Shown: piece after piece, positions 1 to 64,000 of the stretch
Layout of the letters: each line of letters opens with the position of its first letter
How positions within the stretch are numbered: the first letter of the stretch is position 1
Source of the DNA: a virus
Taxonomy: Duplodnaviria; Caudoviricetes
DNA: 64,000 nt
Virus record (IMG/VR): IMGVR_UViG_2898748948_000004
Coordinates: 22,443 to 86,442 of that record
Strand: one strand, 5' to 3'
Translations under genes and position numbers: made by a program
Notes under the pieces: generated by a model
Told to the model about the DNA's origin: nothing
The model's database searches: none
Seen by the model: the letters and a program-made list of their open reading frames with translations, nothing else

Positions 1-118
1 TATCGCAGTCTTCCTGCAGGGCCTTTTTGATTTCAGGAGGCGCACTTTCGAGCATGTCGTTGAGGAATGCGGCCAGCAGCTTGACGATGAAGTCTGGTTG
101 GGAGGAAGGTTGGTTCAC
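1..118 (-). CDS. Hypothetical phage protein, N-terminal part (runs off the window)
   Basis: GTG at 118 with AAGGA upstream; reads MNQPSSQPDFIVKLLAAFLNDMLESAPPEIKKALQEDCD. Confidence 0.55.
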   Translation of the reverse strand, partial: MNQPSSQPDFIVKLLAAFLNDMLESAPPEIKKALQEDCD

Positions 119-183
119 GGGTGGATCCTTATGGGCAACAAAGCAAAACCGGCATTGGGCCGGTTTTGGAAAAGAGGGGTTGG

Positions 184-1089
184 TCAGCGTCCGCTGGGCA
201 AGTCGTACCAAGACCACTTGCCCTTGTTGGCAGGGTCAACGTAGCGCCAGGCGGGGTGTGTGCCTGTGGTTTCCTTGAGTTCATCCACCGAGTCCAAAGC
301 GCATTGGCGCAGCTTCGCCAGGCCTTGAGTCATCTTGGGCGTCTTGTATTGGCGCGTCACAAACAGGGCATCGGTTGCGACCGTAGCCACGCCGGCAGCA
401 TTCATGCGCTGATAGTTCAGGCGCGCTGGTCGATACACGCCCTTGAGCTTTTCGACCACGGGTGCAGGAATGGGCAGCAGCTTGTATTCAGGGCCGAGCT
501 TGCTCACGGTACCGAGCGGTGCGCCGCCGACAAAGACTGCTGCAGCAATCTGCCCAGCCTCGAGTGCCTTGAGCACGGCATCGCCGTTTTCGTGCGGCAC
601 CACCTGAAACGGGATCTCGGATTGCAGACGGATGACCTGGGCGGTGATCAGGGAGCCACCGGCTGCGCCTACCTTGCGCCCTGCCAGCGATGTGAGGTCA
701 GTCAGCACTACCGCCTTTGCGCCAAAGCCCATCGTGCCGCCTTCCTTGAGCCCTGAGTTCACCGGAGCGACGATGTGCACCTGCTCGGGGTGCAGGGCCA
801 GCAGCGTTTTGACATCGCCAAGATCTTCGGTGCGGGCGCGCAGCCAGAGCACATCGGACTGGGTGAATGCTGCGTTGACCTGATTGCCGACCAGCTGATT
901 GATGTTGTCATTCGAGCCGGTGCTGGGGATTTCCACCACCGCCACATCACCAGCGCAGCGGGTGTTGAGCTGGCGCAGCATGGACGAGTAGGTGTCACCA
1001 GCTTTGCCGGTTGCGACACGCATCTGTGCCTGGGCTATAGGCAGCAGGGCTGTAGCGGCGAGGACTGCAGAGAGAATGATCTTCTTCAT
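184..1089 (-). CDS. TAXI-family TRAP transporter solute-binding subunit-like periplasmic protein
   Basis: Signal peptide MKKIILSAVLAATALLPIAQA; motifs VATGKAGDTY, STGSNDNINQL, AFTQSDV, LHPEQVHIVA, LAGRKVG typical of TAXI receptors. Confidence 0.8.
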   Translation of the reverse strand: MKKIILSAVLAATALLPIAQAQMRVATGKAGDTYSSMLRQLNTRCAGDVAVVEIPSTGSNDNINQLVGNQVNAAFTQSDVLWLRARTEDLGDVKTLLALHPEQVHIVAPVNSGLKEGGTMGFGAKAVVLTDLTSLAGRKVGAAGGSLITAQVIRLQSEIPFQVVPHENGDAVLKALEAGQIAAAVFVGGAPLGTVSKLGPEYKLLPIPAPVVEKLKGVYRPARLNYQRMNAAGVATVATDALFVTRQYKTPKMTQGLAKLRQCALDSVDELKETTGTHPAWRYVDPANKGKWSWYDLPSGR

Positions 1090-1097
1090 GGTGCTCC

Positions 1098-1253
1098 TTA
1101 TGGAATGCGGAGGGATTGCATGGCGCTGTCATCAGCGGCGGGGGAGGCGGCTGCAGGTGCAGGGCTGGCGCTGGGCTGCTGGTACTCCAGCAAGACCCCG
1201 GCACCTACGACGCAGACCAGTAGCAACAGGGTTGCGATGATTCGATAGCTCAT
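1098..1253 (-). CDS. 51-aa single-TM peptide
   Basis: MSYRIIATLLLLVCVVGAGVLLEYQQPSASPAPAAASPAADDSAMQSLRIP; ATGA overlap with the upstream stop; missed by the ORF track. Confidence 0.7.
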   Translation of the reverse strand: MSYRIIATLLLLVCVVGAGVLLEYQQPSASPAPAAASPAADDSAMQSLRIP

Positions 1254-1990
1254 TGGCGTACTCTTTCTTGGATCTCGATCGCGCGAACGTCGATCGGTGG
1301 GGTGGCCGGGCTCGGCAGAGCCGGAGGCGCTTGCATGGCCAGGGCCGAATCCAGTTCCGCCAGAGCGCGATTCATGGACGACTGCACCGAGTCGAGCGAT
1401 TCGGCAGCGAGCAGCTTGTTCATTTCATCGTCGGCCACAGAGCCGGAGAGCTTCTGCATGCGAATCGCGGCTTGGGCCACCTTCCACTTGTTGGAGGCCC
1501 GCGCGGTTGCCGCCTCAAACTCATCGGCATTGCGCTTGGCATCCGCGAGGCGCTGACGCTTGAGTTCCAGCAGCCGCTGCAGTCCCTTGAGCTGTTCGTC
1601 AAAGTCGGCGGCGTCGTCCGGCTGGTCGGTGCGTAGCGTCTTTACTTGATCCGCAAAGTTGCGCACCTCGGTGGCGAAGTTCGTCAGCTCTAGCTCGGCA
1701 TCCTTGATACGGCCCCGGGCCTGCAGAGCGATGTTCTGCCGGGTTTCGATGGGGTTCTGCCGCGCTTCCTGCTTCAGGCCTTTGAGTTTCCAGTTGGCGA
1801 ACTTCATGGAGAGCACTGGAGCACCATGCACGATGGCGAGCCCTAGCACCGAAGCCAGGGCAAGCCCGACGATGCCTTTCACAGCCAGGAAGACAAACGG
1901 AGCGATCAGGACAGCGCCAGCAAGGCCTATCCCCCATTTGGCCCAGGCGGCGATGCGGGCCTTGCGTTGTTCAGTAGTCAATGTAGTCAT
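1250..1990 (-). CDS. Membrane-anchored coiled-coil protein (PspA/IM30-like architecture)
   Basis: N-terminal hydrophobic hairpin followed by a long heptad-rich helical region. Confidence 0.6.
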   Translation of the reverse strand: MTTLTTEQRKARIAAWAKWGIGLAGAVLIAPFVFLAVKGIVGLALASVLGLAIVHGAPVLSMKFANWKLKGLKQEARQNPIETRQNIALQARGRIKDAELELTNFATEVRNFADQVKTLRTDQPDDAADFDEQLKGLQRLLELKRQRLADAKRNADEFEAATARASNKWKVAQAAIRMQKLSGSVADDEMNKLLAAESLDSVQSSMNRALAELDSALAMQAPPALPSPATPPIDVRAIEIQERVRQ

Positions 1991-2081
1991 GCTGAAAACA
2001 GAAAAGGCCCGCTTTGTGGCGGGCCTGGGTTATCAAAAGTAATAGCAACAAGCGTTTTCAGGACTTGGGCTATTCGTGGTT

Positions 2082-2384
2082 TTAAGATCTTTTCAGGTCT
2101 GCCACATGCTCGAGCAGCTTGTCGCAAAGCTGGCGAAATCCTGCTGCTGCCATGTGTACAGCGCCACGCTCTCTGCGAATCGTGACGCCCAGGGCGGCAA
2201 GATTGGAGGCGTCTACCTTGATCACTTTCAGGCGAGCATTGAGCTGACCGAGGGTGATGGTTCCGCCCTGGCTGATCAGCTGTAGGAACTCGTCTTCGCT
2301 CAACTCGTTGAGGCCGAGTCCTGTCGGTATCGCTGGCGCTGCTGGATCGGTATGGGGTAGTGGAGCAGGGGAGCTGCTGGTCAT
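2082..2384 (-). CDS. Hypothetical protein resembling the C-terminal tail domain of YqaJ-type phage exonucleases
   Basis: ITLGQLNARL...LAALG motif; ATG at 2384 coupled to the upstream stop. Confidence 0.5.
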   Translation of the reverse strand: MTSSSPAPLPHTDPAAPAIPTGLGLNELSEDEFLQLISQGGTITLGQLNARLKVIKVDASNLAALGVTIRRERGAVHMAAAGFRQLCDKLLEHVADLKRS

Positions 2385-2497
2385 AGTGTCCAAGGAGGAT
2401 TGAGGCTCAAGAAGGCGACAGTCAAGACAGCAAGAATGCTGAAGCCGAGCCAGAGAAGCAAGGCCCAGCCGAGGCTGGGGGCGGGGGGAGCAGTCAC
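2381..2497 (-). CDS. 38-aa single-TM micropeptide
   Basis: MTAPPAPSLGWALLLWLGFSILAVLTVAFLSLNPPWTL; GTGA and ATGA overlaps on both sides. Confidence 0.6.
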   Translation of the reverse strand: MTAPPAPSLGWALLLWLGFSILAVLTVAFLSLNPPWTL

Positions 2498-2565
2498 GGC
2501 TTGCGGGCCATGGCCATGAAGAGGATGGCCACAGCGATCAAGGCCAGGGGCATAAGGTTGTCCAT
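2494..2565 (-). CDS. 23-aa hydrophobic micropeptide
   Basis: MDNLMPLALIAVAILFMAMARKP; its stop overlaps the next GTG. Confidence 0.5.
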   Translation of the reverse strand: MDNLMPLALIAVAILFMAMARKP

Positions 2566-2571
2566 GCGGAT

Positions 2572-2979
2572 CTAACCCTTAGCGTGTAGAGCCATGTCCA
2601 GTGCCGCGCGAAGCTGGTTGGCCGCGTACTGCTGCTGGGAAAACTGGCCTGTCCCGCCATCGGCAGCTTTAGAAGCTGGCACGAGCCCGCACTCAATGGC
2701 GGCTTGGATTGCGGCCTGCATTCTGGGTGCAGCCATCAGCATGGTGCGGATCTGATCGCCGGTCAGCCCGGTTTCCTCGCGCAGATTGAACATCTGTGCG
2801 ATGAATTTGGCGTTTTCGCGTGCCGCGTCCTCGCCGCCTTCGGTGTCGGAGAAGCAGCCTGCAATCAACGAATGCAGGTTGGAGCCGAAGTCATGGGCGG
2901 CAACGGCCCAGCTCTGCTTGAAGGTTTGGCTCATGCGCGGCCCGGCTGGGCCTGCATTGAAAACAGGGGCTGCGCTCAT
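2572..2979 (-). CDS. Hypothetical phage early protein
   Basis: 135-aa ORF coupled to its neighbour in the leftward operon. Confidence 0.7.
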   Translation of the reverse strand: MSAAPVFNAGPAGPRMSQTFKQSWAVAAHDFGSNLHSLIAGCFSDTEGGEDAARENAKFIAQMFNLREETGLTGDQIRTMLMAAPRMQAAIQAAIECGLVPASKAADGGTGQFSQQQYAANQLRAALDMALHAKG

Positions 2980-3377
2980 TCTGTGGCACTCAGTCCGAGG
3001 CGGGCCCGGCAGAATGCAGCCGCGCCTTCCTTTGTAGAGTGGGCGATGCCGCGAGCGATCACTCGGTCATCCCAAAGGCTGACATCGAAGGTCACTTCTT
3101 CAAAGTAGTCCTTCTCAGTTGCTGCTTCGACATAGTAGGTTTCGCCGGACTGCATCAGGTGACTGATGCGGGTGTCCGCCAGTGAAAAACCGTTGATGGT
3201 GGCATCCTGGGGCTTGTGGCGATACTTGGTTTTTTCGTTCCAGAGGGGGTGCCCGTCTAGGCTGACCCAATCCGTGGAGCCTTCTTCCAGCTTCTGCCAT
3301 TTCAGCCAAGCTCGCTTGGTCTGGCCGGAGTCCTTGGCATAGAGGAGCATTTCTTTGGCGTGTACGTGCGCGGTCAT
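2976..3377 (-). CDS. Hypothetical phage early protein
   Basis: 133 aa, HAKEMLLYAKD..W..W pattern typical of lambdoid early proteins; ATGA coupling. Confidence 0.7.
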   Translation of the reverse strand: MTAHVHAKEMLLYAKDSGQTKRAWLKWQKLEEGSTDWVSLDGHPLWNEKTKYRHKPQDATINGFSLADTRISHLMQSGETYYVEAATEKDYFEEVTFDVSLWDDRVIARGIAHSTKEGAAAFCRARLGLSATE

Positions 3378-3601
3378 TTCGCCTGGTTCTTTCCTGATTC
3401 TTGGATGTGGGTGAGCTGACGGCGCAGGCGCTCGCAGCGTTCGTGGAACATTTCGACCGTCGCGGCTGCATGGTCGTAGGCGTTTTCGGCGCTTAGCAGC
3501 TCGCGCTCCGCTTCCTCGAGCTGGCGCTGCACGAGCACCTCAAGTGGGGGGATGCAGAAGGTGTAGCTCAAGCGTCTGAGCTTTTTCACGAGAGCGAACA
3601 T
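3374..3601 (-). CDS. Small coiled-coil hypothetical protein
   Basis: 75-aa ORF, translationally coupled. Confidence 0.65.
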   Translation of the reverse strand: MFALVKKLRRLSYTFCIPPLEVLVQRQLEEAERELLSAENAYDHAAATVEMFHERCERLRRQLTHIQESGKNQAK

Positions 3602-3604
3602 GGT

Positions 3605-3820
3605 TCAGATCTCTTTCAGGCATTGCATTTCGGACTTGGAGATCCAATCAACGGCGTGGCCTGGAGGGCAGGCCTGCTGGGCCCCAAGCTCCGAGCGGGT
3701 CAGTGGGCCCTCAGCTGCTGCAGAGGCTTGGCTGCAAGCTGTGTTGGCCAGTGCCGCTGCAGCGCAGAGGAAAGCGGCGGCAAGGCGGGCGCAGCTTGAG
3801 TTCAGTCGTTGATTTCGCAT
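3605..3820 (-). CDS. Small exported or lipoprotein-like hypothetical protein
   Basis: Basic N-terminus, Ala-rich hydrophobic stretch, paired cysteines. Confidence 0.55.
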   Translation of the reverse strand: MRNQRLNSSCARLAAAFLCAAAALANTACSQASAAAEGPLTRSELGAQQACPPGHAVDWISKSEMQCLKEI

Positions 3821-3830
3821 GGTCAAGTCC

Positions 3831-3870
3831 AAAAAAATGCCCGCCCAGTAATGAAACGAGGCGGGCAAAA
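3831..3870. terminator. Bidirectional intrinsic terminator
   Basis: A-tract, GCCCGCC stem pairing with GGCGGGC, A-tract. Confidence 0.6.
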
Positions 3871-4487
3871 GTCAGCTACTGCTGACCCCACGATGACAAA
3901 AAAGGCCGGTCGCCAATACTGGCGAGTTCAGGACGAATTAAGGGAGGGAGGGAGGAGAAGCGCCCTGAGCCGGCACAAAAGGTAGACAGCACAGCTTTCC
4001 CTTGCCCGATGAGGGGCGAGCAGGGGAAATGCGCACTTTGGTTAAAAAAGTTGCTGTGCCATCTGGTGTGACCGCTGTTCGCCACCAACCAAGCAGGTCA
4101 TGCTTGGCCGATGTTCCTAATTGCCGCCTGCTCGGGCCCATTCCCAAACAGACGTACCTGCTAGAGCGGTCACGCCAGATAGCCCTCGCTACTTTCCCGA
4201 GGTGGTCATTGATGCGCGCCTAAGACCGGCGCGTTCCTCTTGCAGTATTCCGGCCCAGCCCCCACGGGCCGGGCCATTGGGGTCGCGGGGCCGAACCGCG
4301 ATTGCATCAAAAGCCGGTCTTGATACCGGCCCTGGCCTTTTTCGCCGCCAGGGCGGGCGCCGCAGGGCTACTTCTTCCACCAGCGTCGGAGCTTTTCCCT
4401 GAACGCACCCCAGGTGCGAAACTTGGAGCCAGCCCAGAAGCCTGCGGCGAAAGTGCAGCCGAGCGCTATGGCATCGACCAGCATGGC

Positions 4488-5102
4488 TTAGCCGTTGATC
4501 GCGGCGACAATCAGCTCTGCAGTCGAGCCGAAGGCTTCGGCTTCCGCCACGGTCTTCACATCCACAATGTCGTGCTGCGCGCCCTGGGCCTTGAGGTCGT
4601 CGTCCAGGGACTTCAGCCAGGCCGTTGCTGCAGAGTCCGAGCCCACCTGCACGAACAGGATGGTCAGGTCATCGTCGTTTTGCTGCTGGTTGGCCGTGTC
4701 GATGATCAGCTTCTTCACAGCGTCCTTGTTGTCGGGCACGCCATCGGTAAAGACCATGATGAAGTCCTTCTTGTCCGACTTGCCAGCCAGCTTCAGGGCT
4801 TCCTGCAGGGCTTCATACAGGGGGGTGGAGCTGACAGGGCGCATGCCCGCAAATGCGGCATCCAGCTTGTCGGGGGTGACGCCGTCATGTGCCTTGATGT
4901 CCACGCCGTTGAAGATCACCAGACCGATGCCGTCCGAGTCCAGCTTGTTCGTGTCGCGGCAGAACATGCCGAGTGTCTCCTGCACAGAATCCCAGCGCGA
5001 GCGACCTTTGACGTCTTCAGTGGTCATGGAGCCAGAGGCATCCACCACAGCGATGTAGTCGAATTCGGTCAGCTTTGCCAGTTGTTCAGGGGTGAGGGTC
5101 AT
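4488..5102 (-). CDS. von Willebrand factor type A (vWA) domain protein
   Basis: MIDAS motif VVDASGSM, plus STPL, VFTDGVPD, ILFVQVG. Confidence 0.88.
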   Translation of the reverse strand: MTLTPEQLAKLTEFDYIAVVDASGSMTTEDVKGRSRWDSVQETLGMFCRDTNKLDSDGIGLVIFNGVDIKAHDGVTPDKLDAAFAGMRPVSSTPLYEALQEALKLAGKSDKKDFIMVFTDGVPDNKDAVKKLIIDTANQQQNDDDLTILFVQVGSDSAATAWLKSLDDDLKAQGAQHDIVDVKTVAEAEAFGSTAELIVAAING

Positions 5103-5238
5103 ATCGAGTTTCCAAAGATGCTGGAGAAAGAAGGCGCTCCAGCTTCGCCATAGAAAACAATGAAATCACCTTCAATCACTTATCTGGTAAGTGTTTGAAG
5201 CTATGAAATTTGAAACAAACGGGCAAAAAAAGAGAGGC

Positions 5239-5646
5239 CTAGGTAACGGCTTTGCCTAAAAGGCCTAGGGTGCGGTGGCGATCACGGCAGATGGTGAGCA
5301 GCGCCAGCGCTTCGTCTTCGCTCACGGACGTGCCTGCGGTGATCTCGTCCATTAAGCGCACTGCTTCTTCCAGCTCGGCTGGGGTTTGAACCTTGGCCAG
5401 GATCAGTGCCATTTCTGCAAACTTGTTCTGGCTTGTGGTCGAAATGCGCCGAGTGGCCTCGTGCAGTGCTTCCATAGGGCACTTGTTCTGACCAGTTGCG
5501 GTAAGCAGAATTGCGAAGCAGTCTGCTTGGTTGCGCACGGGCGCGGGAACCATCTGGCTCTCTGCTAGCAGCGATGCGCACTCCCTGATCAGTGATAAGT
5601 GCGACAGTGAGGGTGAACCATCCCCTGCGGTATTCGATGACTGCAT
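5239..5646 (-). CDS. Hypothetical protein, weakly RecT/SSAP-like N-terminus (possible remnant)
   Basis: LAESQMVPAPVRNQADCFAILL resembles a motif of phage RecT-like proteins, but the ORF is only 135 aa. Confidence 0.35.
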   Translation of the reverse strand: MQSSNTAGDGSPSLSHLSLIRECASLLAESQMVPAPVRNQADCFAILLTATGQNKCPMEALHEATRRISTTSQNKFAEMALILAKVQTPAELEEAVRLMDEITAGTSVSEDEALALLTICRDRHRTLGLLGKAVT

Positions 5647-5929
5647 TTTTCTGTGGTGGCGTTGAGTGATTGGAGCCTTTGCCGTTGCAAGGCCTTCAGT
5701 AGCCGCTCGGGGGCAGCCATGTTGTGGTGCCTCTCCAAAGAGAGGGGGTGCTGTCCTGCACCATCGCGGCGGTGGATTGGGCCAACTAGACCTAGCGCGC
5801 ATGGCGCGTCGGTGTAGCCCACGGAGTCGAACCGTGTCCAATCCACCTGCGTGATGGCCCCGCTTAGCCCTGCGGGAGTGGGCAACGATCAGGGCTCGTA
5901 TAGGCCCGAGGCAAACATTTCAATCTCCT

Positions 5930-5968
5930 TTCAACCTCAAGCCATCTGTCACAAGGCTTGAGGTTGAA
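5930..5968. repeat. Perfect 14-bp inverted repeat (hairpin)
   Basis: TTCAACCTCAAGCC, 11-nt loop, GGCTTGAGGTTGAA. Confidence 0.9.
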
Positions 5969-6424
5969 GCCCGGATTACGCGCCGGGTCGCAGGGGCCGC
6001 TGGCCGCCCCAATGACGGCATCAATATGCCGCGCCGCTTTTTTGTTTCCCTTTGGTGTCATCCCGTCCGTTAGCTGCGCCACATAGGCGCAGCAGCATCA
6101 GCCTGCGAGGGCGGTGTTTCATTTGTCGGCTCTTGGATAGCTGGCGCTACCCCGTCACGGCCTCCCGCCTACGCTGCACATGCAAGCTGTGCTGTCCGTA
6201 TCTTTTCCCAAGGCCCTTCACCGATTTAACGGACTGGCCACCGCGCGGAAATTCGCGGCGCGCTGCTGGCTCTCACCAGCCTGGGCCATGCCCCAGTGCG
6301 CAATTGACCCGGACGAATGCCCCACAGGTAGGGCAAGCAACATCGGGTGACGATTTTTTAAAGAGCGAAGCGGAGAGCATTTGCCCGCCGAACGGAAATG
6401 CATTTGCTTTTCTGATGTGGTGAA

Positions 6425-6443
6425 TCTTGCCATAAGTGGAAAG
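6425..6443. promoter_or_regulatory. Putative repressor operator (OL)
   Basis: TCTTGCCATAAGTGGAAAG matches the reverse complement of 7432-7450 at 17 of 19 positions; CCA-N4-TGG palindromic core. Confidence 0.7.
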
Positions 6444-6523
6444 AAAAATGCAAAAGAAGTCGATAGATTTTTTGAATAAAGAATCTCTCTTAATTAGAAA
6501 TATCTTCAACATATGGAAAATTA

Positions 6524-6539
6524 CTGTACGTATCATCAG
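6524..6539. promoter_or_regulatory. LexA (SOS) box-like site
   Basis: CTGTACGTATCATCAG, one mismatch to CTGT-N8-ACAG, in the AT-rich intergenic region. Confidence 0.55.
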
Positions 6540-6592
6540 TAGTAGAAACCACAATTGGTAAATAATTGTGTAGATAACTTCTGGAGACGTTA

Positions 6593-7045
6593 GTGGCCGG
6601 TGTATGGGATGTGGGAGAGGGCGGGGTGTTGGTTTGCAGGTGCGCTGAGGGCTTTTCGGCGCACGCGCTGGCGCTGGCTGCGCAGCAGCTGTGGCTGCAC
6701 GGCGGTATTACTGGAAGAGCGTTTGCTTGGCTTTTAGAGTTGCCAGGTGTTCGTCTGTCGGAGTGGCAGAGACTCGAGCTGGCTGCGGTTTTGAGGGAGG
6801 CGCTGACCGCGAAAACGCTGCCCGGTGCAGTAGTTGTGCTTCCGGGGGATGAGGATTGGATGCGCCAGCAGGCCTGGTCTCTTGCGCGAGAGACAGGCGG
6901 GGTGCTGGGCGTCTTTGTGGAGAGAGACGAGGCCCAGGAGTGGGCCCGTCAGCAGGCGTTGGTCTTTATTGGTGAGTCCGTCTGGCGAGTTCGAGAACTT
7001 GCAAACACGTTGCATAGGCCTGTGTCGAGGCCCCCGGGTCTTTGA
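6593..7045 (+). CDS. Hypothetical protein (STAS/SpoIIAA-like fold suspected), convergent with the repressor
   Basis: GGAG RBS, GTG start; ends with a VFVERDEAQEW pattern like STAS/SEC14 proteins. Confidence 0.55.
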   Translation: MAGVWDVGEGGVLVCRCAEGFSAHALALAAQQLWLHGGITGRAFAWLLELPGVRLSEWQRLELAAVLREALTAKTLPGAVVVLPGDEDWMRQQAWSLARETGGVLGVFVERDEAQEWARQQALVFIGESVWRVRELANTLHRPVSRPPGL

Positions 7046-7346
7046 TCTTGTCCAGCTGACGGGCAAGGAAGATTGCCTTGTCAGACAGGGGTTCGCCCTT
7101 GTCCGAAGGGGCGAAGTTGGGGTTCAGCAGCTCATGGATCTCCAGGCCAAAGGCCTTGGCAATCTTTTCAACCTTGTCTAGGCCAATTCCAAGGTCGGCA
7201 TTCTGAAGTCGGGCTACGGTGCCCAGGCCAATTTCGGCGTCACGAGACAGGCGGCTGATGTTGATTTTTCCGTAGTGCTGCAACATCAGCTTTTCAACCG
7301 CTGTCCACAGCTGGCTTTTTGCGTCGGGTGTTGGGTTGGAATTCAT
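6966..7346 (-). CDS. XRE-family HTH prophage repressor (CI-like, no S24 peptidase domain)
   Basis: HTH ISRLSRDAEIGLGTVARLQN..LDKVEKIAKAFG; divergent from cro; 126 aa from ATG 7346. Confidence 0.82.
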   Translation of the reverse strand: MNSNPTPDAKSQLWTAVEKLMLQHYGKINISRLSRDAEIGLGTVARLQNADLGIGLDKVEKIAKAFGLEIHELLNPNFAPSDKGEPLSDKAIFLARQLDKIKDPGASTQAYATCLQVLELARRTHQ

Positions 7347-7431
7347 GCCACAAATGATAAGACTTCCGTGTAATTTTCGTAAGTGGTAAGGACATTGCGG
7401 GCTGTAAGAGCTTGCCGCAAGTTGAAAATTG

Positions 7432-7450
7432 CTTTCCAGATATGGCAAGA
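7432..7450. promoter_or_regulatory. Putative repressor operator (OR)
   Basis: CTTTCCAGATATGGCAAGA just upstream of the cro ATG; related sites at 7346-7361 and 7374-7390. Confidence 0.7.
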
Positions 7451-7458
7451 TATTAGGC

Positions 7459-7695
7459 ATGAACGATCTCATGTCCGTTTTTGCCAAACTGCAAAAGCGA
7501 ATCTCGAAACTTACTGGTGCCCAGGTCGATAAGCTGGCAGAACTGTCTGGCGTATCCGCGACCACGATTCACCGCGTCCGCTATAGCTACAAGAAGCCGC
7601 GCCTGGAGAACATTAGCGAGCTCCAGAAGCACATCGATGCCGCAGAACGTGCGCCCAAACGTCGCCCGCGCAAGAGCCAGCAGGTGGCAGCATGA
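7459..7695 (+). CDS. Cro-like HTH regulator
   Basis: VDKLAELSGVSATTIHRVR HTH, first gene of the rightward operon. Confidence 0.8.
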   Translation: MNDLMSVFAKLQKRISKLTGAQVDKLAELSGVSATTIHRVRYSYKKPRLENISELQKHIDAAERAPKRRPRKSQQVAA

Positions 7696-7921
7696 GTGCG
7701 GCGCAGTCAGTCTGGGAGATCTCCCGCAAAGAAGCCAATACCGCGAAGCCCTCTGCAGTTGGGCGCGTCAAGCTCAACCAGCCTCCGCACTATGGTCGGA
7801 TGAGCATGCAGAGTCAGTCGCGCGCTGACCTCCCAGCCGATGAGCTGGCGGCTCAGAAAGCCCGCAGCATTCTCAAATGCTCGCAGCTCTCAGCCCTGCA
7901 GCGTGGCAGGAGGGTTGTCGA

Positions 7922-8287
7922 GTGAGCCAGAACACACCGCACCCCGCGGCCAAGCCCGACATGCGCCGTCAATTGCTGGCAACAGCCCGCAGGCTTGGCG
8001 AGCAGGCAGCCCAAGCCGCACTGGATCGCACGGAGCAAGACGACCCCACGTTCAGCACGCGGGCTTATGAATTCATCGTTTCCTATGTGCGCGACCATGG
8101 CCCGGTGCCCGGTGAAGCGGTCACGTTGGCCGCGCGCTGCGCCGGTATCAAGCCGGCAAAGGATGACCGGGCTTTTGGCGCCGTGTATGCCAAGGCTCTG
8201 CGAGACGGAGCCATTCGGGTGGTGGACAGCACCAATCGCGTGCGGGGCCATGGCAGTGCGGGAGGTAAGGTTTATGGCCCAGTCTGA
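7922..8287 (+). CDS. Hypothetical phage protein
   Basis: GTG start; overlaps the start of the replication gene. Confidence 0.65.
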   Translation: MSQNTPHPAAKPDMRRQLLATARRLGEQAAQAALDRTEQDDPTFSTRAYEFIVSYVRDHGPVPGEAVTLAARCAGIKPAKDDRAFGAVYAKALRDGAIRVVDSTNRVRGHGSAGGKVYGPV

Positions 8288-9290
8288 GCCACCGCAGCCG
8301 CTGACACCTGCAAATTGCGATCTGCAGGACTTTCCATTCATGCCTTTGGATGTGGCGCGCTTGCGTGACTCCGAATTGGCTTCCAACGAAACGCCTGATG
8401 CTTGCTGGGCTGCGGTTCTACTTTGGTCTGCGTCATGGCATCAGGTGCCTGCAGCCTCAATTCCAGACGATGAACTTTGGCTTGCAAAGCAGGCGGGCTA
8501 CCAGCTGCGCGGAAAAATCGACAAGGCTTGGTTAAAAGTTCGTACCGGTGCATTGCGCGGCTGGGTGAAGTGCAGCGATGGTCGTCTGTATCACCCAGTC
8601 GTCGCAGAAAAGGCTCGCGACGCATGGCAGGCCAAGCAGCGGCAACGCTGGGGGACGGAATGCGCTCGCATCAAAAAGCACAACGAAAGGCATGGGACAA
8701 GCATTGCCCGGCCTACGTTTGATGAGTGGATTGCAGAAGGGTGTCCCCAGGGACAGCCGCTGTTTGTCCCTAGGGACACAACTGCGACAAATCAACGACA
8801 GTGCGGCATTGTCCCTAGTGAATTGGACTCCAAGAGACAGGGAGAGGGACAGGGACAGAGACAGGGAGATTCTTATTCCGTACCTGACGGTACGGACGGC
8901 GGCTCAGCGCCACCGGCGCCGGCAGCTCCGCCAGGCCCAGCTCAAAGCCCGAAGGAAAAGAGCCCCGAGGAAATGGCCAAGGTTGAGCTATGGCGCGCTG
9001 CAGTCTCTGTGCTGGAGCAGGGGGGGTGCCCTGAATCGCAGGCTCGGACGTTCATGGGGAAGCTGGTCAAAGACTACGGGCAGGACATTGTTCGCGATGC
9101 CGTGACCGCTGCTGTGGCTACCCAACCGGCAGATGCGCGGGAGTACTTGAAAGCCACCTGCTTACATGCAGCCGGTAAGCGAAAGCGTCCAAATCAGCAA
9201 GAGCAGCTGGAGGAGAGCAACCGACTGGCGGGCGAGCAATGGGAAGCGGAAATGCGCGCAAAGATGGCTGGAGGCGGCAATGCGTCTTGA
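8274..9290 (+). CDS. Phage replication initiator, DUF1376/YdaU-like
   Basis: DLQDFPFMPLDVARLRDS, LWSASWHQVPAASIPDD, DGRLYHPVVAEKA are typical of DUF1376. Confidence 0.82.
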   Translation: MAQSEPPQPLTPANCDLQDFPFMPLDVARLRDSELASNETPDACWAAVLLWSASWHQVPAASIPDDELWLAKQAGYQLRGKIDKAWLKVRTGALRGWVKCSDGRLYHPVVAEKARDAWQAKQRQRWGTECARIKKHNERHGTSIARPTFDEWIAEGCPQGQPLFVPRDTTATNQRQCGIVPSELDSKRQGEGQGQRQGDSYSVPDGTDGGSAPPAPAAPPGPAQSPKEKSPEEMAKVELWRAAVSVLEQGGCPESQARTFMGKLVKDYGQDIVRDAVTAAVATQPADAREYLKATCLHAAGKRKRPNQQEQLEESNRLAGEQWEAEMRAKMAGGGNAS

Positions 9291-9960
9291 AGACCTGACC
9301 AATTTCCGTTCGCTGGTGACTGATGCTTTGGCGTACTACGGCAAGGACTGCACGCCATTCGTGCTTAACGTCTGGTGGGCTGGTTGCAGCCGCTTCGACT
9401 ACGAGCAGGTCGAGAAGGCGCTGCAAAAGCACGCCATGGATGCGCAGCGCGGGCAGTTCGCACCGAGGGTGGCCGACATAGTGCGCCTGCTGGAGGGCAC
9501 CCACACTGACCGAGCAGCCATGGCCTGGTCGAAGGTGCATACCGCCATGAGCGATGTTGGCGCCTACACGGATGTGGTTTTTGACGATCCGGCGATTCAT
9601 GCGGTCGTGGAAGACATGGGTGGATGGCCAAAAGTTTGCCGTTGGCCGCTGGGCGAGTTGAGCTATCTGCAGCACCGTTTCAGTGAGGCCTACCGTAGCT
9701 ACGCGGCTCAGGAGCAATACCAGTTTCCGGCTCGCCTAGGTGGGGAGCGCTGCGCTGACATTGAGTTTGAGCGCAAGGGTTTGCCGCCGCCTATGCCGGT
9801 GCTGGTGGGTGATCCCCGCCGCGCGCAGGAGGTCTACAGGCTGGGCGGAGCAAGCAGCGCTGCTGGTGTTGGCTACACCGTGATGCAAGCGCTCTCGCTC
9901 GATGCTGGTCTGGTCAAAGCACTTCCCAAGCTGGTCTCGCCGGAGGCTGCTGATGACTGA
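9280..9960 (+). CDS. Replication accessory or helicase-loader-like protein (DUF6475-like)
   Basis: PRVADIV, AWSKV..A...VGAY..VVFDDPAIHAVVEDMGGW; follows the initiator. Confidence 0.75.
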   Translation: MRLEDLTNFRSLVTDALAYYGKDCTPFVLNVWWAGCSRFDYEQVEKALQKHAMDAQRGQFAPRVADIVRLLEGTHTDRAAMAWSKVHTAMSDVGAYTDVVFDDPAIHAVVEDMGGWPKVCRWPLGELSYLQHRFSEAYRSYAAQEQYQFPARLGGERCADIEFERKGLPPPMPVLVGDPRRAQEVYRLGGASSAAGVGYTVMQALSLDAGLVKALPKLVSPEAADD

Positions 9961-10669
9961 TTCCGCAGAAATCGTTGCTCAAGCAGCACTCCATCGCTCG
10001 AGACAGTTAACCGAAATTACTTCGTTGGCTGCGCTGACTGCGGGCATGAGCGGGCGGGACAGAAGGCTATTTGCGCGGGCGTTGAAGAAATTGGCGGCCC
10101 GTGGAGAGCTGCGTCGCTTCCGCTTTGATGGCCGTTTGCACTTCGCCCCTCTGAGCCGTGCGGGTGATGCCGCATTTGTTGCCAAGTTCGCTCTGGAGTC
10201 AACTGCTTGCGGGTGCGGCGAGGGGAGCTGCATGCCCTGGTCTGGCAAGTTTTTCAAGCCGCGCCAGGGCCCGGTGGTGAACCTCGACGGCAAGGAGTAT
10301 GTGCTGCGCCGTGTGATCTATGAGGTGCGAACCAGAAAAAAGCTGGCGCAGTCGGAGTCCGTTCGTCCTTCCTGCGGCGAAGCCAACTGCATCCACCCCC
10401 AGCACCTGACCAAAGAGCCGCGCAACACGCCGCTGATCGGCAGGGCCCGGCTGCCGTCCACACGCGAAAAGCTGGCCAGGGCTCAACAAGCCAAAGCCCC
10501 GTACTCCATGGAAGAGGTTCAAGCGCTGCGCGGTCGCTGCATCCGCGGCGAACTGACACGAGTGGCCGCGGCCAAGTGCCTGGGGGTTTCCGTGGAAACC
10601 ATGGAGCGGATGGTGAATGGGCTGGCGTGGCGTGACTTTTCCAACCCCTATCAGAGCCTGACGGCATAG
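9953..10669 (+). CDS. His-Me finger/HNH-like DNA-binding protein
   Basis: CMPWSG...RRVIYE...VRPSCGEANCIHPQHL resembles the Zn-loop HNH fold. Confidence 0.55.
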   Translation: MTDSAEIVAQAALHRSRQLTEITSLAALTAGMSGRDRRLFARALKKLAARGELRRFRFDGRLHFAPLSRAGDAAFVAKFALESTACGCGEGSCMPWSGKFFKPRQGPVVNLDGKEYVLRRVIYEVRTRKKLAQSESVRPSCGEANCIHPQHLTKEPRNTPLIGRARLPSTREKLARAQQAKAPYSMEEVQALRGRCIRGELTRVAAAKCLGVSVETMERMVNGLAWRDFSNPYQSLTA

Positions 10670-10678
10670 GAGAGACAA

Positions 10679-11113
10679 ATGAGCATAGTGGGCATTGACC
10701 CGGGCCAGTCCACTGGCCTTGCAGTTTATGAAAAGGGCAAGCTGCACTGGTTGCATACCGTGAGTGCGGATCGGTTGGAGCAGTGGCTCGCCCAGCACCC
10801 CGCCCAGTTGGTCATCTTTGAAGACTCGCGCAAGACCAGCAAGACCTTTACCGCAGCCAAAGGCGTCAGCGCAGCGGCGGCTTTGAAGATCGCCCGCAAT
10901 GTGGGAGAGATCGACCGACTGTGCAAGGACATCGAGGCCATGTGCAAGCGCATGGGGATTGAGGCCTACGGCGTTGCCCCCCTTGCCAAGGGCTCAAAGG
11001 TCAATGCGGGGGACTTTGCCCAGATTACCGGCTGGAAGACGCGCAGCAGCCAGCACGCCCGTGACGCAGCCATGGTGGCTTGGCCCTACCGCAACAAGGC
11101 GAGCAAGGCATGA
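10679..11113 (+). CDS. RuvC-like Holliday junction resolvase
   Basis: IVGIDPGQSTGLA, IFEDS, HARDAAMVA catalytic acidic residues. Confidence 0.8.
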   Translation: MSIVGIDPGQSTGLAVYEKGKLHWLHTVSADRLEQWLAQHPAQLVIFEDSRKTSKTFTAAKGVSAAAALKIARNVGEIDRLCKDIEAMCKRMGIEAYGVAPLAKGSKVNAGDFAQITGWKTRSSQHARDAAMVAWPYRNKASKA

Positions 11114-11625
11114 GTGCCCAGCGACTAGCTGCCGTAGAGCGCGGCCTGAACGGGATGGAGCGCAAGGTTCTTGAGGCTGTCCCCATGCAGGAGCCATGGA
11201 ACGCCAAGGCGATCCAGGGGGAGCTGCACCGTCTCGGTAAGCCCATGGAGATCAAGCAGCTGGCGGGTTGCCTGCGCAGCCTGCGCGATGCTGGGCTGAT
11301 CAAGCTCAATGCCACCGGCGAATACATCCGGGTTGCCGTGGAACGCCCCCGTGCAGCCAAAGCGCCATTCCCAAGCACACCACCCATACAGGCGAAAGCC
11401 GAAAGAGAAACCATGACTTTGACAGCAGCACCAGCGCCAGCAGCTTGCGCCGAATCACCTGCCAAGGTGGACTTTATGGCCGTGCTTGCCAAGAAGGCCG
11501 CCCGCCTGCGCCAGGAGGCAGACGCGCTGGACGAGCTGGCGCTGGCAATAGGTGAGCGTGAGCAGCAGCACGAGGCAGATCTTGCCAAGTTCAAACAGCT
11601 GCGCGAGCTGTTGAAGGGCATCTGA
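11110..11625 (+). CDS. Hypothetical protein (winged-HTH plus coiled coil)
   Basis: ATGA-coupled ORF in the nin-like region. Confidence 0.65.
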   Translation: MSAQRLAAVERGLNGMERKVLEAVPMQEPWNAKAIQGELHRLGKPMEIKQLAGCLRSLRDAGLIKLNATGEYIRVAVERPRAAKAPFPSTPPIQAKAERETMTLTAAPAPAACAESPAKVDFMAVLAKKAARLRQEADALDELALAIGEREQQHEADLAKFKQLRELLKGI

Positions 11626-11630
11626 GCACC

Positions 11631-12149
11631 ATGGCCGGTATCCAGATCGTTCGCAACCCCAGCGTTCAAGCCAGCCCGGCTGATCGTGATGTTGCCATGC
11701 GCGTGCTGCTGGGTCACATCGATGGCCTGGGTGAAGACAACCGGAAAAGCTGGCGGAGATTTCTTCGGCGTCTGCTGGCGCTGGAGCCCGGCGGCATCGT
11801 GGAGATCAACACCAAGCAGGCCCGGCTGGGCTGGTACCACCGCAAGCACATGGCCTTGGAACTCGCATTCTTCAACACCCAGGACAAGTTCCCTCAGTTC
11901 GACCGCTTCCGCGACTGGCTCAAGCTGGGCGCGGGGCATGTGGACTGGGTTCCCACCATCAATGGGATGGTGCCGCTGCCCAAGTCCACCAGCTACTCGA
12001 GCATGGAGCAAGGGGAAATGGAGCGCTTTCACGGGCATTTCGTGGACTTCATGCGTACCGACTACGCCGGCACCACCCTCTGGCCGCACCTGAGCCAGAC
12101 CCAACGCATCGACATGGTTGAAGGGATCTTGGGAGGGTTTGACGAGTGA
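11631..12149 (+). CDS. DUF1367/NinB-like protein
   Basis: HRKHMAL..FDRFRDWLKLGAGHVD..LPKSTSYSSMEQGEMERF. Confidence 0.7.
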   Translation: MAGIQIVRNPSVQASPADRDVAMRVLLGHIDGLGEDNRKSWRRFLRRLLALEPGGIVEINTKQARLGWYHRKHMALELAFFNTQDKFPQFDRFRDWLKLGAGHVDWVPTINGMVPLPKSTSYSSMEQGEMERFHGHFVDFMRTDYAGTTLWPHLSQTQRIDMVEGILGGFDE

Positions 12150-12388
12150 CGGACTTCATCAAAGCCTGGGTGCTGCTGTTGTTCTGGTCGCCTGAGCTGC
12201 TTCGCACGCTGGCGCTGGACTTGACGGGCCGCTTCTACATCTTTCGAGACTCGGCCGACGAGTTCATGAACTTTCTAGCCTGGCTGCAGGTGAATGGGCC
12301 TGACTGGTGCCGCGACCAGCCTCGCTATTTCGCCAGGGCCAGTGACGAACGCGAACGCCGCGCCATTGTGAAAAGGAGCCGTGCATGA
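12146..12388 (+). CDS. Hypothetical protein
   Basis: GTGA/ATGA-coupled 80-aa ORF. Confidence 0.55.
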   Translation: MTDFIKAWVLLLFWSPELLRTLALDLTGRFYIFRDSADEFMNFLAWLQVNGPDWCRDQPRYFARASDERERRAIVKRSRA

Positions 12389-13587
12389 TGAGCACGCGAT
12401 TTGAGCTGTACGAGGGCGATTGCCTTCAAACCCTGCGTGGCCTAGCCGAAAACTGTGTGGACAGCATCGTGACCGATCCGCCGTATGGACTGGCCTTCAT
12501 GGGTAAAAAATGGGACTACGACGTTCCCAGCACAGAGATTTGGGTCGAATGTCTGCGCGTGCTCAAGCCAGGCGGTCATCTTTTGGCATTCGCTGGCACT
12601 CGCACCCAGCACCGTATGGCGGTGCGCATCGAGGATGCCGGATTCGAGATACGCGACATGATCGCGTGGCTGTATGGCAGCGGCTTCCCGAAGTCGCGCA
12701 ACATCGCCAACGACATGCAGGAGCCAGGCAATGCAGCCGCGTGGGCTGGTTGGGGCACAGCCCTGAAGCCGGCTCTGGAGCCGATCACCCTGGCGCGCAA
12801 GCCGCTCTCCGGCACCGTGGCTGGCAACGTGATCGCGCACGGTACCGGGGCGCTCAACATTGGCGATTGCCGCGTGCCAGCTGAGCCGATGCCGCCGAAC
12901 ACGGGCAGCGGAGGCCTGCCGCGCCGGAGCGAGGACGAGCAGCGCGGCCCCGGCGTCGTCTCGCAGCCGCATGAAGCTGGCCGCTGGCCCGCTAACTTGA
13001 TCCATGACGGCAGCGCCGAGGTGGTTTCTCTGTTCCCTGCCCAGGCTGGGGCAGCAGCACCCGTCCTCCGACGCAACGGCGACAAGTTCCAAAACAGCTA
13101 TGGCGCCTTCGCTGGCAACGACAACGAGGGCGGCAGCTCTTTTCACGGCGACAGTGGAAGTGCAGCCCGCTTCTTCTACGTGCCAAAGGCCTCGCGCTCT
13201 GATCGAAATGAGGGCTGTGAAGGCCTGGAGCGCAAGCCTCTACTCTGGTCCAGCGGAACACAGAACCCTGGCAGCTTCCAGGCCGAAGGCACTGACAAAC
13301 GCAGCCAGAACAACCACCCGACCGTGAAACCAACAGCCCTCATGGGCTATCTGTGCCGCCTTGTGACGCCAGCAGGCGGTGTGGTGCTCGACCCATTCAT
13401 GGGTAGCGGCAGCACTGGTAAGGCGGCAATGCGTGAAGGCTTCTCCTTCATTGGCTGCGAGTTGAACGCCGAGTACTTGGCGATTGCCAAGGCTCGTATT
13501 GAGCATGAGTTGGCCCGCGCCATGTCAGCGCCTGAAACAACAACCAGCATTAACCAGCGCGATCTGTTTGCAGAGGTATCCCTGTGA
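12385..13587 (+). CDS. Orphan N6-adenine/N4-cytosine DNA methyltransferase (beta class)
   Basis: DSIVTDPPY catalytic motif, HPTVKP, VLDPFMGSGST SAM-binding motif. Confidence 0.93.
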   Translation: MMSTRFELYEGDCLQTLRGLAENCVDSIVTDPPYGLAFMGKKWDYDVPSTEIWVECLRVLKPGGHLLAFAGTRTQHRMAVRIEDAGFEIRDMIAWLYGSGFPKSRNIANDMQEPGNAAAWAGWGTALKPALEPITLARKPLSGTVAGNVIAHGTGALNIGDCRVPAEPMPPNTGSGGLPRRSEDEQRGPGVVSQPHEAGRWPANLIHDGSAEVVSLFPAQAGAAAPVLRRNGDKFQNSYGAFAGNDNEGGSSFHGDSGSAARFFYVPKASRSDRNEGCEGLERKPLLWSSGTQNPGSFQAEGTDKRSQNNHPTVKPTALMGYLCRLVTPAGGVVLDPFMGSGSTGKAAMREGFSFIGCELNAEYLAIAKARIEHELARAMSAPETTTSINQRDLFAEVSL

Positions 13588-14274
13588 CTCTTACCCATTT
13601 CCCCCTCAACACCCAAGGCCGAGACTTCGCAGTAGGTGACATACATGGCTGCTTCAACCGCCTGCAGAGCCTGCTGGATGAAATGGGCTTCGATCCAGCG
13701 AAAGACCGCCTGTTCTCCGTGGGTGACATGGTTGACCGAGGCCCCGATAGCGATCAGGTGCTTGACTGGATCTCGCGGCCATGGTTCTTCCCGGTGCGCG
13801 GCAACCATGAGGACTTCGCCATTCGCTGGCCCAACGGCCACATGCAAAAGGGGGATTACCTGGGCAACGGTGGCGCATGGAACCTGGGCAACCCGGTGGA
13901 AGTGCAGAAGGAGATTGCTGCAGGGCTGAAGTTCCTGCCACTGGCCATCGAGGTTGAAACCGAGGGTGGTTTGGTCGGCATCGTCCACGCTGACATCTAC
14001 GGCTACGACTGGCGCGGCTTCACTGACATGCTGCAAAGCCGCAGCAAGGCCGAGGCCGAGGAAGCAGAAGAGCATGCAATCTGGTCGCGCCGCCGCTTTG
14101 ACTATCACGACAAGAGCCTGGTGACCGGCGTGCGCGCCGTGGTCGTGGGTCACAACCCGGTGGATCAAGTGCTGGCGCTGGGCAACACCATCCACATCGA
14201 CACCATGGGCTGGCACCGGGGGGCACTTCACGCTGCTGGATCTGGCAACCCTGAAGCCGTGGGGTGGCGCATGA
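13584..14274 (+). CDS. Lambda NinI-like Ser/Thr metallophosphoesterase with a +1 frameshift in a G6 run
   Basis: GDIHG, GDMVDRG, GNHE, GHN, HIDT motifs; the natural end GHFTLLDLATLKPWGGA* lies in a shifted frame after G6 at 14218-14223. Confidence 0.82.
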
Positions 14275-14552
14275 ACAGGCAGGGCATGACTATCGATGAT
14301 TTGCTGAGGCGAGAGCGTGAGCAGCAAATAGGAAAAGCCGACCGAGACAGGATGTTGCGCGACTGGATGAAGCCGCACATCAAGCGCCTGTCGGGTACTT
14401 GGGTATGTGTGGGCCGGGGCGTGAAGGCCACAGGCTTCTCTCCGAGCGCTGCGTACAGTGTCTGGTTGGTGCAGCAGGAACGCCAGGTCAACTATGCCTT
14501 GCAGGCTCGGCCCATTCCCGCGCGCCAGTTTCTGGAGGGGTGGCAGTGCTGA
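14271..14552 (+). CDS. Hypothetical protein (fused in frame to the phosphatase as sequenced)
   Basis: ATG 14271 overlaps the shifted-frame TGA (ATGA). Confidence 0.6.
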   Translation: MNRQGMTIDDLLRREREQQIGKADRDRMLRDWMKPHIKRLSGTWVCVGRGVKATGFSPSAAYSVWLVQQERQVNYALQARPIPARQFLEGWQC

Positions 14553-15079
14553 CCGTCCGTAAATCGATGAAGCGTACCGGATTCAAGCCGCGCGGGCTGG
14601 CGCTGGTCACGCCTGAAGACATCGAGGCCAGGCATGAGGCCCGTCAGCAGCGCCTGGCCGCATTAATGCTGGTGGAAGTGCGCGAGACAGCGCCTCTCAA
14701 TATCAGCACTGAGGTGGTAGCCGTGCCCAAAGAGGACGCGATTGAGTACGAGCCATACCGCCGCCTTGTGGCGAAGCTACCCTGCATGTTTTGCGGGATT
14801 GAGGGCTACAGTCAGCATGCCCACGAAAACGAGAACAAGGGCAAGGGACTGAAGTTGGACGACCGGCGCGCGATGGCGCTTTGCTGCACCCGTCCGGGGA
14901 TTGAGGGCTGCCATGTGGCCTTCGACCAATATCGGCTGCTGCCTGGGGGGCGGGATGCTCATGTGGAGCAAGGCAAGCTGTGGAGCGCACAGACGCGCCA
15001 GCAACTCCGTAGGGAAGGGCGCTGGCCTGCAAAGTTGCCCCATATGCCTGGTGAGGAAGAGCTTGCGTTTGATGGGTGA
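14546..15079 (+). CDS. DUF968/DUF1364-like Zn-binding putative nuclease (NinG-like)
   Basis: YRRLVAKLPCMFCG, QHAH, ALCC...GCH..FD. Confidence 0.65.
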   Translation: MLTVRKSMKRTGFKPRGLALVTPEDIEARHEARQQRLAALMLVEVRETAPLNISTEVVAVPKEDAIEYEPYRRLVAKLPCMFCGIEGYSQHAHENENKGKGLKLDDRRAMALCCTRPGIEGCHVAFDQYRLLPGGRDAHVEQGKLWSAQTRQQLRREGRWPAKLPHMPGEEELAFDG

Positions 15080-15218
15080 TGGCCTGGTTGATGCACCTGT
15101 AAGGCCTTGATTTTTATGGGTGCAGCACTCGTCGCAATAAAAAAAGGCCCGCACGAAGCGGGCCCCTCTGGAAGGTCGATTGACCGGAGACAAGTCAATC
15201 GTACCAACCGGAGAGAGC

Positions 15219-15785
15219 ATGAATTCATCTGAGAAAGCGGCAGCGACCAGCACGGATCGCGTGTATGAGGCCATCGTGGAGCTGCACAACGCGCAGCAGC
15301 CTGCTACACGCTATTCGGTGCAGGCGTTGACCGGCCTTCCACTTGGCCGGGTGGACGACAGGATCAAAGCCCTGGTTGAGCGCGAGCGCATCAAGCGGGT
15401 GCTCAAGGGGCAATATGTGCCCGTCGAGTCGCACCCGCCAGCACGGGCAATCAGCAAGACGCTGCTCCCGAATGGGTGCGTCAAAATCGAAATTGGCGAC
15501 GATGTGCTGACGCTGACGCCTGCCGAAGACCGCGCGCTGGCGCTGCTCCAGGCGGGGGCAGCTACTCAGGTCGCCCAGATTCAAACCGGGCAGGCCATGA
15601 CAGAAATGGCAGCGACCATGCTGATGAAAGTCGAGCAAATCGAGCGCAGACAGCTGGAGAGCCCCACGCTGGAGGTGGCGGCAAAGCTGGCGCAGGCGGC
15701 CACGACCATGGAGAGAGTTACGGCAGCCGCACGGGCCGCAGGTATGAAGGTGGATGAGCGCCAGGGAGAGCTGGCGCTGGACTGA
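15219..15785 (+). CDS. Winged-HTH DNA-binding hypothetical protein (possible late regulator)
   Basis: GGAGAG RBS; HTH-like VQALTGLPLGRVDDRIKALVE. Confidence 0.6.
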   Translation: MNSSEKAAATSTDRVYEAIVELHNAQQPATRYSVQALTGLPLGRVDDRIKALVERERIKRVLKGQYVPVESHPPARAISKTLLPNGCVKIEIGDDVLTLTPAEDRALALLQAGAATQVAQIQTGQAMTEMAATMLMKVEQIERRQLESPTLEVAAKLAQAATTMERVTAAARAAGMKVDERQGELALD

Positions 15786-15980
15786 TCAGCTCAGATCTAG
15801 TTCATCTGACGGCGGCTTGGTCGGCAGCTTCGCCTTTTCCACGACCGCCCGCAGCCATGGTAGGCCCCCTTCATCAATCTTGGCCCATGCCTTCCGGGAC
15901 AAGCGAATGGAGCGCTGCTCAAGCCTGTCTGCGTCTGGGACTGGAGGCCGACCCCGCGACCGCTTCGGTGTGTTTTCCAT
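15786..15980 (-). CDS. Small ribbon-helix-helix/AT-hook (RGRP) DNA-binding protein
   Basis: KRSRGRPP..EQRSIRLSRKAWAKIDE. Confidence 0.7.
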   Translation of the reverse strand: MENTPKRSRGRPPVPDADRLEQRSIRLSRKAWAKIDEGGLPWLRAVVEKAKLPTKPPSDELDLS

Positions 15981-16026
15981 GCGCACGATTTTAGCGTCTT
16001 TGATGTGATGCGGAAAATATATTAAA

Positions 16027-16070
16027 TGTGATTCAAAAAATGCTTGCTCGTAAGCATTTAATGAATCACA
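16027..16070. promoter_or_regulatory. 44-bp palindromic operator/promoter between divergent genes
   Basis: TGTGATTCA-AA-AAATGCTT-GCTCGT-AAGCATTT-AA-TGAATCACA. Confidence 0.75.
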
Positions 16071-16132
16071 ATAAATTACATCGAACAACGCACAAGGGAG
16101 AGCACCATGAACATGGCCGAGAGGGGGGTGAT

Positions 16133-16354
16133 GTGAGCAAGCGCATCAAGGAAATGCTGGCGCTGCTGGAGAAGTCCGGTGCTCAGCAAATCGAATTCAA
16201 CGGCAAAACCCAAGGCCAGCACCTGAGCTTTGATGTGCAGGCTCCGAATGGCAAGCGCCAAACCTTCTTTATGTCCGGCACGCCCAGTTGCTGCCGCGGC
16301 GACCTCAACAAGCTTTCCAAGGTGCGCCAGTTCTGCCGTATCAACCACGCCTGA
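16133..16354 (+). CDS. HicA-like dsRBD-fold small protein
   Basis: alpha-beta-beta-beta-alpha pattern KEMLALLEKSG...GQH...GTPS..RGDLN..SKVR. Confidence 0.5.
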   Translation: MSKRIKEMLALLEKSGAQQIEFNGKTQGQHLSFDVQAPNGKRQTFFMSGTPSCCRGDLNKLSKVRQFCRINHA

Positions 16355-16363
16355 AAGATTCAC

Positions 16364-16693
16364 ATGCCTTCTATTTCCGATGACGACCTGTGCAGTGACT
16401 GCGCCCATTGCACCTATGTGCCGGAGGCCGAACGCCATGCGTGTGCCAACGACTTCCCAGGCGCGACGGATGACGACGACTACGTGATTAGCTGCGTGGA
16501 GTTCATGCCGCGCGTCCGCACATACCGCCACTACGGCCTGGACTACGGCATCGCGGCTGAGTTCAAGGACACCGACGAGGGCAAGGCCCAGGCCAATGCC
16601 TTCATGGAAGCCAACCCGCACACCGGCCTGCTGGCCGTGGAGTCGGGCCGAATCATCATCGCCGCGCTGGCGGACAGAGGAACCAAGCCATGA
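16364..16693 (+). CDS. Hypothetical protein with Cys cluster
   Basis: CSDCAHC...HAC...C. Confidence 0.65.
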   Translation: MPSISDDDLCSDCAHCTYVPEAERHACANDFPGATDDDDYVISCVEFMPRVRTYRHYGLDYGIAAEFKDTDEGKAQANAFMEANPHTGLLAVESGRIIIAALADRGTKP

Positions 16694-16947
16694 GCATGAA
16701 CCGCACGCAATACCGCACCGCCCGCCGCCTGATCCGCGACAACGGCCGCGCGGCCCTCAAGTGGCTGGATACCAAAGGCCGCGAAGCGATGGAGCGCCTG
16801 ATGGACGAGCGAAACGCAAAGGACATGCTGGCCGAGCGCGCCGATGTGGTTGCGTACTGCCAGAGCGTCGGAACCCACCACACCGCCCTGCACACAGTTG
16901 ACCTGGGCTTGTTGAGCCGCTTTCACGAACGCAAGTACAGCGCCTGA
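16690..16947 (+). CDS. Hypothetical phage protein
   Basis: ATGA-coupled 85-aa ORF. Confidence 0.65.
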   Translation: MSMNRTQYRTARRLIRDNGRAALKWLDTKGREAMERLMDERNAKDMLAERADVVAYCQSVGTHHTALHTVDLGLLSRFHERKYSA

Positions 16948-16971
16948 CACAAACCTCCAAGGGAGAACAAC

Positions 16972-17616
16972 ATGAGCGAGATTCACACGAAGGGGCGGCT
17001 GACCGTCCATACACATGGACGCATCACAGCTGGCCCATTCCACAGCTACACGAACGGTTCAGCTCAAGAGCAGTTCGCAATGGTCACAGGCTTCACCCGC
17101 AGTGACAACCCAACCGCGGAGCGTGACGCAAACGCGCGCCGTCTGGCCGCGTGCTGGAATGCCTGCGATGGCATTCCCACCGAGAAGCTAGAAAAGGCCG
17201 CAGACGATATATCGCCGGTGTTCCAACTGCTGACGAACGCGACAGCGGAGGCAATTAGACTGCGCGCCGCCCTGGAGGCATTGATCCGTGATGCCGACTC
17301 GGAGCCGGACTCAGAATACCTGCAAGGAGCAGGAAAGAACCGCGTCGCTGTCCACCGCAAGGGCATCGAGCGAGCCCGTGCTGTGCTGGCCGCGACCACC
17401 GAAGCCGCGCCCCCGCAACTGGCCGTATCCAATTTTGACGCCCTCATAAACGCCGCCCGCGAGCAAATGGCAGAGCGCATAGAGAACATCAAGGACGACC
17501 GCAGAGGCTTCTACACCCCGGAAGACCTGGAGAGCGCAGAGGCAGAGCGCTTGCAGATCGAGGCCCAGGCGGAGGCCCTGGAAGCCTATTCAAAAGCCGT
17601 GACTGCGGAGGGCTGA
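16972..17616 (+). CDS. Hypothetical phage protein
   Basis: AAGGGAG RBS; DANARRLAACWNACDGI motif common in phage accessory proteins. Confidence 0.7.
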   Translation: MSEIHTKGRLTVHTHGRITAGPFHSYTNGSAQEQFAMVTGFTRSDNPTAERDANARRLAACWNACDGIPTEKLEKAADDISPVFQLLTNATAEAIRLRAALEALIRDADSEPDSEYLQGAGKNRVAVHRKGIERARAVLAATTEAAPPQLAVSNFDALINAAREQMAERIENIKDDRRGFYTPEDLESAEAERLQIEAQAEALEAYSKAVTAEG

Positions 17617-17619
17617 CCC

Positions 17620-17850
17620 ATGGGGACAACATACCGCGTCACTGTCATGTACCTGCTGAAAGCCGCGCCCGTTCGCAAAGCAACCTATGAGGGAGTGAGC
17701 GATATTGAAGCAGCGATGGATCTGGCCAGAAAAAAAGTGCATCTGGACGATGAAGCTGCCAACAGCAATCGTGTCATCCTCGAATGCACTGGCGCAGTCT
17801 GCTGGAGCTATGCCTACAACGATGTGGCCATCGAGCGCGAGGATGCTTGA
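17620..17850 (+). CDS. Hypothetical protein
   Basis: 76-aa ORF ending before the terminator. Confidence 0.6.
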   Translation: MGTTYRVTVMYLLKAAPVRKATYEGVSDIEAAMDLARKKVHLDDEAANSNRVILECTGAVCWSYAYNDVAIEREDA

Positions 17851-17885
17851 GAAGCTGCCTAGCTCAAGCAGAAGCAACCCATACG

Positions 17886-17910
17886 AACCGCCCATCGAGG
17901 CGGTTTTTTT
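17886..17910 (+). terminator. Intrinsic terminator
   Basis: AACCGCC-CATCGA-GGCGGTT followed by a T run. Confidence 0.85.
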
Positions 17911-17914
17911 ACGA

Positions 17915-17931
17915 CCCCGCATAGGGTTTAG
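17915..17931 (+). promoter_or_regulatory. Late-promoter motif, copy 1
   Basis: CCCCGCATAGGGTTTAG; TAGGG lies 42 nt before the terminase small subunit ATG. Confidence 0.7.
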
Positions 17932-17963
17932 AGATTTTGGCGCCGCTCCAGACACTGGGGCGC

Positions 17964-18869
17964 ATGGCCACATCACCGGCAGGCAAGCGGCCTGCACCGA
18001 AGAAGACAGCGACCCCCAAAAAGCCCACTGCACCTAAAAAGGCCGTGGGCATTTCTGCGTCCAAGGCCAAGGCCGCAGCGAAGACTAAGGCCGCCACAAA
18101 GGCGCTGGCTAGGACTGCTACGAAAAAGATAGCTATAAGCGGCCGCCATGCAGGTGATTTGACCGATTTGCAGAGTCGGTTTGTTGACGAGTATCTGATT
18201 GACCTCAACGCCACCAAGGCCGCCATTCGGGCTGGATACAGCGAGAAGACAGCGGCTGTAATCGGTAGTGAAAACCTAATAAAACCTAATATAGCTGCTG
18301 AAATTCAGCTACGAAAACAAGAGCGACAGCAACGCACAGAGATTACTGCGGACGTTGTTCTGCGTGAGGTGTGGCAAATGTTCCGGGCCGATGCCCGCGA
18401 GCTGGTTGAGGTGCGGGTGGGCTGCTGCCGCCATTGCTATGGCGAAGGACACAAGCGCCAGCGCACTGTGGCGGAGATGAATGCAGCCCGTGAAAAGTGG
18501 ATCGACTCGGGCAAGGTGCCACTGGATTTCGATGAAGAGGGCGGCATTGGCTTCAATCCTCTGCTACCGCCTCATCCAACCTGCCCTGAGTGCGGTGGCG
18601 ATGGTTACTCGCGTGTGGTGCTGCACGACACCCGCAAGCTCTCGCCAGAGGCCGCCAGCCTCTACGCTGGTGCCAAGCATGGCAAGAACGGCATTGAGAT
18701 CCAGATGCATGACAAGGTGGGCATTGCTGAAAAGCTGTTCAAGCACCTTGGCTTGTACGAGGCTCACAACAAGCAGCGCAATGCTGCTCAGGAGGCGCTG
18801 GCCGGCCTGGCTACTTCTGAGCTGCTGGCATTGCAGGCCCGACTGCTGGGCGGCGGGGAGGGCGGGTGA
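17964..18869 (+). CDS. terS: Terminase small subunit with Lys/Ala-rich N-tail and Zn-finger insertion
   Basis: RFVDEYLIDLNATKAAIRAGYSEKTA...ENLIKPNI; CCRHC...CPEC. Confidence 0.9.
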   Translation: MATSPAGKRPAPKKTATPKKPTAPKKAVGISASKAKAAAKTKAATKALARTATKKIAISGRHAGDLTDLQSRFVDEYLIDLNATKAAIRAGYSEKTAAVIGSENLIKPNIAAEIQLRKQERQQRTEITADVVLREVWQMFRADARELVEVRVGCCRHCYGEGHKRQRTVAEMNAAREKWIDSGKVPLDFDEEGGIGFNPLLPPHPTCPECGGDGYSRVVLHDTRKLSPEAASLYAGAKHGKNGIEIQMHDKVGIAEKLFKHLGLYEAHNKQRNAAQEALAGLATSELLALQARLLGGGEGG

Positions 18870-19603
18870 TGGATGTATCCCGCCTATCTCCCGAGGTTCG
18901 CGCCGAGATGCTTGCTCAGCTCAAGGCTCTGCTGGCAACTCGCAAGATCGACACCATGTACCCCGAGAAGGGGCCGCTACGCCGTGAACTCTATAAGAAG
19001 CATCTGGAGTTCTTCAAGGCGGGCGCTACCTATCGTGAGCGGTGCGCCATGGCGGCCAACCGGGTGGGCAAGACCGAGGGCATGGGTGGGTATGAGACTG
19101 CCTTGCACCTGACTGGGCGCTATCCCCACTGGTGGGACGGAAGGCGTTTTGATCACCCGGTCAACTTCTGGGCTGCCGGCAAGACCAATGAGACGACCCG
19201 CGACATCGTGCAGAACAAGCTGTTCGGCGCGGTCACGGGCGTAGCCCAGGCCAAAGCCTTTTCCGGTACCGGGCTGGTCTACGGGGATTGCATTGGCAAG
19301 ATCGCCTGGAAGCAGGGCGTGGCCGACCTCGCAGACACGGTGATGGTCAAGCATGTCTCGGGCGGATGGTCGCAGTTGGGCCTCAAGTCCTACCAGCAGG
19401 GGCGCGGCAGCTTTGAGGGCACGGAGCGCCACGGGATATGGCTTGATGAAGAGCCACCGCTGGACATTTACAGCGAATGCCTGATTCGTACTGCCACCAC
19501 GAACGGCATTGTCTACATCACCTTCACCCCGCTGGAGGGGACGACGGGGACGGTGCTGATGTTCATCAACCCCGAGGCGGTGGGGAAGGTGGAGGCTGAC
19601 TGA
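18869..19603 (+). CDS. terL: Terminase large subunit, ATPase part (split gene)
   Basis: Walker A AANRVGKT, Walker B WLDEEPP, ITFTPLEG coupling motif. Confidence 0.9.
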   Translation: MDVSRLSPEVRAEMLAQLKALLATRKIDTMYPEKGPLRRELYKKHLEFFKAGATYRERCAMAANRVGKTEGMGGYETALHLTGRYPHWWDGRRFDHPVNFWAAGKTNETTRDIVQNKLFGAVTGVAQAKAFSGTGLVYGDCIGKIAWKQGVADLADTVMVKHVSGGWSQLGLKSYQQGRGSFEGTERHGIWLDEEPPLDIYSECLIRTATTNGIVYITFTPLEGTTGTVLMFINPEAVGKVEAD

Positions 19604-20367
19604 TGCCAGCCGTTACCGAAAGCCGCTACCTCGTCACCGCTGGCTGGGACGATGTGCCCCACTTGGACGCAAAGACCAAGAAGGAGCTGTGGGACAGCTC
19701 GCCACCTCATGAGCGCGAAGCCCGGGCGCGCGGCACGCCCACGCTGGGCAGCGGCCGTATCTTCCCTGTGGAAGAGGACAGCATCAAGGTCACGCCCTTT
19801 GCCATTCCCGCTCACTGGCCGCGCATCAATGGCATTGACTTCGGCTGGGATCACCCCACGGCAGCTGTGCAGCTGGCCTACGACCGCGAAGCGGATTGCA
19901 TCTATGTGGTGCACGTCCACCGCGAGAGCCTGCAAACCCCGGTCATCCATGCCGCCACGGTCAAGGCCTGGGGGCCGTGGGTTCCTACCTCCTGGCCGCA
20001 TGACGGTTTGCAGCACGACAAGGGAAGCGGCGAGCAGCTGGCCAAGCAGTACGCGGCAGCTGGTCTGCTGATGCTCAAGGATCGCGCCACCTTCCCCGAT
20101 GGCTCCAACGGGGTTGAGGCCGGGCTGATGGACATGCTCGAGCGCATGCAGACCGGTCGTCTCAAGGTGTTCAGCCACCTCAGCCTCTGGTTTGAAGAGT
20201 TCCGCCTTTACCACCGCAAGGACGGGAAGGTGGTCAAGCTGCGCGACGACTTGATGAGCGCCACCCGATACGCACTGATGATGCTGCGCAAGGCCAAGGT
20301 CAGGCCCATGCCGCAGGCGCAATCCCAGAACAACTGGGCCCCACTAGATAGAGAGATTGGGTACTGA
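19603..20367 (+). CDS. terL: Terminase large subunit, nuclease part (split gene)
   Basis: DVPHL, GIDFGWDHPTA, DDLMSATRYA; own GGAGG SD and TGATG overlap. Confidence 0.9.
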   Translation: MPAVTESRYLVTAGWDDVPHLDAKTKKELWDSSPPHEREARARGTPTLGSGRIFPVEEDSIKVTPFAIPAHWPRINGIDFGWDHPTAAVQLAYDREADCIYVVHVHRESLQTPVIHAATVKAWGPWVPTSWPHDGLQHDKGSGEQLAKQYAAAGLLMLKDRATFPDGSNGVEAGLMDMLERMQTGRLKVFSHLSLWFEEFRLYHRKDGKVVKLRDDLMSATRYALMMLRKAKVRPMPQAQSQNNWAPLDREIGY

Positions 20368-20368
20368 C

Positions 20369-22702
20369 ATGCAGCCTATGACACACAAACCCATGGGCGA
20401 CAACGCCCAGCAAGCGTTTGAACGCGGCTTCAAAGACACCATGGCCACAGTCATGCCGGGTACCGAAGTGGAGGATCAGGACACTATCGAGGCCAAGATC
20501 CGACACGAGCGCGATACCTTTCTGCTCAACCTCATTGCAAAGCGCCGCGAAGCTGTCTCTGGACGCAACTCATCCGGCATTGAGTTGGAGTGGAGCGAAG
20601 ACGAAGAGCATTACCAAGGCATTGATGATGCCAACCGGGCATTTCACGCTGCCAACCAGCTCTATCGCACCTCCAAGGCCCATATGCTCGGTAAGGATAC
20701 GACGGGCCCGGCCGGGCCTGCGCGTTCCGTGGTGTTCCTTAATATCACTCGCTCCTATGTGGATGCCGCCAGCGCGCGAGTGTCCGACATGCTGCTCCCA
20801 ACGGATGATCGGGCCTGGGCTATCAGTCCGACCCCGATCCCGAAACTCACTCCGTACCTGATGCAGCAGTTGCGCGACATGATGGGGCTCAGCTATAGCC
20901 AAAAGGTGATGGAGCAGTTTGTGGATCTGCAGATCCAGAACGCCAAGACCGCTGCCAAGAAGATGGAGCAAGCGATTGAGGACTGCTTGGTCGAGTCCAA
21001 CTGGCACGGCGAGATGCGTCAGATGATTGAAGACTCAGGGCGCATTGGCTCGGGTGTTTTCAAAGGCCCGTTCCCCGTGCGCCGCGTGGCTCGGATGACG
21101 AAGCGAGATCCGGTGACAGGTGAAGTCAAGTTCATTCGCCTGTCTGAAATCAAGCCTGGCTCCAAGCGCATTGATCCCTGGAACTTCTTCCCTGACCCTG
21201 CCTGCGGTGAGAACATCCACAACGGAAGCTACACCTGGGAGCGTGAGTATCTGTCGAGCCGCAAGGTCAAGGAAATGCTCGAAATGCCTGGCTATGACAA
21301 GGCTGAGCTGATGGCTGTCCTGCGTGAAGGGCCAAAGTCCGCCCGTGAAGGTTCGGAATCAAGCCATCGACAGAACGATGCCGAGTTTGAAATGTGGATT
21401 TTCCACGGTCACTGCGCGGCCGAGCACCTGCGCATGTACGGTGTGGAGCTGGAAGATGATGTGGAAGAGAAGATGCCCACCATGGCCGTGGTGATCAACG
21501 ATCGACTGGTCAAGATCACTCTGTCAGCCATGGATGAGGGAGAGTTTCCATATGATGTGCTGGCCTGGCAGCGCCGCCCTGGCTTGCCTTGGGGTGTGGG
21601 TGTGTCCCGACAGATCCGTACTGTGCAACGCATCTTGAATGGCTCCGTTCGCGCCATGATGGATAACGCAAGTCTGAGCGCGGCGCCCCAGATCATCCTG
21701 GGCAACAAGGTGACACCCGAGGACGGCAACTGGACTTTGTACCCGGGTAAACGCTGGCGCGTTGAGGCGGACTCAGACATCACCGATGTACGGCAGGCGT
21801 TCAATGCCTTCATCGTCCCAAGCGTTCAGAACGAGTTGATGAACATCATCAACTGGGCCATGTCTATGGCAGAGGACACCACCGGCTTGCCTGCCATGCT
21901 GCAGGGAATCCGGGGGGATTCTCCCAATACGCTGGGAGGCATGCAGCTTCAGGATAACAACGCATCCAGTGTTTTGCGCCGTCTGGCGCGCCGCTTTGAC
22001 GACTATGTGACCCAACCACATATCCAGCGCTATTTTGACTGGATGATGCAGTACAGCGACGACGACAGCATCAAGGGCGACTTTCAGATCGATGTGCGTG
22101 CGTCTTCTGCACTTCTGGAGCGCAGCAATCAGCAATCTTTCCTCATGCAGATGCTGGCGATCTCTAAAGACCCGACATACGGCCTCGACCCGGCGCGCCT
22201 CATGAAGGAGCTGCTCAAGGGGCAGCGCCTTGACCCCGAGCGTGTGGCATTGACGGAAGAGCAGAAGCAGGCTCAAGCGGAGAAGGCCGCGCCGCAAGAC
22301 CCGACACTTCAGGCGCGTGCACAACTCCTGTCCGCCCAGGCCGAGCACACTCAGGCTCGTACCGCCGTGGAGCATGTCAAAGTCTCCGTGGAGCAAGCAC
22401 GCGCCGAGCAGCTTCAGGCACAAGCAGCGACAACGAATGTTGAGGGCATGTATAGCGCTACCGAGGCGGCCAAGAACCTGCTGATGGCATCCCCTGTGGC
22501 GGGTGCCTCTGACGCAATTTGGAAGTCGGCTGGTGGGACAGACAAGGATCTGCCCCCGGCGCTCCCCCAGGTGCAAGGCAATGAGTTGGTGGCAAGTGGG
22601 CTGGTTCCACCACCTCAGACCAATACCAACCCCTTGACCCCCGCCAATCCAGCATCGCCTGCTACAGGAATGATGGCCGGCATCGAAGGGGGCGGCGACT
22701 GA
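20369..22702 (+). CDS. Portal protein (podovirus, P22/N4-like)
   Basis: Follows terL; RIDPWNFFPDP, PWGVGVSRQIR, TGLPAMLQG; coiled-coil C-terminal barrel. Confidence 0.85.
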   Translation: MQPMTHKPMGDNAQQAFERGFKDTMATVMPGTEVEDQDTIEAKIRHERDTFLLNLIAKRREAVSGRNSSGIELEWSEDEEHYQGIDDANRAFHAANQLYRTSKAHMLGKDTTGPAGPARSVVFLNITRSYVDAASARVSDMLLPTDDRAWAISPTPIPKLTPYLMQQLRDMMGLSYSQKVMEQFVDLQIQNAKTAAKKMEQAIEDCLVESNWHGEMRQMIEDSGRIGSGVFKGPFPVRRVARMTKRDPVTGEVKFIRLSEIKPGSKRIDPWNFFPDPACGENIHNGSYTWEREYLSSRKVKEMLEMPGYDKAELMAVLREGPKSAREGSESSHRQNDAEFEMWIFHGHCAAEHLRMYGVELEDDVEEKMPTMAVVINDRLVKITLSAMDEGEFPYDVLAWQRRPGLPWGVGVSRQIRTVQRILNGSVRAMMDNASLSAAPQIILGNKVTPEDGNWTLYPGKRWRVEADSDITDVRQAFNAFIVPSVQNELMNIINWAMSMAEDTTGLPAMLQGIRGDSPNTLGGMQLQDNNASSVLRRLARRFDDYVTQPHIQRYFDWMMQYSDDDSIKGDFQIDVRASSALLERSNQQSFLMQMLAISKDPTYGLDPARLMKELLKGQRLDPERVALTEEQKQAQAEKAAPQDPTLQARAQLLSAQAEHTQARTAVEHVKVSVEQARAEQLQAQAATTNVEGMYSATEAAKNLLMASPVAGASDAIWKSAGGTDKDLPPALPQVQGNELVASGLVPPPQTNTNPLTPANPASPATGMMAGIEGGGD

Positions 22703-22796
22703 ACTGCCTGTGGGAGTAGAAGCTGCTGGACTTGAAACGGCAGCAGTCCCCATCCATTTCCGTCCATTCCCATCCATTCATTCCTATCTGGCAACC

Positions 22797-23441
22797 ATGA
22801 CCATTGACCACAAAACCCTCACCGACGAAATCCTGGCCACGCCCCAAGGCGTAGCTCGAGCTATCAAACTCAAGGACGCGCTCGGCAATGACTTCGGCCA
22901 TATCACCTGGGTATGGGATAACGATTGCCTGAGTGTGGCGACTCAGAAGCTGCCGAATGGCTACGAGGGCTTGGTGCTGGGCGTCGAAGACATGGTGGGA
23001 ATCCATTTGGAGGGCAGCGCCTCGGCGCCAGCCGAAACCCAGGCCAAGGATCTGGCGCTGCAGCTCATGATCTGGGGTGCTTGTGTTGTGCCTTCCCCGA
23101 ATGAGGGCGGCGCGCCAAAGCCAGCCATCGGGCCTATCACCCTGGATGTGGATACCGCCTGGGGCAAGGCACTGGCTCATGTGTCCTGTGATGGTGGTTT
23201 CATTCAGATCGATGTGTTGAACGCATGTGCACAGCCGCCGTTCTTTGTGGTGCTAGGTGAACATCTGGCCGCCGAGGTTCTGCCCACCATCAAGAAGCTG
23301 GTGGAGGGCGCCCCTTTGCCCTCTAGCGCCAATATCACCGAGCGCGTGGAAGGTGCTGTGAATGCTGGTACCAGCGCGCTCACCCAGCCGGTGCCGCTCG
23401 GGGCACCCAGCGTGCAACACGACATCTCGCAGCCTCATTGA
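22797..23441 (+). CDS. Hypothetical protein between portal and scaffold
   Basis: 214-aa ORF followed by its own terminator. Confidence 0.6.
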   Translation: MTIDHKTLTDEILATPQGVARAIKLKDALGNDFGHITWVWDNDCLSVATQKLPNGYEGLVLGVEDMVGIHLEGSASAPAETQAKDLALQLMIWGACVVPSPNEGGAPKPAIGPITLDVDTAWGKALAHVSCDGGFIQIDVLNACAQPPFFVVLGEHLAAEVLPTIKKLVEGAPLPSSANITERVEGAVNAGTSALTQPVPLGAPSVQHDISQPH

Positions 23442-23470
23442 TCAAGCGCTGAGTTCCTGAGCTGATAGCC

Positions 23471-23496
23471 AAACCGCCCACCGAGGCGGTTTTTTC
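23471..23496 (+). terminator. Intrinsic terminator, near-identical to 17886-17910
   Basis: AAACCGCCCACCGAGGCGGTTTTTT. Confidence 0.85.
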
Positions 23497-23590
23497 TTGC
23501 TTGGCCTTCGCCGCCCCTGCATGTGGTTTAGACATTCCCCCTCTCTCTACGAGCATTCATCCATCAGTAACGCGCGTATTGGCTGGAGAT

Positions 23591-23830
23591 ATGAAGGCGC
23601 CCGAGCTTGAGATTGATTTCGACTCCGACGCCTGGAAAGTCCTCGAGGCCCATGCACGCAAGCAGCTGGACGATTTGCGACTGAAAAACGATGGCGTCGG
23701 CCACGACCTGCAAGCCACTTCGGTCATCCGGGGACGCATTGCGGTGTGGAAGGAGTTGCTGGATATGCCCAAGAGACGCCGAGAGGCGGAAGACCGGGCC
23801 AGTCGTCAGATCAGCCCAGGCGGCTACTGA
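23591..23830 (+). CDS. Small conserved head-region protein (Bbp19-like)
   Basis: GGAG RBS; IRGRIAVWKELL motif typical of genes between portal and scaffold. Confidence 0.65.
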   Translation: MKAPELEIDFDSDAWKVLEAHARKQLDDLRLKNDGVGHDLQATSVIRGRIAVWKELLDMPKRRREAEDRASRQISPGGY

Positions 23831-23856
23831 ACCCCTAGACGTTTGGAGCAATACGC

Positions 23857-24999
23857 ATGAGCATGGAACAGGAAGACCAAGGTTTTGAACAAGGCTTTGC
23901 CTCTGTGATGAACCTCGAACCCGAGCAGCACGCACCCGCAGCTGATGCTGCCGATGCAGGTAATGCCGGTGGCGAGGTCGAGCAGGGCGCAGCCCAAGAC
24001 AATGCCAATGGCTCCGATGCTGGTGCCCCCGAAGCGCCCGCTCCCGAAGCGCCCTCTGGTGAAGCGGGTGCAGCTGAATCTGGTGAGCAGGGCGCGGCCC
24101 AAGCTGCCAGCGAGCAGGGGGGCGCAGGGGATGGCGGTACGCCGGCTGATGCAGATCCAGACCCGAACGACGAGGTTCTACTCGATGGCCTGACCCGCCG
24201 CGAAGTACGCAACCTCCTATCGCGTGCCTCCGAAGTGGAAGGGCTCAGCGCGGGCCTGCGCAAGGTTCACGGAAAGATTGGCGAGTTGAACGACCGGCTC
24301 CGCAAGGCCCCGGCTGAACATGCCCCCGGTAACTACGGCGGCATTGCGCTCTCTGGTCTGGAAGGTGAAGCCTTTGACAAGGCGGTCACGGATGTGATGG
24401 CTCAAGCAAAGATTGATGCTGCCGCATTCGGTGATTACTCCGAAGAAGGCCTGGTGCGCGGCATCGTGACCACCATGCTCCGCATGCAGCAGCTCCAACA
24501 GTTGCCGCAGGTACAGAAGGTGCCGGCTGAGCCGGGCGGGCAGGGCGCGGCCTTGCCCGTGGACATGCCGCATTCCGCTGCAGCTGAGGGTCACACCCCG
24601 GCTGAATCCCAGCACGTAGACACGGCCTCGGCCGAAGCTGCCCAGCAGCACAGCGATCCCAGCATCCACGTTGAGCAGTTGGTGCTCGACCGCGTTCGCC
24701 CCGGCTGGCGCGAGACGGTTGCTGGACAGGAATTCAATCTCTGGCTTGGTGCGCAAGACCAGTCGTATCAGCAACAGTACCTGCAGGCCAACACCGCCGA
24801 GAAATTCGCCGGTGTGCTCGACACGTTCGGGCAGTGGAAGACCGCGCGTGAAGCTGCCGTCTCCAAGAGTGCCAAGGCACAGGAGCGCTTGGAGCGCTCG
24901 CTGACTCCGACAGGACATGTACCCAAGCCTGCTGCCGCGATGACGGAGGACGAGGAATTTGAAGCCGCGTTCGCCGCCGTCTCCAAGCAGCGCCTGTAG
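23857..24999 (+). CDS. Capsid scaffolding protein
   Basis: Acidic low-complexity N-terminus, directly upstream of the capsid gene, C-terminal EDEEFEAAF. Confidence 0.75.
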   Translation: MSMEQEDQGFEQGFASVMNLEPEQHAPAADAADAGNAGGEVEQGAAQDNANGSDAGAPEAPAPEAPSGEAGAAESGEQGAAQAASEQGGAGDGGTPADADPDPNDEVLLDGLTRREVRNLLSRASEVEGLSAGLRKVHGKIGELNDRLRKAPAEHAPGNYGGIALSGLEGEAFDKAVTDVMAQAKIDAAAFGDYSEEGLVRGIVTTMLRMQQLQQLPQVQKVPAEPGGQGAALPVDMPHSAAAEGHTPAESQHVDTASAEAAQQHSDPSIHVEQLVLDRVRPGWRETVAGQEFNLWLGAQDQSYQQQYLQANTAEKFAGVLDTFGQWKTAREAAVSKSAKAQERLERSLTPTGHVPKPAAAMTEDEEFEAAFAAVSKQRL

Positions 25000-25028
25000 G
25001 CCTATCGGCCTGTATGAAAGGATGAGTC

Positions 25029-26069
25029 ATGCCTCAGTTTGAGAGCAACAATCCGACGCCCCGGATTGGCAAAATCAAGGGCGAAATCCTGGCGCACGCC
25101 GTCAGCTGCGAAGTGCTGGGCCTGACCGGTCAGCAACGCGGCATGGTCAAGAATGCGGGCAAGACCGTGGTGTACCGCCGCTATCTGCCCCATGGCGCGG
25201 CCAATACCGACTGGAACACCCGCAACCGCCCCAAGGCAGACCCCGCAGCTCATGAGCTGACCGAGGGTGTGACCCCTTCGGCGGATTCTCTGGTGCCCCA
25301 GGACATTACCGTGACCATCAAGGAATACGGTTGCCTGTACCAGCTGACCAACCAGACTGCTGACTTCTACGAAGACGATGTGTCCTCGGAAATGAAGAAG
25401 CAGTGCGGCGAGCGCATCGGCCTGCTGCGCGAGATGATCCGCTATGGCGTGGTCAAGGCGTGCACCAATGTGTTCTACGCTGGAAACGCGTCCAGCCGCG
25501 CAACCGTGGCGGGCAAGATCACTCTGCCCATCCTGCGCAAGGTCAGCCGCGGCCTGCAGGCGAACCATGCCAAGCGCGTCACCGGCATTCTGGCGCCCAG
25601 CACCAACATCAAGACTTCCCCTGTGGAAGCCTCGTATCTGGTGTTCGTGTCGTCCGATGCCGAATCCGACATCCGCGATCTGCCCAAGTTCACTCCGGTG
25701 GCGGAGTATGGCTCGCGCAAGGTCGTGTCTCCCTACGAGCTGGGCTCCTGCGAGAACTACCGCTTCGTGACCAGCCCCGAGCTGGCTCCTTACCTGGGAG
25801 CAGGCGCGGCTGTAAGCGGTACCGGTTTGCTGGGCGATACCAATGTGGACGTGTACCCGTTCGTCGTGACTGGTGAAGACGCCTGGGGCCAGCTGGCTCT
25901 GCGCGGTGCCAACGCGCTCGATCCGACCTACATCCCACCTGGCACCAAGGACAAGTCCGACCCTCTGGGCCAGCGCGGCTATGTGGGCGCCAAGTTCTAC
26001 ATGAACTGCGTGCTGCTCAACGAAGGCTGGATGGCGGTGGTTGAGGCCGGCGTCTCCGATCTGGTCTAA
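25029..26069 (+). CDS. Major capsid protein, N4-gp56 family
   Basis: KNAGKTVVYRRY, LTEGVTP, KEYG, KSDPLGQRGYVGAKFY. Confidence 0.88.
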   Translation: MPQFESNNPTPRIGKIKGEILAHAVSCEVLGLTGQQRGMVKNAGKTVVYRRYLPHGAANTDWNTRNRPKADPAAHELTEGVTPSADSLVPQDITVTIKEYGCLYQLTNQTADFYEDDVSSEMKKQCGERIGLLREMIRYGVVKACTNVFYAGNASSRATVAGKITLPILRKVSRGLQANHAKRVTGILAPSTNIKTSPVEASYLVFVSSDAESDIRDLPKFTPVAEYGSRKVVSPYELGSCENYRFVTSPELAPYLGAGAAVSGTGLLGDTNVDVYPFVVTGEDAWGQLALRGANALDPTYIPPGTKDKSDPLGQRGYVGAKFYMNCVLLNEGWMAVVEAGVSDLV

Positions 26070-26132
26070 CCCCACAAGGCGGGCTGCTGTGTAAAGGCGG
26101 CCCGCCTTTGGTACTTCTTCAAGGAAACACAA

Positions 26133-26609
26133 ATGAATGGATCTACTGTCGGTCGTCGTGGCGGCAAACAGCGTGAAGTGGATGCCGGTGCCGAGTACCT
26201 GGGCGCGGCCCCCGAGTTGATGCTGGGCGATGCTGCGGGCGATGTTGAGTCAATCGTGACCGAAGTGGGCATGGATGCCGTGGCACAAGAGGCGTTCATG
26301 AACGATCTGCTGACCATCATCGTTGCCTCCAATGGTGCCGACGATGAAACCCCTAGCGTGCCTGTTGGCGTCAATGGCTCGTTCATCTACCTGCCGCGCG
26401 ACATCCCCATTGATGTGAAGCGTAAGTATGTGGAAGTTCTGGCCCGTGCCAAGAAGACTGACTACGACCAGACGCTGGACATCGCTCTGGGCGAGCGCAT
26501 GAACAAGCTGACTCAGCGCCATGTGCTCAAGTACCCGTTCACAGTGATCAGCGATCCCGATAGCCGTGGCCATCAGTGGCTGCGCGAGATCCTGGCCCAG
26601 CGCCGCTAA
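26133..26609 (+). CDS. Conserved virion-associated hypothetical protein
   Basis: VPVGVNG..PRD.PI.VKRKYVEVLARAK; position downstream of the capsid gene. Confidence 0.7.
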   Translation: MNGSTVGRRGGKQREVDAGAEYLGAAPELMLGDAAGDVESIVTEVGMDAVAQEAFMNDLLTIIVASNGADDETPSVPVGVNGSFIYLPRDIPIDVKRKYVEVLARAKKTDYDQTLDIALGERMNKLTQRHVLKYPFTVISDPDSRGHQWLREILAQRR

Positions 26610-26626
26610 CTCAAGCCGGGCGCGCC

Positions 26627-27283
26627 ATGACACTCGAAGAGCTCATTGCTTTGTACCGCCGCAGAGCGCAGGACACGGAAGAGCCCCACCTGTGTGACGA
26701 CGACACCGTGCGCCTGTACTTGAGGGAAGCGCAGGACGAGGCCTGCCGCAGAGGGCAACTGCTCTTGCAGTCCACCGGTGCCATGTGTCAGGTGCAGTTC
26801 CAGGCCGGCGCCGAGCTGATCCAGCTCGATCGCAGGGTGCTGAAAGTGTTGCGCTCCTACGTGGATGGTAGCCAGGTCAGGGTGGTGCCGGTCGATGTGA
26901 TGGATCTCAATCATCCCAACTGGCAGTTTGACACCCTGCGTGACAAGCCAAGGGTCTTGATTTCTGGACTCACAACAGATGCATTGCACCTCTGGCCCAT
27001 ACCCAGCCAGAACGGGGAGGTTCGGCTGAGCGTTCAACGGCTCCCTATGAAACCGCTGCTTGTGGATTCGGATAAGCCCGAGATCAGGGAAGAAGCGCAC
27101 CCGGCATTGGTGGAATGGGTCATGCATCGCGTGTATGGAACCCAGGACGTTGACCTGTACGACCCGAATAGATCCGAGATCGCGCTGAGGAAATTTGAAG
27201 CTGAGTTCGGTAAGAAGAGCAGTCTGCGCAATGAAAACTGGGTGAGGGACGGTGCAGGGGCATTGCCCGCTCCGCTGGCCTGA
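26627..27283 (+). CDS. Head-tail adaptor (tail tubular A-like)
   Basis: YLREAQDEACRR, LHLWPIP, HPALVEWVMHRVY..D.D. Confidence 0.7.
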   Translation: MTLEELIALYRRRAQDTEEPHLCDDDTVRLYLREAQDEACRRGQLLLQSTGAMCQVQFQAGAELIQLDRRVLKVLRSYVDGSQVRVVPVDVMDLNHPNWQFDTLRDKPRVLISGLTTDALHLWPIPSQNGEVRLSVQRLPMKPLLVDSDKPEIREEAHPALVEWVMHRVYGTQDVDLYDPNRSEIALRKFEAEFGKKSSLRNENWVRDGAGALPAPLA

Positions 27284-27300
27284 TCCCGAAAGGATAGGCG

Positions 27301-29385
27301 ATGGCCAACCCCAAAGATGAATTCCAGCGACAGCAGCAAGCTGTGGCAGCTGCTGATGCGAAGGGCGGACAAGTTCAAGGCTTGGCTGTCTCGACTGACC
27401 CCAGCAATGCCAGCCGCTTTGCCAAGGTGCCCCCGGGCATCGGTGGTAATCCGCTCGTTCAGCAGTCGGCGCAAGCGGAAAAGAACACGAACCCCATTGC
27501 GGAAGCGGCTATGACCACGCCTGCTGCGCCAGCTGCCTCCCCTAAACCAAGCGCGCAATCGCCGGGCTTCACCCCAGCGCCAGCTACGAACTCTGCTGCA
27601 GGTTCCGCAGCTGCCGTGCCACTTTCCCCGCAGGCTCAGTCCGATAGAGCGCGAGTCGGCGCAGCCTGGGATACCGTCAAGGATGTGAACGACGACGCCG
27701 GCCGGGCCATTGCGGATATGGCGATGCTCGTGCCTCGCGGCGTGGCGGGTGCGTATGACAGCGCCGTGGTTCGACCCATGCGCGCCGCCGGCGTCAATGC
27801 CAGCTACCTGAGCCCCCATCTGGTGCCTGATGGCGTCGATCCAAGTAGCATGACGCCGTTCACCGACCAAAAACGCATGCAGCAGGCCGCCAACAGCAGA
27901 GCGCCTGGCGCTGCAGCTGTGCAGCCAGCTCAGACCGCTGGTGCCGGAGCGGGTACCTCTGAAGTCGGTGGCGGGCGCGGTTCCATCAATCCGCCGATGG
28001 CTGACCCCAGCGCACCGACCACGACCCTGGCCGGTGGTGCGACAGTAACGGGCAACCCCATGGCCCAATGGGATCGCACTGGCATGACCAATGCCGAGGT
28101 GGCACAAGCCAACCCGGGTGGCCGAGTGACCATGCAGCGCCAGCCCAATGGAACCATGTCTTTCAGCGGCACTGATGTATCGGGGCCGGTGTCTTACGCA
28201 GATGGTGCGGGCAAGCCGCTGCCTGGTGCAGGCATTCGCGGCAATGGCTTCAGCCGGGTAGATTCGACCCCCGCGGGCGCTTCTGTTGGCATGGACGGCG
28301 CAGGCAACTATGCATTTTCGAGCGGAAACCCGCTCACCAATGGCGCATCTGCTGGCCGGTCTCCTGTGGGAATGTCTGTTGAACAGGCTCAGCGCGAAGG
28401 CTTGATTGGTCAGCGAGTCGGATACAACCCTGCATATGACCAGCGGCTCACGGGCGAGAAGAGCCAGGCACCTGACAAAAACACTGGAGCTGCATCTTCT
28501 ACAGTGGATTCTGCGCTCGCATCTGCGGCTGCAAGGGGTGACTTTGACGCTGTGCGCGCCCACTACGCGGGGCGCGGCCAAGAGTTTGGCCCGCAGGGGG
28601 CAGCACAGGGCACGGGTGTTCCTGCATTCGAGGCTCCTACTGTGCGCCACAGCGGCAATGACTGGGCGGCGCGTCAGCAACTCAAGGATATGGAGGCTTC
28701 TGCGAGTTCGATCACCAACCGTGCCGAGTGGCGCAGTGGCAGCAGCACCCCCGCATGGGGCTCGCGCCATCAAGGGCAGAACGACCCGGACGGAAAGGTC
28801 GCGCGCTTCAATGCTGCCACCCAGGCCGATCTGGCTGCGCAAGGCAAGGCGCCTGACCTGCAGCAGCGCACCAATGAAACGAATGCCGGACTGCAACGCG
28901 CCGCCATGAGCGAGCAGGGTGAAAACTACCGGGCTGCCGGCAGAAATGCCATCGCAGCTGCTGGTCTGGCTCAACGCGGCCAGGAAATTAGCTCTCAGGC
29001 GGAGCTGCAAAACCTGGAGGTACAGCGCGCTCAACGCAGTGCTGGCGTCATGCAGCGCTATGACTCAGCCAAGGATGACGCAGAGCGCATGCAGCTCATT
29101 CGCCAATACCCTGATGTATTTGGGCAAAAGGCCATCGGGCCCCAGGGCAAAGACCGCTACATGACCGTTGGCGGTGGAACGTCTGTGGTGGACGGTCAGA
29201 CAGTGCGCGAGCCAACCATGGTGTTCGATACTGTCACTCAGCAGTACGTTGGCGGGGGTGCGCCTGGTGGCGGTCAGGCCGGACAACCAGCAAAAGCGCC
29301 GACCTACGAAAAGGATCAGATCTACGTCGATCCACAGTCAGGTGCGAAGCGGCGATGGAATGGACAGAGCTGGGATCGCGTGTAA
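27301..29385 (+). CDS. Internal virion (ejection) protein
   Basis: 694 aa, A/G/Q-rich, located before the giant protein; C-terminal YVDPQSGAKRRWNGQSWDRV beta-hairpin domain. Confidence 0.65.
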   Translation: MANPKDEFQRQQQAVAAADAKGGQVQGLAVSTDPSNASRFAKVPPGIGGNPLVQQSAQAEKNTNPIAEAAMTTPAAPAASPKPSAQSPGFTPAPATNSAAGSAAAVPLSPQAQSDRARVGAAWDTVKDVNDDAGRAIADMAMLVPRGVAGAYDSAVVRPMRAAGVNASYLSPHLVPDGVDPSSMTPFTDQKRMQQAANSRAPGAAAVQPAQTAGAGAGTSEVGGGRGSINPPMADPSAPTTTLAGGATVTGNPMAQWDRTGMTNAEVAQANPGGRVTMQRQPNGTMSFSGTDVSGPVSYADGAGKPLPGAGIRGNGFSRVDSTPAGASVGMDGAGNYAFSSGNPLTNGASAGRSPVGMSVEQAQREGLIGQRVGYNPAYDQRLTGEKSQAPDKNTGAASSTVDSALASAAARGDFDAVRAHYAGRGQEFGPQGAAQGTGVPAFEAPTVRHSGNDWAARQQLKDMEASASSITNRAEWRSGSSTPAWGSRHQGQNDPDGKVARFNAATQADLAAQGKAPDLQQRTNETNAGLQRAAMSEQGENYRAAGRNAIAAAGLAQRGQEISSQAELQNLEVQRAQRSAGVMQRYDSAKDDAERMQLIRQYPDVFGQKAIGPQGKDRYMTVGGGTSVVDGQTVREPTMVFDTVTQQYVGGGAPGGGQAGQPAKAPTYEKDQIYVDPQSGAKRRWNGQSWDRV

Positions 29386-29389
29386 CAGC

Positions 29390-29917
29390 TCAGTTGCGCA
29401 GAGGGACTGCACGGGCCGGGTTGAAGTCATCCCCGGCCTTTTTCATTTCTTGGTAGGTGCTCAAGGGAACAGCGCGAGAAGGGTCGAAGGTGTCATCCTT
29501 GCCGGCAGCACGATTGGGCAGGGCTCCCGGGCTGGAAACAGGTACGCGCCCTTCGGCTGCGTCAAACTGGTGGTCGTTGGTTCGTGTATAGACCGTGCCT
29601 AGCATCAGCAGTGCGGCGCAACCGATGCCCACCGCGATTCCAATGGCCTTGGTTGGGAGGTTCACAGTGAAATAACCAATGGCCGTGCCCAGCAGGCTCC
29701 ACCAGAAGGCCTGAGCGAACATGGCCGGCAACGCCGATTGTTGTGGCGTCATACCGGTGGCGCTCATTAATCCGATGGCCAGCATTGAGCCCGCCAGCAG
29801 TCCGCCGGACATCGATACCCCCCAGATAACCCCGGCGCCCGCCGCCCTGAACTGCATGCGACGCATGTAGTGGGCAGCCAAACAAGCAATGGCTGTGCAC
29901 AGTGCGAAGTAGATCAT
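29390..29917 (-). CDS. Antisense 4-TM membrane protein, candidate superinfection exclusion moron
   Basis: AAGGGGAG RBS; four hydrophobic helices; C-tail with repeated (D)xF[DN]PxRAVP motifs. Confidence 0.75.
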   Translation of the reverse strand: MIYFALCTAIACLAAHYMRRMQFRAAGAGVIWGVSMSGGLLAGSMLAIGLMSATGMTPQQSALPAMFAQAFWWSLLGTAIGYFTVNLPTKAIGIAVGIGCAALLMLGTVYTRTNDHQFDAAEGRVPVSSPGALPNRAAGKDDTFDPSRAVPLSTYQEMKKAGDDFNPARAVPLRN

Positions 29918-30038
29918 TGGAGCTCCCCTTTTTTGGCGGATTGTAACTATTGTCACTTGTGGCATGAAATAGTCGCGTTTGCGGGGTGCAGCCCTGCATA
30001 GGGTTTAGCGTTTTGCGTGCCCCGGATGACATTGGGGT

Positions 30039-33000
30039 ATGAGCGCAAATGACCAATTCGACCCCAGCCGTGCCGTACCTGTGAACTCTGCCGCCAGCCA
30101 GAAGCCGGAAGACGACTTCAACCCTGGTCGTGCCGTACCGATGAATGCGGATAACGCTCTGGTGCGCGGCTGGAAGTCGATGAGCAACTCGGTGGGAATC
30201 ACCAAGGATCTGGCAACGGGTGATGCAGCGGCTGTGGCGCGCCGAGTCAAGGAATTTGACGACTACAACCGCGTCAATCCTGGCAGTCAGCAGGGTCAAG
30301 AGCTGTCCAAGGCATGGGAGCAAGGCGACGGCATCACGGGCGGCATCGCAGGCGTTGCCGGCGAAATCGCCAAGGATTGGAAGGAAGCACCCAACTGGGT
30401 AGGTGGCGTGCGCTCGGTGGCTGGCAATGCAAAAGCCATGGGCGATGGCCTGGTTGCCCAGGTGCCCAATATGCTGGCACCGATGGTCGGTATGGTGGGC
30501 GGTGGTGTTGCGGGCGGCGCGGCAGCGGGGCCGGTTGGTCTGGCTGCTGGTGCATGGGCAGGCGCCTCTGCTGGCAATACGCTGGTCGAGGGCGGTGGCA
30601 TGCTCATGGATCGCCTGAACAAGGCTGGCATCAATCCTCAAGACACTGCGGCCGTGGAGAAGTTCACCCGCGAGCAAGGCGATGCTGCGCTGGGTGATGC
30701 TGCCATCAAAGGCGCCATCATCGGAGCCGTTGATGCAGCCACCGCTGGCGCTGGCGGCAAGATCCTGAACGCGCCGGCGAGAGCAGCGGCAGACCGTGCA
30801 CTGACGAAGATGGGCGTTGACATGACGGACGGCGCGGCGGTCAAGGCCGCTCAGAAATCCGATGCCTTCAAGGATCTGGTCGCCAAGGATGCGACCTTCC
30901 AGGCTGCAAGCTCAGGCGCTGGCAATGTTGCCCGTAACGTGGGCGTCGCTGCTCTTGATCCCGCAGGCGAGTTTGCCGGCGAGTTCGTGGGACAGGGCGT
31001 TGCCACCGGTGACTGGGACACCAAGAACGCGGCATTGGAAGCGATCTCGTCCGTGGGGCAGTCGGCCCTCATGTACGGTGGCCAGAAGGCCTATCAGGCG
31101 GCGACCAGCCCCCTGCGGGACAAGCGCGCGAACGAGTCTGACAAGGCCGATGGCGAACCGGAGGCAGGCAATCCAGTGCCGCTCATGCTGACCAATCAGC
31201 CCCCCGACACCTTGTTCACCCATCCAGACGGTTCTACAGGACGCCGCTCCGAAATGGAGTCGTACTTGAACAGTCTCAATGATGGGACGCCTGCCGGCGA
31301 GCGCCGGATGATGAAGGAGCGTGCCCGCTTGTTGGGCTATTCCTCGCCCGAGCCCTACGAGTTTGAAATTCCTGATCTCGTGCCTTGGCAAGAGGACTAT
31401 CGCAATCACTCCTTCGGTCTGCCGTATCAGCCACTGCAAGATCATCTGGGCGCCGTTCAAGCAGCCGTGCGTAGCGGAACCCAGTTCACAGATCAGCAGA
31501 CTGTCGATGCTGTGCGCTCCACCATGGAAGACGCTTGGCTTGAGGCCAACGTAAAGCAGCAGCCCGCGTCGGCGGTCGAGGCAGCCAGCATTGCCGGTCA
31601 GCAGATGGAGCAAGAACTGGCCGCGGCGGCGCCTGGTGAGACAGGTTCCACAGCAGCTGTCGATGCCCAGGTGCGCACCAGCCGAATACTGTCTGGTCTG
31701 CAGAATGCCATGGACAGCGGTGCCATGGGAACAGCCCAGTCCATCAACTATCTGAACGAGGCCCTGACTCGCATTGGTGAGCAACCGCTCGCGCAGGACG
31801 AGGCAGCGCGCGCTCGCCGTCTGCTCGATGCGCATGCGGCATTCACCGGAAAAACCACGCCCGCGCCACTGCCGGGTGATCTCGCCGCTCAAAACCCTTT
31901 GGTCGATGAGTTTGCCGACAACGCGGCATTGGAGTCCCTGGTTCGGCGCAAGCCATCTGAGCGACTGGGCATTGATCCCAGTGCCGGGCCCAACTCGAAA
32001 GCCGCAGCAATGGCGGTCGATGCGGCGCAGTCCGAGCCTGCAACCCCTGCCATCGATGCGGCTCAGCCTCTATCGCTCCAGAACCCGCTGTTGGCCATTT
32101 CATCCAGCAGGGAGAACGCCGCTCCAGCGGCATCGCCATTCAACATCAACGGAGATCTCGATGGCCGTGAAGCCTATCAAGCCCAGCAAATCAGAGCGCA
32201 ACAGGCGCAAGCAAGAGCAGCGCAAGGCAGCGAAGCTGGTGGCCGACAAGACCAAAGCATTTCAGGCATTGGCAGTGCACCTGGGCATTTGGGGCAAGGC
32301 GTAGGCTATGGCACCGCCCCAGCTATCAACAATGGCCCGCAAGTCCCAGCGCAGAATGCAACGCAAGGCCAAGCGTCAGAAGCTCAGACTGCTACGGAAA
32401 CAGGAGCGCGCGAAACACGAGAACCCAGCACCTTCTCAAAGTATGCAGGTCAGAGTGAATCCTCTGAGGCCAATGGCGCTATAAATTCAGAGGCGAAGCA
32501 GGCGGCGCAACCCGCTTCCGACGCCATGACCATCGGCAGCACCCCCAAGACTGGCGATGCGGTGTCTGTGCGCGACGGCGTTGTGTATCTGGGTAACTAT
32601 GAGGCGCTGGACTACGACAGTGGCGAACCCATCACGGTTCCCGCCGACGCAACTCGTGGCCAAGTGGCCCAGGCCCTGCGCGATGGCGGGGTACTGACCG
32701 ACCGCCAAAAGGTCTTCGGCCTCAAAGACCGCGAGCATGAGCGCATATCCGGCCCGGTGGCCCCCGCCGTTCAAGCTCCGGCTCCTGCGCCGGCCGCCAA
32801 TGCGCCTGCACCGAATCCTGCGAGGCTGCGCCAGCAGAAGGCCATCGAGCGTATCAACAGCGAGAAGGGCGCCTACTTCTTCTCCAAGTCCAAGGCCGAT
32901 GCATTCCTGGCCGATAACGATCTGCAGGACGGCTATGAGGTCGTGCAGCAAGAAAAAGCGTTTGCCATCAAAGCCAAGCAAGCGATCGCGGCAGCCGTGG

Positions 33001-36000
33001 AAGCGGAGGCGCCTGCTGCCGGAGAAGCCAATCCCGTCACCAATCAGAATTCTGGTACCGGCATTTCCGGGCGCGATCTGGGCGACGGCTGGGCCGAATT
33101 TGCCCCTGAGTCGGGCACCAAGTCTGTGCCTCGGGCAGAAATGCCTCAGATCAAGGCCGAGCACCGCGGCGCCATGGTGAATTTCATGAACGCGCGCGGC
33201 GTGGCCCATGAAGAGGCGACAGTGCCTGCTTCCAGTCTCAAGCCCACCCAGCGCGAGTTCAGCCGCGAGAAGGTAGAGAAGGCCAAGGCCTATACCGGTG
33301 GCAATCGCGCCATCCTGACATCCAGCGACGGTCATGTGCTGGACGGCCATCACCAGTGGATGGCGGCGCGCGAGAACGACGAGGATGTGCGCACCATCCG
33401 CCTGGACGCGCCCATTGATGAGCTGGTGAAGCTGGCTCACGACTTCCCCAGCTCTACTGTTGCTGATGGCGCTACTGAAGGCCAAGCGAAGGAGGATCAG
33501 GGCGAAGCATCCCAAACAGCGGCAGAGCGTGCCACACAGTCGAATGCTGACTTCATCAAGGCGTTAGCAGAAGCCCGTAAGGAGCTGCCTGCTGGATTTG
33601 AGATCACCCCCATGGGTGACACGATCTCGCTCAAGGAGAAAGGCAAGTTCGCTGTTAATGGGCTTGGCCGCAACCGTGCAGGGGTGGAAGAGGCTCTGCG
33701 ACAGGCGAAGCAGCGTGATTCTCAGAATAAAGCTGAAGCCGCTGCACCTGAGCAAACCAAGGGTGAGAAGAAAAAACCGCGCCTGGCGGAAAGCGCTGAT
33801 GCTCTGTGGAAGGCCATCAAGGAAGCAAGCAATGGTGTTGTTACCGAGCGCGGTATCCGCTATCCGATCATGGAAGTTGTCGGGGGCGATTGGTTCATGA
33901 TGGATTCCAATGCCCGCTTGAAACTGATTGATCGTGGCGCTGCGAGCTTGTCCTACTCCGAGCCAACCGATGCTCAGATTGCTGAGTTTCACGATGCCTT
34001 GGAAAAAGACCAGGTGCAAGTGCGCGTGATGGAGCGTGCTGGTTACGAGTCCGACTACAAGAACCCTAAGACCCTGCAAATCTTGCATAGCCCCTCTGGC
34101 ATGGGCTTCAATTCGGCTGCCCGGTCTGTCATCCACAAGATGGCGTTCAAGAAGACGGAGGCCGAGCGCATTGAAAGTCAAGCTTCCGTCAAGAAGGCCG
34201 CAGAGCAGGAGGCCAGAAAGGCATCCCGCGAGGTCGAGCGTGACTTGTTCCGCCAGATGACGGCGGCCAACGGCGGCATGGCCGGCAAGAGTCTGGATCA
34301 AGTGACCGATGCGCTCAAGCAGCAACTCGGCTCCCGCGACGCCAGCACCGCGCTCAACCCGGTGCAGATTTCCCGTCTGGCTCGCGCCATCCATAAACAG
34401 CTGCAGGCCAATGCGGCACAGCTGGCTAAGGAAGCAGCGCGCGATCCCCAGGTGAAGGCTGATGCCCAGGCCGAGGCCTTGGGCAATGCCTTTGGCGAGG
34501 ACGTATCGCCCCAGAGCAAGGGCGATTTCCTGCTGGGCTTTGACCACGCATTGGCTGGCAAGACCAAGAGCACGCTATCTGGTGCCGGCCTGGCCGACAT
34601 GGTGAAGGGCTACGAGGCCGCGAGCGAATGGATGGGTACCGAGGAAGGTGCCGCCTGGTTTGAAGGCAAGCGCCGCAAGAAGCTGGAAAACACGGGTGTG
34701 GATCTGCGTCGCCACTGGGAGGCCATGAAGGCCCAGATGAAGGCCGGCGAGTCCGATATGCAAAAGGCATGGAAGCAAATCGAAGCGGCCACTAACCGCG
34801 CCGAGCTGTTTGCGCCATATCTACCCGAGGGCTCTACCCCTGGCTGGGTGGCATACGTGTCTCAACTGCGCGGCATTACCAAGACGTTCAAGCAGTTCAT
34901 GTTCGACGGCCGAGCAAGCTGGTATGGCTCTGTGGCTGTGTCTCGTAAGGGTAAGGAAGCGGCCAATCTGGAGTTCGTTCTGGACGGCAAGCGCTACCCC
35001 GGCGCCATGTCGATCGAGCAGCGCCAGCAGTGGCAGACCGACCCGGTGTTCCGCATGGCTCAGCTGCGCGAAGCTGCTGAGCTCTATATAGAGAAGGTGC
35101 AAGAACTCACGGCATTCCTTGACGGCGCCACATCGCTGAAGGAGGCCGCTGATCGCTTTGTGGACACCATGGTCGCGGAGAAGCACCAAGAAAAGGCCCG
35201 CAACCGCGACACCTACTACAGCCGCTATGAGCGCATCAATGCGGATCGCCTAGACGGTGTGCTGTACGGCGTTCACGGCGGTGGAGTGTTTGACCGTGGA
35301 GTGTGGAATGGCGACTCCTACGATTTCACCAAGTTCCGTGCGGCTAGTCCCTGGGCCTCGGGCCTGATTGCGAACGAGGCAACGCATGCGTTGCCCACGC
35401 GCGCCACGCCGCTGACACCGCCCAAGCTGGATCGTGTCGATCGCGCCATGTCCAAGGATCATCGCGGCGGCAAGGATGTGACGCCCGCGCAGTTCAAGGC
35501 ACAGTTCGGCTTCGCGGATGTGGGCTTTGGCAACTGGGTCGGAGCCAAGAACGACCAAGATCACCTGAACTACGCCTTCGACGCCTTCATGGATCTGGCT
35601 GAACACTTCGGCTTTGCGCCGAAGAACATCGGTCTGGGCGGTGTGCTGCATTTCACGGTAGGCGCGCTGGGTCATGGCAAGTTCGCTGCACATTTCAGTC
35701 CCAACCACCCTGGGCCCAATGGCCGCGTGCAGGTCATGAATTTGACCAACACCAAGGGTGACGGAACGGTGTACCACGAGTGGGCCCATGCACTTGACCA
35801 CAACCTAGGTGGTGAATGGGATCGGGTCAAGGTCATGATCCTCAACGCTTTCAAGTTCAAGGCCTATGAGGCTTCGGACTGGGAGCGCGTGGCCCGCAAT
35901 TTCCTAGTGGGCGGTTCCTACTGGCAGGGCAACAAGAACCAAGACAAGGTGGACGCGGCCATTCAAGGCCTGCGCTACTACGCCAACACCGGCGCTCGCC

Positions 36001-39000
36001 GCGGTCTGACAGCCTATAAAGAGAATGCCGACAAGCTGGGCAAGGACTATTGGGGCAATGACGCCGAGCTGCTGGCACGCGCCGTTGAGGCCTGGTCTGC
36101 GGACAGCCTGGGCGGCATCAACTCCTATCTGGTCAATCAAGACTGGGTGGGCGACGGCAAGGTGACTCAGGCCAGCGGCTATCGCGGCACGCCGTATCCC
36201 ACCGGTGGAGAGCGGGTAGTGTTTGGGCAGTACCTGACGGCTCTGGCCAAGTCCGTGAAGTTCACCGATGGCAAACCCACTGTGACCGTGACAGACTTCG
36301 AGAGGAATCTGCCTGCGAACATGGGTGCTGGTGAAGTGCGACGCAGGGAGCTGTTGTCCCGGGAGGGTATGCAGGCCTATTTCGAGCAGGTGCAGGAAGA
36401 GCGCGCCATGGCGGCCGAAGAGAAGGCCCGTCTTGAACTCGAGAAGCAGGCCGAGGACAAAGCCAAGGTTGATGCCATGGCCGAACAGGCCCTGGCCGAG
36501 CTAGAGGCAATGAGCAAGCCCGCGGTAGTGGACGCTCCTGCACCTTCGGAATCCCGCGGCCCTCTGTCCGATGACGACCTGAGCGCAATCTTTGATCAGG
36601 CGGCAGCCGAGTTGCGCGAGCAAACCCAGGAGCAGCCGAATGTATCGGCCACCAACGAAGCAGCCGCTATCAGCGAAACTGTTGCTGCTACTGTACAAGC
36701 AGCGGCCGGACAGGCAGACAAGACCGCGGCTAAGCTGATTGCCGAGGCTGCTAAGCTGGGCGTGACCGGCGCCAATGAAGCGCTGTCGGGCCTGGCCAAG
36801 CTGTTCGGCGGCGGCAAGGGCGGTCGTCTGAACTCCTTCCCGGCCGGCTTCGATGAGGAAACCTACAAGGCGGCTAAGCCGCACTTCAAGGCTGCGCTCT
36901 CATCCTTCCAAGCAGCTGGCAAGTCTCTCAAGGATCTGTTCAAGCTGCTGATCCAGAACTTTGGCGATGGGGTCAAGGATTACGCTATCCAGTTCGCCAA
37001 GGATGAGGGCCTGTCCGCGCAACTGGGCAAGGCACCAACTGCTGGCGCTGCTCGCAGCCCCTCGGGCGTACTGGCCGACTGGGTGAAATCCCAGCTAGAG
37101 CGCGGCGCGGCTGATGGCAGTTTCGACTGGCGCGCATTGTTTGAACAAGCTGATTCCGCCTTTGGTGGCACGCAGGCTGAGGGCAAGTACACGCCCAAGG
37201 ATGCCTACGATGCCATGGAGGCGGGGGTTAACCATTTCATTCTGTCCCGTCCCGGCGAGTTCAACCCGAACGCCAGCCAGGATGCAGCTCACATCATCGT
37301 GGAACGTCTGCACCGCATCACGCAGATGCTGCCGACTCAGACGAAGCGCACTGCGGAACAAGATGAGTTCCAGCAGTTCAGCACTGTCCCAGCCCTGGCC
37401 TATGCAGCCAACTGGGCGGCAAACATGGATAGCAGCGACACGATGCTGGAGCCCAGCGCCGGTATCGGCGGTCTGGCGGCCTTTGCGAAGAATGCAGGTG
37501 CTAAGCTGATCCTGAATGAACTCAGCAGCCGCCGCGCTGCCGTGTTGCGTGAGGTGTTCCCGGCAGCCAAGGTTTTCACGGAGAACGCTGAGCAGATCGA
37601 CAACATCCTGCCCGCGACGGAGATCCCTTCCGTGGTGGTGATGAACCCACCCTTCAGCGCGACCGCTGGTCGCATTCAAGGCAAGCGTGACACGCATGTC
37701 GGCGCCCAGCATGTTGAGCAGGGCTTGAAGCGCCTGGCCGATGGTGGCCGTCTAGTGGCCATCGTGGGTGAGGGCATGAATCTCGACCGCCCGGCCTTTG
37801 CCGACTGGTGGAAGGGCATTCGCGCCAAGTATGACGTGCGCGCCGTGATCCCCATGGATGGCTCCGGCTACGCCAAGTACGGCACGACCTTCGACAATGC
37901 CATTTTGGTGATCGACAAGGTGAAGCCGTCCAATCGTCCTATTGTCACAACTCCTGCCAAGACTTACAGTGACCTCATTGGCAGCCTTGCCGAGATCCGC
38001 AATGACCGACCAGAATCTATTTTCCCGTCAAACGATCGTGACGGACTTGAACTCGACGCCGCAGAGCATGCACTTGCTGAGTCTTCTCAAGCAGGCAGGG
38101 GTTCCGCACAACCCGAACAATCTGGTAGTGACCAGCGTTCTGATGTGGGCCGCGCAGAATCTGGCCGGGGACAGGGGCTGGGCGCAGGAGGTGGAGGGCG
38201 CGGCAGCGCTGGCGGATCTGGAGTCGCCGGAAATGATGGCGCAAAATCTCGCCCAGGCCGAGGTGCTGGAAGCAACGACGCTCGAGGAAGCCGCGATGAT
38301 TCTGCTACAGGAGGTGGCGGATCTGATGCCGCCCAATCAGCTCTAAGCATTCAGGCGACTGAGCAGGCCGGCGATCCCGAAGCTGGCCTGAGTGACTCGA
38401 TCTTTGAGTCCTACCAGCCCCAGCGTCTGCAAGTACCCGGTGCCAAGCCGCACCCCGGCCCGCTGGTGCAATCTTCGGCCATGGCCGCCGTGTTGCCGCC
38501 CGTACCGACTTACACCCCGAATCTGCCCAAGGAAACGATTGAAAAGGGCTTGCTGTCGATCGCCCAGATTGAGGCAGTCGTTTATGCGGGCCAGGCCCAT
38601 CAGGAATTGCTGGAGCCTATTACCGTTGATGGCAAGGATGTCGCTTATCGCCGCGGCTTCTTCATCGGTGACGGTACCGGTGTTGGTAAGGGGCGCGAGA
38701 TCTCGGGCATCATTCTGGACAATATGCGCCAGGGCCGTGAAAAGGCTGTCTGGATTTCGGAGAAGCCCGGGCTGCTGCCCGACGCACAGCGCGATTACTC
38801 GGGCATCGGCGGCGATTCCAAGCAGATCTTCAATGTCAGCAAGACCAAGGCCGAAGAGCAGATCAACGCTGACAAGGGTATCGCCTTCCTGAGCTATGCC
38901 ACTTTGCGCAGCGGCGCGAAGTCTCAGGAAAATGTTGCCACTCCCACCACCAAGGCACAGTTCGCCAAGCAGTTCCCCAAGGGCTTGGATGTAGTAACCA

Positions 39001-42000
39001 CCAACGGCCGCGGCACATTCCCTCTGGATCACATCGACCCCAAGGATGACGGCGGTAAGGTCTGGGTTAAGGTGGGCGGTGAGCTGAAATTCATCCGCTA
39101 TACCAGCGTGGAGTCCATCGGTGGCCAGAGTGATTGGCTGTCGGGCCGCAGCACGCAGTCGGCCAAGGGCAGTAAAAAGGAAGGGCAGTCCCGCCTGGAT
39201 CAGCTGGTTAATTGGCTGGGTAAGGACTTCGACGGCGTGATTGCTTTCGATGAGGCACATAACGCCGGCAATGCCGTAGCCCAGAAGGGCACGCGCGGCC
39301 AGTCCCAGCCTTCCGCCCAGGCCCTGGCTGTGGTCGAGTTACAAAAGCGTCTGCCCAATGCCCGAGTGGTCTACGTGTCCGCAACTGGTGCGACCCAGGT
39401 TTCCAACCTGTCGTTCGCCACCCGTCTGGGCCTGTGGGGCCCGGCAACACCTTTTGCCGGTGTGCAGAACTTCATTGCTGAAATGACTGCTGGCGGTCTG
39501 GCGGCTATGGAGCTGGTGGCGCGCGATCTGAAACAGATGGGGGCGTACATGGCCCGCAGCCTCTCCTTTGAGGGCGTGACGTATTCCCGCGTTGAACATC
39601 AGCTGTCACCGCTACAGCAGGACATCTACAACCGTTTGGCTGAGGCGTGGCAGGTCACGCTGCAGAACATTGACGCGGCTTTGAAGACCACGGGTGCTGT
39701 GGGCGAAAACGGCAAGGGCTCTTCCTCGGCCAAGAGCGCAGCCATGTCCGCATACTGGGGAGCACAGCAGCGCTTCTTCAGCCAGGTCATCACCAGCATG
39801 CAAATGCCTTCGGTGCTTGAGCAGATGGAGCGCGACGTTGCCGATGGCAAGGCCCTGGTGCTGCAGCTGGTCAACACCAACGAGGCCCAGCAGAACCGCT
39901 CAATCGCCAAGCGCCGGGAGGAAGATGAGTCCGCCGACTTGGAAGAGCTGGATCTCACACCACGCGATGTGTTGATGCAGATGGTTGAAAAGTCGTTCCC
40001 TGTTACCCAGTTCGAGGAGCAGGAAGACGATTCGGGCAAGAAGATCCGCGTGCCCGCTAAGGATTCGCAAGGCAACCCGGTCATCAACCGGGAGGCCGTG
40101 GCCATGCGCGAAGCTCTCCTAAAGGATCTCAAGGACATCCGCGTCCCCGATGGCCCTCTGGAGATCGTGCTGAACCATTTTGGTGTGGATAAGGTGGCAG
40201 AAGTCACCGGCCGCACACAGCGCGTGGTGCGCAAGCTGGACAAGGATGGCGAGCTGAAAGCGCAACTCGAGTCTCGCGGCCCCGCATCGGCCCGCGCCGA
40301 TGCCAATGCGTTCATGGCTGACCAAAAGCCGATTCTGGTGTTCTCAGATGCTGGCGGTACCGGCTATTCCTTCCACGCTGATAACACGCAGAAGAACAAG
40401 CGCAAGCGCAGCCACTATCTGATTCAGCCTGGCTGGCGTGCGGATAAAGCGGTGCAGGGTTTCGGCCGCACTCACCGTACCAACCAGGCCAGCGCGCCTC
40501 ACTACTATCTGGCGTCCACCAACGTGCCTTCGCAGAAGCGCTTCCTGTCGGCCATCGCTCGCCGGCTGGATCAGCTGGGCGCTTTGACCAAGGGTCAGCG
40601 CGACACTGCCAATCAGGGCATGTTCAGCGAAAAGGACAATCTGGAGTCCATCTATGCGACTCAGGCTGTGCAGCAATTTTTCAAGGATGGCCAGCACCAG
40701 CAGCTGGACGGCATCAGCTTCGCGGAGTTTCTGCGCCAGACTGGGCTGGAAAGCATCATTGACGAGGAAACCAATCGCATCGCGGAAGACCGGATGCCCG
40801 ATACACGCACTTTCCTGAACCGCATGCTGTCCCTCAAGCTGGATATGCAGGAAAAGGTGTTCGATGCCTTCATGCTCCGTATGGAAGAAAAGGTGGAGAT
40901 GGCTGTGGAGCGCGGCGAGTTCGATGCTGGACTGCAGACGATTCGCGCTCTGGAATCCCGTGTGGTGGCAGATGATCTGGCTTACACCGACCCTCGCTCA
41001 GGTGCTGAGACGCGCCTGGTCGAGCTGGAGCTGACCCAGCCGACCACCATCTACCCATTCCCGCACTCCCTGCAAAAGGCTGAGTACGTGGTGAATGTGA
41101 AGTCGGGCAAGGTCTATGCAAAGACTCTGGTGGGCAAGTCAACGACCAAGGAAGGTGCGGTTGTCGATCGCTTTCGCTTCTACGGCACGGGCAGCGTCCA
41201 GTCGAAGACCGCCCCAGAGATTGCCAAGGCCTTCCGTGGCTCGACCAAGGCCGAGGCCATGAAGCTTTGGGCTGCTGAAAACGAGGCCCGCCCCAAGACC
41301 TACACCGAGCGCAAGCACATGATCGTCGGTGCGATGCTTCCGATCTGGGATCGTTTGAAGACGGACGGCTCCATTCAGGTGGCACGTACTATGACTGTGG
41401 ACGGCAGCCGCCTGCTGGGCCGCGTGATCGACAAGAAGAGCCTGCCCGATGTGCGTAAGCGCCTGAATGTGTCCTCGGCTGCATCCAAGATGAGTCCGGC
41501 CCAGGTGATGGCACAGATCCTCAAGGGGGACAAGGCTGAATTGGCCAATGGCTGGTCATTGGAACGCGCTCGCGTTTCGGACGACCTGCGTATTGAGTTG
41601 AAGAACCCCAGCGGCGGCTATATCAGCCCAGCGGTGCGCGCCGACCTGGTGGGCATCGGTTTGGTGAGCGAGCGTATCAGCTGGGCTGAGCGCCTGTTTG
41701 TGCCGACAGGTGCGGCAGGCGTTCCGGTGCTGGAGCGCTTGACCAAGAACCGCCCCGTGGTCGATCTGCAAGGCGAGCAAGATACTTCCGAGGCGCATTT
41801 CGGTGCTGGCCAAGGTGCTAAGGTCGGAAGCCGTACCGACCGGGCCGTGATGGACATGGTGCGCGAGGGCAAGTCCGCAGCTGACATCTTGGGGCTGATT
41901 GCTTCCACTTCCAAGACACCATTCAATCGCAAACTGTCGGCCCTTCTGGTGAAGGCTGGCGCTGCACCACGCATCAGCATGGGCGGCGATATGGGCGCGG

Positions 42001-45000
42001 ATGGCGGCTTCAATTTCCTGGCCAAGTACAGCCGAAAGCTCGAAGAGCTGACTTTGAGCGAGGGTGCAGCAAGTCGCGCCGAGCAGATTTTCCTGCACGA
42101 AATGACGCACGCCGCCACTCTCAAGAGCCTTGACCGCAAGGGCATCGCCTCTTTGCAGATGCGCAAGTTATATGAGCATGTGAAAAAGCAGGGCGGGGCT
42201 GCTGGTGCTTACGGCATGAAGAATGTTGGAGAATTCGTTGCCGAAGCGTTCACTAACCCGGAGTTCCAGCGTGCGCTGCGGGCCATGAAAGCGCCGGCTG
42301 GCAGCTCTCTCCAAAACGCTTGGGACGCGTTCGTGCGTATTCTCAAGGCTGTGCTGGGGCTGCCGGCCAAGTCCGAGGATGCCTTGTCACGCGCCCTTGA
42401 GCTGGGTGTACTGGTCATGCGTGAGGATAGGGCGCTGCGCCAGGCCAGCCAGAAAGATCGCGCCACGCAATCGAGCGTGCGCCAATTCTTGGACGGCAAT
42501 GCCGTGGCCAGCATGCGAGGCGACGAGGTTCCCCGCCTGGGCGGCCAGGCCCTTGTGGTCAACTGGGCTGCCAAGCACTTCGAGTCCGCGACCAAGGACG
42601 GTGCAGTCGTGCATCCTGAACTGGGCCAAATCAAGCTGGATCGCCGCAGCGCCAAGGACTCTCTGAGCCATGGCTATGGCAAAGACAAAGTACAGGCACT
42701 GTATCTGTTGCCCGAGGTTTTGCCGAAGGCGCGAGTCCTGCATACCGAATCCCGCAAGGAAGGTCAGACAGGCTATGTACTGGGAGCGCCTGTGGAGATT
42801 GGTGGCAAAGCATATGTCGCCGCCATGGTCGTGACCCAGCATGAGGGCCGTACAGGCTTGTATGTGCACGAGGTTGTGCTCAGAGAAAAGCTCCAGGGTG
42901 CCATCAATACCGGTGCTCCTGCACAAAGCCAAGGCGACATTGCGCAGTCCTCGCGGGGCAACCCTGGAGCCATTCGCAGTGTGCTTGAGCGCATCTACGC
43001 TGTCAATCCCGATGGCAACGCAGACGATGTGGCACATTTCGGGGTGAGCGATGCGGCCGAGGCTGCCAAGAACATTGGGCAAGGCCTCAAGGCAATTACG
43101 GCCACGGATGTGAAGAAGGCCGGTAGCCACAAGCTGACCGACTGGCTCAAGCTGGGCCTGCAGTTCATGGGCCGTCGCCAGTTGGTGGATATTTACGGCG
43201 ACACCATCCCCATGGCTGAGTATGACCGTCTGGTGGCTCAGATGGAAGCGGACAAGAACGATGTGGGCGCTGAGGCTGACAACCTGGCTACGCGCTGGGG
43301 CAAGCTCAAGGACGAGGTTCAACTGTCTGAGTTGATGCATGACGCCACTTTGGCCGAGATCGATGCAGACAGCAGCAAGGAGTATGTCGAAGGAGATGAC
43401 AAGGCCCAGAGTGCCGCTCTCAAGCGCCGCTTTAGTGCTCTTTCGCCGGAGGCAAAGGCCGTGTACCGGGAGGCCCGTGACCACTACCGTGAGCATCACA
43501 AGCAGGTGCGCAATGCCATCCGTGAGCGGATCATGCGCGCCGAACTCAGCAGCAAGAAGCGCCAGGAGCTGCTGGAGAAGATGGACGCTGATTTCTTCGG
43601 CTATGTGAAGGGGGTGTATTTCCCTCTGGCTCGCTTCGGCCAGTACGTGGTGGCTACCAAAGATCAGGACGGCAAGGTGATCAGCGTGTCTCGTGCCGAA
43701 ACCATGACCGAGGCCGAGCGCATGCGCGATGAAATGCGCAAGGCTTTCCCGGCCGCCAAGGGTTTCAATGTGGGCCGCGTAACGCTGAGCAAGGACTTTG
43801 TGGCAACCCATGACATGGTGGGACGCGGCTTTATGTCCGAAGTTTTCGCAGCTCTGGACAAGCACGAGATCCCCGCCGACAAGCGCGCCGAGCTTGAAGA
43901 CACGTTGGGTCAGCTGTACCTCTCGTCGTTGCCGGATCTCTCCTGGGCAAAGCATGGCATCCACCGCAAGGGAACGCCGGGCTTTAGCCAGGACGCCCGT
44001 CGAGCGTTTGCACAAAACTCCTTCCACGGTGCTCGCTATTTGGCAAAGCTCCGCTACAGCGACCTGATGGCCGACGAGTTGGACAATATGCAAAAGCATG
44101 TGGATACCATGGGAGCGTTCAAGGATGACTTTGATCAACCCAAGGCTCAGCGTGTGGTCGATGAAATGCAGAAGCGTCACGACCAACTGATGAACCCCAA
44201 GACCAACTCGCTTTCCACGGCGCTGACCAGCTTCGGCTTTATCTTCCATCTGGGGCTCTCGCCCGCCGCCGCCATGGTCAACTTGTCCCAGACTGCGCTG
44301 GTGGCCTACCCGGTGATGGGCGCAAAGTGGGGCTTTCAGAAGTCGGCAGCTGCGCTGCTGCGCGCATCTAATGAGTCGGTCAAGGGCAAAAACGACATTC
44401 GCACGCAGCTCAAGGACAAGGACGAGCTAGCCGCGTATGACGAGGCAGTGCGATCCGGTGTGATCGATGTGACCATGGCTCATGATCTGGCCGGCATTGC
44501 CCAAGGGGAGGATGCGGGCGTAATGTGGAAGTTGCGACCTGTGATGCGCGCCGCATCTTTCCTGTTCCACCACGCCGAACGTTTCAACCGCCAAGCTACC
44601 TTCATTGCGGCCTATCGCCTTGCCCGCGACGCCGGTAGTGACCACTACAAGGCTTATGAGGAAGCAGTGAAGGCTACCTATGACGGTCATTTTGACTATG
44701 GATCTGCCAACCGCCCGCGCTTGATGCAGGGCAATGTGGCCCGTGTGGTGCTGCTGTTCAAGCAGTTCGCGCAAAACATGATCTATACGCTGGGCCGCAA
44801 TGCCTACCTGGCCGCCAAGGGTGACAAGCAGGCACTCAAGACCTTCGCCGGTGTGATCACCATGCATGCGGCCGGGGCCGGTGTGCTGGGTCTACCGTTG
44901 GTGGGGCCGTTGCTGGCGCTGGCATCTGCCTTGGGTGGGGACGACGACGATCCATGGGATGCCGAGATCGCGCTGCGCAATATGATGGCCGATGTGTTTG

Positions 45001-45686
45001 GTCAGCAGGTGTCGGAAGTGATCGCTAAGGGCTTCTCGCGCTTGACTCCTTGGGATATTTCGGGACGCATCGGGCTTGATAACCTGATCTTCCCTGATAT
45101 TCGTGAGGGGCTGGAGGGCAAGATGTGGGCGCAGGAGATGGCGACTGGTCTGCTGGGCCCCGTGGTCGGCATTGGTATCAATGGCGCCCGCGGCGCTCAA
45201 CTGCTGGCTGACGGTGATTTCATGCGTGGACTGGAAAGCATGATGCCGGTTGTGCCACGCAATGCCATCAAGTCGGCCCGCTTCTTGCAAGAAGGCGCCA
45301 AGGACTCCACTGGTATCACGATCAAGGACGATGTGAGTGCTTTGGGTATTGCCGGCCAACTGGTGGGCTTTTCGCCCTCGGAAGTCCGCCTGGCCTTTGA
45401 AGGGCGTAGTGCTGTCATGAATTCGGATCGTCGCTTGAACGTGCGCCGGGCCGAGCTGCTCGGCCAGTTCTCGCATGCGGTCATGAAAAAGGACAGCGAA
45501 GCTCAGGCCGAGGCGCGCGAGGAAATCAAGGCTTTCAACGAGAAGAACCCTGGCCGCCGTATCACCAGCCCTCAAATGTGGCAGAGCGTGCGTGCGCGCC
45601 AGCGCCGCATCGATCAAGCGCAGGATGGGGTGTATCTACCTCGCAATCGACGCGACGCCATGGATGCGGGTGGTTTCGCCTTCTAG
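30039..45686 (+). CDS. Giant DarB-like polyvalent virion protein (5215 aa): ParB-like, LPD1-like, N6-MTase, Strawberry-notch SF2 helicase, zincin, LPD3-like and PLxRFG domains
   Basis: DGHHQW (~33340), HEWAH (~35775), ELLARAVEAW, EPSAGIGG/NPPF (~37450-37655), GDGTGVGKGRE, FDEAH, SATG, QGFGRTHRTNQ (~38670-40490), HEMTH (~42095), YFPLARFG (~43620). Confidence 0.92.
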   Translation: MSANDQFDPSRAVPVNSAASQKPEDDFNPGRAVPMNADNALVRGWKSMSNSVGITKDLATGDAAAVARRVKEFDDYNRVNPGSQQGQELSKAWEQGDGITGGIAGVAGEIAKDWKEAPNWVGGVRSVAGNAKAMGDGLVAQVPNMLAPMVGMVGGGVAGGAAAGPVGLAAGAWAGASAGNTLVEGGGMLMDRLNKAGINPQDTAAVEKFTREQGDAALGDAAIKGAIIGAVDAATAGAGGKILNAPARAAADRALTKMGVDMTDGAAVKAAQKSDAFKDLVAKDATFQAASSGAGNVARNVGVAALDPAGEFAGEFVGQGVATGDWDTKNAALEAISSVGQSALMYGGQKAYQAATSPLRDKRANESDKADGEPEAGNPVPLMLTNQPPDTLFTHPDGSTGRRSEMESYLNSLNDGTPAGERRMMKERARLLGYSSPEPYEFEIPDLVPWQEDYRNHSFGLPYQPLQDHLGAVQAAVRSGTQFTDQQTVDAVRSTMEDAWLEANVKQQPASAVEAASIAGQQMEQELAAAAPGETGSTAAVDAQVRTSRILSGLQNAMDSGAMGTAQSINYLNEALTRIGEQPLAQDEAARARRLLDAHAAFTGKTTPAPLPGDLAAQNPLVDEFADNAALESLVRRKPSERLGIDPSAGPNSKAAAMAVDAAQSEPATPAIDAAQPLSLQNPLLAISSSRENAAPAASPFNINGDLDGREAYQAQQIRAQQAQARAAQGSEAGGRQDQSISGIGSAPGHLGQGVGYGTAPAINNGPQVPAQNATQGQASEAQTATETGARETREPSTFSKYAGQSESSEANGAINSEAKQAAQPASDAMTIGSTPKTGDAVSVRDGVVYLGNYEALDYDSGEPITVPADATRGQVAQALRDGGVLTDRQKVFGLKDREHERISGPVAPAVQAPAPAPAANAPAPNPARLRQQKAIERINSEKGAYFFSKSKADAFLADNDLQDGYEVVQQEKAFAIKAKQAIAAAVEAEAPAAGEANPVTNQNSGTGISGRDLGDGWAEFAPESGTKSVPRAEMPQIKAEHRGAMVNFMNARGVAHEEATVPASSLKPTQREFSREKVEKAKAYTGGNRAILTSSDGHVLDGHHQWMAARENDEDVRTIRLDAPIDELVKLAHDFPSSTVADGATEGQAKEDQGEASQTAAERATQSNADFIKALAEARKELPAGFEITPMGDTISLKEKGKFAVNGLGRNRAGVEEALRQAKQRDSQNKAEAAAPEQTKGEKKKPRLAESADALWKAIKEASNGVVTERGIRYPIMEVVGGDWFMMDSNARLKLIDRGAASLSYSEPTDAQIAEFHDALEKDQVQVRVMERAGYESDYKNPKTLQILHSPSGMGFNSAARSVIHKMAFKKTEAERIESQASVKKAAEQEARKASREVERDLFRQMTAANGGMAGKSLDQVTDALKQQLGSRDASTALNPVQISRLARAIHKQLQANAAQLAKEAARDPQVKADAQAEALGNAFGEDVSPQSKGDFLLGFDHALAGKTKSTLSGAGLADMVKGYEAASEWMGTEEGAAWFEGKRRKKLENTGVDLRRHWEAMKAQMKAGESDMQKAWKQIEAATNRAELFAPYLPEGSTPGWVAYVSQLRGITKTFKQFMFDGRASWYGSVAVSRKGKEAANLEFVLDGKRYPGAMSIEQRQQWQTDPVFRMAQLREAAELYIEKVQELTAFLDGATSLKEAADRFVDTMVAEKHQEKARNRDTYYSRYERINADRLDGVLYGVHGGGVFDRGVWNGDSYDFTKFRAASPWASGLIANEATHALPTRATPLTPPKLDRVDRAMSKDHRGGKDVTPAQFKAQFGFADVGFGNWVGAKNDQDHLNYAFDAFMDLAEHFGFAPKNIGLGGVLHFTVGALGHGKFAAHFSPNHPGPNGRVQVMNLTNTKGDGTVYHEWAHALDHNLGGEWDRVKVMILNAFKFKAYEASDWERVARNFLVGGSYWQGNKNQDKVDAAIQGLRYYANTGARRGLTAYKENADKLGKDYWGNDAELLARAVEAWSADSLGGINSYLVNQDWVGDGKVTQASGYRGTPYPTGGERVVFGQYLTALAKSVKFTDGKPTVTVTDFERNLPANMGAGEVRRRELLSREGMQAYFEQVQEERAMAAEEKARLELEKQAEDKAKVDAMAEQALAELEAMSKPAVVDAPAPSESRGPLSDDDLSAIFDQAAAELREQTQEQPNVSATNEAAAISETVAATVQAAAGQADKTAAKLIAEAAKLGVTGANEALSGLAKLFGGGKGGRLNSFPAGFDEETYKAAKPHFKAALSSFQAAGKSLKDLFKLLIQNFGDGVKDYAIQFAKDEGLSAQLGKAPTAGAARSPSGVLADWVKSQLERGAADGSFDWRALFEQADSAFGGTQAEGKYTPKDAYDAMEAGVNHFILSRPGEFNPNASQDAAHIIVERLHRITQMLPTQTKRTAEQDEFQQFSTVPALAYAANWAANMDSSDTMLEPSAGIGGLAAFAKNAGAKLILNELSSRRAAVLREVFPAAKVFTENAEQIDNILPATEIPSVVVMNPPFSATAGRIQGKRDTHVGAQHVEQGLKRLADGGRLVAIVGEGMNLDRPAFADWWKGIRAKYDVRAVIPMDGSGYAKYGTTFDNAILVIDKVKPSNRPIVTTPAKTYSDLIGSLAEIRNDRPESIFPSNDRDGLELDAAEHALAESSQAGRGSAQPEQSGSDQRSDVGRAESGRGQGLGAGGGGRGSAGGSGVAGNDGAKSRPGRGAGSNDARGSRDDSATGGGGSDAAQSALSIQATEQAGDPEAGLSDSIFESYQPQRLQVPGAKPHPGPLVQSSAMAAVLPPVPTYTPNLPKETIEKGLLSIAQIEAVVYAGQAHQELLEPITVDGKDVAYRRGFFIGDGTGVGKGREISGIILDNMRQGREKAVWISEKPGLLPDAQRDYSGIGGDSKQIFNVSKTKAEEQINADKGIAFLSYATLRSGAKSQENVATPTTKAQFAKQFPKGLDVVTTNGRGTFPLDHIDPKDDGGKVWVKVGGELKFIRYTSVESIGGQSDWLSGRSTQSAKGSKKEGQSRLDQLVNWLGKDFDGVIAFDEAHNAGNAVAQKGTRGQSQPSAQALAVVELQKRLPNARVVYVSATGATQVSNLSFATRLGLWGPATPFAGVQNFIAEMTAGGLAAMELVARDLKQMGAYMARSLSFEGVTYSRVEHQLSPLQQDIYNRLAEAWQVTLQNIDAALKTTGAVGENGKGSSSAKSAAMSAYWGAQQRFFSQVITSMQMPSVLEQMERDVADGKALVLQLVNTNEAQQNRSIAKRREEDESADLEELDLTPRDVLMQMVEKSFPVTQFEEQEDDSGKKIRVPAKDSQGNPVINREAVAMREALLKDLKDIRVPDGPLEIVLNHFGVDKVAEVTGRTQRVVRKLDKDGELKAQLESRGPASARADANAFMADQKPILVFSDAGGTGYSFHADNTQKNKRKRSHYLIQPGWRADKAVQGFGRTHRTNQASAPHYYLASTNVPSQKRFLSAIARRLDQLGALTKGQRDTANQGMFSEKDNLESIYATQAVQQFFKDGQHQQLDGISFAEFLRQTGLESIIDEETNRIAEDRMPDTRTFLNRMLSLKLDMQEKVFDAFMLRMEEKVEMAVERGEFDAGLQTIRALESRVVADDLAYTDPRSGAETRLVELELTQPTTIYPFPHSLQKAEYVVNVKSGKVYAKTLVGKSTTKEGAVVDRFRFYGTGSVQSKTAPEIAKAFRGSTKAEAMKLWAAENEARPKTYTERKHMIVGAMLPIWDRLKTDGSIQVARTMTVDGSRLLGRVIDKKSLPDVRKRLNVSSAASKMSPAQVMAQILKGDKAELANGWSLERARVSDDLRIELKNPSGGYISPAVRADLVGIGLVSERISWAERLFVPTGAAGVPVLERLTKNRPVVDLQGEQDTSEAHFGAGQGAKVGSRTDRAVMDMVREGKSAADILGLIASTSKTPFNRKLSALLVKAGAAPRISMGGDMGADGGFNFLAKYSRKLEELTLSEGAASRAEQIFLHEMTHAATLKSLDRKGIASLQMRKLYEHVKKQGGAAGAYGMKNVGEFVAEAFTNPEFQRALRAMKAPAGSSLQNAWDAFVRILKAVLGLPAKSEDALSRALELGVLVMREDRALRQASQKDRATQSSVRQFLDGNAVASMRGDEVPRLGGQALVVNWAAKHFESATKDGAVVHPELGQIKLDRRSAKDSLSHGYGKDKVQALYLLPEVLPKARVLHTESRKEGQTGYVLGAPVEIGGKAYVAAMVVTQHEGRTGLYVHEVVLREKLQGAINTGAPAQSQGDIAQSSRGNPGAIRSVLERIYAVNPDGNADDVAHFGVSDAAEAAKNIGQGLKAITATDVKKAGSHKLTDWLKLGLQFMGRRQLVDIYGDTIPMAEYDRLVAQMEADKNDVGAEADNLATRWGKLKDEVQLSELMHDATLAEIDADSSKEYVEGDDKAQSAALKRRFSALSPEAKAVYREARDHYREHHKQVRNAIRERIMRAELSSKKRQELLEKMDADFFGYVKGVYFPLARFGQYVVATKDQDGKVISVSRAETMTEAERMRDEMRKAFPAAKGFNVGRVTLSKDFVATHDMVGRGFMSEVFAALDKHEIPADKRAELEDTLGQLYLSSLPDLSWAKHGIHRKGTPGFSQDARRAFAQNSFHGARYLAKLRYSDLMADELDNMQKHVDTMGAFKDDFDQPKAQRVVDEMQKRHDQLMNPKTNSLSTALTSFGFIFHLGLSPAAAMVNLSQTALVAYPVMGAKWGFQKSAAALLRASNESVKGKNDIRTQLKDKDELAAYDEAVRSGVIDVTMAHDLAGIAQGEDAGVMWKLRPVMRAASFLFHHAERFNRQATFIAAYRLARDAGSDHYKAYEEAVKATYDGHFDYGSANRPRLMQGNVARVVLLFKQFAQNMIYTLGRNAYLAAKGDKQALKTFAGVITMHAAGAGVLGLPLVGPLLALASALGGDDDDPWDAEIALRNMMADVFGQQVSEVIAKGFSRLTPWDISGRIGLDNLIFPDIREGLEGKMWAQEMATGLLGPVVGIGINGARGAQLLADGDFMRGLESMMPVVPRNAIKSARFLQEGAKDSTGITIKDDVSALGIAGQLVGFSPSEVRLAFEGRSAVMNSDRRLNVRRAELLGQFSHAVMKKDSEAQAEAREEIKAFNEKNPGRRITSPQMWQSVRARQRRIDQAQDGVYLPRNRRDAMDAGGFAF

Positions 45687-45772
45687 CTCTATGCGGGGGC
45701 ATTTGCCCCTGCATAGTGTTAAGAGAAATCGCGTTCATCTTGCACATTTCCTGCAACTTCAGGAGATTTGCC

Positions 45773-46174
45773 ATGGCCAACAAGTTCTACCCCAAGGGCG
45801 CGCAGAAGCTGCTTAGCGGCGCCATCAATTTCAGCGCCGACACCATCAAGGCCGTGCTGGTGCCTGCGGCCTATGTCTACAGCGACACCCACGAATTCCT
45901 CTCCGACCTGGGCGCGGTCGTGGGTGCGGCTGTGGAGCTGCAGAACAAGGTTGTGACAGGCGGCGTCTTTGATGCCGACGACATTTCCTTCGGGGCGGTG
46001 GCTGCCGGCAGCACGGTCAAGGCCATTGCGCTTTTTAAGGACACGGGCAGCGCGGCCACTTCTCCTTTGCTGGCTTACTACGATGCGGTCACGGGCTTCC
46101 CGTTCAGCACGAATGGTGGCGAGGTGTCCATTCCGTGGTCCGATGGCCCAGCCAAGATCCTCTCGCTGGTGTAA
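45773..46174 (+). CDS. Virion structural (tail) protein
   Basis: AGGAG RBS; DTIKAVLV, FDADDISF, PFSTNGGEVSIPW pattern of small tail proteins. Confidence 0.7.
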   Translation: MANKFYPKGAQKLLSGAINFSADTIKAVLVPAAYVYSDTHEFLSDLGAVVGAAVELQNKVVTGGVFDADDISFGAVAAGSTVKAIALFKDTGSAATSPLLAYYDAVTGFPFSTNGGEVSIPWSDGPAKILSLV

Positions 46175-46183
46175 GGAGCAGTC

Positions 46184-47290
46184 ATGCTCCGCGAGACCTA
46201 TTTCAACAATGCCGGCTTTGTGCTGGCGCAAAGTGTCCTGGCTGCGTCCACGACCCTCCAGTCAACCACGGGTCTGGAGGCGTCGGGCTTTCTCGGGATG
46301 CAAGGCCGATTCAACGTCCTTTCGTATGCGCGAGTAACGATCTCCAATCCCAATCAGCGGGAGGCGGTGGAAATCGCGTTCATTCTGACAATGAACGAGG
46401 TGGACAATACCGTGCAAGTCATGCGCGGGCAGGAGGGGACGACTGCTTTCAATTGGGATGCCGGCTCCAAAGTGGACTGCCGGGTGACTGCTGGTTTGCT
46501 CGACGGTGCGCGCGCCAATATCGCGTCCAGCGCTCGGACATTCGCCACATCAATCGGGTTCAGTGAGAACTTCAAGGCGCTGAACTACAGCCTGCAGGGC
46601 AAAAAGGGCTTTGAGCTCATCCCCAATTCATGGGGAATAGGCGGAGTGCCGGCATTGGCGCAATCTGGCGGTGACGATGCCGCTCAAAAGTTCTTTTCAT
46701 CCTCCGTAGAGGGGGTGGGTGACTCTGTGGCGGTCGAGTTGGGTGTGGCTCCCGACTACGACAGCAATCAGGTTTACTACCCCGGCGCCATCGTCAGAAA
46801 CCCAGAAGCCCCCCATCAGCTGTTTGCAGCGGGCCGCTCCACGTTGCTGGGTGAGCCCAAGCCTGCACTCGGCCAAGGCAATTGGACTGAGGTGGCGGTG
46901 GATGCAGATGGCGGCATTTTCAGGATCGGTTTTTTGTCCGGGATGGATGACCCGGATGTGTGGCTCTATCCGAGCGAAATCGGGTTTATCTGCGAAGCGC
47001 ACTCCGCCGCCAGCGTGCCCACGGTTTCGGTGGGGGCGCTGAATGCAGCTGGTGCCGTTATCAGCAAGACCAACCTGGTGAATGCTGCCGCCTTGACGGG
47101 CATCGATGGCAGCCATCAGCGCATTGTGTTGGCGACCAACATCCGGCAGGGTGTCAAGGGACTGATCTTCTCGCTGGATGCTGCCGCCACTGGTGGATCG
47201 TTCAGAGGGCGCTTTTACTGGAAAGGGCTTTTTGTCTGCACCAACACGGCTGCCGGCTGGCCAGCGGAATACGGGCCGCCACAGGGCTGA
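46184..47290 (+). CDS. Tail-associated structural protein
   Basis: VMRGQEGTTAFNWDAGSKVDCRVTAG N-terminal tail-attachment motif. Confidence 0.65.
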   Translation: MLRETYFNNAGFVLAQSVLAASTTLQSTTGLEASGFLGMQGRFNVLSYARVTISNPNQREAVEIAFILTMNEVDNTVQVMRGQEGTTAFNWDAGSKVDCRVTAGLLDGARANIASSARTFATSIGFSENFKALNYSLQGKKGFELIPNSWGIGGVPALAQSGGDDAAQKFFSSSVEGVGDSVAVELGVAPDYDSNQVYYPGAIVRNPEAPHQLFAAGRSTLLGEPKPALGQGNWTEVAVDADGGIFRIGFLSGMDDPDVWLYPSEIGFICEAHSAASVPTVSVGALNAAGAVISKTNLVNAAALTGIDGSHQRIVLATNIRQGVKGLIFSLDAAATGGSFRGRFYWKGLFVCTNTAAGWPAEYGPPQG

Positions 47291-47302
47291 TGGGTAAAGC
47301 GC

Positions 47303-48067
47303 ATGGCATACCCAGTCATCAATCAGGAGCCTATCAACGGCGCAGCTGCTGCTGGCGACAGCGGCATGCGCGTGCAAAGTCTGCAGCCGGTGCGCTTCGG
47401 GACTCCAAGCCTGGATCAGGGCGGCGGCCTTGATCGGGAATTCACGCCGGACAGCCTGATCCCAACCAGCTGGGGGAGCCCCGGGCTGGTGCTGATTCTG
47501 AGTGCGCAGAGCCTGCAGCCTGTGCAGTTCGGCACACCGCGGCTCAATGGCCAGGAGATGCGCCCCGAGAGCCTGGTGCCGGCGCGCTTTGGTACGCCCG
47601 AAGCGCGCTTCGGCATGCCCCCTGGCGAGGTGACACTGCAGGCCCAGAGCCTGCGCCCGGTGACTTTCGGCCGCCCATCGCTGCAGGCGGTTCTTCAAGT
47701 CGGCCCCGCTCCCAGCCTGACGCCAGCGCGCTTCGGCCAGCCCCGGCTTTCCATGGGCCTGCGTGTACAGAGTCTGCAGCCAGCGGGCTTTGGCGCGCCA
47801 GCACTGGTCACTTTTGCGCATGTGGATTCGCTGCGGCCCGCGCGCTTTGGCGAGCCTTCGCTGCAGCTGGGCTTTGGCGTGGCGGGGCTGCAGGTCGGGC
47901 ACTTTGGCAGCCCGCGCGTGCAGCTCGCTGGTCTGTCATTCACTCCCGAGAGCCTGCAGCCGGTGAACTTTGGCAGCCCGGCGCTGGGCGGCATGGCGAT
48001 GCGCGCCAGAACACTGTGCCCGGTTCGGTTCGGGCGCCCCACATTGGATAGAGGAACGGCATGCTGA
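47303..48067 (+). CDS. Virion protein built from about 11 SLxPxxFGxPxL repeats
   Basis: Repeats visible in the translation. Confidence 0.75.
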   Translation: MAYPVINQEPINGAAAAGDSGMRVQSLQPVRFGTPSLDQGGGLDREFTPDSLIPTSWGSPGLVLILSAQSLQPVQFGTPRLNGQEMRPESLVPARFGTPEARFGMPPGEVTLQAQSLRPVTFGRPSLQAVLQVGPAPSLTPARFGQPRLSMGLRVQSLQPAGFGAPALVTFAHVDSLRPARFGEPSLQLGFGVAGLQVGHFGSPRVQLAGLSFTPESLQPVNFGSPALGGMAMRARTLCPVRFGRPTLDRGTAC

Positions 48068-49227
48068 CCTATAAAGGCTTTACTGGCATCAACAATGTGC
48101 TGCCCGAGCACCGCATGGGCAGCGGCGATCTGCTGCTGGCGCAGGATGTGGACATCGGCCTGACAGGGGAGGTCACGCGCCGCGCGGGGCTGACCGTGGC
48201 TTCCGAGCAGTGCCACAAGAACCTGCATCAGGCCCACAGCTTCATGCTGGCGACCTGTGGCAGCGCCCTGACGGCGATTCATCCCGATGGTGCACACCAT
48301 GTGATTCACCCGGCGCTGGGCTCTGACCGGGTCTGGTACTGCGATCTGCCTGATGGCCGCACTACCTATAGCAATGGGCTGATTCATGGCGTGACGGACG
48401 GACGCGCAGGCGTGGAGCGCAGCGTGGCCGTGCCCGATTCGCTGGGCCTGCCCGATCAGTGCTTCGGTGCGTTGCACCCTGGCCAGTACCGCTACACCCT
48501 GAGTTTTGTGCGCCTGGCGGACCGGCTGGAAGGCCCTGCCATCAGCTCCGAGCCGTTGATGCTGGCTCAGGGCGGCCTGCGTCTGGACGCGCTGCCCGAG
48601 CTGGAGGGCCATGCGGTCAATGTCTATCTGAGCGGCAAGGACGGGGAGGGCGCCTATCTTGCAGGCACGGCCTTGGGCTCAAGCTTTGAATTCACGGGCG
48701 ACAACACGGCGCTTGTATTGCCCTGCCGAACGCTGGGGGCCGAGCCCTTCCCGGTGGGAACGGTCACAGCCTTCTGGCGCGGGCGGGTGCTGGTGGCGCA
48801 GGGCAATGTGCTGTGGGCTTCGCGCCCCATGTCGCCGCATCTGTCGGACTGGCGCGACTTCAAGCCCTTGCCCGCGCCGATCACGGCCATCCAGCCGGTG
48901 GAGGATGGGGTGTATGTGGGTACCGAGCAGGATCTGGTGTTTCTGGCGGGTACGGAATGGGAGCAACTGGCCTATGTGCCCACCAAGCGCGGCCCGGTGG
49001 TGCTGGGCTCCGGCGTGTCGGCGTCAGGGCACCGCATCAAGCTGGGCGATGGCACGGGCGGCGGCCAGGCCATGCTGTGCATTGCAGGCGGCGAGGTGGT
49101 GGCCGGCTTTGCCGGTGGACAGACTGCCAGCCTGACCGCTGATCGCTACCGCACCGCGGTCAAGGAGGTGTGCGCTACCTTCCGTGAGGTGAATGGTATT
49201 CCTCAGTATCTGGCGGTGCACCAATGA
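48061..49227 (+). CDS. Tail tubular B/nozzle-like beta-propeller protein
   Basis: YKGFTGINNV, DVDI..TG..TRRAG, GRVLVAQGNVLWASRP. Confidence 0.65.
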   Translation: MLTYKGFTGINNVLPEHRMGSGDLLLAQDVDIGLTGEVTRRAGLTVASEQCHKNLHQAHSFMLATCGSALTAIHPDGAHHVIHPALGSDRVWYCDLPDGRTTYSNGLIHGVTDGRAGVERSVAVPDSLGLPDQCFGALHPGQYRYTLSFVRLADRLEGPAISSEPLMLAQGGLRLDALPELEGHAVNVYLSGKDGEGAYLAGTALGSSFEFTGDNTALVLPCRTLGAEPFPVGTVTAFWRGRVLVAQGNVLWASRPMSPHLSDWRDFKPLPAPITAIQPVEDGVYVGTEQDLVFLAGTEWEQLAYVPTKRGPVVLGSGVSASGHRIKLGDGTGGGQAMLCIAGGEVVAGFAGGQTASLTADRYRTAVKEVCATFREVNGIPQYLAVHQ

Positions 49228-51506
49228 ATTTGTGGAACCCGTTTGCCTTCGATGTGCTGGGCCGACCCGTGGCGGCGGCCGCGCCGCCGGCGCTGCGCGT
49301 GGAGGGCGGACAGGCCAGCACCGAGCAGCGGGCGATGGCGCAGCAGGTCTTTGCGCGCTATGTGAGCCATGCCCGTCTGTCCCAGGCGCCCAACCCCACG
49401 CAGCTGGGCAAGCTGGCGGACGGCACGGCTTACCGCATTGTCTCGGTGGCCGGGCAGCACATCATGCAGATCTGGCCGGCGCAGAGCAGCCGCCGCGTCA
49501 AGGTGGATAGCGGGATTCTGTTCTCCCAGATGCAGTCGGGTGAGATCTGGCTGCTGGTCAACGAACTGGTGGATGGCCGGCCTTCGGCCAAATGGGGGTT
49601 TCGCAATATTGCGCAGGAGTACAGCGCGCCCGAGAAGTCAGATATTTTTGCCCTGCAGGGGATGACGGACCGGGCTATCGCTGCGCCTGGGGGCTGGGGC
49701 TATTCCTATGCCACGCAGGGGCTGGGCCGCTATGGCTACTTGAACGTTTTCACGCCGCTGAGCACGGGCAACTATCCGGGCGAGCTGATGCATGTCTCTC
49801 CCGGTGGCGCCGCAATCTTTGTGAACACATCGGTGTCGAGCGCCAGGGCAATGAGGCAGTCGGTGCTCAAGAAGGGCGTGAGTGACTTGAGTCCAGCGCC
49901 TTTTGGCGCCAACGCGCAAACCACGGTTATCAAGCAGGAAGTGGCGGCTGAGAGCCAGGATCTGTCGGTCGATACGCCCGGGTTTATCGACCTGGTGGAT
50001 CTGTTTCCGCTGCCGAACCCGGATGAGCGTCAGTTCCATGTCGTTTCGCCCAACGGCAAATACCTTGCTGTGGTGGTTGAGAGGTATGCGGGACGGCGCT
50101 CCACCATCGTGGGCCCGCTTGTCTATGCACCGGACTATTTCGAGATCAAGTGGGATATGTGGCCCTACGTCAGCTATTCGCGGGGGGATAGCGTCAATCT
50201 GTACTTGCAGCTCACGCCCAACAATGCGCGGCCGGCCGAGTATGAGGAGACGGAGCAGATCGTCAAGGCATTCAGGGCCGGCAGCGCAGGGTATGAGCCC
50301 GCTGCGGATGTGCTGCTCCCCGTCACGCCCAGCGTGTTCACGCCCACGATTTCTCGGGTCGTCAACAACGTGGTGCAGGCGGCCTTTCATGCCGGCTTTC
50401 ATGTGGTGCAGCAATACTGGCCGCATCCGCACCTGATCAGCAGTGTCAGCCTGATCGAGGACAACGGTGGGGCCAATAACGTGTACCAGGTGTCGGCCAC
50501 GCACTCCACTACGAACAGCTACCAGCTGCGCAAGTCCAGCGAGCGTACAACCAGGCACTTGGTCGGTATCACCGACAGCGGTGAGCTGATGACCCAGGAC
50601 GATAACGTCAGCCTCGTTTACGAGGTGGACTACAGCCGGCCCACATCGTCCAGCGTCGTGGCCCTCACTCAGCAAGAGCACCCGCCCAAGGTCGGAGTGG
50701 AGCTCGTCATGGGCATGCCCAGCGTCAATGTCAGCTCCGGCAGCTTTGAGGCGAAGTTCAAGTACCACGCCAAGAGTCTGCGCAAATACAGCCACGGCCC
50801 CGAGCTCGTCATCAGCGAAAGCTATGTGGAAGGGGTCAAGAGCGGGACGTTCTTTGAAGACCTGATACCCGTCGAAAGGGTGCGCAATGGCAGCGCGCAG
50901 GTGCAGTACACCTCGCGGGTCGTGGGTCGCCGGGTGCTGCTGCAGCGTCTTGCGGATGGGCTGCTGGTGTACTACGTGCACTCGGCCGAGCTGAGTCACC
51001 AATCTTCTTCGGCTTATTCGCAGCAGACGAGTACGGAGTCGCCCTCGACCGCCATCCCCGTTCTTCATGCACGGATGCATATTTGGTACCGGGGCGTGGA
51101 AACGACTTTCCCCATGGAACCCAGCGGCGCTGGCTATGCCGGCTATGCCAACCTGGGCACCAATATTACCGAGCGGGGTGAAAGCCTGCGCCCCTCTGAG
51201 AACCTGTTGGGGGACACGGAGCCCATCGGTAGCTGGGATGTGAACTATGCCGCCCTGTCCGACTTTATTGCGACCAATGTGGACAGCGTTGTGGCGCCTT
51301 TGTCCATCAACAACTTGTTTGCCTCGGCTGTCTGTGCGAAGTGCCCGCAAACACAAGGAATGCTGCTGGAGATCTCGGTCGGCAATTTTCCAGACCAGCA
51401 AATCCGGCGCTTCCTGGTGGATCCAGTGGCCGGGGTCAGAGAGGCTGAGTCCGTCTTGCCGTGGCCGCAAGCCGCCCGCAATGCTCCATTGTTTTACCCG
51501 TTCTGA
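49224..51506 (+). CDS. Virion or tail protein with a variable C-terminal region
   Basis: 760-aa ORF in the tail operon, ATGA-coupled. Confidence 0.65.
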   Translation: MNLWNPFAFDVLGRPVAAAAPPALRVEGGQASTEQRAMAQQVFARYVSHARLSQAPNPTQLGKLADGTAYRIVSVAGQHIMQIWPAQSSRRVKVDSGILFSQMQSGEIWLLVNELVDGRPSAKWGFRNIAQEYSAPEKSDIFALQGMTDRAIAAPGGWGYSYATQGLGRYGYLNVFTPLSTGNYPGELMHVSPGGAAIFVNTSVSSARAMRQSVLKKGVSDLSPAPFGANAQTTVIKQEVAAESQDLSVDTPGFIDLVDLFPLPNPDERQFHVVSPNGKYLAVVVERYAGRRSTIVGPLVYAPDYFEIKWDMWPYVSYSRGDSVNLYLQLTPNNARPAEYEETEQIVKAFRAGSAGYEPAADVLLPVTPSVFTPTISRVVNNVVQAAFHAGFHVVQQYWPHPHLISSVSLIEDNGGANNVYQVSATHSTTNSYQLRKSSERTTRHLVGITDSGELMTQDDNVSLVYEVDYSRPTSSSVVALTQQEHPPKVGVELVMGMPSVNVSSGSFEAKFKYHAKSLRKYSHGPELVISESYVEGVKSGTFFEDLIPVERVRNGSAQVQYTSRVVGRRVLLQRLADGLLVYYVHSAELSHQSSSAYSQQTSTESPSTAIPVLHARMHIWYRGVETTFPMEPSGAGYAGYANLGTNITERGESLRPSENLLGDTEPIGSWDVNYAALSDFIATNVDSVVAPLSINNLFASAVCAKCPQTQGMLLEISVGNFPDQQIRRFLVDPVAGVREAESVLPWPQAARNAPLFYPF

Positions 51507-51514
51507 GAGTCCCC

Positions 51515-51955
51515 ATGACTGCAATTACCGTCAACACCCTCACCGGCGCTGTGTCCGAATACACGCGCCACGACTTCCAGAGCATCACGCCAAACCATGG
51601 CGGCAGCGCCTCGGGTCTGTATGCCTTTGGCGGGGACACGGATGCCGGCTTGCCGATTCAGTCCTCGCTGCGCCTGCCCGTCACGCTGCGCGAGAACACG
51701 CTCAAGCAGCAGATTGCCATGGTCTATCTGTCCATGCAGGGGCAGGGCGAAGCTGAGTTCACGGTCTTCGGCCCGGGCGGGCAGGCATGGTCCTATCCGT
51801 TTCCACTGCGCGACAGCGGCCAGACGCGCTGCCCGGTGGGCAAGGGCATCCGAGAAAACTATCTGGGCTTCGGCCTGAGTACCCCCGCTGGGCAGGCCTT
51901 CACGCTCGATCGCGTGGAAGTGCTGAGCGTGAAATCCAAGACACGGAGAGTTTGA
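51515..51955 (+). CDS. Conserved tail-region hypothetical protein
   Basis: VNTLTGAVSEY, RCPVGKGIRENYLGF. Confidence 0.7.
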   Translation: MTAITVNTLTGAVSEYTRHDFQSITPNHGGSASGLYAFGGDTDAGLPIQSSLRLPVTLRENTLKQQIAMVYLSMQGQGEAEFTVFGPGGQAWSYPFPLRDSGQTRCPVGKGIRENYLGFGLSTPAGQAFTLDRVEVLSVKSKTRRV

Positions 51956-51956
51956 G

Positions 51957-53759
51957 ATGGCAGAGTTTGACTTCAACGGCCCGGCCGAGATTGTTCAGGA
52001 CAAGTATGAGCGCTCCATCGACCTGGCGAACCAGGCCTTGAGCGAAACCAAGTCCATGCAGGATGCGCTCAATGCAAGCATCTACACGCCGCCAACGATC
52101 AGTGTGCGCTGGGGCACGATTGCCGCGCCCAACTTGCCGGATCTGCCAGACTTGCCCGAGCTGCCGCAGGTGGGCTTCACCACGCCCGGTGATATGCCTG
52201 CCGCGCTGGATCTTGGCAGTCTGCCGGATGTGGAGGTGGTCGGCTTCGACCTGCAGCCGCCGGCCATGGACTTTGGCGTGGCGCCTGATCTGGTGATTGG
52301 TCAGGCGCCGGCCTTGCCCCAGATGCGGGAGGTGGCCATCCCCGATGCGCCGGATGTGAGCTTGCCTGATGCGCCCGAATTCCTCTCGCTGACCACGCAC
52401 AGCTTTGGCGGGGTGAATCTGCACGAGGACTGGCTGGACAGGCTGGACGATGTGCCAGAGCTGCAGCTGCTGGAGCCCGCGCCCTTTGAATTCAAGCGCG
52501 CGCCTGGCTATGCCTCGGAGCTGATGGGCAACCTCAAGGCCATCCTGGCTGCGCGCATTCAGGGCGGCACGGGCCTGAATCCCGTGGTGGAGCAGGCCAT
52601 CTGGGATCGATCGCGCGACCGCGAAACCCAGATTGCGCTGGCGCGAGAGCGCGAGGTGATGCGCGGCGCCGAGGCGCTGGGGTTCCCGCTGCCGTCCGGG
52701 GTGCTGGCCGGTCAGCTGGCCTATGCCCGCCGCGAGTACCACGACAAGCTCTCGGGCCTGGCCCGTGACATTGCGATCAAGCAGGCCGAGCTGGAGCAAT
52801 CGAACGTCAAGGATGCGATCACCCAGGGGCTGGCACTGGAGGGGCAGTTGATGGATCAGGCCTTGCAGCTGGATCGCCTGTCCTTTGATGCGGCCAAGAC
52901 GGCGGCCGATCACAGCATTGCCGCGCACAATGCAGCGCTGGAGCGCTTCAAGGCACTGCTGGACGGCTACCGCACTTATGCCATGGCCTACGAAACCGTC
53001 ATCAAGGCGGAAATGAATAAGGTCGAGGTCTACAAGGCGCTGCTCCAGGCAGAGCAGACCAAGGCCGACATCAACCAGTCGCTGGTGGCGCGCTACAAGG
53101 CAGAGATTGATGGAAGCATGGCGTCCGTGGAGATCTACAAGGCCCGCGTGCAGGCGGCGCAGACGCTGGTGGGGCTGGAGCAGACCCGCATTCAAGCCGG
53201 TGGCGAGCAGATTCGCGCCTTTGTGGCGACCATCAACGCCGAGACTTCCAAGGTGGAGCTCTACAAGGCCCGCGCCCAGGCCGAGGCCACCAAGCAGGAT
53301 GCCTACAAGTCCCAGGTGCAGGCCTATGGCGCGTATACCGGCGCCCAGGCCGAGCGCGCCCGCGTGGCAATAGCCCAGGCCCAGGCCAAGATTGCGGCCA
53401 AGGAGCTGGAGTGGAGCGGCTGGAAGGCCAAGCTGTCCGCCGAGGTGGCCAAGATGGACGCGGCGGCCAAACAGTCGGCCATTCTGGTGGACGGCTACCG
53501 GGTCGGTGCCAACGCCATTGAGGCCAAGGCTGCAAGCTATGCGCGCCGCTGGGAAGCGGAGATCAAGCAGTACGAGGCCGGCTCCAACATCAGCCTGCAG
53601 ACGGCCAAGATCAACACCGATGTGGCGATCCAGACGAACAATGCGCGCCTGGAGGCGGCGAAGATTGGCCTCGCGACGGCATCGCAGCGCGTGGCCAGCG
53701 CCTGGAGCATGGTCAGCACTTCTGCTGCAATCAGCGGTTCTGTCAGCCAGAGCGTCTGA
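51957..53759 (+). CDS. Coiled-coil internal virion or tail protein
   Basis: Pro-rich N-half, long A/Q/K coiled-coil C-half. Confidence 0.7.
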   Translation: MAEFDFNGPAEIVQDKYERSIDLANQALSETKSMQDALNASIYTPPTISVRWGTIAAPNLPDLPDLPELPQVGFTTPGDMPAALDLGSLPDVEVVGFDLQPPAMDFGVAPDLVIGQAPALPQMREVAIPDAPDVSLPDAPEFLSLTTHSFGGVNLHEDWLDRLDDVPELQLLEPAPFEFKRAPGYASELMGNLKAILAARIQGGTGLNPVVEQAIWDRSRDRETQIALAREREVMRGAEALGFPLPSGVLAGQLAYARREYHDKLSGLARDIAIKQAELEQSNVKDAITQGLALEGQLMDQALQLDRLSFDAAKTAADHSIAAHNAALERFKALLDGYRTYAMAYETVIKAEMNKVEVYKALLQAEQTKADINQSLVARYKAEIDGSMASVEIYKARVQAAQTLVGLEQTRIQAGGEQIRAFVATINAETSKVELYKARAQAEATKQDAYKSQVQAYGAYTGAQAERARVAIAQAQAKIAAKELEWSGWKAKLSAEVAKMDAAAKQSAILVDGYRVGANAIEAKAASYARRWEAEIKQYEAGSNISLQTAKINTDVAIQTNNARLEAAKIGLATASQRVASAWSMVSTSAAISGSVSQSV

Positions 53760-53825
53760 TTGGTGAAGCGGCCGGCCCCCGTGTAGGGTTCGACAGTTCG
53801 GCGGGGCGGCAACACACTGCCGCCC

Positions 53826-54188
53826 ATGTCTGCCCACAAATACAAACTTGAAATCGACCAAGGGGCCACGTTCGACAAGACCATTACTTGGAAGACGGGC
53901 ACTAAGGCCAATGCTGTGCCCGTGGATCTGACCGGCTGCAAGGCTCGCTCTCAGTTTCGTGAAGCCGTGGAGAGTGAAGCGGTGCTACTGGAGCTGACCA
54001 CGGAGAACGGGCGCATCAAGCTGGGTGGCCCGACAGGCGAGATCCGCATTCTGATCAGTGCTACGGATACGGCCTCGATTGGCTGGACTTCTTGCGTCTA
54101 TGACTTGGAAATCGAATTCCCAGATGGCACGGTGGTGCGGCGCATAGCCGGCTCAGTGGTGGTTTCGCCGGAGGTGACTCGTGACTGA
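53826..54188 (+). CDS. BppU-N-like Ig-fold tail adaptor
   Basis: IDQGATF, VDLTGCKARSQFR, VYDLEI..G.V.R. Confidence 0.7.
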   Translation: MSAHKYKLEIDQGATFDKTITWKTGTKANAVPVDLTGCKARSQFREAVESEAVLLELTTENGRIKLGGPTGEIRILISATDTASIGWTSCVYDLEIEFPDGTVVRRIAGSVVVSPEVTRD

Positions 54189-54765
54189 TCTGCTGGAAAT
54201 CCCCCAAGAGCACTTGCTGCTGGAACAGGTGCAGACCCTTGTGCTGCTGGAGCCCAAAGGCAGCGACGACATTGTGGAGGTACCAGTCGAGCAGCTCGAG
54301 GTGCTTGAGGTGCTTGAGGACAACACCCTGCTGGAGACGGTGCAGGAGTTGGTGCTGCTGACCGAGTGCCAGCAGGGGCCGCCTGGGCCTCCCGGTGTTC
54401 CTGGCCCAGCAGGCGGTCAAGTGCTGCAGCGCATGGCAGGCATGGATACAAGTGCGCTTCTCGTGGTCTACGAAGACCTGTTCGGCGCTGTCTGGCCGGC
54501 TGATCCTGATGTGGAAAGCGATGTGCTGGCGTTGCTCGGCGTGACGGTGAGCGCGGCCGTGGCCGGTCAGCCCGTCAACGTGCAGCGCATGGGTTCCATC
54601 GATGACGCGGCCTGGCAGCTCCAGCCTGGCAAGCGCGTATTTCTGGGTAGGCAGGGGCAGCTGACACAGGAGCCGCCGCTGGGTGGTTATGACGTTCTGA
54701 TCGGCACGGCCATCACCTCGACCCGACTGCTTCTCAATATTCAAGACCCCATAGAACTGGAGTAA
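54181..54765 (+). CDS. Structural protein with short collagen motif
   Basis: QQGPPGPPGVPGPAG; C-terminal DUF2190-like pattern. Confidence 0.65.
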   Translation: MTDLLEIPQEHLLLEQVQTLVLLEPKGSDDIVEVPVEQLEVLEVLEDNTLLETVQELVLLTECQQGPPGPPGVPGPAGGQVLQRMAGMDTSALLVVYEDLFGAVWPADPDVESDVLALLGVTVSAAVAGQPVNVQRMGSIDDAAWQLQPGKRVFLGRQGQLTQEPPLGGYDVLIGTAITSTRLLLNIQDPIELE

Positions 54766-54768
54766 GCC

Positions 54769-55299
54769 ATGGCTACACAGCCCACCCAAGGATTTTTGGC
54801 CCGCGTGTCGGGCAAGACCAAGCAACTGTTTGGCCTGGCCGTTTCTGCCGGCGCGGCGGATGCTGGCAAGCTGGTTGCGACCGACTCGACCGGCAAGCTG
54901 GATATGAGCCTGATGCCCGTGGGTATCGGTGCCAACACCATCATTGCACCAGCCAGTGAGGCCATTGGCGCGGGTAAGTTCGTCAATTTTTATAGCAATG
55001 CAGGCGCCATGAATGTGCGCTTGGCCGACAATAGCAATGGTCGGCCGGCGGACGGCTATCTGAAGGATGCCGTTGCCAATGCTGCCGCGGCCACGGTCTA
55101 CCCGCTGGACACCACCAATACTGCGCTCACGGGGCTGACCCCTGGCGCGCGCTACTGGCTGGGCACTGCGGGCGGTGTGATTTCAGCAGCGCTCGACTCC
55201 ACGGATACGGCCAATGTAGGCAAACTCTGCCAGGAGCTGGGCGTTGCCAAGAGCGCCACCGAGCTGGTGACAGACGACCTGGGCTACATCACGCTGTAA
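54769..55299 (+). CDS. DUF2190/capsid-cement-like structural protein
   Basis: [25 protein letters not shown]. Confidence 0.6.
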
Positions 55300-56216
55300 T
55301 GGTAAACCGCCGACCATTGGCCCGAGTGAGCGGGCGCACCCGTCAGCTCCCCGCCGGTGATCAACTGGATTCGGCGGTGCTGGCCAATGCCATCGCGGTG
55401 GTGCTCACAGAGCTGGTCACCAGTGACAAGTCGGCTGTCGCTGCCACCGATACGGTGCTGCAGGCCATTGGCAAGCTGCAGGCCCAGGCCTCTCTGGCGC
55501 TGACTGTAGACCATATAGGCGCGGCGCCGAACCAGATCCCGGCCGTGACGCATCTGGGCGCGCTGGCCTTTGTCGATCAAGTCGGGGCCACCATGGTTCT
55601 GAGGCATACGCCGGCATCCAGCCCCGGGCATTGGTGGCGGGAGTACATCAGCGACACCCAGACCACTATCAAGTTCCACGGGTTCGACAACACGGTGCGG
55701 ACTGTCTCTGAGGTCGGGCCACAGGGCCCCCAGGGGGCGACAGGGCCAGTTGGCCCCACTGGAGCCACAGGTGCCACCGGGCCGGAAGGGCCAGCCGGGC
55801 CAGCAGGAGCGGCAGGGGCAACCGGTGCGGCTGGTCCCCAAGGCCCAAAAGGGGATACCGGGGCCACGGGTTCTCAGGGGCCGAAGGGAGACAAGGGTGA
55901 TACCGGTGCCCAAGGTGTGCAGGGCATCCAAGGCCCAAAAGGGGATACAGGCGCAACTGGCCCCCAGGGCGCAAAGGGCGACACCGGGACTTTTGACACC
56001 GGACAGGTCGGCAGTGCCCCAAATCAGTTGCCCGCTGGCGCGCACCTCGGCGCCATGGCTTTTATGGATGAGGTCGGCACGACCATGGTTTATCAGCACA
56101 GCCCTGATCAGCAGCTGAATGCGGTGTGGCGCGAACGGGTCAGTAATACCGAAACAACTTTGAAATACAGGGGCAGCGATGGCGTGATTCGCAGCCGTCA
56201 GGAGCTTTGGACATGA
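55299..56216 (+). CDS. Collagen-like tail fibre with a duplicated domain
   Basis: Long G-X-Y run (~55720-55990) flanked by two homologous G.APNQ.PA..HLGA.AF.D.VG.TMV..H domains. Confidence 0.75.
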
Positions 56217-57397
56217 GTGTCATCGCCGGACTTCCAGATATTCGCCCCAGTCTGCTGCTGGATTTTGCCAACAGCCGCAGGGTCGATCCGCGAATACAGT
56301 TTACGCGTGCCAGCACGGCCACCTGCTTTGGTCCAGATGGTGTGTTGCGCACCGTAGGGAAAGGAATTCCGCGTATTGATTTCGACCCGGCGACAGGGGC
56401 ATGTCTCGGGCTTCTCATTGAAGAGTCTAGGACAAACCTGATTCTCCAAAGCACAGGAGACTCTGCTAAAGCACCTTGGAATAAAGGTGTGAACCTGACT
56501 CGTGTAGGTAACGCTCTTGCCCCAGATGGTACAAATACCGCGACGACCTACACGCCCGCTGCTGTAGGCAATGCCTATATTGGTCAATCTCACCAAAGAG
56601 CTGCAAATACAACATATGCAGTAAGTTGTTACGCAAGGATTCGATCAGGGAACGTTCCTACTGGCGGGGGGATTATTACCATTGATTACGACGCTAACGG
56701 AAATACTGGAGACTTAGAGCGCATTATTTTGCCATTTGAGGGTTCAGGTATTTCCTCGGAGTGGAAGAGGTTCTCTCTAACATTTACTAACGTTTCAGCG
56801 TATACAGCTAGTACATACTTTTGCACTGACTTTAACCCAGGTACTGAAATAGATCTGTGGGGCTGTCAGTTAGAAGTTGGAAACTTTCCTACAAGCTATA
56901 TTCCAACAACCACTTCTGAAGCCACTCGTGCAGCAGACTACGCAGTAATGCGTGACTCTGATTTCAGCAGTTGGTATAGGTCAGATCGTGGGACTTTTTT
57001 GGTTGAAGCATCGTGTTATACAGCTCGTCCTTCTGGTGCAAGACACACTCTTACATTTACAGATGGCACCGATATGCAGATGGTGGTAAAGATTCCAAGA
57101 CCGACAGGCCTTACTGGATTCACTGTTACTAAAAATGGTTCTCCTACTGCTGAGCTGTTCGGCAATGATTACGTTGCTAAGACTTTTGTCAAAGTTGCAG
57201 CAGCCTACGCCAGGGCTAACTTTGGTTTTGCGGATAACGGTGTGGTAACTGCAAATATGTCAGGAGATATGCCAGTTGGCGTAAATCGTCTTGATATTGG
57301 CTCTTACGGTCCTTACTATCAGAATGGGCACATTAAAAGAATTGCTTATTACCCTGTCCGGCTTTCCGATACACAACTTCAAAGGCTCACAGCATGA
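56213..57397 (+). CDS. Spike or receptor-binding fibre protein (LamG/CBM-like)
   Basis: [47 protein letters not shown]; visibly lower-GC interior. Confidence 0.75.
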
Positions 57398-57951
57398 AGT
57401 TTCTTCGCTTTGATTCAGAGTTTGATGCGCGTTCTGCCTTTGCTGATTTCATGCAAGAGGGCGAATGGCCTTCCTATATCGACAAGATTGCGGTCGATGT
57501 TGTTGGTATCGTCTACCAGCCAACCGGCGTGATGCTGGAGGACGACATACCTGAAATGGAGCCCACACCTGGGTTTCACATCAACCTGAGCGACAGCATT
57601 GCGCAGTTGCAGGCGTTTGAAATAGCACCGCCTTCGACTCCCGCACGGGTGTTTGCGGGCATTGGAGAGCAGGCAGCCCCACGCGTGCCGTCCGAAGTAG
57701 CGCGCTGGCAAGCCAAGCTGGTGCTGATGCGAACCCAGGGCCAGAACGGAGCCAACCTCTGGGAGGAGCTGATGAGCATGCGCACGGCCATTCCCGATGG
57801 CGAGAACTCTGTCTTGTTGGATGCAGCTCTTCTCGAAGTGCTCAACTGGCGGCGCACCAACCCCACGGTGGAATGGGCTGCCAAGCAACTGGGCTTGAGC
57901 AGTGCCCAGGTGGATGAGCTATTCATCGCGGCGGCGGCGCTGGAGCTTTGA
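57394..57951 (+). CDS. Tail-fibre associated or chaperone-like protein
   Basis: GFHINL, VPSEVARWQAKL, LGLSSAQVDELFIAAAAL. Confidence 0.65.
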   Translation: MKFLRFDSEFDARSAFADFMQEGEWPSYIDKIAVDVVGIVYQPTGVMLEDDIPEMEPTPGFHINLSDSIAQLQAFEIAPPSTPARVFAGIGEQAAPRVPSEVARWQAKLVLMRTQGQNGANLWEELMSMRTAIPDGENSVLLDAALLEVLNWRRTNPTVEWAAKQLGLSSAQVDELFIAAAALEL

Positions 57952-58135
57952 CACCCCTCTAGGGTTCGACCGCTGAGCCAGCCCCCCGGAAAACTCCGGG
58001 GCATGAAAAACCTCTCGCATCAATGCTGGCATTGATGAGAACTCACCAGCAATATTGTGCGCATCGCTCCTTAGCGGCCTCAGTTGACCCTGTATAGGGT
58101 TTAGGAATTGCCGCTCTCGCCGCGACGATGCGGGC

Positions 58136-58432
58136 ATGAAAAGAGCACTCGCATCAGTCCTAGCGCTGCTGGGCATCCATCAGCACTTGAGTGCCGAGCA
58201 AAAGCAGGATTTAGCCACAGCGGCCTTTCAGGCCACGCCAGGGGCGGTTACTGCAGGTGGTTTTCGCCTTGCGGGCCTCCCTTTGAGTGACTGGCTGGTT
58301 ATGGCTTCGATCGCCTTTGTGGGTCTGCAGGCGGCCTACCTGGTCTGGAAGTGGCGCCGCGACTACAAGCACGAGCAGGCCCGTCAAGAACTGCGCGAGA
58401 GAGCCAAATCGGCTGTTGGGGGTGTGCAATGA
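58136..58432 (+). CDS. Holin-like membrane protein
   Basis: TM helix LSDWLVMASIAFVGLQAAYLVWKW with a basic C-tail; directly upstream of the endolysin. Confidence 0.7.
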   Translation: MKRALASVLALLGIHQHLSAEQKQDLATAAFQATPGAVTAGGFRLAGLPLSDWLVMASIAFVGLQAAYLVWKWRRDYKHEQARQELRERAKSAVGGVQ

Positions 58433-59082
58433 GCAAGATCCCATCCGCGTTGCGTAACAGTCTCGGCGCGCTGATGCTGCTCATTGGTATGGGCAGTGGC
58501 ACCTACTACGTAGATCAAGCCGCTTCGGCCGAAGCCCAAAAGAACCAGTACATCCAAGCGGTAGCTGCTGACCCTGGTGTGTCTGACGCCGTTCGCATTG
58601 CCATGGTGATGGGGTCGTACTACGAATCCAGCAATCGCCATATCGGTACTCCCTACATCGACAAGCTGGGCAAGGGGCAGCCCCTGACCGTGTGCAACGG
58701 GATCACCGGAGCAGGTGTGATTGCGGGTAGGTGGTACAGCCCGGCCGAGTGCTACCGACTGGAGAAAGGCCGGTACCTGGCCGCCGAGCGCACCGCTATG
58801 CGCGTGTTCGTGCACTGGGCCAGCTATGACGACTTCGCCCGGGCCACGTTCATCGACTTCATCCACAACAAGGGTGAAACCAATCTGAGCACCAGCACGC
58901 TGCTGCGCAAGGCGAATGCCGGGGATCTTGAAGGATCTTGCCGAGAGAACCCGCGCTGGAGCAAGGGCACGGTCAATGGTGTGCAGACGGTGCTGCCCGG
59001 CTTGAAGCTGCGCGGCGAGGCCAACGATGAGATTTGCCGCCTTTGGCGCGTGCCCCTCCAACCAACCAACCTAGGGAAATGA
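58429..59082 (+). CDS. GH24 lysozyme, probable SAR endolysin
   Basis: N-terminal hydrophobic segment; E..D..T triad region YESS..YIDK..LTVCNGIT; STLLRKANAGD. Confidence 0.88.
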   Translation: MSKIPSALRNSLGALMLLIGMGSGTYYVDQAASAEAQKNQYIQAVAADPGVSDAVRIAMVMGSYYESSNRHIGTPYIDKLGKGQPLTVCNGITGAGVIAGRWYSPAECYRLEKGRYLAAERTAMRVFVHWASYDDFARATFIDFIHNKGETNLSTSTLLRKANAGDLEGSCRENPRWSKGTVNGVQTVLPGLKLRGEANDEICRLWRVPLQPTNLGK

Positions 59083-59083
59083 C

Positions 59084-59374
59084 ATGAAAAAGATTGCTGA
59101 CTATCGCATCGTGCGCGGCGGTGACGCCAACGAGCTGCAAGGCAAGGTGCGCGAAGCCCTGATCGCAGGCCTGCAGCCTCTAGGCGCTCCGCTGGTGAAC
59201 GGCCGCGACCTGATGCAGGCCATGGTCTTGCCGATCGCAGAGCCCGAGCCGCAGACCCTTTCCGCCGCCGCGGCCGAAGCCCAGGAGCAACTGGCAGGCG
59301 TGACTGCAGAATCCGCCCCCCAAGTGCTGGTCGCGCTGGAGTCGGCCGTTCAAGACGTTGTTGACCAAGCATGA
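59084..59374 (+). CDS. DUF1737-like protein
   Basis: YRIVRG....LQGKVREAL..G.QPLGAP......MQAMV. Confidence 0.7.
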   Translation: MKKIADYRIVRGGDANELQGKVREALIAGLQPLGAPLVNGRDLMQAMVLPIAEPEPQTLSAAAAEAQEQLAGVTAESAPQVLVALESAVQDVVDQA

Positions 59375-59832
59375 GGTTCGGTGACGCACTCAAGGCGCTG
59401 GAACTCGGCAAGAGCTTGCAGCGCACGGGTTGGAATGGCAAGGGCTTGTTCGTCTATCTGGTGCCAGCAGCCAGCTACCAGGCGCAAACCGGTGCAGCGA
59501 GGGAGCACTTTGGCGAAGGTGCCATGGTGCCCTACAACGCCTACTTTGCGATCAAGAACGCGAACGAGACTGTTAGCACCTGGGTTCCCAGTGTGAATGA
59601 TTGCCTGGCAGATGACTGGGGGGTGGTTGGTTGCGCGGTACCGCCGCACCAGCAGTGCGTTCTGGATGAAAAGCAGGATACGGACATTCGTATCACCAAG
59701 CTGGACGAGTTCATTGAGCGCAATCCGGCTTTCCTCGATCTGCCGGTTTCCGAGCGCAGTCGCATGAAACGCCAGCTCGATGTGATGCAGGAGCTGTCCA
59801 CCATCCTGGCCGAGCGCATCGCGGCCTTCTGA
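59371..59832 (+). CDS. DUF2829 (Tad2-like) domain fused to a crAss001_48-like helical domain
   Basis: MRFGDALKALELGK...R.GWNGKG.F.YL, WVPSVNDCLADDW; then PHQQCVLDEK..LDEFI...F..L...MKRQLDVM..LS.ILAERIAAF. Confidence 0.85.
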   Translation: MRFGDALKALELGKSLQRTGWNGKGLFVYLVPAASYQAQTGAAREHFGEGAMVPYNAYFAIKNANETVSTWVPSVNDCLADDWGVVGCAVPPHQQCVLDEKQDTDIRITKLDEFIERNPAFLDLPVSERSRMKRQLDVMQELSTILAERIAAF

Positions 59833-59854
59833 TTCCCGCCACCAAGGAAACCCA

Positions 59855-60250
59855 ATGAGCAACATCATCAAACCTACCGTTGGCCGTAAGGTCTGGTATC
59901 GCCCGTGCAAGGATGACTTGATTGGCCTAGGAGCCATGGCCTGTTCGGCAACCCAGGATGAGCCTGCCCAGGGCCAGCCGCTGGATGCAACCATCATCGC
60001 CGTCTGGGGCGATCGCATGGTCAACGTGCTTGTCACCGACGTGATGGGCAAGCAGTTTCCCGTGCTGTCCGTGGATCTGCTGCAGGCCGGCGACGAGCCG
60101 CGCAAGGATGTCGATGGAAAGATCGCTGGCCGCTATGTGGAATGGATGCCGTACCAGCAGGGCCAGGCGGCAAAGGCCGAGCTACCCGCAATCCAGCCAA
60201 GCGCTGACGCTCTGAGCGCTTCCGCAGGCTTCGCCCGCACCGCTTCCTAA
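59855..60250 (+). CDS. Conserved phage hypothetical protein
   Basis: IKPTVGRKVWY, QPLDATIIAVW, VNVLV, EWMPYQ.GQ. Confidence 0.75.
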   Translation: MSNIIKPTVGRKVWYRPCKDDLIGLGAMACSATQDEPAQGQPLDATIIAVWGDRMVNVLVTDVMGKQFPVLSVDLLQAGDEPRKDVDGKIAGRYVEWMPYQQGQAAKAELPAIQPSADALSASAGFARTAS

Positions 60251-60283
60251 GCCTCCCGGCCCGCACCGGCCGGCTGCCGGATA

Positions 60284-61201
60284 TTGGAGATCCCTGTGAA
60301 CCTGTCTTTCAACACATCCCCCAAGATGCTCCTATGCATCGCCGCCGCGATTCTGGCGGTCCTGCTGTTCTGCGCTTTCAAGGTGAACACCAACCCCAGC
60401 GGAATTGCGCTGACTGGCTTCATCTTCTGCTGCATGGCCCTTGCGGTGTTCGCATTGACTGCCAGGATTGATCTGGTGTTTCGAGCGTTGCTTGAGCAGC
60501 TGGAGCCCAAAACGGGCGGCGCAACGGGAGGCACGCTGGGCTCTGTCAATGCCACGCAGCCATACCGCGAGCGTAGCCAACGTGAGGATCTAATTCAATC
60601 GCTTGTGCATTCGCTGGCCCCTGGCTTGATCAGCAACAGCTTAATCAACAACATGAAGGCCCCCGACTTGGGCACGTATATCCGGGAAGTGGCAGACAAT
60701 ATTCTGGGCAGTGGGACTCAGACGCCCACAGTGGCTTGTACATGCGGCCCAAATGACGGGTGCAGCAATTGCTATCGCTTGGCCGTCGAACGCTACAAGG
60801 CCGGCCTGTCCATTGCCGCTGCGGCCGGACGGGTGACTGTGGGGGATATGGAGCCTCATTTGGCCTCTGTAGGAGTGCAGGCCGACCAACGGGCCGAAGC
60901 GGAGATTGTTGCTGCTGGCCTGACTGCACCGCGCGTGACTGCCGAGCAGATCCAAGGGCTGATGGCGAAAATAACGTGGCTCTACGAGCAGCCGGCTGGT
61001 ACCACCAGCACCCTTGCACATGCCTTCTTGGGTCGCTTCTATCTGGCAACCGGCCACAGCGCATGCGTGAGCCCGGAGAATTTCAATGCCGCCCTGGGCA
61101 TGAAATATGCGCGTGAGCAGGCAGAAGGCAAGGCACGCGACAAGCTCTGGGAGCATGAAGGCTACGCCCTAGCCAAGTCGCTGCAGGTACTGCCATCGTG
61201 A
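60284..61201 (+). CDS. Two-TM N-terminal extension fused to a Gp49/Sf6-gp66-family domain (Acb4-like)
   Basis: C-terminal EIVAAGLTAPRVT..QI, TGHSACVSPENFNAALG.KYARE.A..KLWEHEGY.L; possible internal ATG at 60848. Confidence 0.75.
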   Translation: MEIPVNLSFNTSPKMLLCIAAAILAVLLFCAFKVNTNPSGIALTGFIFCCMALAVFALTARIDLVFRALLEQLEPKTGGATGGTLGSVNATQPYRERSQREDLIQSLVHSLAPGLISNSLINNMKAPDLGTYIREVADNILGSGTQTPTVACTCGPNDGCSNCYRLAVERYKAGLSIAAAAGRVTVGDMEPHLASVGVQADQRAEAEIVAAGLTAPRVTAEQIQGLMAKITWLYEQPAGTTSTLAHAFLGRFYLATGHSACVSPENFNAALGMKYAREQAEGKARDKLWEHEGYALAKSLQVLPS

Positions 61202-61232
61202 GCCCCATTGTGTTCTACATGATGTGTGACCC

Positions 61233-61631
61233 ATGGTTCTGGTGGAGGCTGGCATGGGAAAGCTGATCCCAGCTTTGGTGCTCGCCATACTGCTGAGCAT
61301 ATTGGGGAACATCTGGCAGGCGAGAACCTATCTTGAGCTGCGCGATGCTTTGACGAGTGCCCGGGCCGAGATTACTCGTTCCAGCGAAGATCTGGCAGGG
61401 GCTCAGTCCTTGGCGTCGGCCTGCAGTGATGCCACCGAAGATCTGCGCGAGCTGGCAGACAAGCGCGAGCTTGAAGCCGCGGGGGCGCGCGAGCAGGCGC
61501 GTTTGGTGGCTGCTGGGCAGGAGAAACAAGCCGACGCCATCTTGGCCAAGCCAGATCCGGTGCCAGGCGATGCGTGTGCCAGTGCGCAGCTTCTGGTTGA
61601 CGACTGGCTTCGCCAAAGGACAAAGCCATGA
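61233..61631 (+). CDS. i-spanin (Rz-like)
   Basis: N-terminal TM helix followed by a coiled coil. Confidence 0.75.
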   Translation: MVLVEAGMGKLIPALVLAILLSILGNIWQARTYLELRDALTSARAEITRSSEDLAGAQSLASACSDATEDLRELADKRELEAAGAREQARLVAAGQEKQADAILAKPDPVPGDACASAQLLVDDWLRQRTKP

Positions 61632-61903
61632 GCAAAGCAGTATTGGCTGTGGCGGCCATTATCTTGGCCGGCTGCCAGAGTACCCCGCCTAAGATTGTGC
61701 TGCAGGAGGTCAAGGTGGCTGTCCCGGTCGAATGCAAAGAGCCTGTGCCAGACCGCCCGGCCATGCCGACAGAATCGCTGCAGCCAAGTACTCCGCTACC
61801 CATATTCGTGAAGGCCGCTCAAGCGGAAATACATCGGCGTGAAGGTTATGAAATCAAGCTGCTGACCGCTTTGCAGAATTGCAGGAAACCAGTCGGCAAG
61901 TAA
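61628..61903 (+). CDS. o-spanin (Rz1-like lipoprotein)
   Basis: Lipobox ILAGC, Pro-rich mature region, overlaps the i-spanin stop. Confidence 0.8.
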   Translation: MSKAVLAVAAIILAGCQSTPPKIVLQEVKVAVPVECKEPVPDRPAMPTESLQPSTPLPIFVKAAQAEIHRREGYEIKLLTALQNCRKPVGK

Positions 61904-62058
61904 TTAACCGGCAGTTATTCAGCGCCGTATATCAGCCCGGGCAGCAGCGATTTGGATTCGCTACTTTCTATCTGAAATTGTTTGGCGCAAGGGGACTTGC
62001 GTCAAATGCGATTTATGAGATCCTGTATGAACCTCAACAACGGAAGGTTCAAAAAGGA

Positions 62059-62574
62059 ATGCGAAAAGTCTCGGGAAATAAGAGGCGCGAACAACGCGCG
62101 GTGACGCTGTTCAGGTCACTGGGAGGGGCGAAACGCTCAGCAGGGTGCAAGCTGCCGAGCGGTTCATTTGAAAAAGAGATGTGGAAATCTAAATTCCGTG
62201 CCGATGGTACAAAGTTCAAATCACCTGCGCAAGCCAGTGTTGTAAGAACTCCCGGCATTCGCATGCTCAATCGGTATGGCGAGGTGTGGTTTGTGGTCAA
62301 GGACATCAGCATCCTGCTCGGCCGCAAGACTGACAGATTCACGTCTTGGCAGTGCATTCCCGAAATGGAACGCGACGTGGATTGGTTTGATCGTGTCGAA
62401 GGGCGAAAGCAGTGTTTGAAGATTGTGACACTGACTGGTCTGCCGGTATTGCTGAAGAGCGTCAGCCCCGCCTGGCGTGAGCGAATTCTCGAATGGGCAC
62501 AGGCAGTGACCGTGGCGGCTGATCAGAATGGAGCCGGCGAGCGAATCACGCTGACTGCTCCAGACCCCATGTAA
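62059..62574 (+). CDS. Bro-N-like DNA-binding or antirepressor protein
   Basis: IRMLNRYGEVWFVVKDIS.LLG...IVTLTGL..LL...ILEW. Confidence 0.55.
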   Translation: MRKVSGNKRREQRAVTLFRSLGGAKRSAGCKLPSGSFEKEMWKSKFRADGTKFKSPAQASVVRTPGIRMLNRYGEVWFVVKDISILLGRKTDRFTSWQCIPEMERDVDWFDRVEGRKQCLKIVTLTGLPVLLKSVSPAWRERILEWAQAVTVAADQNGAGERITLTAPDPM

Positions 62575-62753
62575 ACGACGCCCCCACAAGGGGCCAGAAC
62601 CACTTTCCACTTTGGGAGTGGTTCTGTGACGATGTAGTCCTGGGGGCGACCGGGCAGAATCCGTTCAATGGGAAATCCCCAGCGGCCTGGGGTTCTCAGC
62701 AGTGTTGGGTGCCAGTCAGCCTCTTGAATAAGGTGTGGGCTTTGGCGGCTCAT
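62523..62753 (-). CDS. Small hypothetical protein
   Basis: 76-aa ORF overlapping the upstream minus-strand gene. Confidence 0.4.
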   Translation of the reverse strand: MSRQSPHLIQEADWHPTLLRTPGRWGFPIERILPGRPQDYIVTEPLPKWKVVLAPCGGVVYMGSGAVSVIRSPAPF

Positions 62754-63147
62754 GGATGTACGGCAACTGCTGAACAAAGGCTTGTGCGTTGAATGCGGGT
62801 AGGGCGGGGCCATCCATCCTTGACCTCTGACGCACTAGCCATAGCTGCTCATACTCGGCCAGACCGTGCTCGGTCAGCTTCGTCTCATAGCCGCGCCAGA
62901 GTAGCGCATCGCCCAGCACATCGATCACAACAGGATCGACTAAATAATTTTCTGGGGTGATTCGCGTGCCCTTATGGACATACAGGGTGACGCGCCGGAG
63001 CGAACGCCGCAGGTTGTTGTTGCTCCCGCTTTCGTGAACCATGCGCAGCTCTCCAATGACGGGCGTTGGCCAGTCTTTGGGAGCCAGGCGCACGCCGGCT
63101 CGACGGAGTTCGATAATTTCGCAGAACACTGTGTATTTATACAGCAT
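62716..63147 (-). CDS. SOS-box-controlled hypothetical protein (true start may be GTG 63129)
   Basis: ORF with a perfect LexA box over its 5' end. Confidence 0.65.
   Translation of the reverse strand: MLYKYTVFCEIIELRRAGVRLAPKDWPTPVIGELRMVHESGSNNNLRRSLRRVTLYVHKGTRITPENYLVDPVVIDVLGDALLWRGYETKLTEHGLAEYEQLWLVRQRSRMDGPALPAFNAQAFVQQLPYIHEPPKPTPYSRG
63129..63144. promoter_or_regulatory. Consensus LexA (SOS) box
   Basis: CTGTGTATTTATACAG = CTGT-N8-ACAG. Confidence 0.85.
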
Positions 63148-63309
63148 CCTTGAAGCCCCGCAAATGTACTTCTTGAGGCTGATGTGGCCTACAGGTCGCG
63201 GTGTCGTCGGCAGGGGAGTTGGGAAGTGCGCTATTTGTAGTGCAACAGGAGTGCAGCAATACGCAATAGGCTCAATAAAAAATCTTCTAAATCAATGTGG
63301 TAGACGAAA

Positions 63310-63393
63310 GTCTGTCCAGTCCATCATTGGCGCCACCGACATGCGCCACATGCTGCTATCTAGTTGTTTTTTAATGGTTTGTTCGGTGCTCAT
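63310..63393 (-). pseudogene. dusA: Displaced 5' end of dusA (tRNA-dihydrouridine synthase A); prophage att junction
   Basis: Minus strand reads MSTEQTIKKQLDSSMWRMSVAPMMDWTD, then diverges (FRLPH*) where DusA continues RHCR. Confidence 0.88.
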
Positions 63394-63506
63394 ACTATGA
63401 AAAGTGCCTTGTGGTGCACTGAAAATTAACCCTGTCTTACCCCGTTTTTCCGGGTTTTTTGATGCTGAATGCTACATTGGTTCACCACGAATTTCATGGA
63501 GCACTG

Positions 63507-64000
63507 ATGGGAACCATCACCCAACGAAAGAGTGCCAAGGGTGTCATATCGTTCCAGCTCAGATCCGTCTGAAGGAAGGCGGATAGCTGACTCTTGCCGA
63601 GTCCAAGGCGTTCACCCGGCGTGCTCTTGCCCAGAAATGGTTGCGGAGACGTGAAGCAGAAATCGAGGAGGCCCAAGCGACAGGCCTGCCTGTTCAAGGT
63701 CTCGTCACCCTCAAGCAGATACTGCAGGATTATGTCAGCGATGCAAAAGGCATCGTGGCATGGGGGCGGTCCAAGACGGCCGACATCACCCGGCTGCAGA
63801 GCCAGGCTGGCGCACCGGGATGCCTGGCACCTGCGTGCCATTGACTTCATCGAGTACGCCAGGTGGCGGGCCCGGCCACAGTGCTCAACGATATCGTCTG
63901 GTTGTGCCAGGCCTGCCTGGGCGCCGTGGCGCGCTAGGGCATGCACAAGCTGGTGCAGGAGCTGGACGCTCTGCTGCGGCTCAAGATCATCTCCAAGCAC
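63507..64000 (+). pseudogene. Decayed dusA-associated tyrosine integrase (frameshifts and stops)
   Basis: MGTITQRK..., then in shifted frames AQIRLKEGG*, KWLRRREAEIE, DFIEYARWR, ATVLNDIVWL; divergent from the dusA 5' end. Confidence 0.8.

Follow-up and report, generated by a model that had tools for sequence, protein, structure and literature searches.

The giant polyvalent protein of the phage provirus examined here opens with two short peptides in tandem, and both are copied, in the same order, in the C-terminal tail of a small, predicted inner-membrane protein whose gene lies on the opposite strand. The mimicry is real and exact, it is under purifying selection, and matching pairs of leader and tail recur in related phages in about 20 peptide classes and on three unrelated protein scaffolds. 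The reading that we favor, with a probability only a little above one half (about 0.55), is that the copied peptide is displayed in the periplasm as a decoy that would exclude phages of the same type by capping their incoming ejection protein. This is how the original prediction, made from the same DNA, had interpreted the membrane protein; that interpretation is supported, and those of its parts that can be tested computationally came out as predicted.

The peptide copy and the genes that carry it

The elements referred to below are the following. (The window is the entire 64,000-nucleotide stretch of DNA that was analyzed, and all coordinates are positions in it.)

27301-29385, plus strand: ejection-like protein E, 694 aa (PHROG 11341, function unknown), flanked by the SU10-type adaptor and the giant gene
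28590-30150, no strand: specificity cassette, comprising the E residues from about 430 onward, the decoy gene and leader aa 1-37 (from comparison with G001)
29317-29382, plus strand: C-terminal module of E, QIYVDPQSGAKRRWNGQSWDRV, to which leader and decoy peptides are proposed to bind; its type goes with the peptide class
29390-29917, minus strand: proposed decoy gene (scaffold 1), predicted 175-aa four-helix inner-membrane protein (ORF and start calls)
29399-29434, minus strand: tail mimic copy 2, GDDFNPARAVPL, aa 162-173, invariant in alignment A1
29462-29497, minus strand: tail mimic copy 1, DDTFDPSRAVPL, aa 141-152, invariant in all six homologues of alignment A1
29537-29572, minus strand: degenerate third copy, HQFDAAEGRVPV, aa 116-127, loosely conserved
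29918-30038, no strand: divergent intergenic region (five-locus alignment)
30039-45686, plus strand: large polyvalent virion or ejected protein, 5215 aa (Pfam, NCBIfam)
30039-30149, plus strand: leader of the giant protein, aa 1-37, with DQFDPSRAVPV (30051-30083) and DDFNPGRAVPM (30111-30143)

A six-frame regular-expression search for F[DN]PxRAVP returns exactly four occurrences in the window and in the whole 86,442-bp record: two at the start of the giant protein and two in the C-terminal tail of the 175-aa protein. The giant ORF begins with MSANDQFDPSRAVPV, followed at 20 aa (F to F) by EDDFNPGRAVPM, and the minus-strand ORF ends with KDDTFDPSRAVPL and, at 21 aa, GDDFNPARAVPLRN, immediately before its stop codon; the claim of a copy in matching order is thereby confirmed. 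FDPSRAVP is identical in leader and tail, and comparison of the codons bears out the synonymous differences between the two genes that had been noted (Ser AGC vs TCT, Pro CCC/CCT, Arg CGT/CGC, Ala GCC/GCT, Val GTA/GTT). Between the motif segments, DNA complementarity is only 74% over 27-38 nt, and there has therefore been no recent DNA copy. Selection on the peptide, which had been proposed on these grounds, is evident in alignment A1: identity in the membrane core goes down to 40% among the homologues, yet the tail (FDPSRAVPL-TY--MKKA-D-FNPARAVPLRN) does not vary. The third copy holds up less well: it is present, as had been claimed, but it is weak and is conserved among close relatives only (as QFDPTDRRAPM and SFDEPQAAPA).

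The decoy gene lies antisense inside the late structural operon, convergent with the upstream E gene and 4 bp past the E stop codon. Its start is most likely the ATG at 29917 (MIYF..), with AAGGGGAG ahead of it; M[IL][YH][FY] is the N-terminus of all homologues in the alignment, and a start at 29965 is disfavored. The divergent intergenic region contains a -10-like TACAAT on the minus strand for the decoy gene (29940-29945) and a conserved box, CCCTGCATAGGGTTT, ahead of the giant gene (29992-30006, in the alignment of five loci), which are put forward only as putative promoter elements since neither a sigma-70 promoter nor a terminator passed a consensus scan. No family in Pfam, PHROG, NCBIfam or the ESM Atlas matches the 175-aa protein; a small-protein alignment scan yielded no matches in genome contigs and, in viral contigs, only the already known locus L006. 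AF2 predicts four helices (residues 2-20, 28-54, 60-86 and 89-117), in agreement with the four transmembrane helices originally proposed, and a disordered tail. The hydrophobic core, with GQAFWW among its invariant residues, is kept across the 20 homologues of the four-helix family set (P0001-5 and P0055-69), as expected for a small integral inner-membrane protein. Over these sequences, lysine and arginine counts are 39 in loop 1 and 36 in loop 3 vs 16 in loop 2, a positive-inside bias that would place the tail in the periplasm. Periplasmic display is supported indirectly by this bias, by the signal peptides and conserved cysteines of the second scaffold (see below) and by the Cys-Cys loops in which some tails carry the motif, all in line with the topology first suggested.

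Behind the leader, the giant protein has a conserved N-domain starting at aa 38, LPD1, a helicase of the Strawberry-notch type, LPD3 and LPD39, and it ends in a PLxRFG domain (PF18796, PF13872, PF13871, PF18798 and PF18858 above Pfam cut-offs; NCBIfam NF032893, the PLxRFG domain, with E 2e-253); a single virion-associated chain unites several LPD domains with enzymatic ones. Phage large polyvalent proteins have been described by Iyer et al. (J Bacteriol 2017, PMC5512222); like these and the P1 DarB-type injected anti-restriction proteins, the protein analyzed here carries LPD1, LPD3, LPD39, helicase and methyltransferase-type domains, and its gene sits among virion genes. A term search of that article returned no passage on tandem leader peptides, lineage-specific classes, pairing with a neighbor's C-terminus or decoys. 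In the giant homologue set (P0006-54), a tandem pair of short peptides opens most of the proteins, with a sequence that varies by lineage. The self-repeat score of the leader is unmatched by any of 200 shuffles in 30 of 43 leaders, and one shuffle matched it in five more.

Co-variation of leader, decoy tail and E terminus

Co-variation of the motif between the two genes across related phages was the check set beforehand, and it was passed strongly. On scaffold 1, the four-helix protein, a giant leader with two copies of YLSDSDVGFG goes with a tail bearing YLSDEEVGF (L010), a leader with two of DWE[NS]GSF..P goes with DWEKGVFTPP (L012), and the FDP class is found in the window, L001 and L003. 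When the leaders and tails of seven classes are scored against one another, cognate pairs reach 33-43 vs at most 25 in six of the seven classes, and the observed sum is reached by one of the 5040 permutations. In the exceptional class, IDDFL is paired with EISEFL in the tails of four-helix loci L006 and L015, a weak match at noise level that was rejected as not standing alone. IDDFL-type tails that match much better are found on other decoys, together with a common E module, and lend this class indirect support.

Scaffold 2 is an unrelated, Cys-rich family of about 115 aa that occupies the same genomic slot and has a Sec signal peptide and six conserved cysteines. (PF28034, VF_A0006, is assigned to most members in precomputed tables, appears as "faint" in the contig look-up and gave no match in a Pfam profile search.) Examples of the paired peptides are NPFKRFHE vs NPFSKFH (L024), DQFGGVVV vs DQFGGTLV (L032) and C-SALAQEFGLN-C vs SLSQEFGL/SLAEEFGL (L037). 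Over 35 loci with this scaffold, the median 7-mer score is 34 for cognate and 17 for non-cognate pairs, the cognate scores sum to 1146 vs 794 for the top of 20,000 permutations, and the decoy gene is opposite in strand to the giant gene in every case (35/35). Scaffold 3, a bitopic protein, is represented by L034, with TNWGANDKVV vs TDSWGESDKIV in the giant protein. Co-variation, seen in the permutation tests, and display in the target compartment, to which signal peptides, Cys loops and charge bias point, are what a molecular-mimicry decoy would be expected to combine.

The mimic is not a constant companion of the leader. It is absent from the searched flanks of tandem-leader relatives L008 (P. 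aeruginosa), L020, L021, L023, L025, L031, L033 and L035, and the one relative in the collection of sequenced phages, the Hollowayvirus-labeled BK061591, is without a decoy gene. In L014, where DUF927 primase neighbors had raised the idea of a decoy on a satellite, an E homologue adjoins the decoy; the satellite was rejected for that reason and the locus is taken as phage context.

E is syntenic in all related loci, and its C-terminal YVDPQSGAKRRWNGQSW end had been guessed to be the partner of the motif. The last 30-40 residues of E do co-vary with leader and decoy as a third element (Mantel r 0.59, reached in none of 2000 permutations), in keeping with the partner role proposed for them. Among pairs with dissimilar E backbones, the module is common to 15 of the 16 pairs of the same tail class vs 6% of other pairs. 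AF2 models the module as three short strands with pLDDT about 80; it has no match in Pfam even at E <= 5, and its best match in the PDB by Foldseek has E 0.56. A WW- or DUF2510-like, proline-peptide-binding beta-hairpin at this terminus was considered and dropped because neither a profile nor a fold match was found.

The C-terminal module of E, together with the decoy and the leader, makes up a single exchangeable cassette. Compared with G001 (IMGVR_UViG_2528311002_000006), the window is 91% identical up to 28589 and 88% identical from 30150 onward; 28590-30150 is the only block from the head genes to the giant gene with no or weak similarity to this otherwise about 90% identical relative, and within it a single 339-nt piece (28907-29245) matches G001, at 69%. 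The three elements being contiguous, their co-occurrence could partly reflect linkage rather than interaction. G000 and G001 are proviruses and L001 sits in a Comamonas testosteroni chromosome; a tyrosine integrase (PF00589) was not found in the provirus record. In relatives L006, L015, L016 and L024 the slot of the decoy gene holds Arc, AntA/ANT and toxin morons.

A proposed periplasmic decoy and its alternatives

The favored mechanism runs as follows. The 175-aa protein would be an inner-membrane anchor showing a copy of the giant protein's tandem N-terminal peptides in the periplasm. The leader peptides of an infecting virion most likely dock onto the C-terminal module of E, a step by which the giant protein would be linked to the trans-envelope conduit. 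In a lysogen the decoy would be made and, when a phage of the same peptide class comes in, would bind that phage's E module and prevent productive docking; delivery of DNA and protein would then fail, amounting to superinfection exclusion by peptide mimicry, with the cassette setting the specificity class. What we infer in this scheme is the identity of the binding partner, that the prophage expresses the decoy, and that exclusion results.

The leader might bind a host periplasmic or inner-membrane protein for entry of the giant protein, much as colicins use Tol and Ton boxes, and the decoy would then occupy that host factor rather than E. The leaders, short linear motifs of acidic/aromatic character, stand at the N-terminus of an envelope-crossing protein, the decoy is probably periplasmic, and classes such as ..SDKIV and ..DDEVV resemble strings that we take to be TonB-box-like. 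On the other hand, phages of related hosts use more than 15 peptide classes, the class follows a phage module (the E C-terminus) even across different E backbones, and a prophage that saturated an essential host factor would burden its host, so that we regard this as unlikely. Periplasmic display and class specificity would also fit a sensor that binds the ejected material of a second phage and signals, for lysis inhibition (as does T4 RI), abortive infection or control of induction. The conserved four-helix core, with GQAFWW and other invariant residues, could transmit such a signal, and the decoy gene adjoins immI-like regulators; however, the secreted scaffold is soluble and lacks any membrane segment through which to signal, and since the three unrelated scaffolds share only the peptide, it can be argued that the peptide alone is the active part. 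A sensor is accordingly a poor prospect in our estimation.

Alternatively, the mimic might serve the phage's own lytic cycle by regulating the interaction of E with the giant protein or the localization of E, for example by holding E back or timing assembly. Its gene does lie within the structural module, and mimic, E and giant protein have their specificity in common, but virion assembly is cytoplasmic and the mimic appears, from signal peptides and Cys loops, to be exported. The gene is, moreover, antisense to the late operon in every locus, it accompanies prophage-type morons, and many related phages do without it; we consider a role of this kind very improbable. That the similarity has no function and was merely left behind when neighboring inverted sequences recombined or underwent gene conversion is hardly credible. 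The motif segments are indeed inverted, about 600 bp apart and 74% complementary over 27-38 nt, but they draw on different codon families (AGC vs TCT), homologues of 40% identity have an unchanged tail, and matching leaders and tails are seen again on unrelated scaffolds, in about 20 classes and at distances of up to 4.8 kb; the permutation tests of the seven-class matrix and of the 35 loci already contradict this reading.

The periplasmic decoy may be part of something broader. We suggest tentatively, at slightly less than even odds, that a large temperate podophage clade that ejects giant polyvalent proteins relies on a modular addressing code, in which a hypervariable tandem leader, a matching C-terminal module on the neighboring E and a periplasmic decoy make up one exchangeable cassette. 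Such cassettes would define exclusion groups comparable with those of colicin immunity or plasmid incompatibility, some decoys carrying several peptide classes in series for wider range.

Related systems and implications

In the translocation domains of colicins, short epitopes (Tol and Ton boxes, tandem OmpF-binding sites) lie in a disordered N-terminus, sometimes in two copies, and competition from further copies of the epitope or of its target can block them. The phage leaders, too, are short and linear and sit N-terminally in a large protein that has to cross the Gram-negative envelope. They differ in that colicin epitopes bind conserved host proteins, whereas leader classes co-vary with a phage-encoded module, and in that the phage encodes its own competitor. 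Small membrane or periplasmic proteins that stop genome entry, made by prophages or early in infection, include T4 Imm and Sp, HK97 gp15, T5 Llp and lactococcal Sie2009; to our knowledge none of these copies a peptide of the incoming phage's ejected protein, and none has a swappable specificity cassette. No prior description of a peptide-decoy mechanism of this kind was found in the literature searched.

The closest parallel is P22 SieA, a superinfection exclusion protein that stops the injection of DNA by phage of the same type and whose escape mutations lie in C-terminal parts of the ejection proteins gp16 and gp20 (Leavitt et al., mBio 2024, PMC10883804), a parallel to the proposed targeting of the E C-terminal module. 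SieA is a small inner-membrane protein (162-164 aa), as the 175-aa protein is predicted to be, and the P22 order of gene 16 (plus), sieA (minus) and mnt/arc/ant, in which sieA lies antisense and convergent right after the last ejection-protein gene, is mirrored in the window by the decoy gene behind E and in its relatives by an immI-like region with Arc, AntA/ANT and toxin morons. The likeness does not extend to homology: hhalign of alignment A3 against P22 SieA gives a probability of 0.1%, SieA has three predicted transmembrane helices rather than four, and its conserved, predicted cytoplasmic motif FxRYPxEAxxFNK (PMC10883804) is absent from the 175-aa sequence. No peptide mimicry between P22 SieA and gp16 or gp20 was found. 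SieA sequence types show no difference in specificity (PMC10883804), whereas the specificity of the decoy lies in its hypervariable tail.

The system bears on how the ejection conduit of short-tailed phages is assembled and how SieA-type proteins block it, since the sequence spells out the contact: a linear peptide of about 8 aa, the module that is likely its receptor, and a competitor of natural origin. Docking during ejection, the way in which an exclusion system blocks injection, and a diversifying arms race become testable, with some 20 natural specificity variants that could act as built-in controls. The N-terminus of the widespread polyvalent/PLxRFG giant proteins gains a functional reading, prophage cross-immunity has a rule by which sequence might predict it, and short peptides become candidate inhibitors of infection in trans.

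Gene neighbourhood and the shared peptide

The window derives from an 86,442-bp IMG/VR provirus, of which it covers bases 22443-86442 (60% GC; 91% complete by CheckV estimate). The records compared are proviruses, and locus L001 is sited in a Comamonas testosteroni chromosome. Tyrosine integrase (PF00589) was not detected in the whole, ~91% complete, record. The neighbourhood includes a major head gene and genes for an SU10-type portal and adaptor, together with three genes that concern us here:

27301-29385, +: E, a 694-aa ejection-like protein (PHROG 11341, function not known)
29390-29917, -: small gene, 175 aa
30039-45686, +: the giant, a 5215-aa large polyvalent protein with LPD1, Strawberry-notch-type helicase, LPD3, LPD39 and a C-terminal PLxRFG domain

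A partial NCBIfam CLCA_X match (NF041907; 74 bits, under the cut-off of 260) at giant residues 1805-2034 (35451-36140) falls on the zincin-like LPD1 region.

The small gene most likely begins at ATG 29917 (MIYF..), preceded by AAGGGGAG. A -10-like TACAAT (29940-29945, - strand) lies 22 nt ahead of that ATG and is kept in related loci L001, L003 and L004; it has no conserved matching -35, and a consensus promoter scan was negative. The box CCCTGCATAGGGTTT (29992-30006), ~35 nt 5' of the giant ATG, is kept in five loci, among them the distant L010. Pfam, PHROG, NCBIfam and Atlas provide no annotation for the small protein, which has four predicted helices (2-20, 28-54, 60-86 and 89-117) and a 60-aa tail predicted to be mostly disordered.

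The original prediction was that this tail repeats peptides from the start of the giant. Six-frame translation of the whole record finds F[DN]PxRAVP exactly four times, at giant residues 7-14 and 27-34 (+ strand) and small-protein residues 144-151 and 165-172 (- strand), with the claimed order and spacing (20 versus 21 residues). The codons do differ synonymously, including a serine codon-family switch (AGC versus TCT), and the DNA arms bearing the motif are only 74% complementary. A third, degenerate copy in the small protein is weak. In six homologues the tail, FDPSRAVPL-TY--MKKA-D-FNPARAVPLRN, is invariant, while identity in the membrane core falls to 40%.

Co-variation of leader and tail

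A conserved N-domain starting near residue 38 (..DNALVRGWKSM..) is common to 49 giant homologues. Ahead of it, most homologues with a recognisable leader (residues 1-37 in the window) carry two short acidic/aromatic peptides in tandem, whose sequence varies from lineage to lineage, for example FDPSRAVP/FNPGRAVP, IDDFL/IDNFL, or two copies of YLSDSDVGFG, PFTGKLD, NPFxDPNYG, FFDQFD or PWEMDW. The observed self-repeat score was reached by none of 200 shuffles in 30 of 43 leaders, and by one of 200 in 5 more.

Profile search places the small protein in a four-helix membrane (4TM) family whose core is conserved and whose variable tails draw on the peptide vocabulary of the leaders. In other phages this slot is taken by an unrelated family (~115 aa, Cys-rich and secreted; scaffold 2), and its variable terminal tails likewise match their cognate leaders. 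We refer to these small proteins as decoys, after their proposed role.

Decoy tails and giant leaders by locus
L010, 4TM, same contig: leader YLSDSDVGFG x2; tail YLSDEEVGF
L012, 4TM, same contig: leader DWE[NS]GSF..P x2; tail DWEKGVFTPP
L001, L003, L004 and window, 4TM, same contig: leader FDP class; tail FDP class
L024, scaffold 2: leader NPFSKFH; tail NPFKRFHE
L032, scaffold 2: leader DQFGGTLV; tail DQFGGVVV
L037, scaffold 2: leader SLSQEFGL / SLAEEFGL; tail C-SALAQEFGLN-C
L034, bitopic protein (scaffold 3): giant TDSWGESDKIV; decoy TNWGANDKVV

The original prediction was to be given up if the motifs failed to co-vary between the two genes across phages; they do co-vary, in matching loci and in permutations. 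In a seven-class matrix (8-mer BLOSUM), cognate scores are 33-43 versus 25 or less for six of the seven classes, the exception being IDDFL versus EISEFL in 4TM loci, a match at noise level taken alone; only 1 of 5040 permutations attains the observed cognate sum. Across 35 scaffold-2 loci from IMG/VR (~15 classes), the median score is 34 for cognate and 17 for non-cognate pairs, and the cognate sum of 1146 compares with a maximum of 794 among 20,000 permutations. In many related phages no decoy was found within the flanks visible.

Many decoy tails carry two or three peptide classes in series (homologues P0060-P0062; loci L034 (5163-5810), L042, L043, L048, L053, L078 and L105), for example FDPSRAQPV + FNPQRAVPV + EIEKFLDG, or TTWLDKSS + SEIEQFLRD, which suggests multi-specific decoys. 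In long tails a ~70-aa inserted domain (..IYAAHPDADA.F....F..W..), common to both unrelated scaffolds (4TM P0066-P0068; secreted L041-L061), lies ahead of the mimic peptides.

The C-terminal module of E and the swapped cassette

The final 30-40 residues of E vary with peptide class, independently of the remainder of the protein.

E module by peptide class
FDP-type (Comamonas-type, Pseudomonas and metagenomic backbones): G.xYxDxxGxxxxW[ND]Gxx[WF]
NPFxDPNYG: NHIxALKxNPxQAAxFDxxYGxGAAAR
PFxGKLD: GxPVYEDxxG
IDDFL-type: AIAI[KR][ND]..SL..EQ[KR]..ALRKLGY
LAxEFGL: EVExAAKEDGVSxDDYIRAL

Similarity of decoy tails correlates with that of E modules (Mantel r 0.59, 0 of 2000 permutations; 43 unique scaffold-2 loci). 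Among pairs with dissimilar E backbones, the module is shared in 15 of 16 same-class pairs versus 6% of others. AF2 predicts three short strands (pLDDT ~80) with no recognisable fold, and the module has no Pfam or Foldseek match.

Comparison with provirus IMGVR_UViG_2528311002_000006 shows 91% and 88% identity flanking a single swapped block, 28590-30150, whose sole match to that provirus is a 339-nt piece (69% identity). This block covers E from residue ~430 to its end, the decoy gene, and the giant up to residue 37. The other main differences between the two, within 46000-51500, map to the tail-fibre and nozzle region and fit host-range modules, as expected. Since E module, decoy and leader are contiguous, linkage adds to the co-variation signal; neither the similarity of the peptides as such nor the repeated module boundaries can be put down to it.

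Predicted location, proposed mechanism and likeness to P22

The K/R counts of the 4TM core (39 in loop 1, 16 in loop 2 and 36 in loop 3, over 20 sequences) would place the tail outside the cytoplasm. Scaffold-2 proteins have classical Sec signal peptides (..A.A|GNFATC..) and six conserved Cys, and in several tails the motif sits within a Cys-Cys loop (PC-TEISEFLKE-C, C-SALAQEFGLN-C). All these sequence features agree in pointing to display of the mimic in the periplasm.

At every locus the decoy gene runs antisense to the late operon, and it usually converges on the stop codon of E. The slot between decoy and giant spans only 121 bp in the window; in relatives it is an immI-like moron island with Arc/RHH repressors, AntA/ANT/Bro-N antirepressors, T5orf172 and a YafO-like toxin (L006:3817-5918; L015:2524-5762; L016:23-951; L024:1000-5800). 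In an alternative order (L034:5163-7911, L014:1-3237, L095-L099 and L107) the decoy gene is not between E and giant: it comes first, divergently upstream of E, with E and giant following on the opposite strand. P22 has the same layout as the window and its relatives: gene 16 (+), sieA (-), mnt (-), arc and ant (+). SieA escape mutations map to C-terminal regions of the ejection proteins gp16 and gp20 (PMC10883804). The small protein has no homology to SieA, which, unlike the decoy, lacks peptide mimicry.

We infer that the leader peptides would dock on the C-terminal module of E in the periplasm as the conduit assembles. A prophage-made decoy showing the same peptides there would cap same-class E modules as they arrive, and entry would fail. 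Alternatively, the mimic peptide might target a host factor, or the mimic protein might be a superinfection sensor or have a morphogenetic role. If the decoys do cap E, tails combining two or three classes (P0060-P0062, L034, L042, L043, L078 and L105) would broaden their range. No description of tandem leaders, E-module pairing or mimic proteins was found in the literature searched on exclusion/SieA, polyvalent proteins and PLxRFG. Exclusion proteins that block injection are already known as a functional category; the proposed peptide-mimicry mechanism, the specificity cassette in three parts and its use on scaffolds unrelated to one another appear to be new.

Follow-up and report, generated by a model that had tools for sequence, protein, structure and literature searches.

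A block of four genes in the window, i.e. the whole 64,000-nucleotide stretch of viral DNA that was analysed, is probably an anti-signalling island. Within this block (59084-61201), genes B and D would act as nucleotide sponges and gene C is a candidate module, while gene A probably lies outside the anti-defence function; we infer ligand binding, oligomeric state, topology and timing of these proteins. The island would occupy a variable slot in the lysis cassette of a Comamonadaceae-type prophage, whose bacterium is Comamonas-like. The initial annotation had already read the four genes as a cluster neutralising nucleotide immune signals, and this stands for B and D, which hold three domains of experimentally characterised sponge families, while A could not be linked to such a role. 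The genes and domains of the cassette are listed below in window positions.

58136..58432, + strand: holin, 98 aa, opening the lysis cassette (phrog_920, E 3.7e-12)
58429..59082, + strand: endolysin (phage lysozyme), 217 aa (PF00959, 52 bits; phrog_7)
59084..59374, + strand: gene A, 96 aa, DUF1737-type protein
59371..59832, + strand: gene B, 153 aa, Tad2 and Sequestin fusion
59371..59628, + strand: N-terminal Tad2-like domain of B, residues 1-86 (PF11195)
59641..59832, + strand: C-terminal Sequestin domain of B, residues 91-153 (PF21825)
59855..60250, + strand: gene C, 131 aa, no Pfam match (phrog_2293, E 5e-7)
60284/60296..61201, + strand: gene D, 305/301 aa, Acb4 domain behind a membrane hairpin
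60320..60502, + strand: two-helix transmembrane hairpin of D (hydropathy and AF2)
60578..60823, + strand: helical middle region of D with CxC...CxxC motif, about residues 99-180 (AF2)
60869..61180, + strand: Acb4 (PF13876) sponge domain of D, about residues 196-299 (Pfam, profile and Foldseek)
61233..61631, + strand: i-spanin, Rz-like, with N-terminal TM (phrog_214, phrog_3774; hydropathy peak at residues 10-21)
61628..61903, + strand: o-spanin, Rz1-like lipoprotein with LAGC lipobox (phrog_3580, phrog_456; weak PF23793 LysC)

The gene order bears out that four tightly packed + strand genes separate the endolysin from the Rz/Rz1 spanins. The endolysin ATG overlaps the holin stop, intergenic gaps from holin to spanins range from -4 to 45 nt, and Shine-Dalgarno-like sites are present. 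Promoter-like sites were absent from the holin start (58136) to the o-spanin stop (61903), as were + strand terminator-like sites within genes A-D. Weak + strand terminator-like sites at 61571 and 61644 both lie in spanin genes, and - strand terminator-like sites at 59694 and 60413 both lie inside the A-D block. Genes A-D seem to share a transcript with the late lysis genes, late expression being suggested by this operon layout only.

Comparison with related prophages reveals a conserved backbone and variable cargo. Holin and endolysin are each 93% identical in the relatives L067-L069, and i-spanin and o-spanin are 90% and 89% identical to their L067 counterparts; identity to L067 thus amounts to 89-93% for backbone genes versus 31-90% for the parts of the island. 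In L067-L069, a homologue of A is always found directly 3' of the endolysin, whereas the cargo after A varies, and in L067 two other small genes stand in place of C. In C. testosteroni prophage L063, a Sequestin gene and a two-TM gene are placed after a spanin-like gene. A blastn search of the cassette against GenBank phages returned only short endolysin and DUF2829 matches, in Acidovorax and Alcaligenes phages.

Gene B combines two known sponge families. Its N-terminal domain scores 79.9 bits against PF11195 (Tad2, DUF2829; cut-off 25) and covers profile positions 1-73 of 73. At the sequence level, the structural check against Tad2 was positive, with an E value of 2.4e-23 to the solved ModTad2 structures 8V3E/9EIB; SPO1 Tad2 (8SME) was found with an E value of 5e-13, and HgmTad2 and SptTad2 were matched as well. 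Hence, the domain is nearer to the ModTad2 (His-ADPR) clade than to SPO1 Tad2, and ModTad2 binds His-ADPR. The fused helical domain had been proposed as a possible new family but is already known as Sequestin (PF21825), a 3'cADPR sponge, and Tad2-PF21825 fusions, of which Pfam holds 60, were described in July 2025 (Tal et al. 2025, bioRxiv 10.1101/2025.07.12.664507). These fusions carry the two domains of B, likewise ordered and in a protein of comparable size (153 aa for B), and the published example originates from a mobile element of Comamonas sp. Residues 91-151 of B reach 58 bits for PF21825 (cut-off 24.8), and the domain is 42% identical to the experimentally tested SequestinB (E 2e-13). 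The essential residues E11, Q45 and R59 of SequestinB are matched by E100, Q135 and R149 in B, all three being conserved, whereas the phosphate-proximal arginine (R7 in SequestinB, R8 in SequestinA) is replaced by Cys96. This arginine is dispensable since SequestinA R8A keeps its activity, while mutation of the E, Q and R residues abolishes anti-Thoeris activity (Tal et al. 2025). B is probably a two-domain sponge, with a Tad2 domain closest to the ModTad2 clade as putative binder of the His-ADPR of type II Thoeris, and a Sequestin domain belonging to the family that binds the 3'cADPR of type I Thoeris.

Gene D was described initially as a TM-extended Gp49/Sf6-gp66 protein, and a PF13876 domain as well as two hydrophobic segments are indeed present. 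The open reading frame opens at TTG 60284, a GGAGA site is located 6 nt upstream of GTG 60296, and the database gene call is 301 aa long; the start is most likely GTG 60296. Coding is supported across the whole open reading frame by a GC3 of 0.66-0.74 over every part of it. The hydrophobic segments span about residues 13-34 and 41-66 (305-aa numbering; AF2 helices 13-34 and 41-73), and this hairpin is kept in 49 of 49 full-length homologues, with both of its ends predicted to be cytoplasmic from Arg/Lys residues after TM2. It is followed by the gene's most variable part, a middle region with AF2 helices 99-141 and 164-180 (pLDDT ~55-79), which is 31-43% identical to that of relatives; the CxC...CxxC motif occurs in 28 of the 49 homologues. 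A sludge variant carries substitutions here, together with a GAC inserted in frame behind 60921. The full-length architecture is conserved in more than 100 clusters, the named ones being from Comamonas. As for the 181-aa "stand-alone" two-TM proteins (P0073 and relatives), they mark a truncated prophage end in C. testosteroni with host genes directly after, and are read as a truncation without independent-family status.

The C-terminal domain of D is modelled (pLDDT ~85-93) as helix-helix-strand-strand-strand-helix and scores 44.8 bits against PF13876 (residues 235-298; cut-off 27; 47.6 bits in the genome search). Single-sequence PDB searches with A, C, D and the C-terminal domain of D gave noise only, and Acb4 emerged only with a profile (E 1.2e-8 to 9E4W). 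In Foldseek, the top ten PDB matches were all 9E4W, with probabilities of 0.99-1.00 at modest E values (5e-3 to 1e-2), a TM by target of 0.47-0.55 and 76-100 aligned columns. The link between Acb4 and the Gp49/Sf6-gp66 family (PF13876), already drawn in the initial annotation, is confirmed in the Acb4 paper. Compared with known members (SPO1 Acb4 9E4W, N4 gp49, PF13876), D has the same helix-strand-strand-strand-helix core and keeps F48 (as Tyr), F62 and N63. Mapping by HMM alignment shows four of ten SPO1 Acb4 ligand contacts to be kept (F48>Y, F62, N63, I66>L) and the other six (K36, E49, V56, Y57, T70, K81) to differ; this limited conservation counts against the island reading and does not allow a ligand to be named for D. 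According to the Acb4 paper, all eight homologues assayed bound 3'3'-cGAMP, diverged Gram-negative ones included. D differs from SPO1 Acb4 in its ~190 extra N-terminal residues, made up of the conserved two-TM hairpin and of the variable helices with the Cys motif. For some homologues, 'additional extensions' are noted in the Acb4 paper, but no membrane anchor, and a literature search for a membrane-anchored Acb4 returned none. D is probably a cyclic-dinucleotide sponge of the Acb4 family, which its N-terminal two-helix hairpin would tether to the inner membrane on the cytoplasmic side. SPO1 Acb4 is made shortly after infection, whereas the island is located in a late operon, an observation that weighs against the island reading.

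Since the block sits between endolysin and spanins, and the two-TM hairpin of D resembles many holin-family proteins, the block, or at least the membrane part of D, might serve in lysis control (as antiholin, pinholin partner or similar) rather than immunity. This is very improbable: a separate holin exists, the C-terminal domain of D is Acb4, and in prophage L063 the Sequestin and two-TM genes follow the spanin-like gene. Moreover, homologues of C are near lysis genes at only a few of 62 IMG/VR loci (53 non-redundant).

The initial proposal of gene C as a candidate new anti-defence family has been strengthened, since sponge domains are almost the only fusion partners of its family, and C counts as a strong new candidate. 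The protein is a small SH3/Tudor-like beta-barrel of five strands (AF2 pLDDT 84) with a core of residues 1-105, which bears the motifs GRKVWY ... VWGDR ... EWMPYQ, and a disordered tail. Its invariant residues are R11, K12, Y15, R54, D62, Q77, W97 and Q101. It matches no Pfam family and no PDB sequence, and Foldseek found no match at E<=1e-3 in either PDB or BFVD. The family itself is large, with 2,981 clusters (50% identity) at E<=1e-3. In a set of 49 long relatives, the domain was joined to Acb4 (14), Sequestin (7), Tad2 (2) and DUF2158 (1) as Pfam partners. In total, 23 of the 49 bear Acb4, Sequestin or Tad2, DUF2158 is the sole other Pfam family, and 26 carry extra regions without a recognised domain. 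The C domain is found N- or C-terminal to the sponge domains, and triple fusions occur. Furthermore, one C-family locus includes a RyR repeat, a domain reported as gcADPR sponge (bioRxiv 10.64898/2026.06.04.730250). Of all families in the 150 neighbour ORFs from the 53 loci, PF13876 occurs most often, and one Atlas cluster structurally neighbouring C is 100% PF13876. The domain also occurs unremarked within published Sequestin lists, and a literature search found no description of it. An hhalign comparison of the C profile with the Sequestin protein of L063 showed no relation to the unknown N-domain there. C shares with Lockin and Acb5 (Tal et al. 2025) that all are small phage proteins adjoining other anti-defence genes, but the published sequences, compared by eye only, bear no resemblance to it.

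In structural terms, C resembles only barrels of the generic SH3/Tudor/KOW kind (Z<=5.8), which weighs against the island reading; known sponge folds (Tad1, Tad2, Acb2, Acb4, Sequestin, Lockin, TadIV-1) are missing among its matches in PDB, BFVD and the VIA-wide search, although such absence does not exclude kinship. The extra regions of the 26 long relatives and the about three quarters of IMG/VR loci that show no known sponge near C also speak against the island reading. The VIA-wide search returned generic barrels only, the best with a Z of 5.8. C might be a small nucleic-acid- or protein-binding barrel (KOW/Tudor/PWWP-like), e.g. a regulator, whose sponge fusions would reflect shared, fast-shuffling accessory regions. 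Its best structural neighbours (PWWP, Tudor, NusG-KOW and integrase C-terminal barrels, Z 5-5.8) fit such a role, as does the fact that most C loci neighbour genes such as Mu Gp27, NinB, terminase and GTP cyclohydrolase I/QueF. However, Z values of 5-6 do not rise above background in this search, and among Pfam-nameable domains the in-frame fusions are nearly limited to three sponge families, in both orders and including triple fusions, while varied partners would be expected from chance co-location. This non-immune role is hence unlikely. The gene is a free-standing copy of an unnamed small beta-barrel domain that, elsewhere, is combined with Acb4, Sequestin, Tad2 and RyR-repeat domains in one order or the other, and it most likely encodes one more independent module that binds a signal or acts against signalling in some other way.

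Another possibility is that host systems detecting sponges (decoy-signal guards of the Panoptes/PanDA type) are the target of C or of D's membrane tether, which would then not bind an alarm signal. Panoptes/PanDA, which has two-TM membrane proteins as effectors, is triggered by Acb4 and Acb4-Sequestin sponges, and a module always travelling with sponges would suit a protective accessory. Yet C is mostly a stand-alone gene, with no known sponge nearby at about three quarters of its IMG/VR loci, and the proposal is purely inferential, making it very unlikely.

Gene A had likewise been named a candidate sponge, by association with its neighbours; this could not be upheld as it displays no fusion or neighbourhood link to sponges beyond its own prophage group. 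The protein consists of a DUF1737-type N-terminal domain (about residues 6-48) and an acidic Ala/Glu/Gln-rich tail. Its score of 22.2 bits against PF08410 (DUF1737) lies just below the 24-bit cut-off, while its L067 homologue (77% identical) reaches 26 bits; only four close homologues were found. A belongs to the conserved backbone of the prophage group and is probably not a sponge. It adjoins lysis genes, as does nanS-p in Stx phages.

Possibly, although doubtfully, A is instead a capsid-decorating protein of the virion, whose DUF1737 would attach to the centres of hexons, as is the case for Stx phage phi24B; its membership of the late backbone would explain the adjacency to the island. The only characterised DUF1737 domain, that of phi24B gp84 (NanS-p esterase), decorates the capsid and was resolved on its hexons, and most DUF1737 proteins are single-domain. 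Over its N-terminal 45 residues, A falls into the same Pfam family, a small strand-helix-strand-strand domain. A capsid role would also agree with the constant position of A directly 3' of the endolysin in all relatives ahead of variable cargo, with the lack of DUF1737 among neighbour ORFs scanned around C homologues, and with the DUF1737 survey of the phi24B paper, which names no sponge-domain partners. Against it, the Pfam score of A itself is borderline, A is conserved at 77% versus 89-93% for holin, endolysin and spanins, and the phi24B data come from a single preprint. In addition, A differs from gp84 in having no esterase part, and its capsid binding is putative.

The island can be compared with the 'anti-signalling hot spot' of N4-like phages (bioRxiv 10.64898/2026.06.04.730250), as both cluster several anti-signalling modules in one variable slot. 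Shuffling as beads on a string is common to the island domains and to the Acb4-Sequestin, Acb4-Tad2 and RyR-repeat multi-sponge proteins. In contrast to the early/middle replication region used in N4-like phages, the slot described here belongs to a temperate phage, within its late lysis cassette or at the end of it, and, unlike the N4-like hot spot, it includes the unnamed C domain.

Sequestin, one of the seven sponge families counted in a 2026 review, was discovered because of its fusion to Tad2 and Acb4. The C domain exhibits the same fusion signature as Sequestin and is at least as widespread (~2,980 clusters at 50% identity), but has no Pfam model. This signature and spread make C a concrete candidate for a further sponge or anti-signalling family, and, if it is one, fusion-based searches missed it because no Pfam entry exists. 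Tentatively, the C domain may found a new, very widespread family of phage nucleotide-signal sponges, binding a signal not covered by Tad2, Sequestin and Acb4 (e.g. cyclic trinucleotides, cyclic oligoadenylates or another ADPR derivative), and the two-TM Acb4 lineage would be the first sponge located at the membrane, where it would compete with adjacent membrane effectors for signal; we regard this combined proposal as a reasonable possibility that falls short of being probable. Two-TM membrane proteins are common among signalling-defence effectors and sponge-sensing guards, and the conserved hairpin on an Acb4 lineage raises the question whether the cellular location of a sponge matters. Finally, the end of the lysis cassette can act as an anti-defence hot spot in Comamonadaceae temperate phages, which helps guilt-by-location searches.

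The right end of the window, which lies in a record that is an 86-kb provirus, carries tail-fibre genes followed by the lysis cassette, all on the + strand. The cassette genes are as follows:

58136-58432, + strand: holin (98 aa; phrog_920)
58429-59082, + strand: endolysin (217 aa; PF00959)
59084-59374, + strand: gene A (96 aa; DUF1737, borderline)
59371-59832, + strand: gene B (153 aa; Tad2-like plus PF21825)
59855-60250, + strand: gene C (131 aa; phrog_2293, no Pfam family)
60284 or 60296-61201, + strand: gene D (305 or 301 aa; PF13876)
61233-61631, + strand: i-spanin (132 aa; Rz-like PHROGs)
61628-61903, + strand: o-spanin (91 aa; Rz1-like PHROGs, LAGC lipobox)

Neighbouring genes overlap by up to 4 nt or lie up to 45 nt apart, and a purine-rich site precedes every gene start. 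Consensus scans gave no promoter-like site from the holin start to the o-spanin stop and no + strand terminator-like site within genes A-D; two weak + strand terminator-like sites both lie in the spanin genes. GC3 in the annotated frame is 0.66-0.75 for the endolysin, A-D (including each third of D) and the i-spanin; the holin and o-spanin have 0.62-0.63. Gene order, signals, domain matches and GC3 therefore bear out the observation of the initial annotation that four genes separate the endolysin from the spanins.

Three further features of this region were recorded. The endolysin N-terminus (58429-58520) contains a weakly hydrophobic, Gly/Ala-rich stretch, LGALMLLIGMGSG, resembling a signal-anchor-release segment, which, if real, would imply a pinholin-type lysis system. 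A 231-aa ORF (61879-62574; 86-88% identical in relatives) begins within the 3' end of the o-spanin gene and is the final conserved phage gene ahead of the prophage end; Pfam gave nothing for it, and its only PHROG match, to an anti-repressor profile (phrog_463), is weak. The second tail-fibre gene (56207-57397) lies in a low-GC patch (0.45 vs ~0.60 around it) and shows 32-41% identity to relatives, compared with 71-87% for the preceding collagen-like fibre gene; it looks like a swapped receptor-binding cassette.

The four genes had been proposed to form an island of sponges, i.e. phage proteins binding immune nucleotide signals. Gene B is a Tad2-Sequestin fusion by its sequence matches. Residues 1-86 match PF11195 (79.9 bits) and the solved Tad2 proteins ModTad2 (8V3E/9EIB; E 2.4e-23, about half of residues identical) and SPO1 Tad2 (E 5e-13); residues 91-151 match PF21825 (58 bits). 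Proteins of the latter family, named Sequestin, are 3'cADPR binders that abolish type I Thoeris defence, and the architecture is known, with 60 Tad2-PF21825 and 91 PF21825-Acb4 fusions in Pfam (Tal et al. 2025, bioRxiv 10.1101/2025.07.12.664507). The Sequestin domain of B is 42% identical to SequestinB (E 2e-13; sequence from Table S1 of that study). SequestinB residues E11, Q45 and R59, mutation of which abolishes activity, align with E100, Q135 and R149 of B, and the dispensable Arg (R7/R8) is replaced by Cys96 (Tal et al. 2025). The earlier suggestion of a new sponge family in this helical domain was thus apt as to sponge but not as to new, PF21825 having been published as Sequestin in 2025. 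Compared with its counterpart in a related contig (L067:6453-6911), B has a Tad2 domain that is 90% identical and a Sequestin domain that is only 57% identical, which suggests recombination at the domain junction.

Gene D carries a domain of a third known family, Acb4. SPO1 Acb4 is assigned to PF13876, the N4 Gp49/Sf6 gp66 family, in the Acb4 paper, which confirms the link made in the initial annotation; all eight Acb4 homologues assayed there bound 3'3'-cGAMP. Residues 235-298 of D match PF13876 (44.8 bits). A single-sequence PDB search missed Acb4; a profile built from the D domain and nine diverged Acb4 domains matched 9E4W at E 1.2e-8. In an AlphaFold2 model from 49 sequences, long helices (13-34 and 41-73) are followed by a disordered linker, a middle region that is helical at 99-141 and 164-180 with moderate confidence, and a confident helix-helix-strand-strand-strand-helix domain (196-299). 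A Foldseek search of the PDB with the model ranks 9E4W chains in each of the first ten places (prob 0.99-1.00, E 5e-3 to 1e-2, TM by target 0.47-0.55), followed by double-stranded-RNA-binding domains, to which the Acb4 structure is likewise similar (Acb4 paper). Among the SPO1 Acb4 contacts mapped by HMM alignment, F48 (Tyr), F62, N63 and I66 (Leu) are kept and K36, E49, V56, Y57, T70 and K81 are changed, and a ligand cannot be named from this mapping.

The full-length architecture of D, TM extension included, recurs in more than 100 database clusters at 40-90% identity, those with a named source being from Comamonas. Two N-terminal hydrophobic segments occur in 49/49 aligned full-length homologues, and 28 of these have a CxC...CxxC motif in their middle part. 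Because Arg and Lys residues follow the second helix, both ends of the hairpin region are suggested to be cytoplasmic, and the Acb4 domain would then sit against the cytoplasmic side of the membrane. Translation probably starts at GTG 60296, which has GGAGA 6 nt upstream; TTG 60284 falls within that site, and in the database the gene is called at 301 aa. D is an Acb4 variant for which, as a membrane-anchored form, no description was found in the literature searched. The island reading is right for B and D, both of known families. Functions of all four proteins are inferred.

For A, the same reading is unsupported. The protein scores 22.2 bits against DUF1737 (cut-off 24), and a homologue from related prophages (77% identical) reaches 26 bits. 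The sole characterised DUF1737 domain, found in gp84 of Stx phage phi24B, decorates the capsid at hexon centres; members of the family are mostly single-domain proteins, and the fusion partners listed comprise esterases and other enzymes but no sponges (phi24B paper). In relatives, the endolysin directly precedes A every time and the genes downstream of A vary. No evidence for A as an anti-defence gene was obtained.

Gene C has no Pfam match, and its PHROG match is unannotated. A word-based search gave relatives in 497 clusters (55-75% identity, 17 invariant positions), and an exhaustive profile search gave 2,981 clusters at the 50% identity level with E<=1e-3, 1,465 of these with E<=1e-10. 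Of the 150 best relatives, roughly two in three are free-standing proteins about 90-160 aa long. The model (pLDDT 84) shows a small barrel of five strands plus one short helix; structural searches returned only generic SH3/Tudor/KOW/PWWP barrels with scores at background, and comparison by eye showed no likeness between C and the Lockin and Acb5 sequences in print. Among 49 relatives of at least 165 aa, a Pfam scan recognised only four partner families: Acb4 (PF13876) in 14, Sequestin (PF21825) in seven, Tad2 (PF11195) in two and DUF2158 in one. Architectures include Acb4+C, C+Acb4, Sequestin+C and C+...+Tad2 as well as the triple fusions Acb4+Sequestin+C, C+Acb4+Sequestin and C+Acb4+RyR. By tblastn, Acb4 domains lie within ~1 kb of a C homologue in 11/62 IMG/VR loci, Sequestin in 7/62 (five near-duplicates) and Tad2 in 1/62; PF13876 is the commonest Pfam family in 150 neighbouring ORFs, and one structural neighbour cluster of C in the ESM Atlas is 100% PF13876. 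C-like + Sequestin fusions from Paraburkholderia prophages are present, uncommented, in the Sequestin table of Tal et al. (2025), whose fusion screen was based on Pfam families. The candidacy of C, formerly resting on position, is considerably strengthened by these partners. This evidence, of the same kind as led to Sequestin, concerns association rather than function and makes C a good candidate for a new family of sponges or anti-signalling proteins. Since the C tail (ADALSASAGF) is homologous to the linker ahead of the Acb4 domain in a C-Acb4 fusion, the window arrangement looks like a C-Acb4 gene into which a two-TM module has recombined.

Two other domains were seen alongside. An RyR domain (PF02026) forms part of the 340-aa C-Acb4-RyR fusion (L026:4007-5026), and RyR domains also occur three times among neighbours of C homologues; an RyR-repeat domain of an N4-like Pseudomonas phage is reported to be a gcADPR sponge (bioRxiv 10.64898/2026.06.04.730250). 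A 143-aa protein of a C. testosteroni prophage (L063:4524-4955) has Sequestin at 81-141 after a ~70-aa N-terminal domain of an unnamed family, which also forms the N-terminal part of PHROG profiles ending in Tad2 (phrog_872) or Acb4 (phrog_9467), which makes it, after C, another unnamed domain occurring in fusions with each of the three sponge families; hhalign showed it to be unrelated to C.

Three related contigs (L067-L069) share the order holin, endolysin, DUF1737, 75-aa, 105-aa, Tad2-Sequestin, TM-Acb4, Rz and Rz1, and all lack C. Their backbone genes (holin, endolysin, Rz, Rz1) are 89-93% identical to the window. The island shows mosaic identity, with A at 77%, the Tad2 domain at 90%, the Sequestin domain at 57-69%, the middle region of D at 31-43% and the Acb4 domain at 66-92%. 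The 75-aa gene (L067:5915-6142; phrog_1761/5120) and the 105-aa gene (L067:6139-6456; phrog_419, weak PGDYG match) sit between the DUF1737 and Tad2-Sequestin genes, where the window has no gene, its C being placed after Tad2-Sequestin; both are further candidates by location. At the end of the C. testosteroni prophage, a spanin-like gene is followed by a Sequestin gene and by a two-TM gene that is truncated.

Soil, freshwater and activated-sludge metagenomes of different studies cover the island including C with zero differences, by short contigs none of which spans it whole; a few short stretches lack coverage in the freshwater and sludge runs. A variant from activated sludge, one contig of run X5 at depth 23, carries the entire island; most of its ~90 substitutions fall in the TM, middle and early Acb4 regions of D (60376-60930), an in-frame 3-nt insertion (GAC) follows 60921, and the variant diverges from the window after 61259, early in the i-spanin gene. 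The slot behaves as a hot spot at which anti-signalling cargo is recombined, resembling that of N4-like phages (bioRxiv 10.64898/2026.06.04.730250) but located, unlike the latter, within a temperate phage's late lysis operon.
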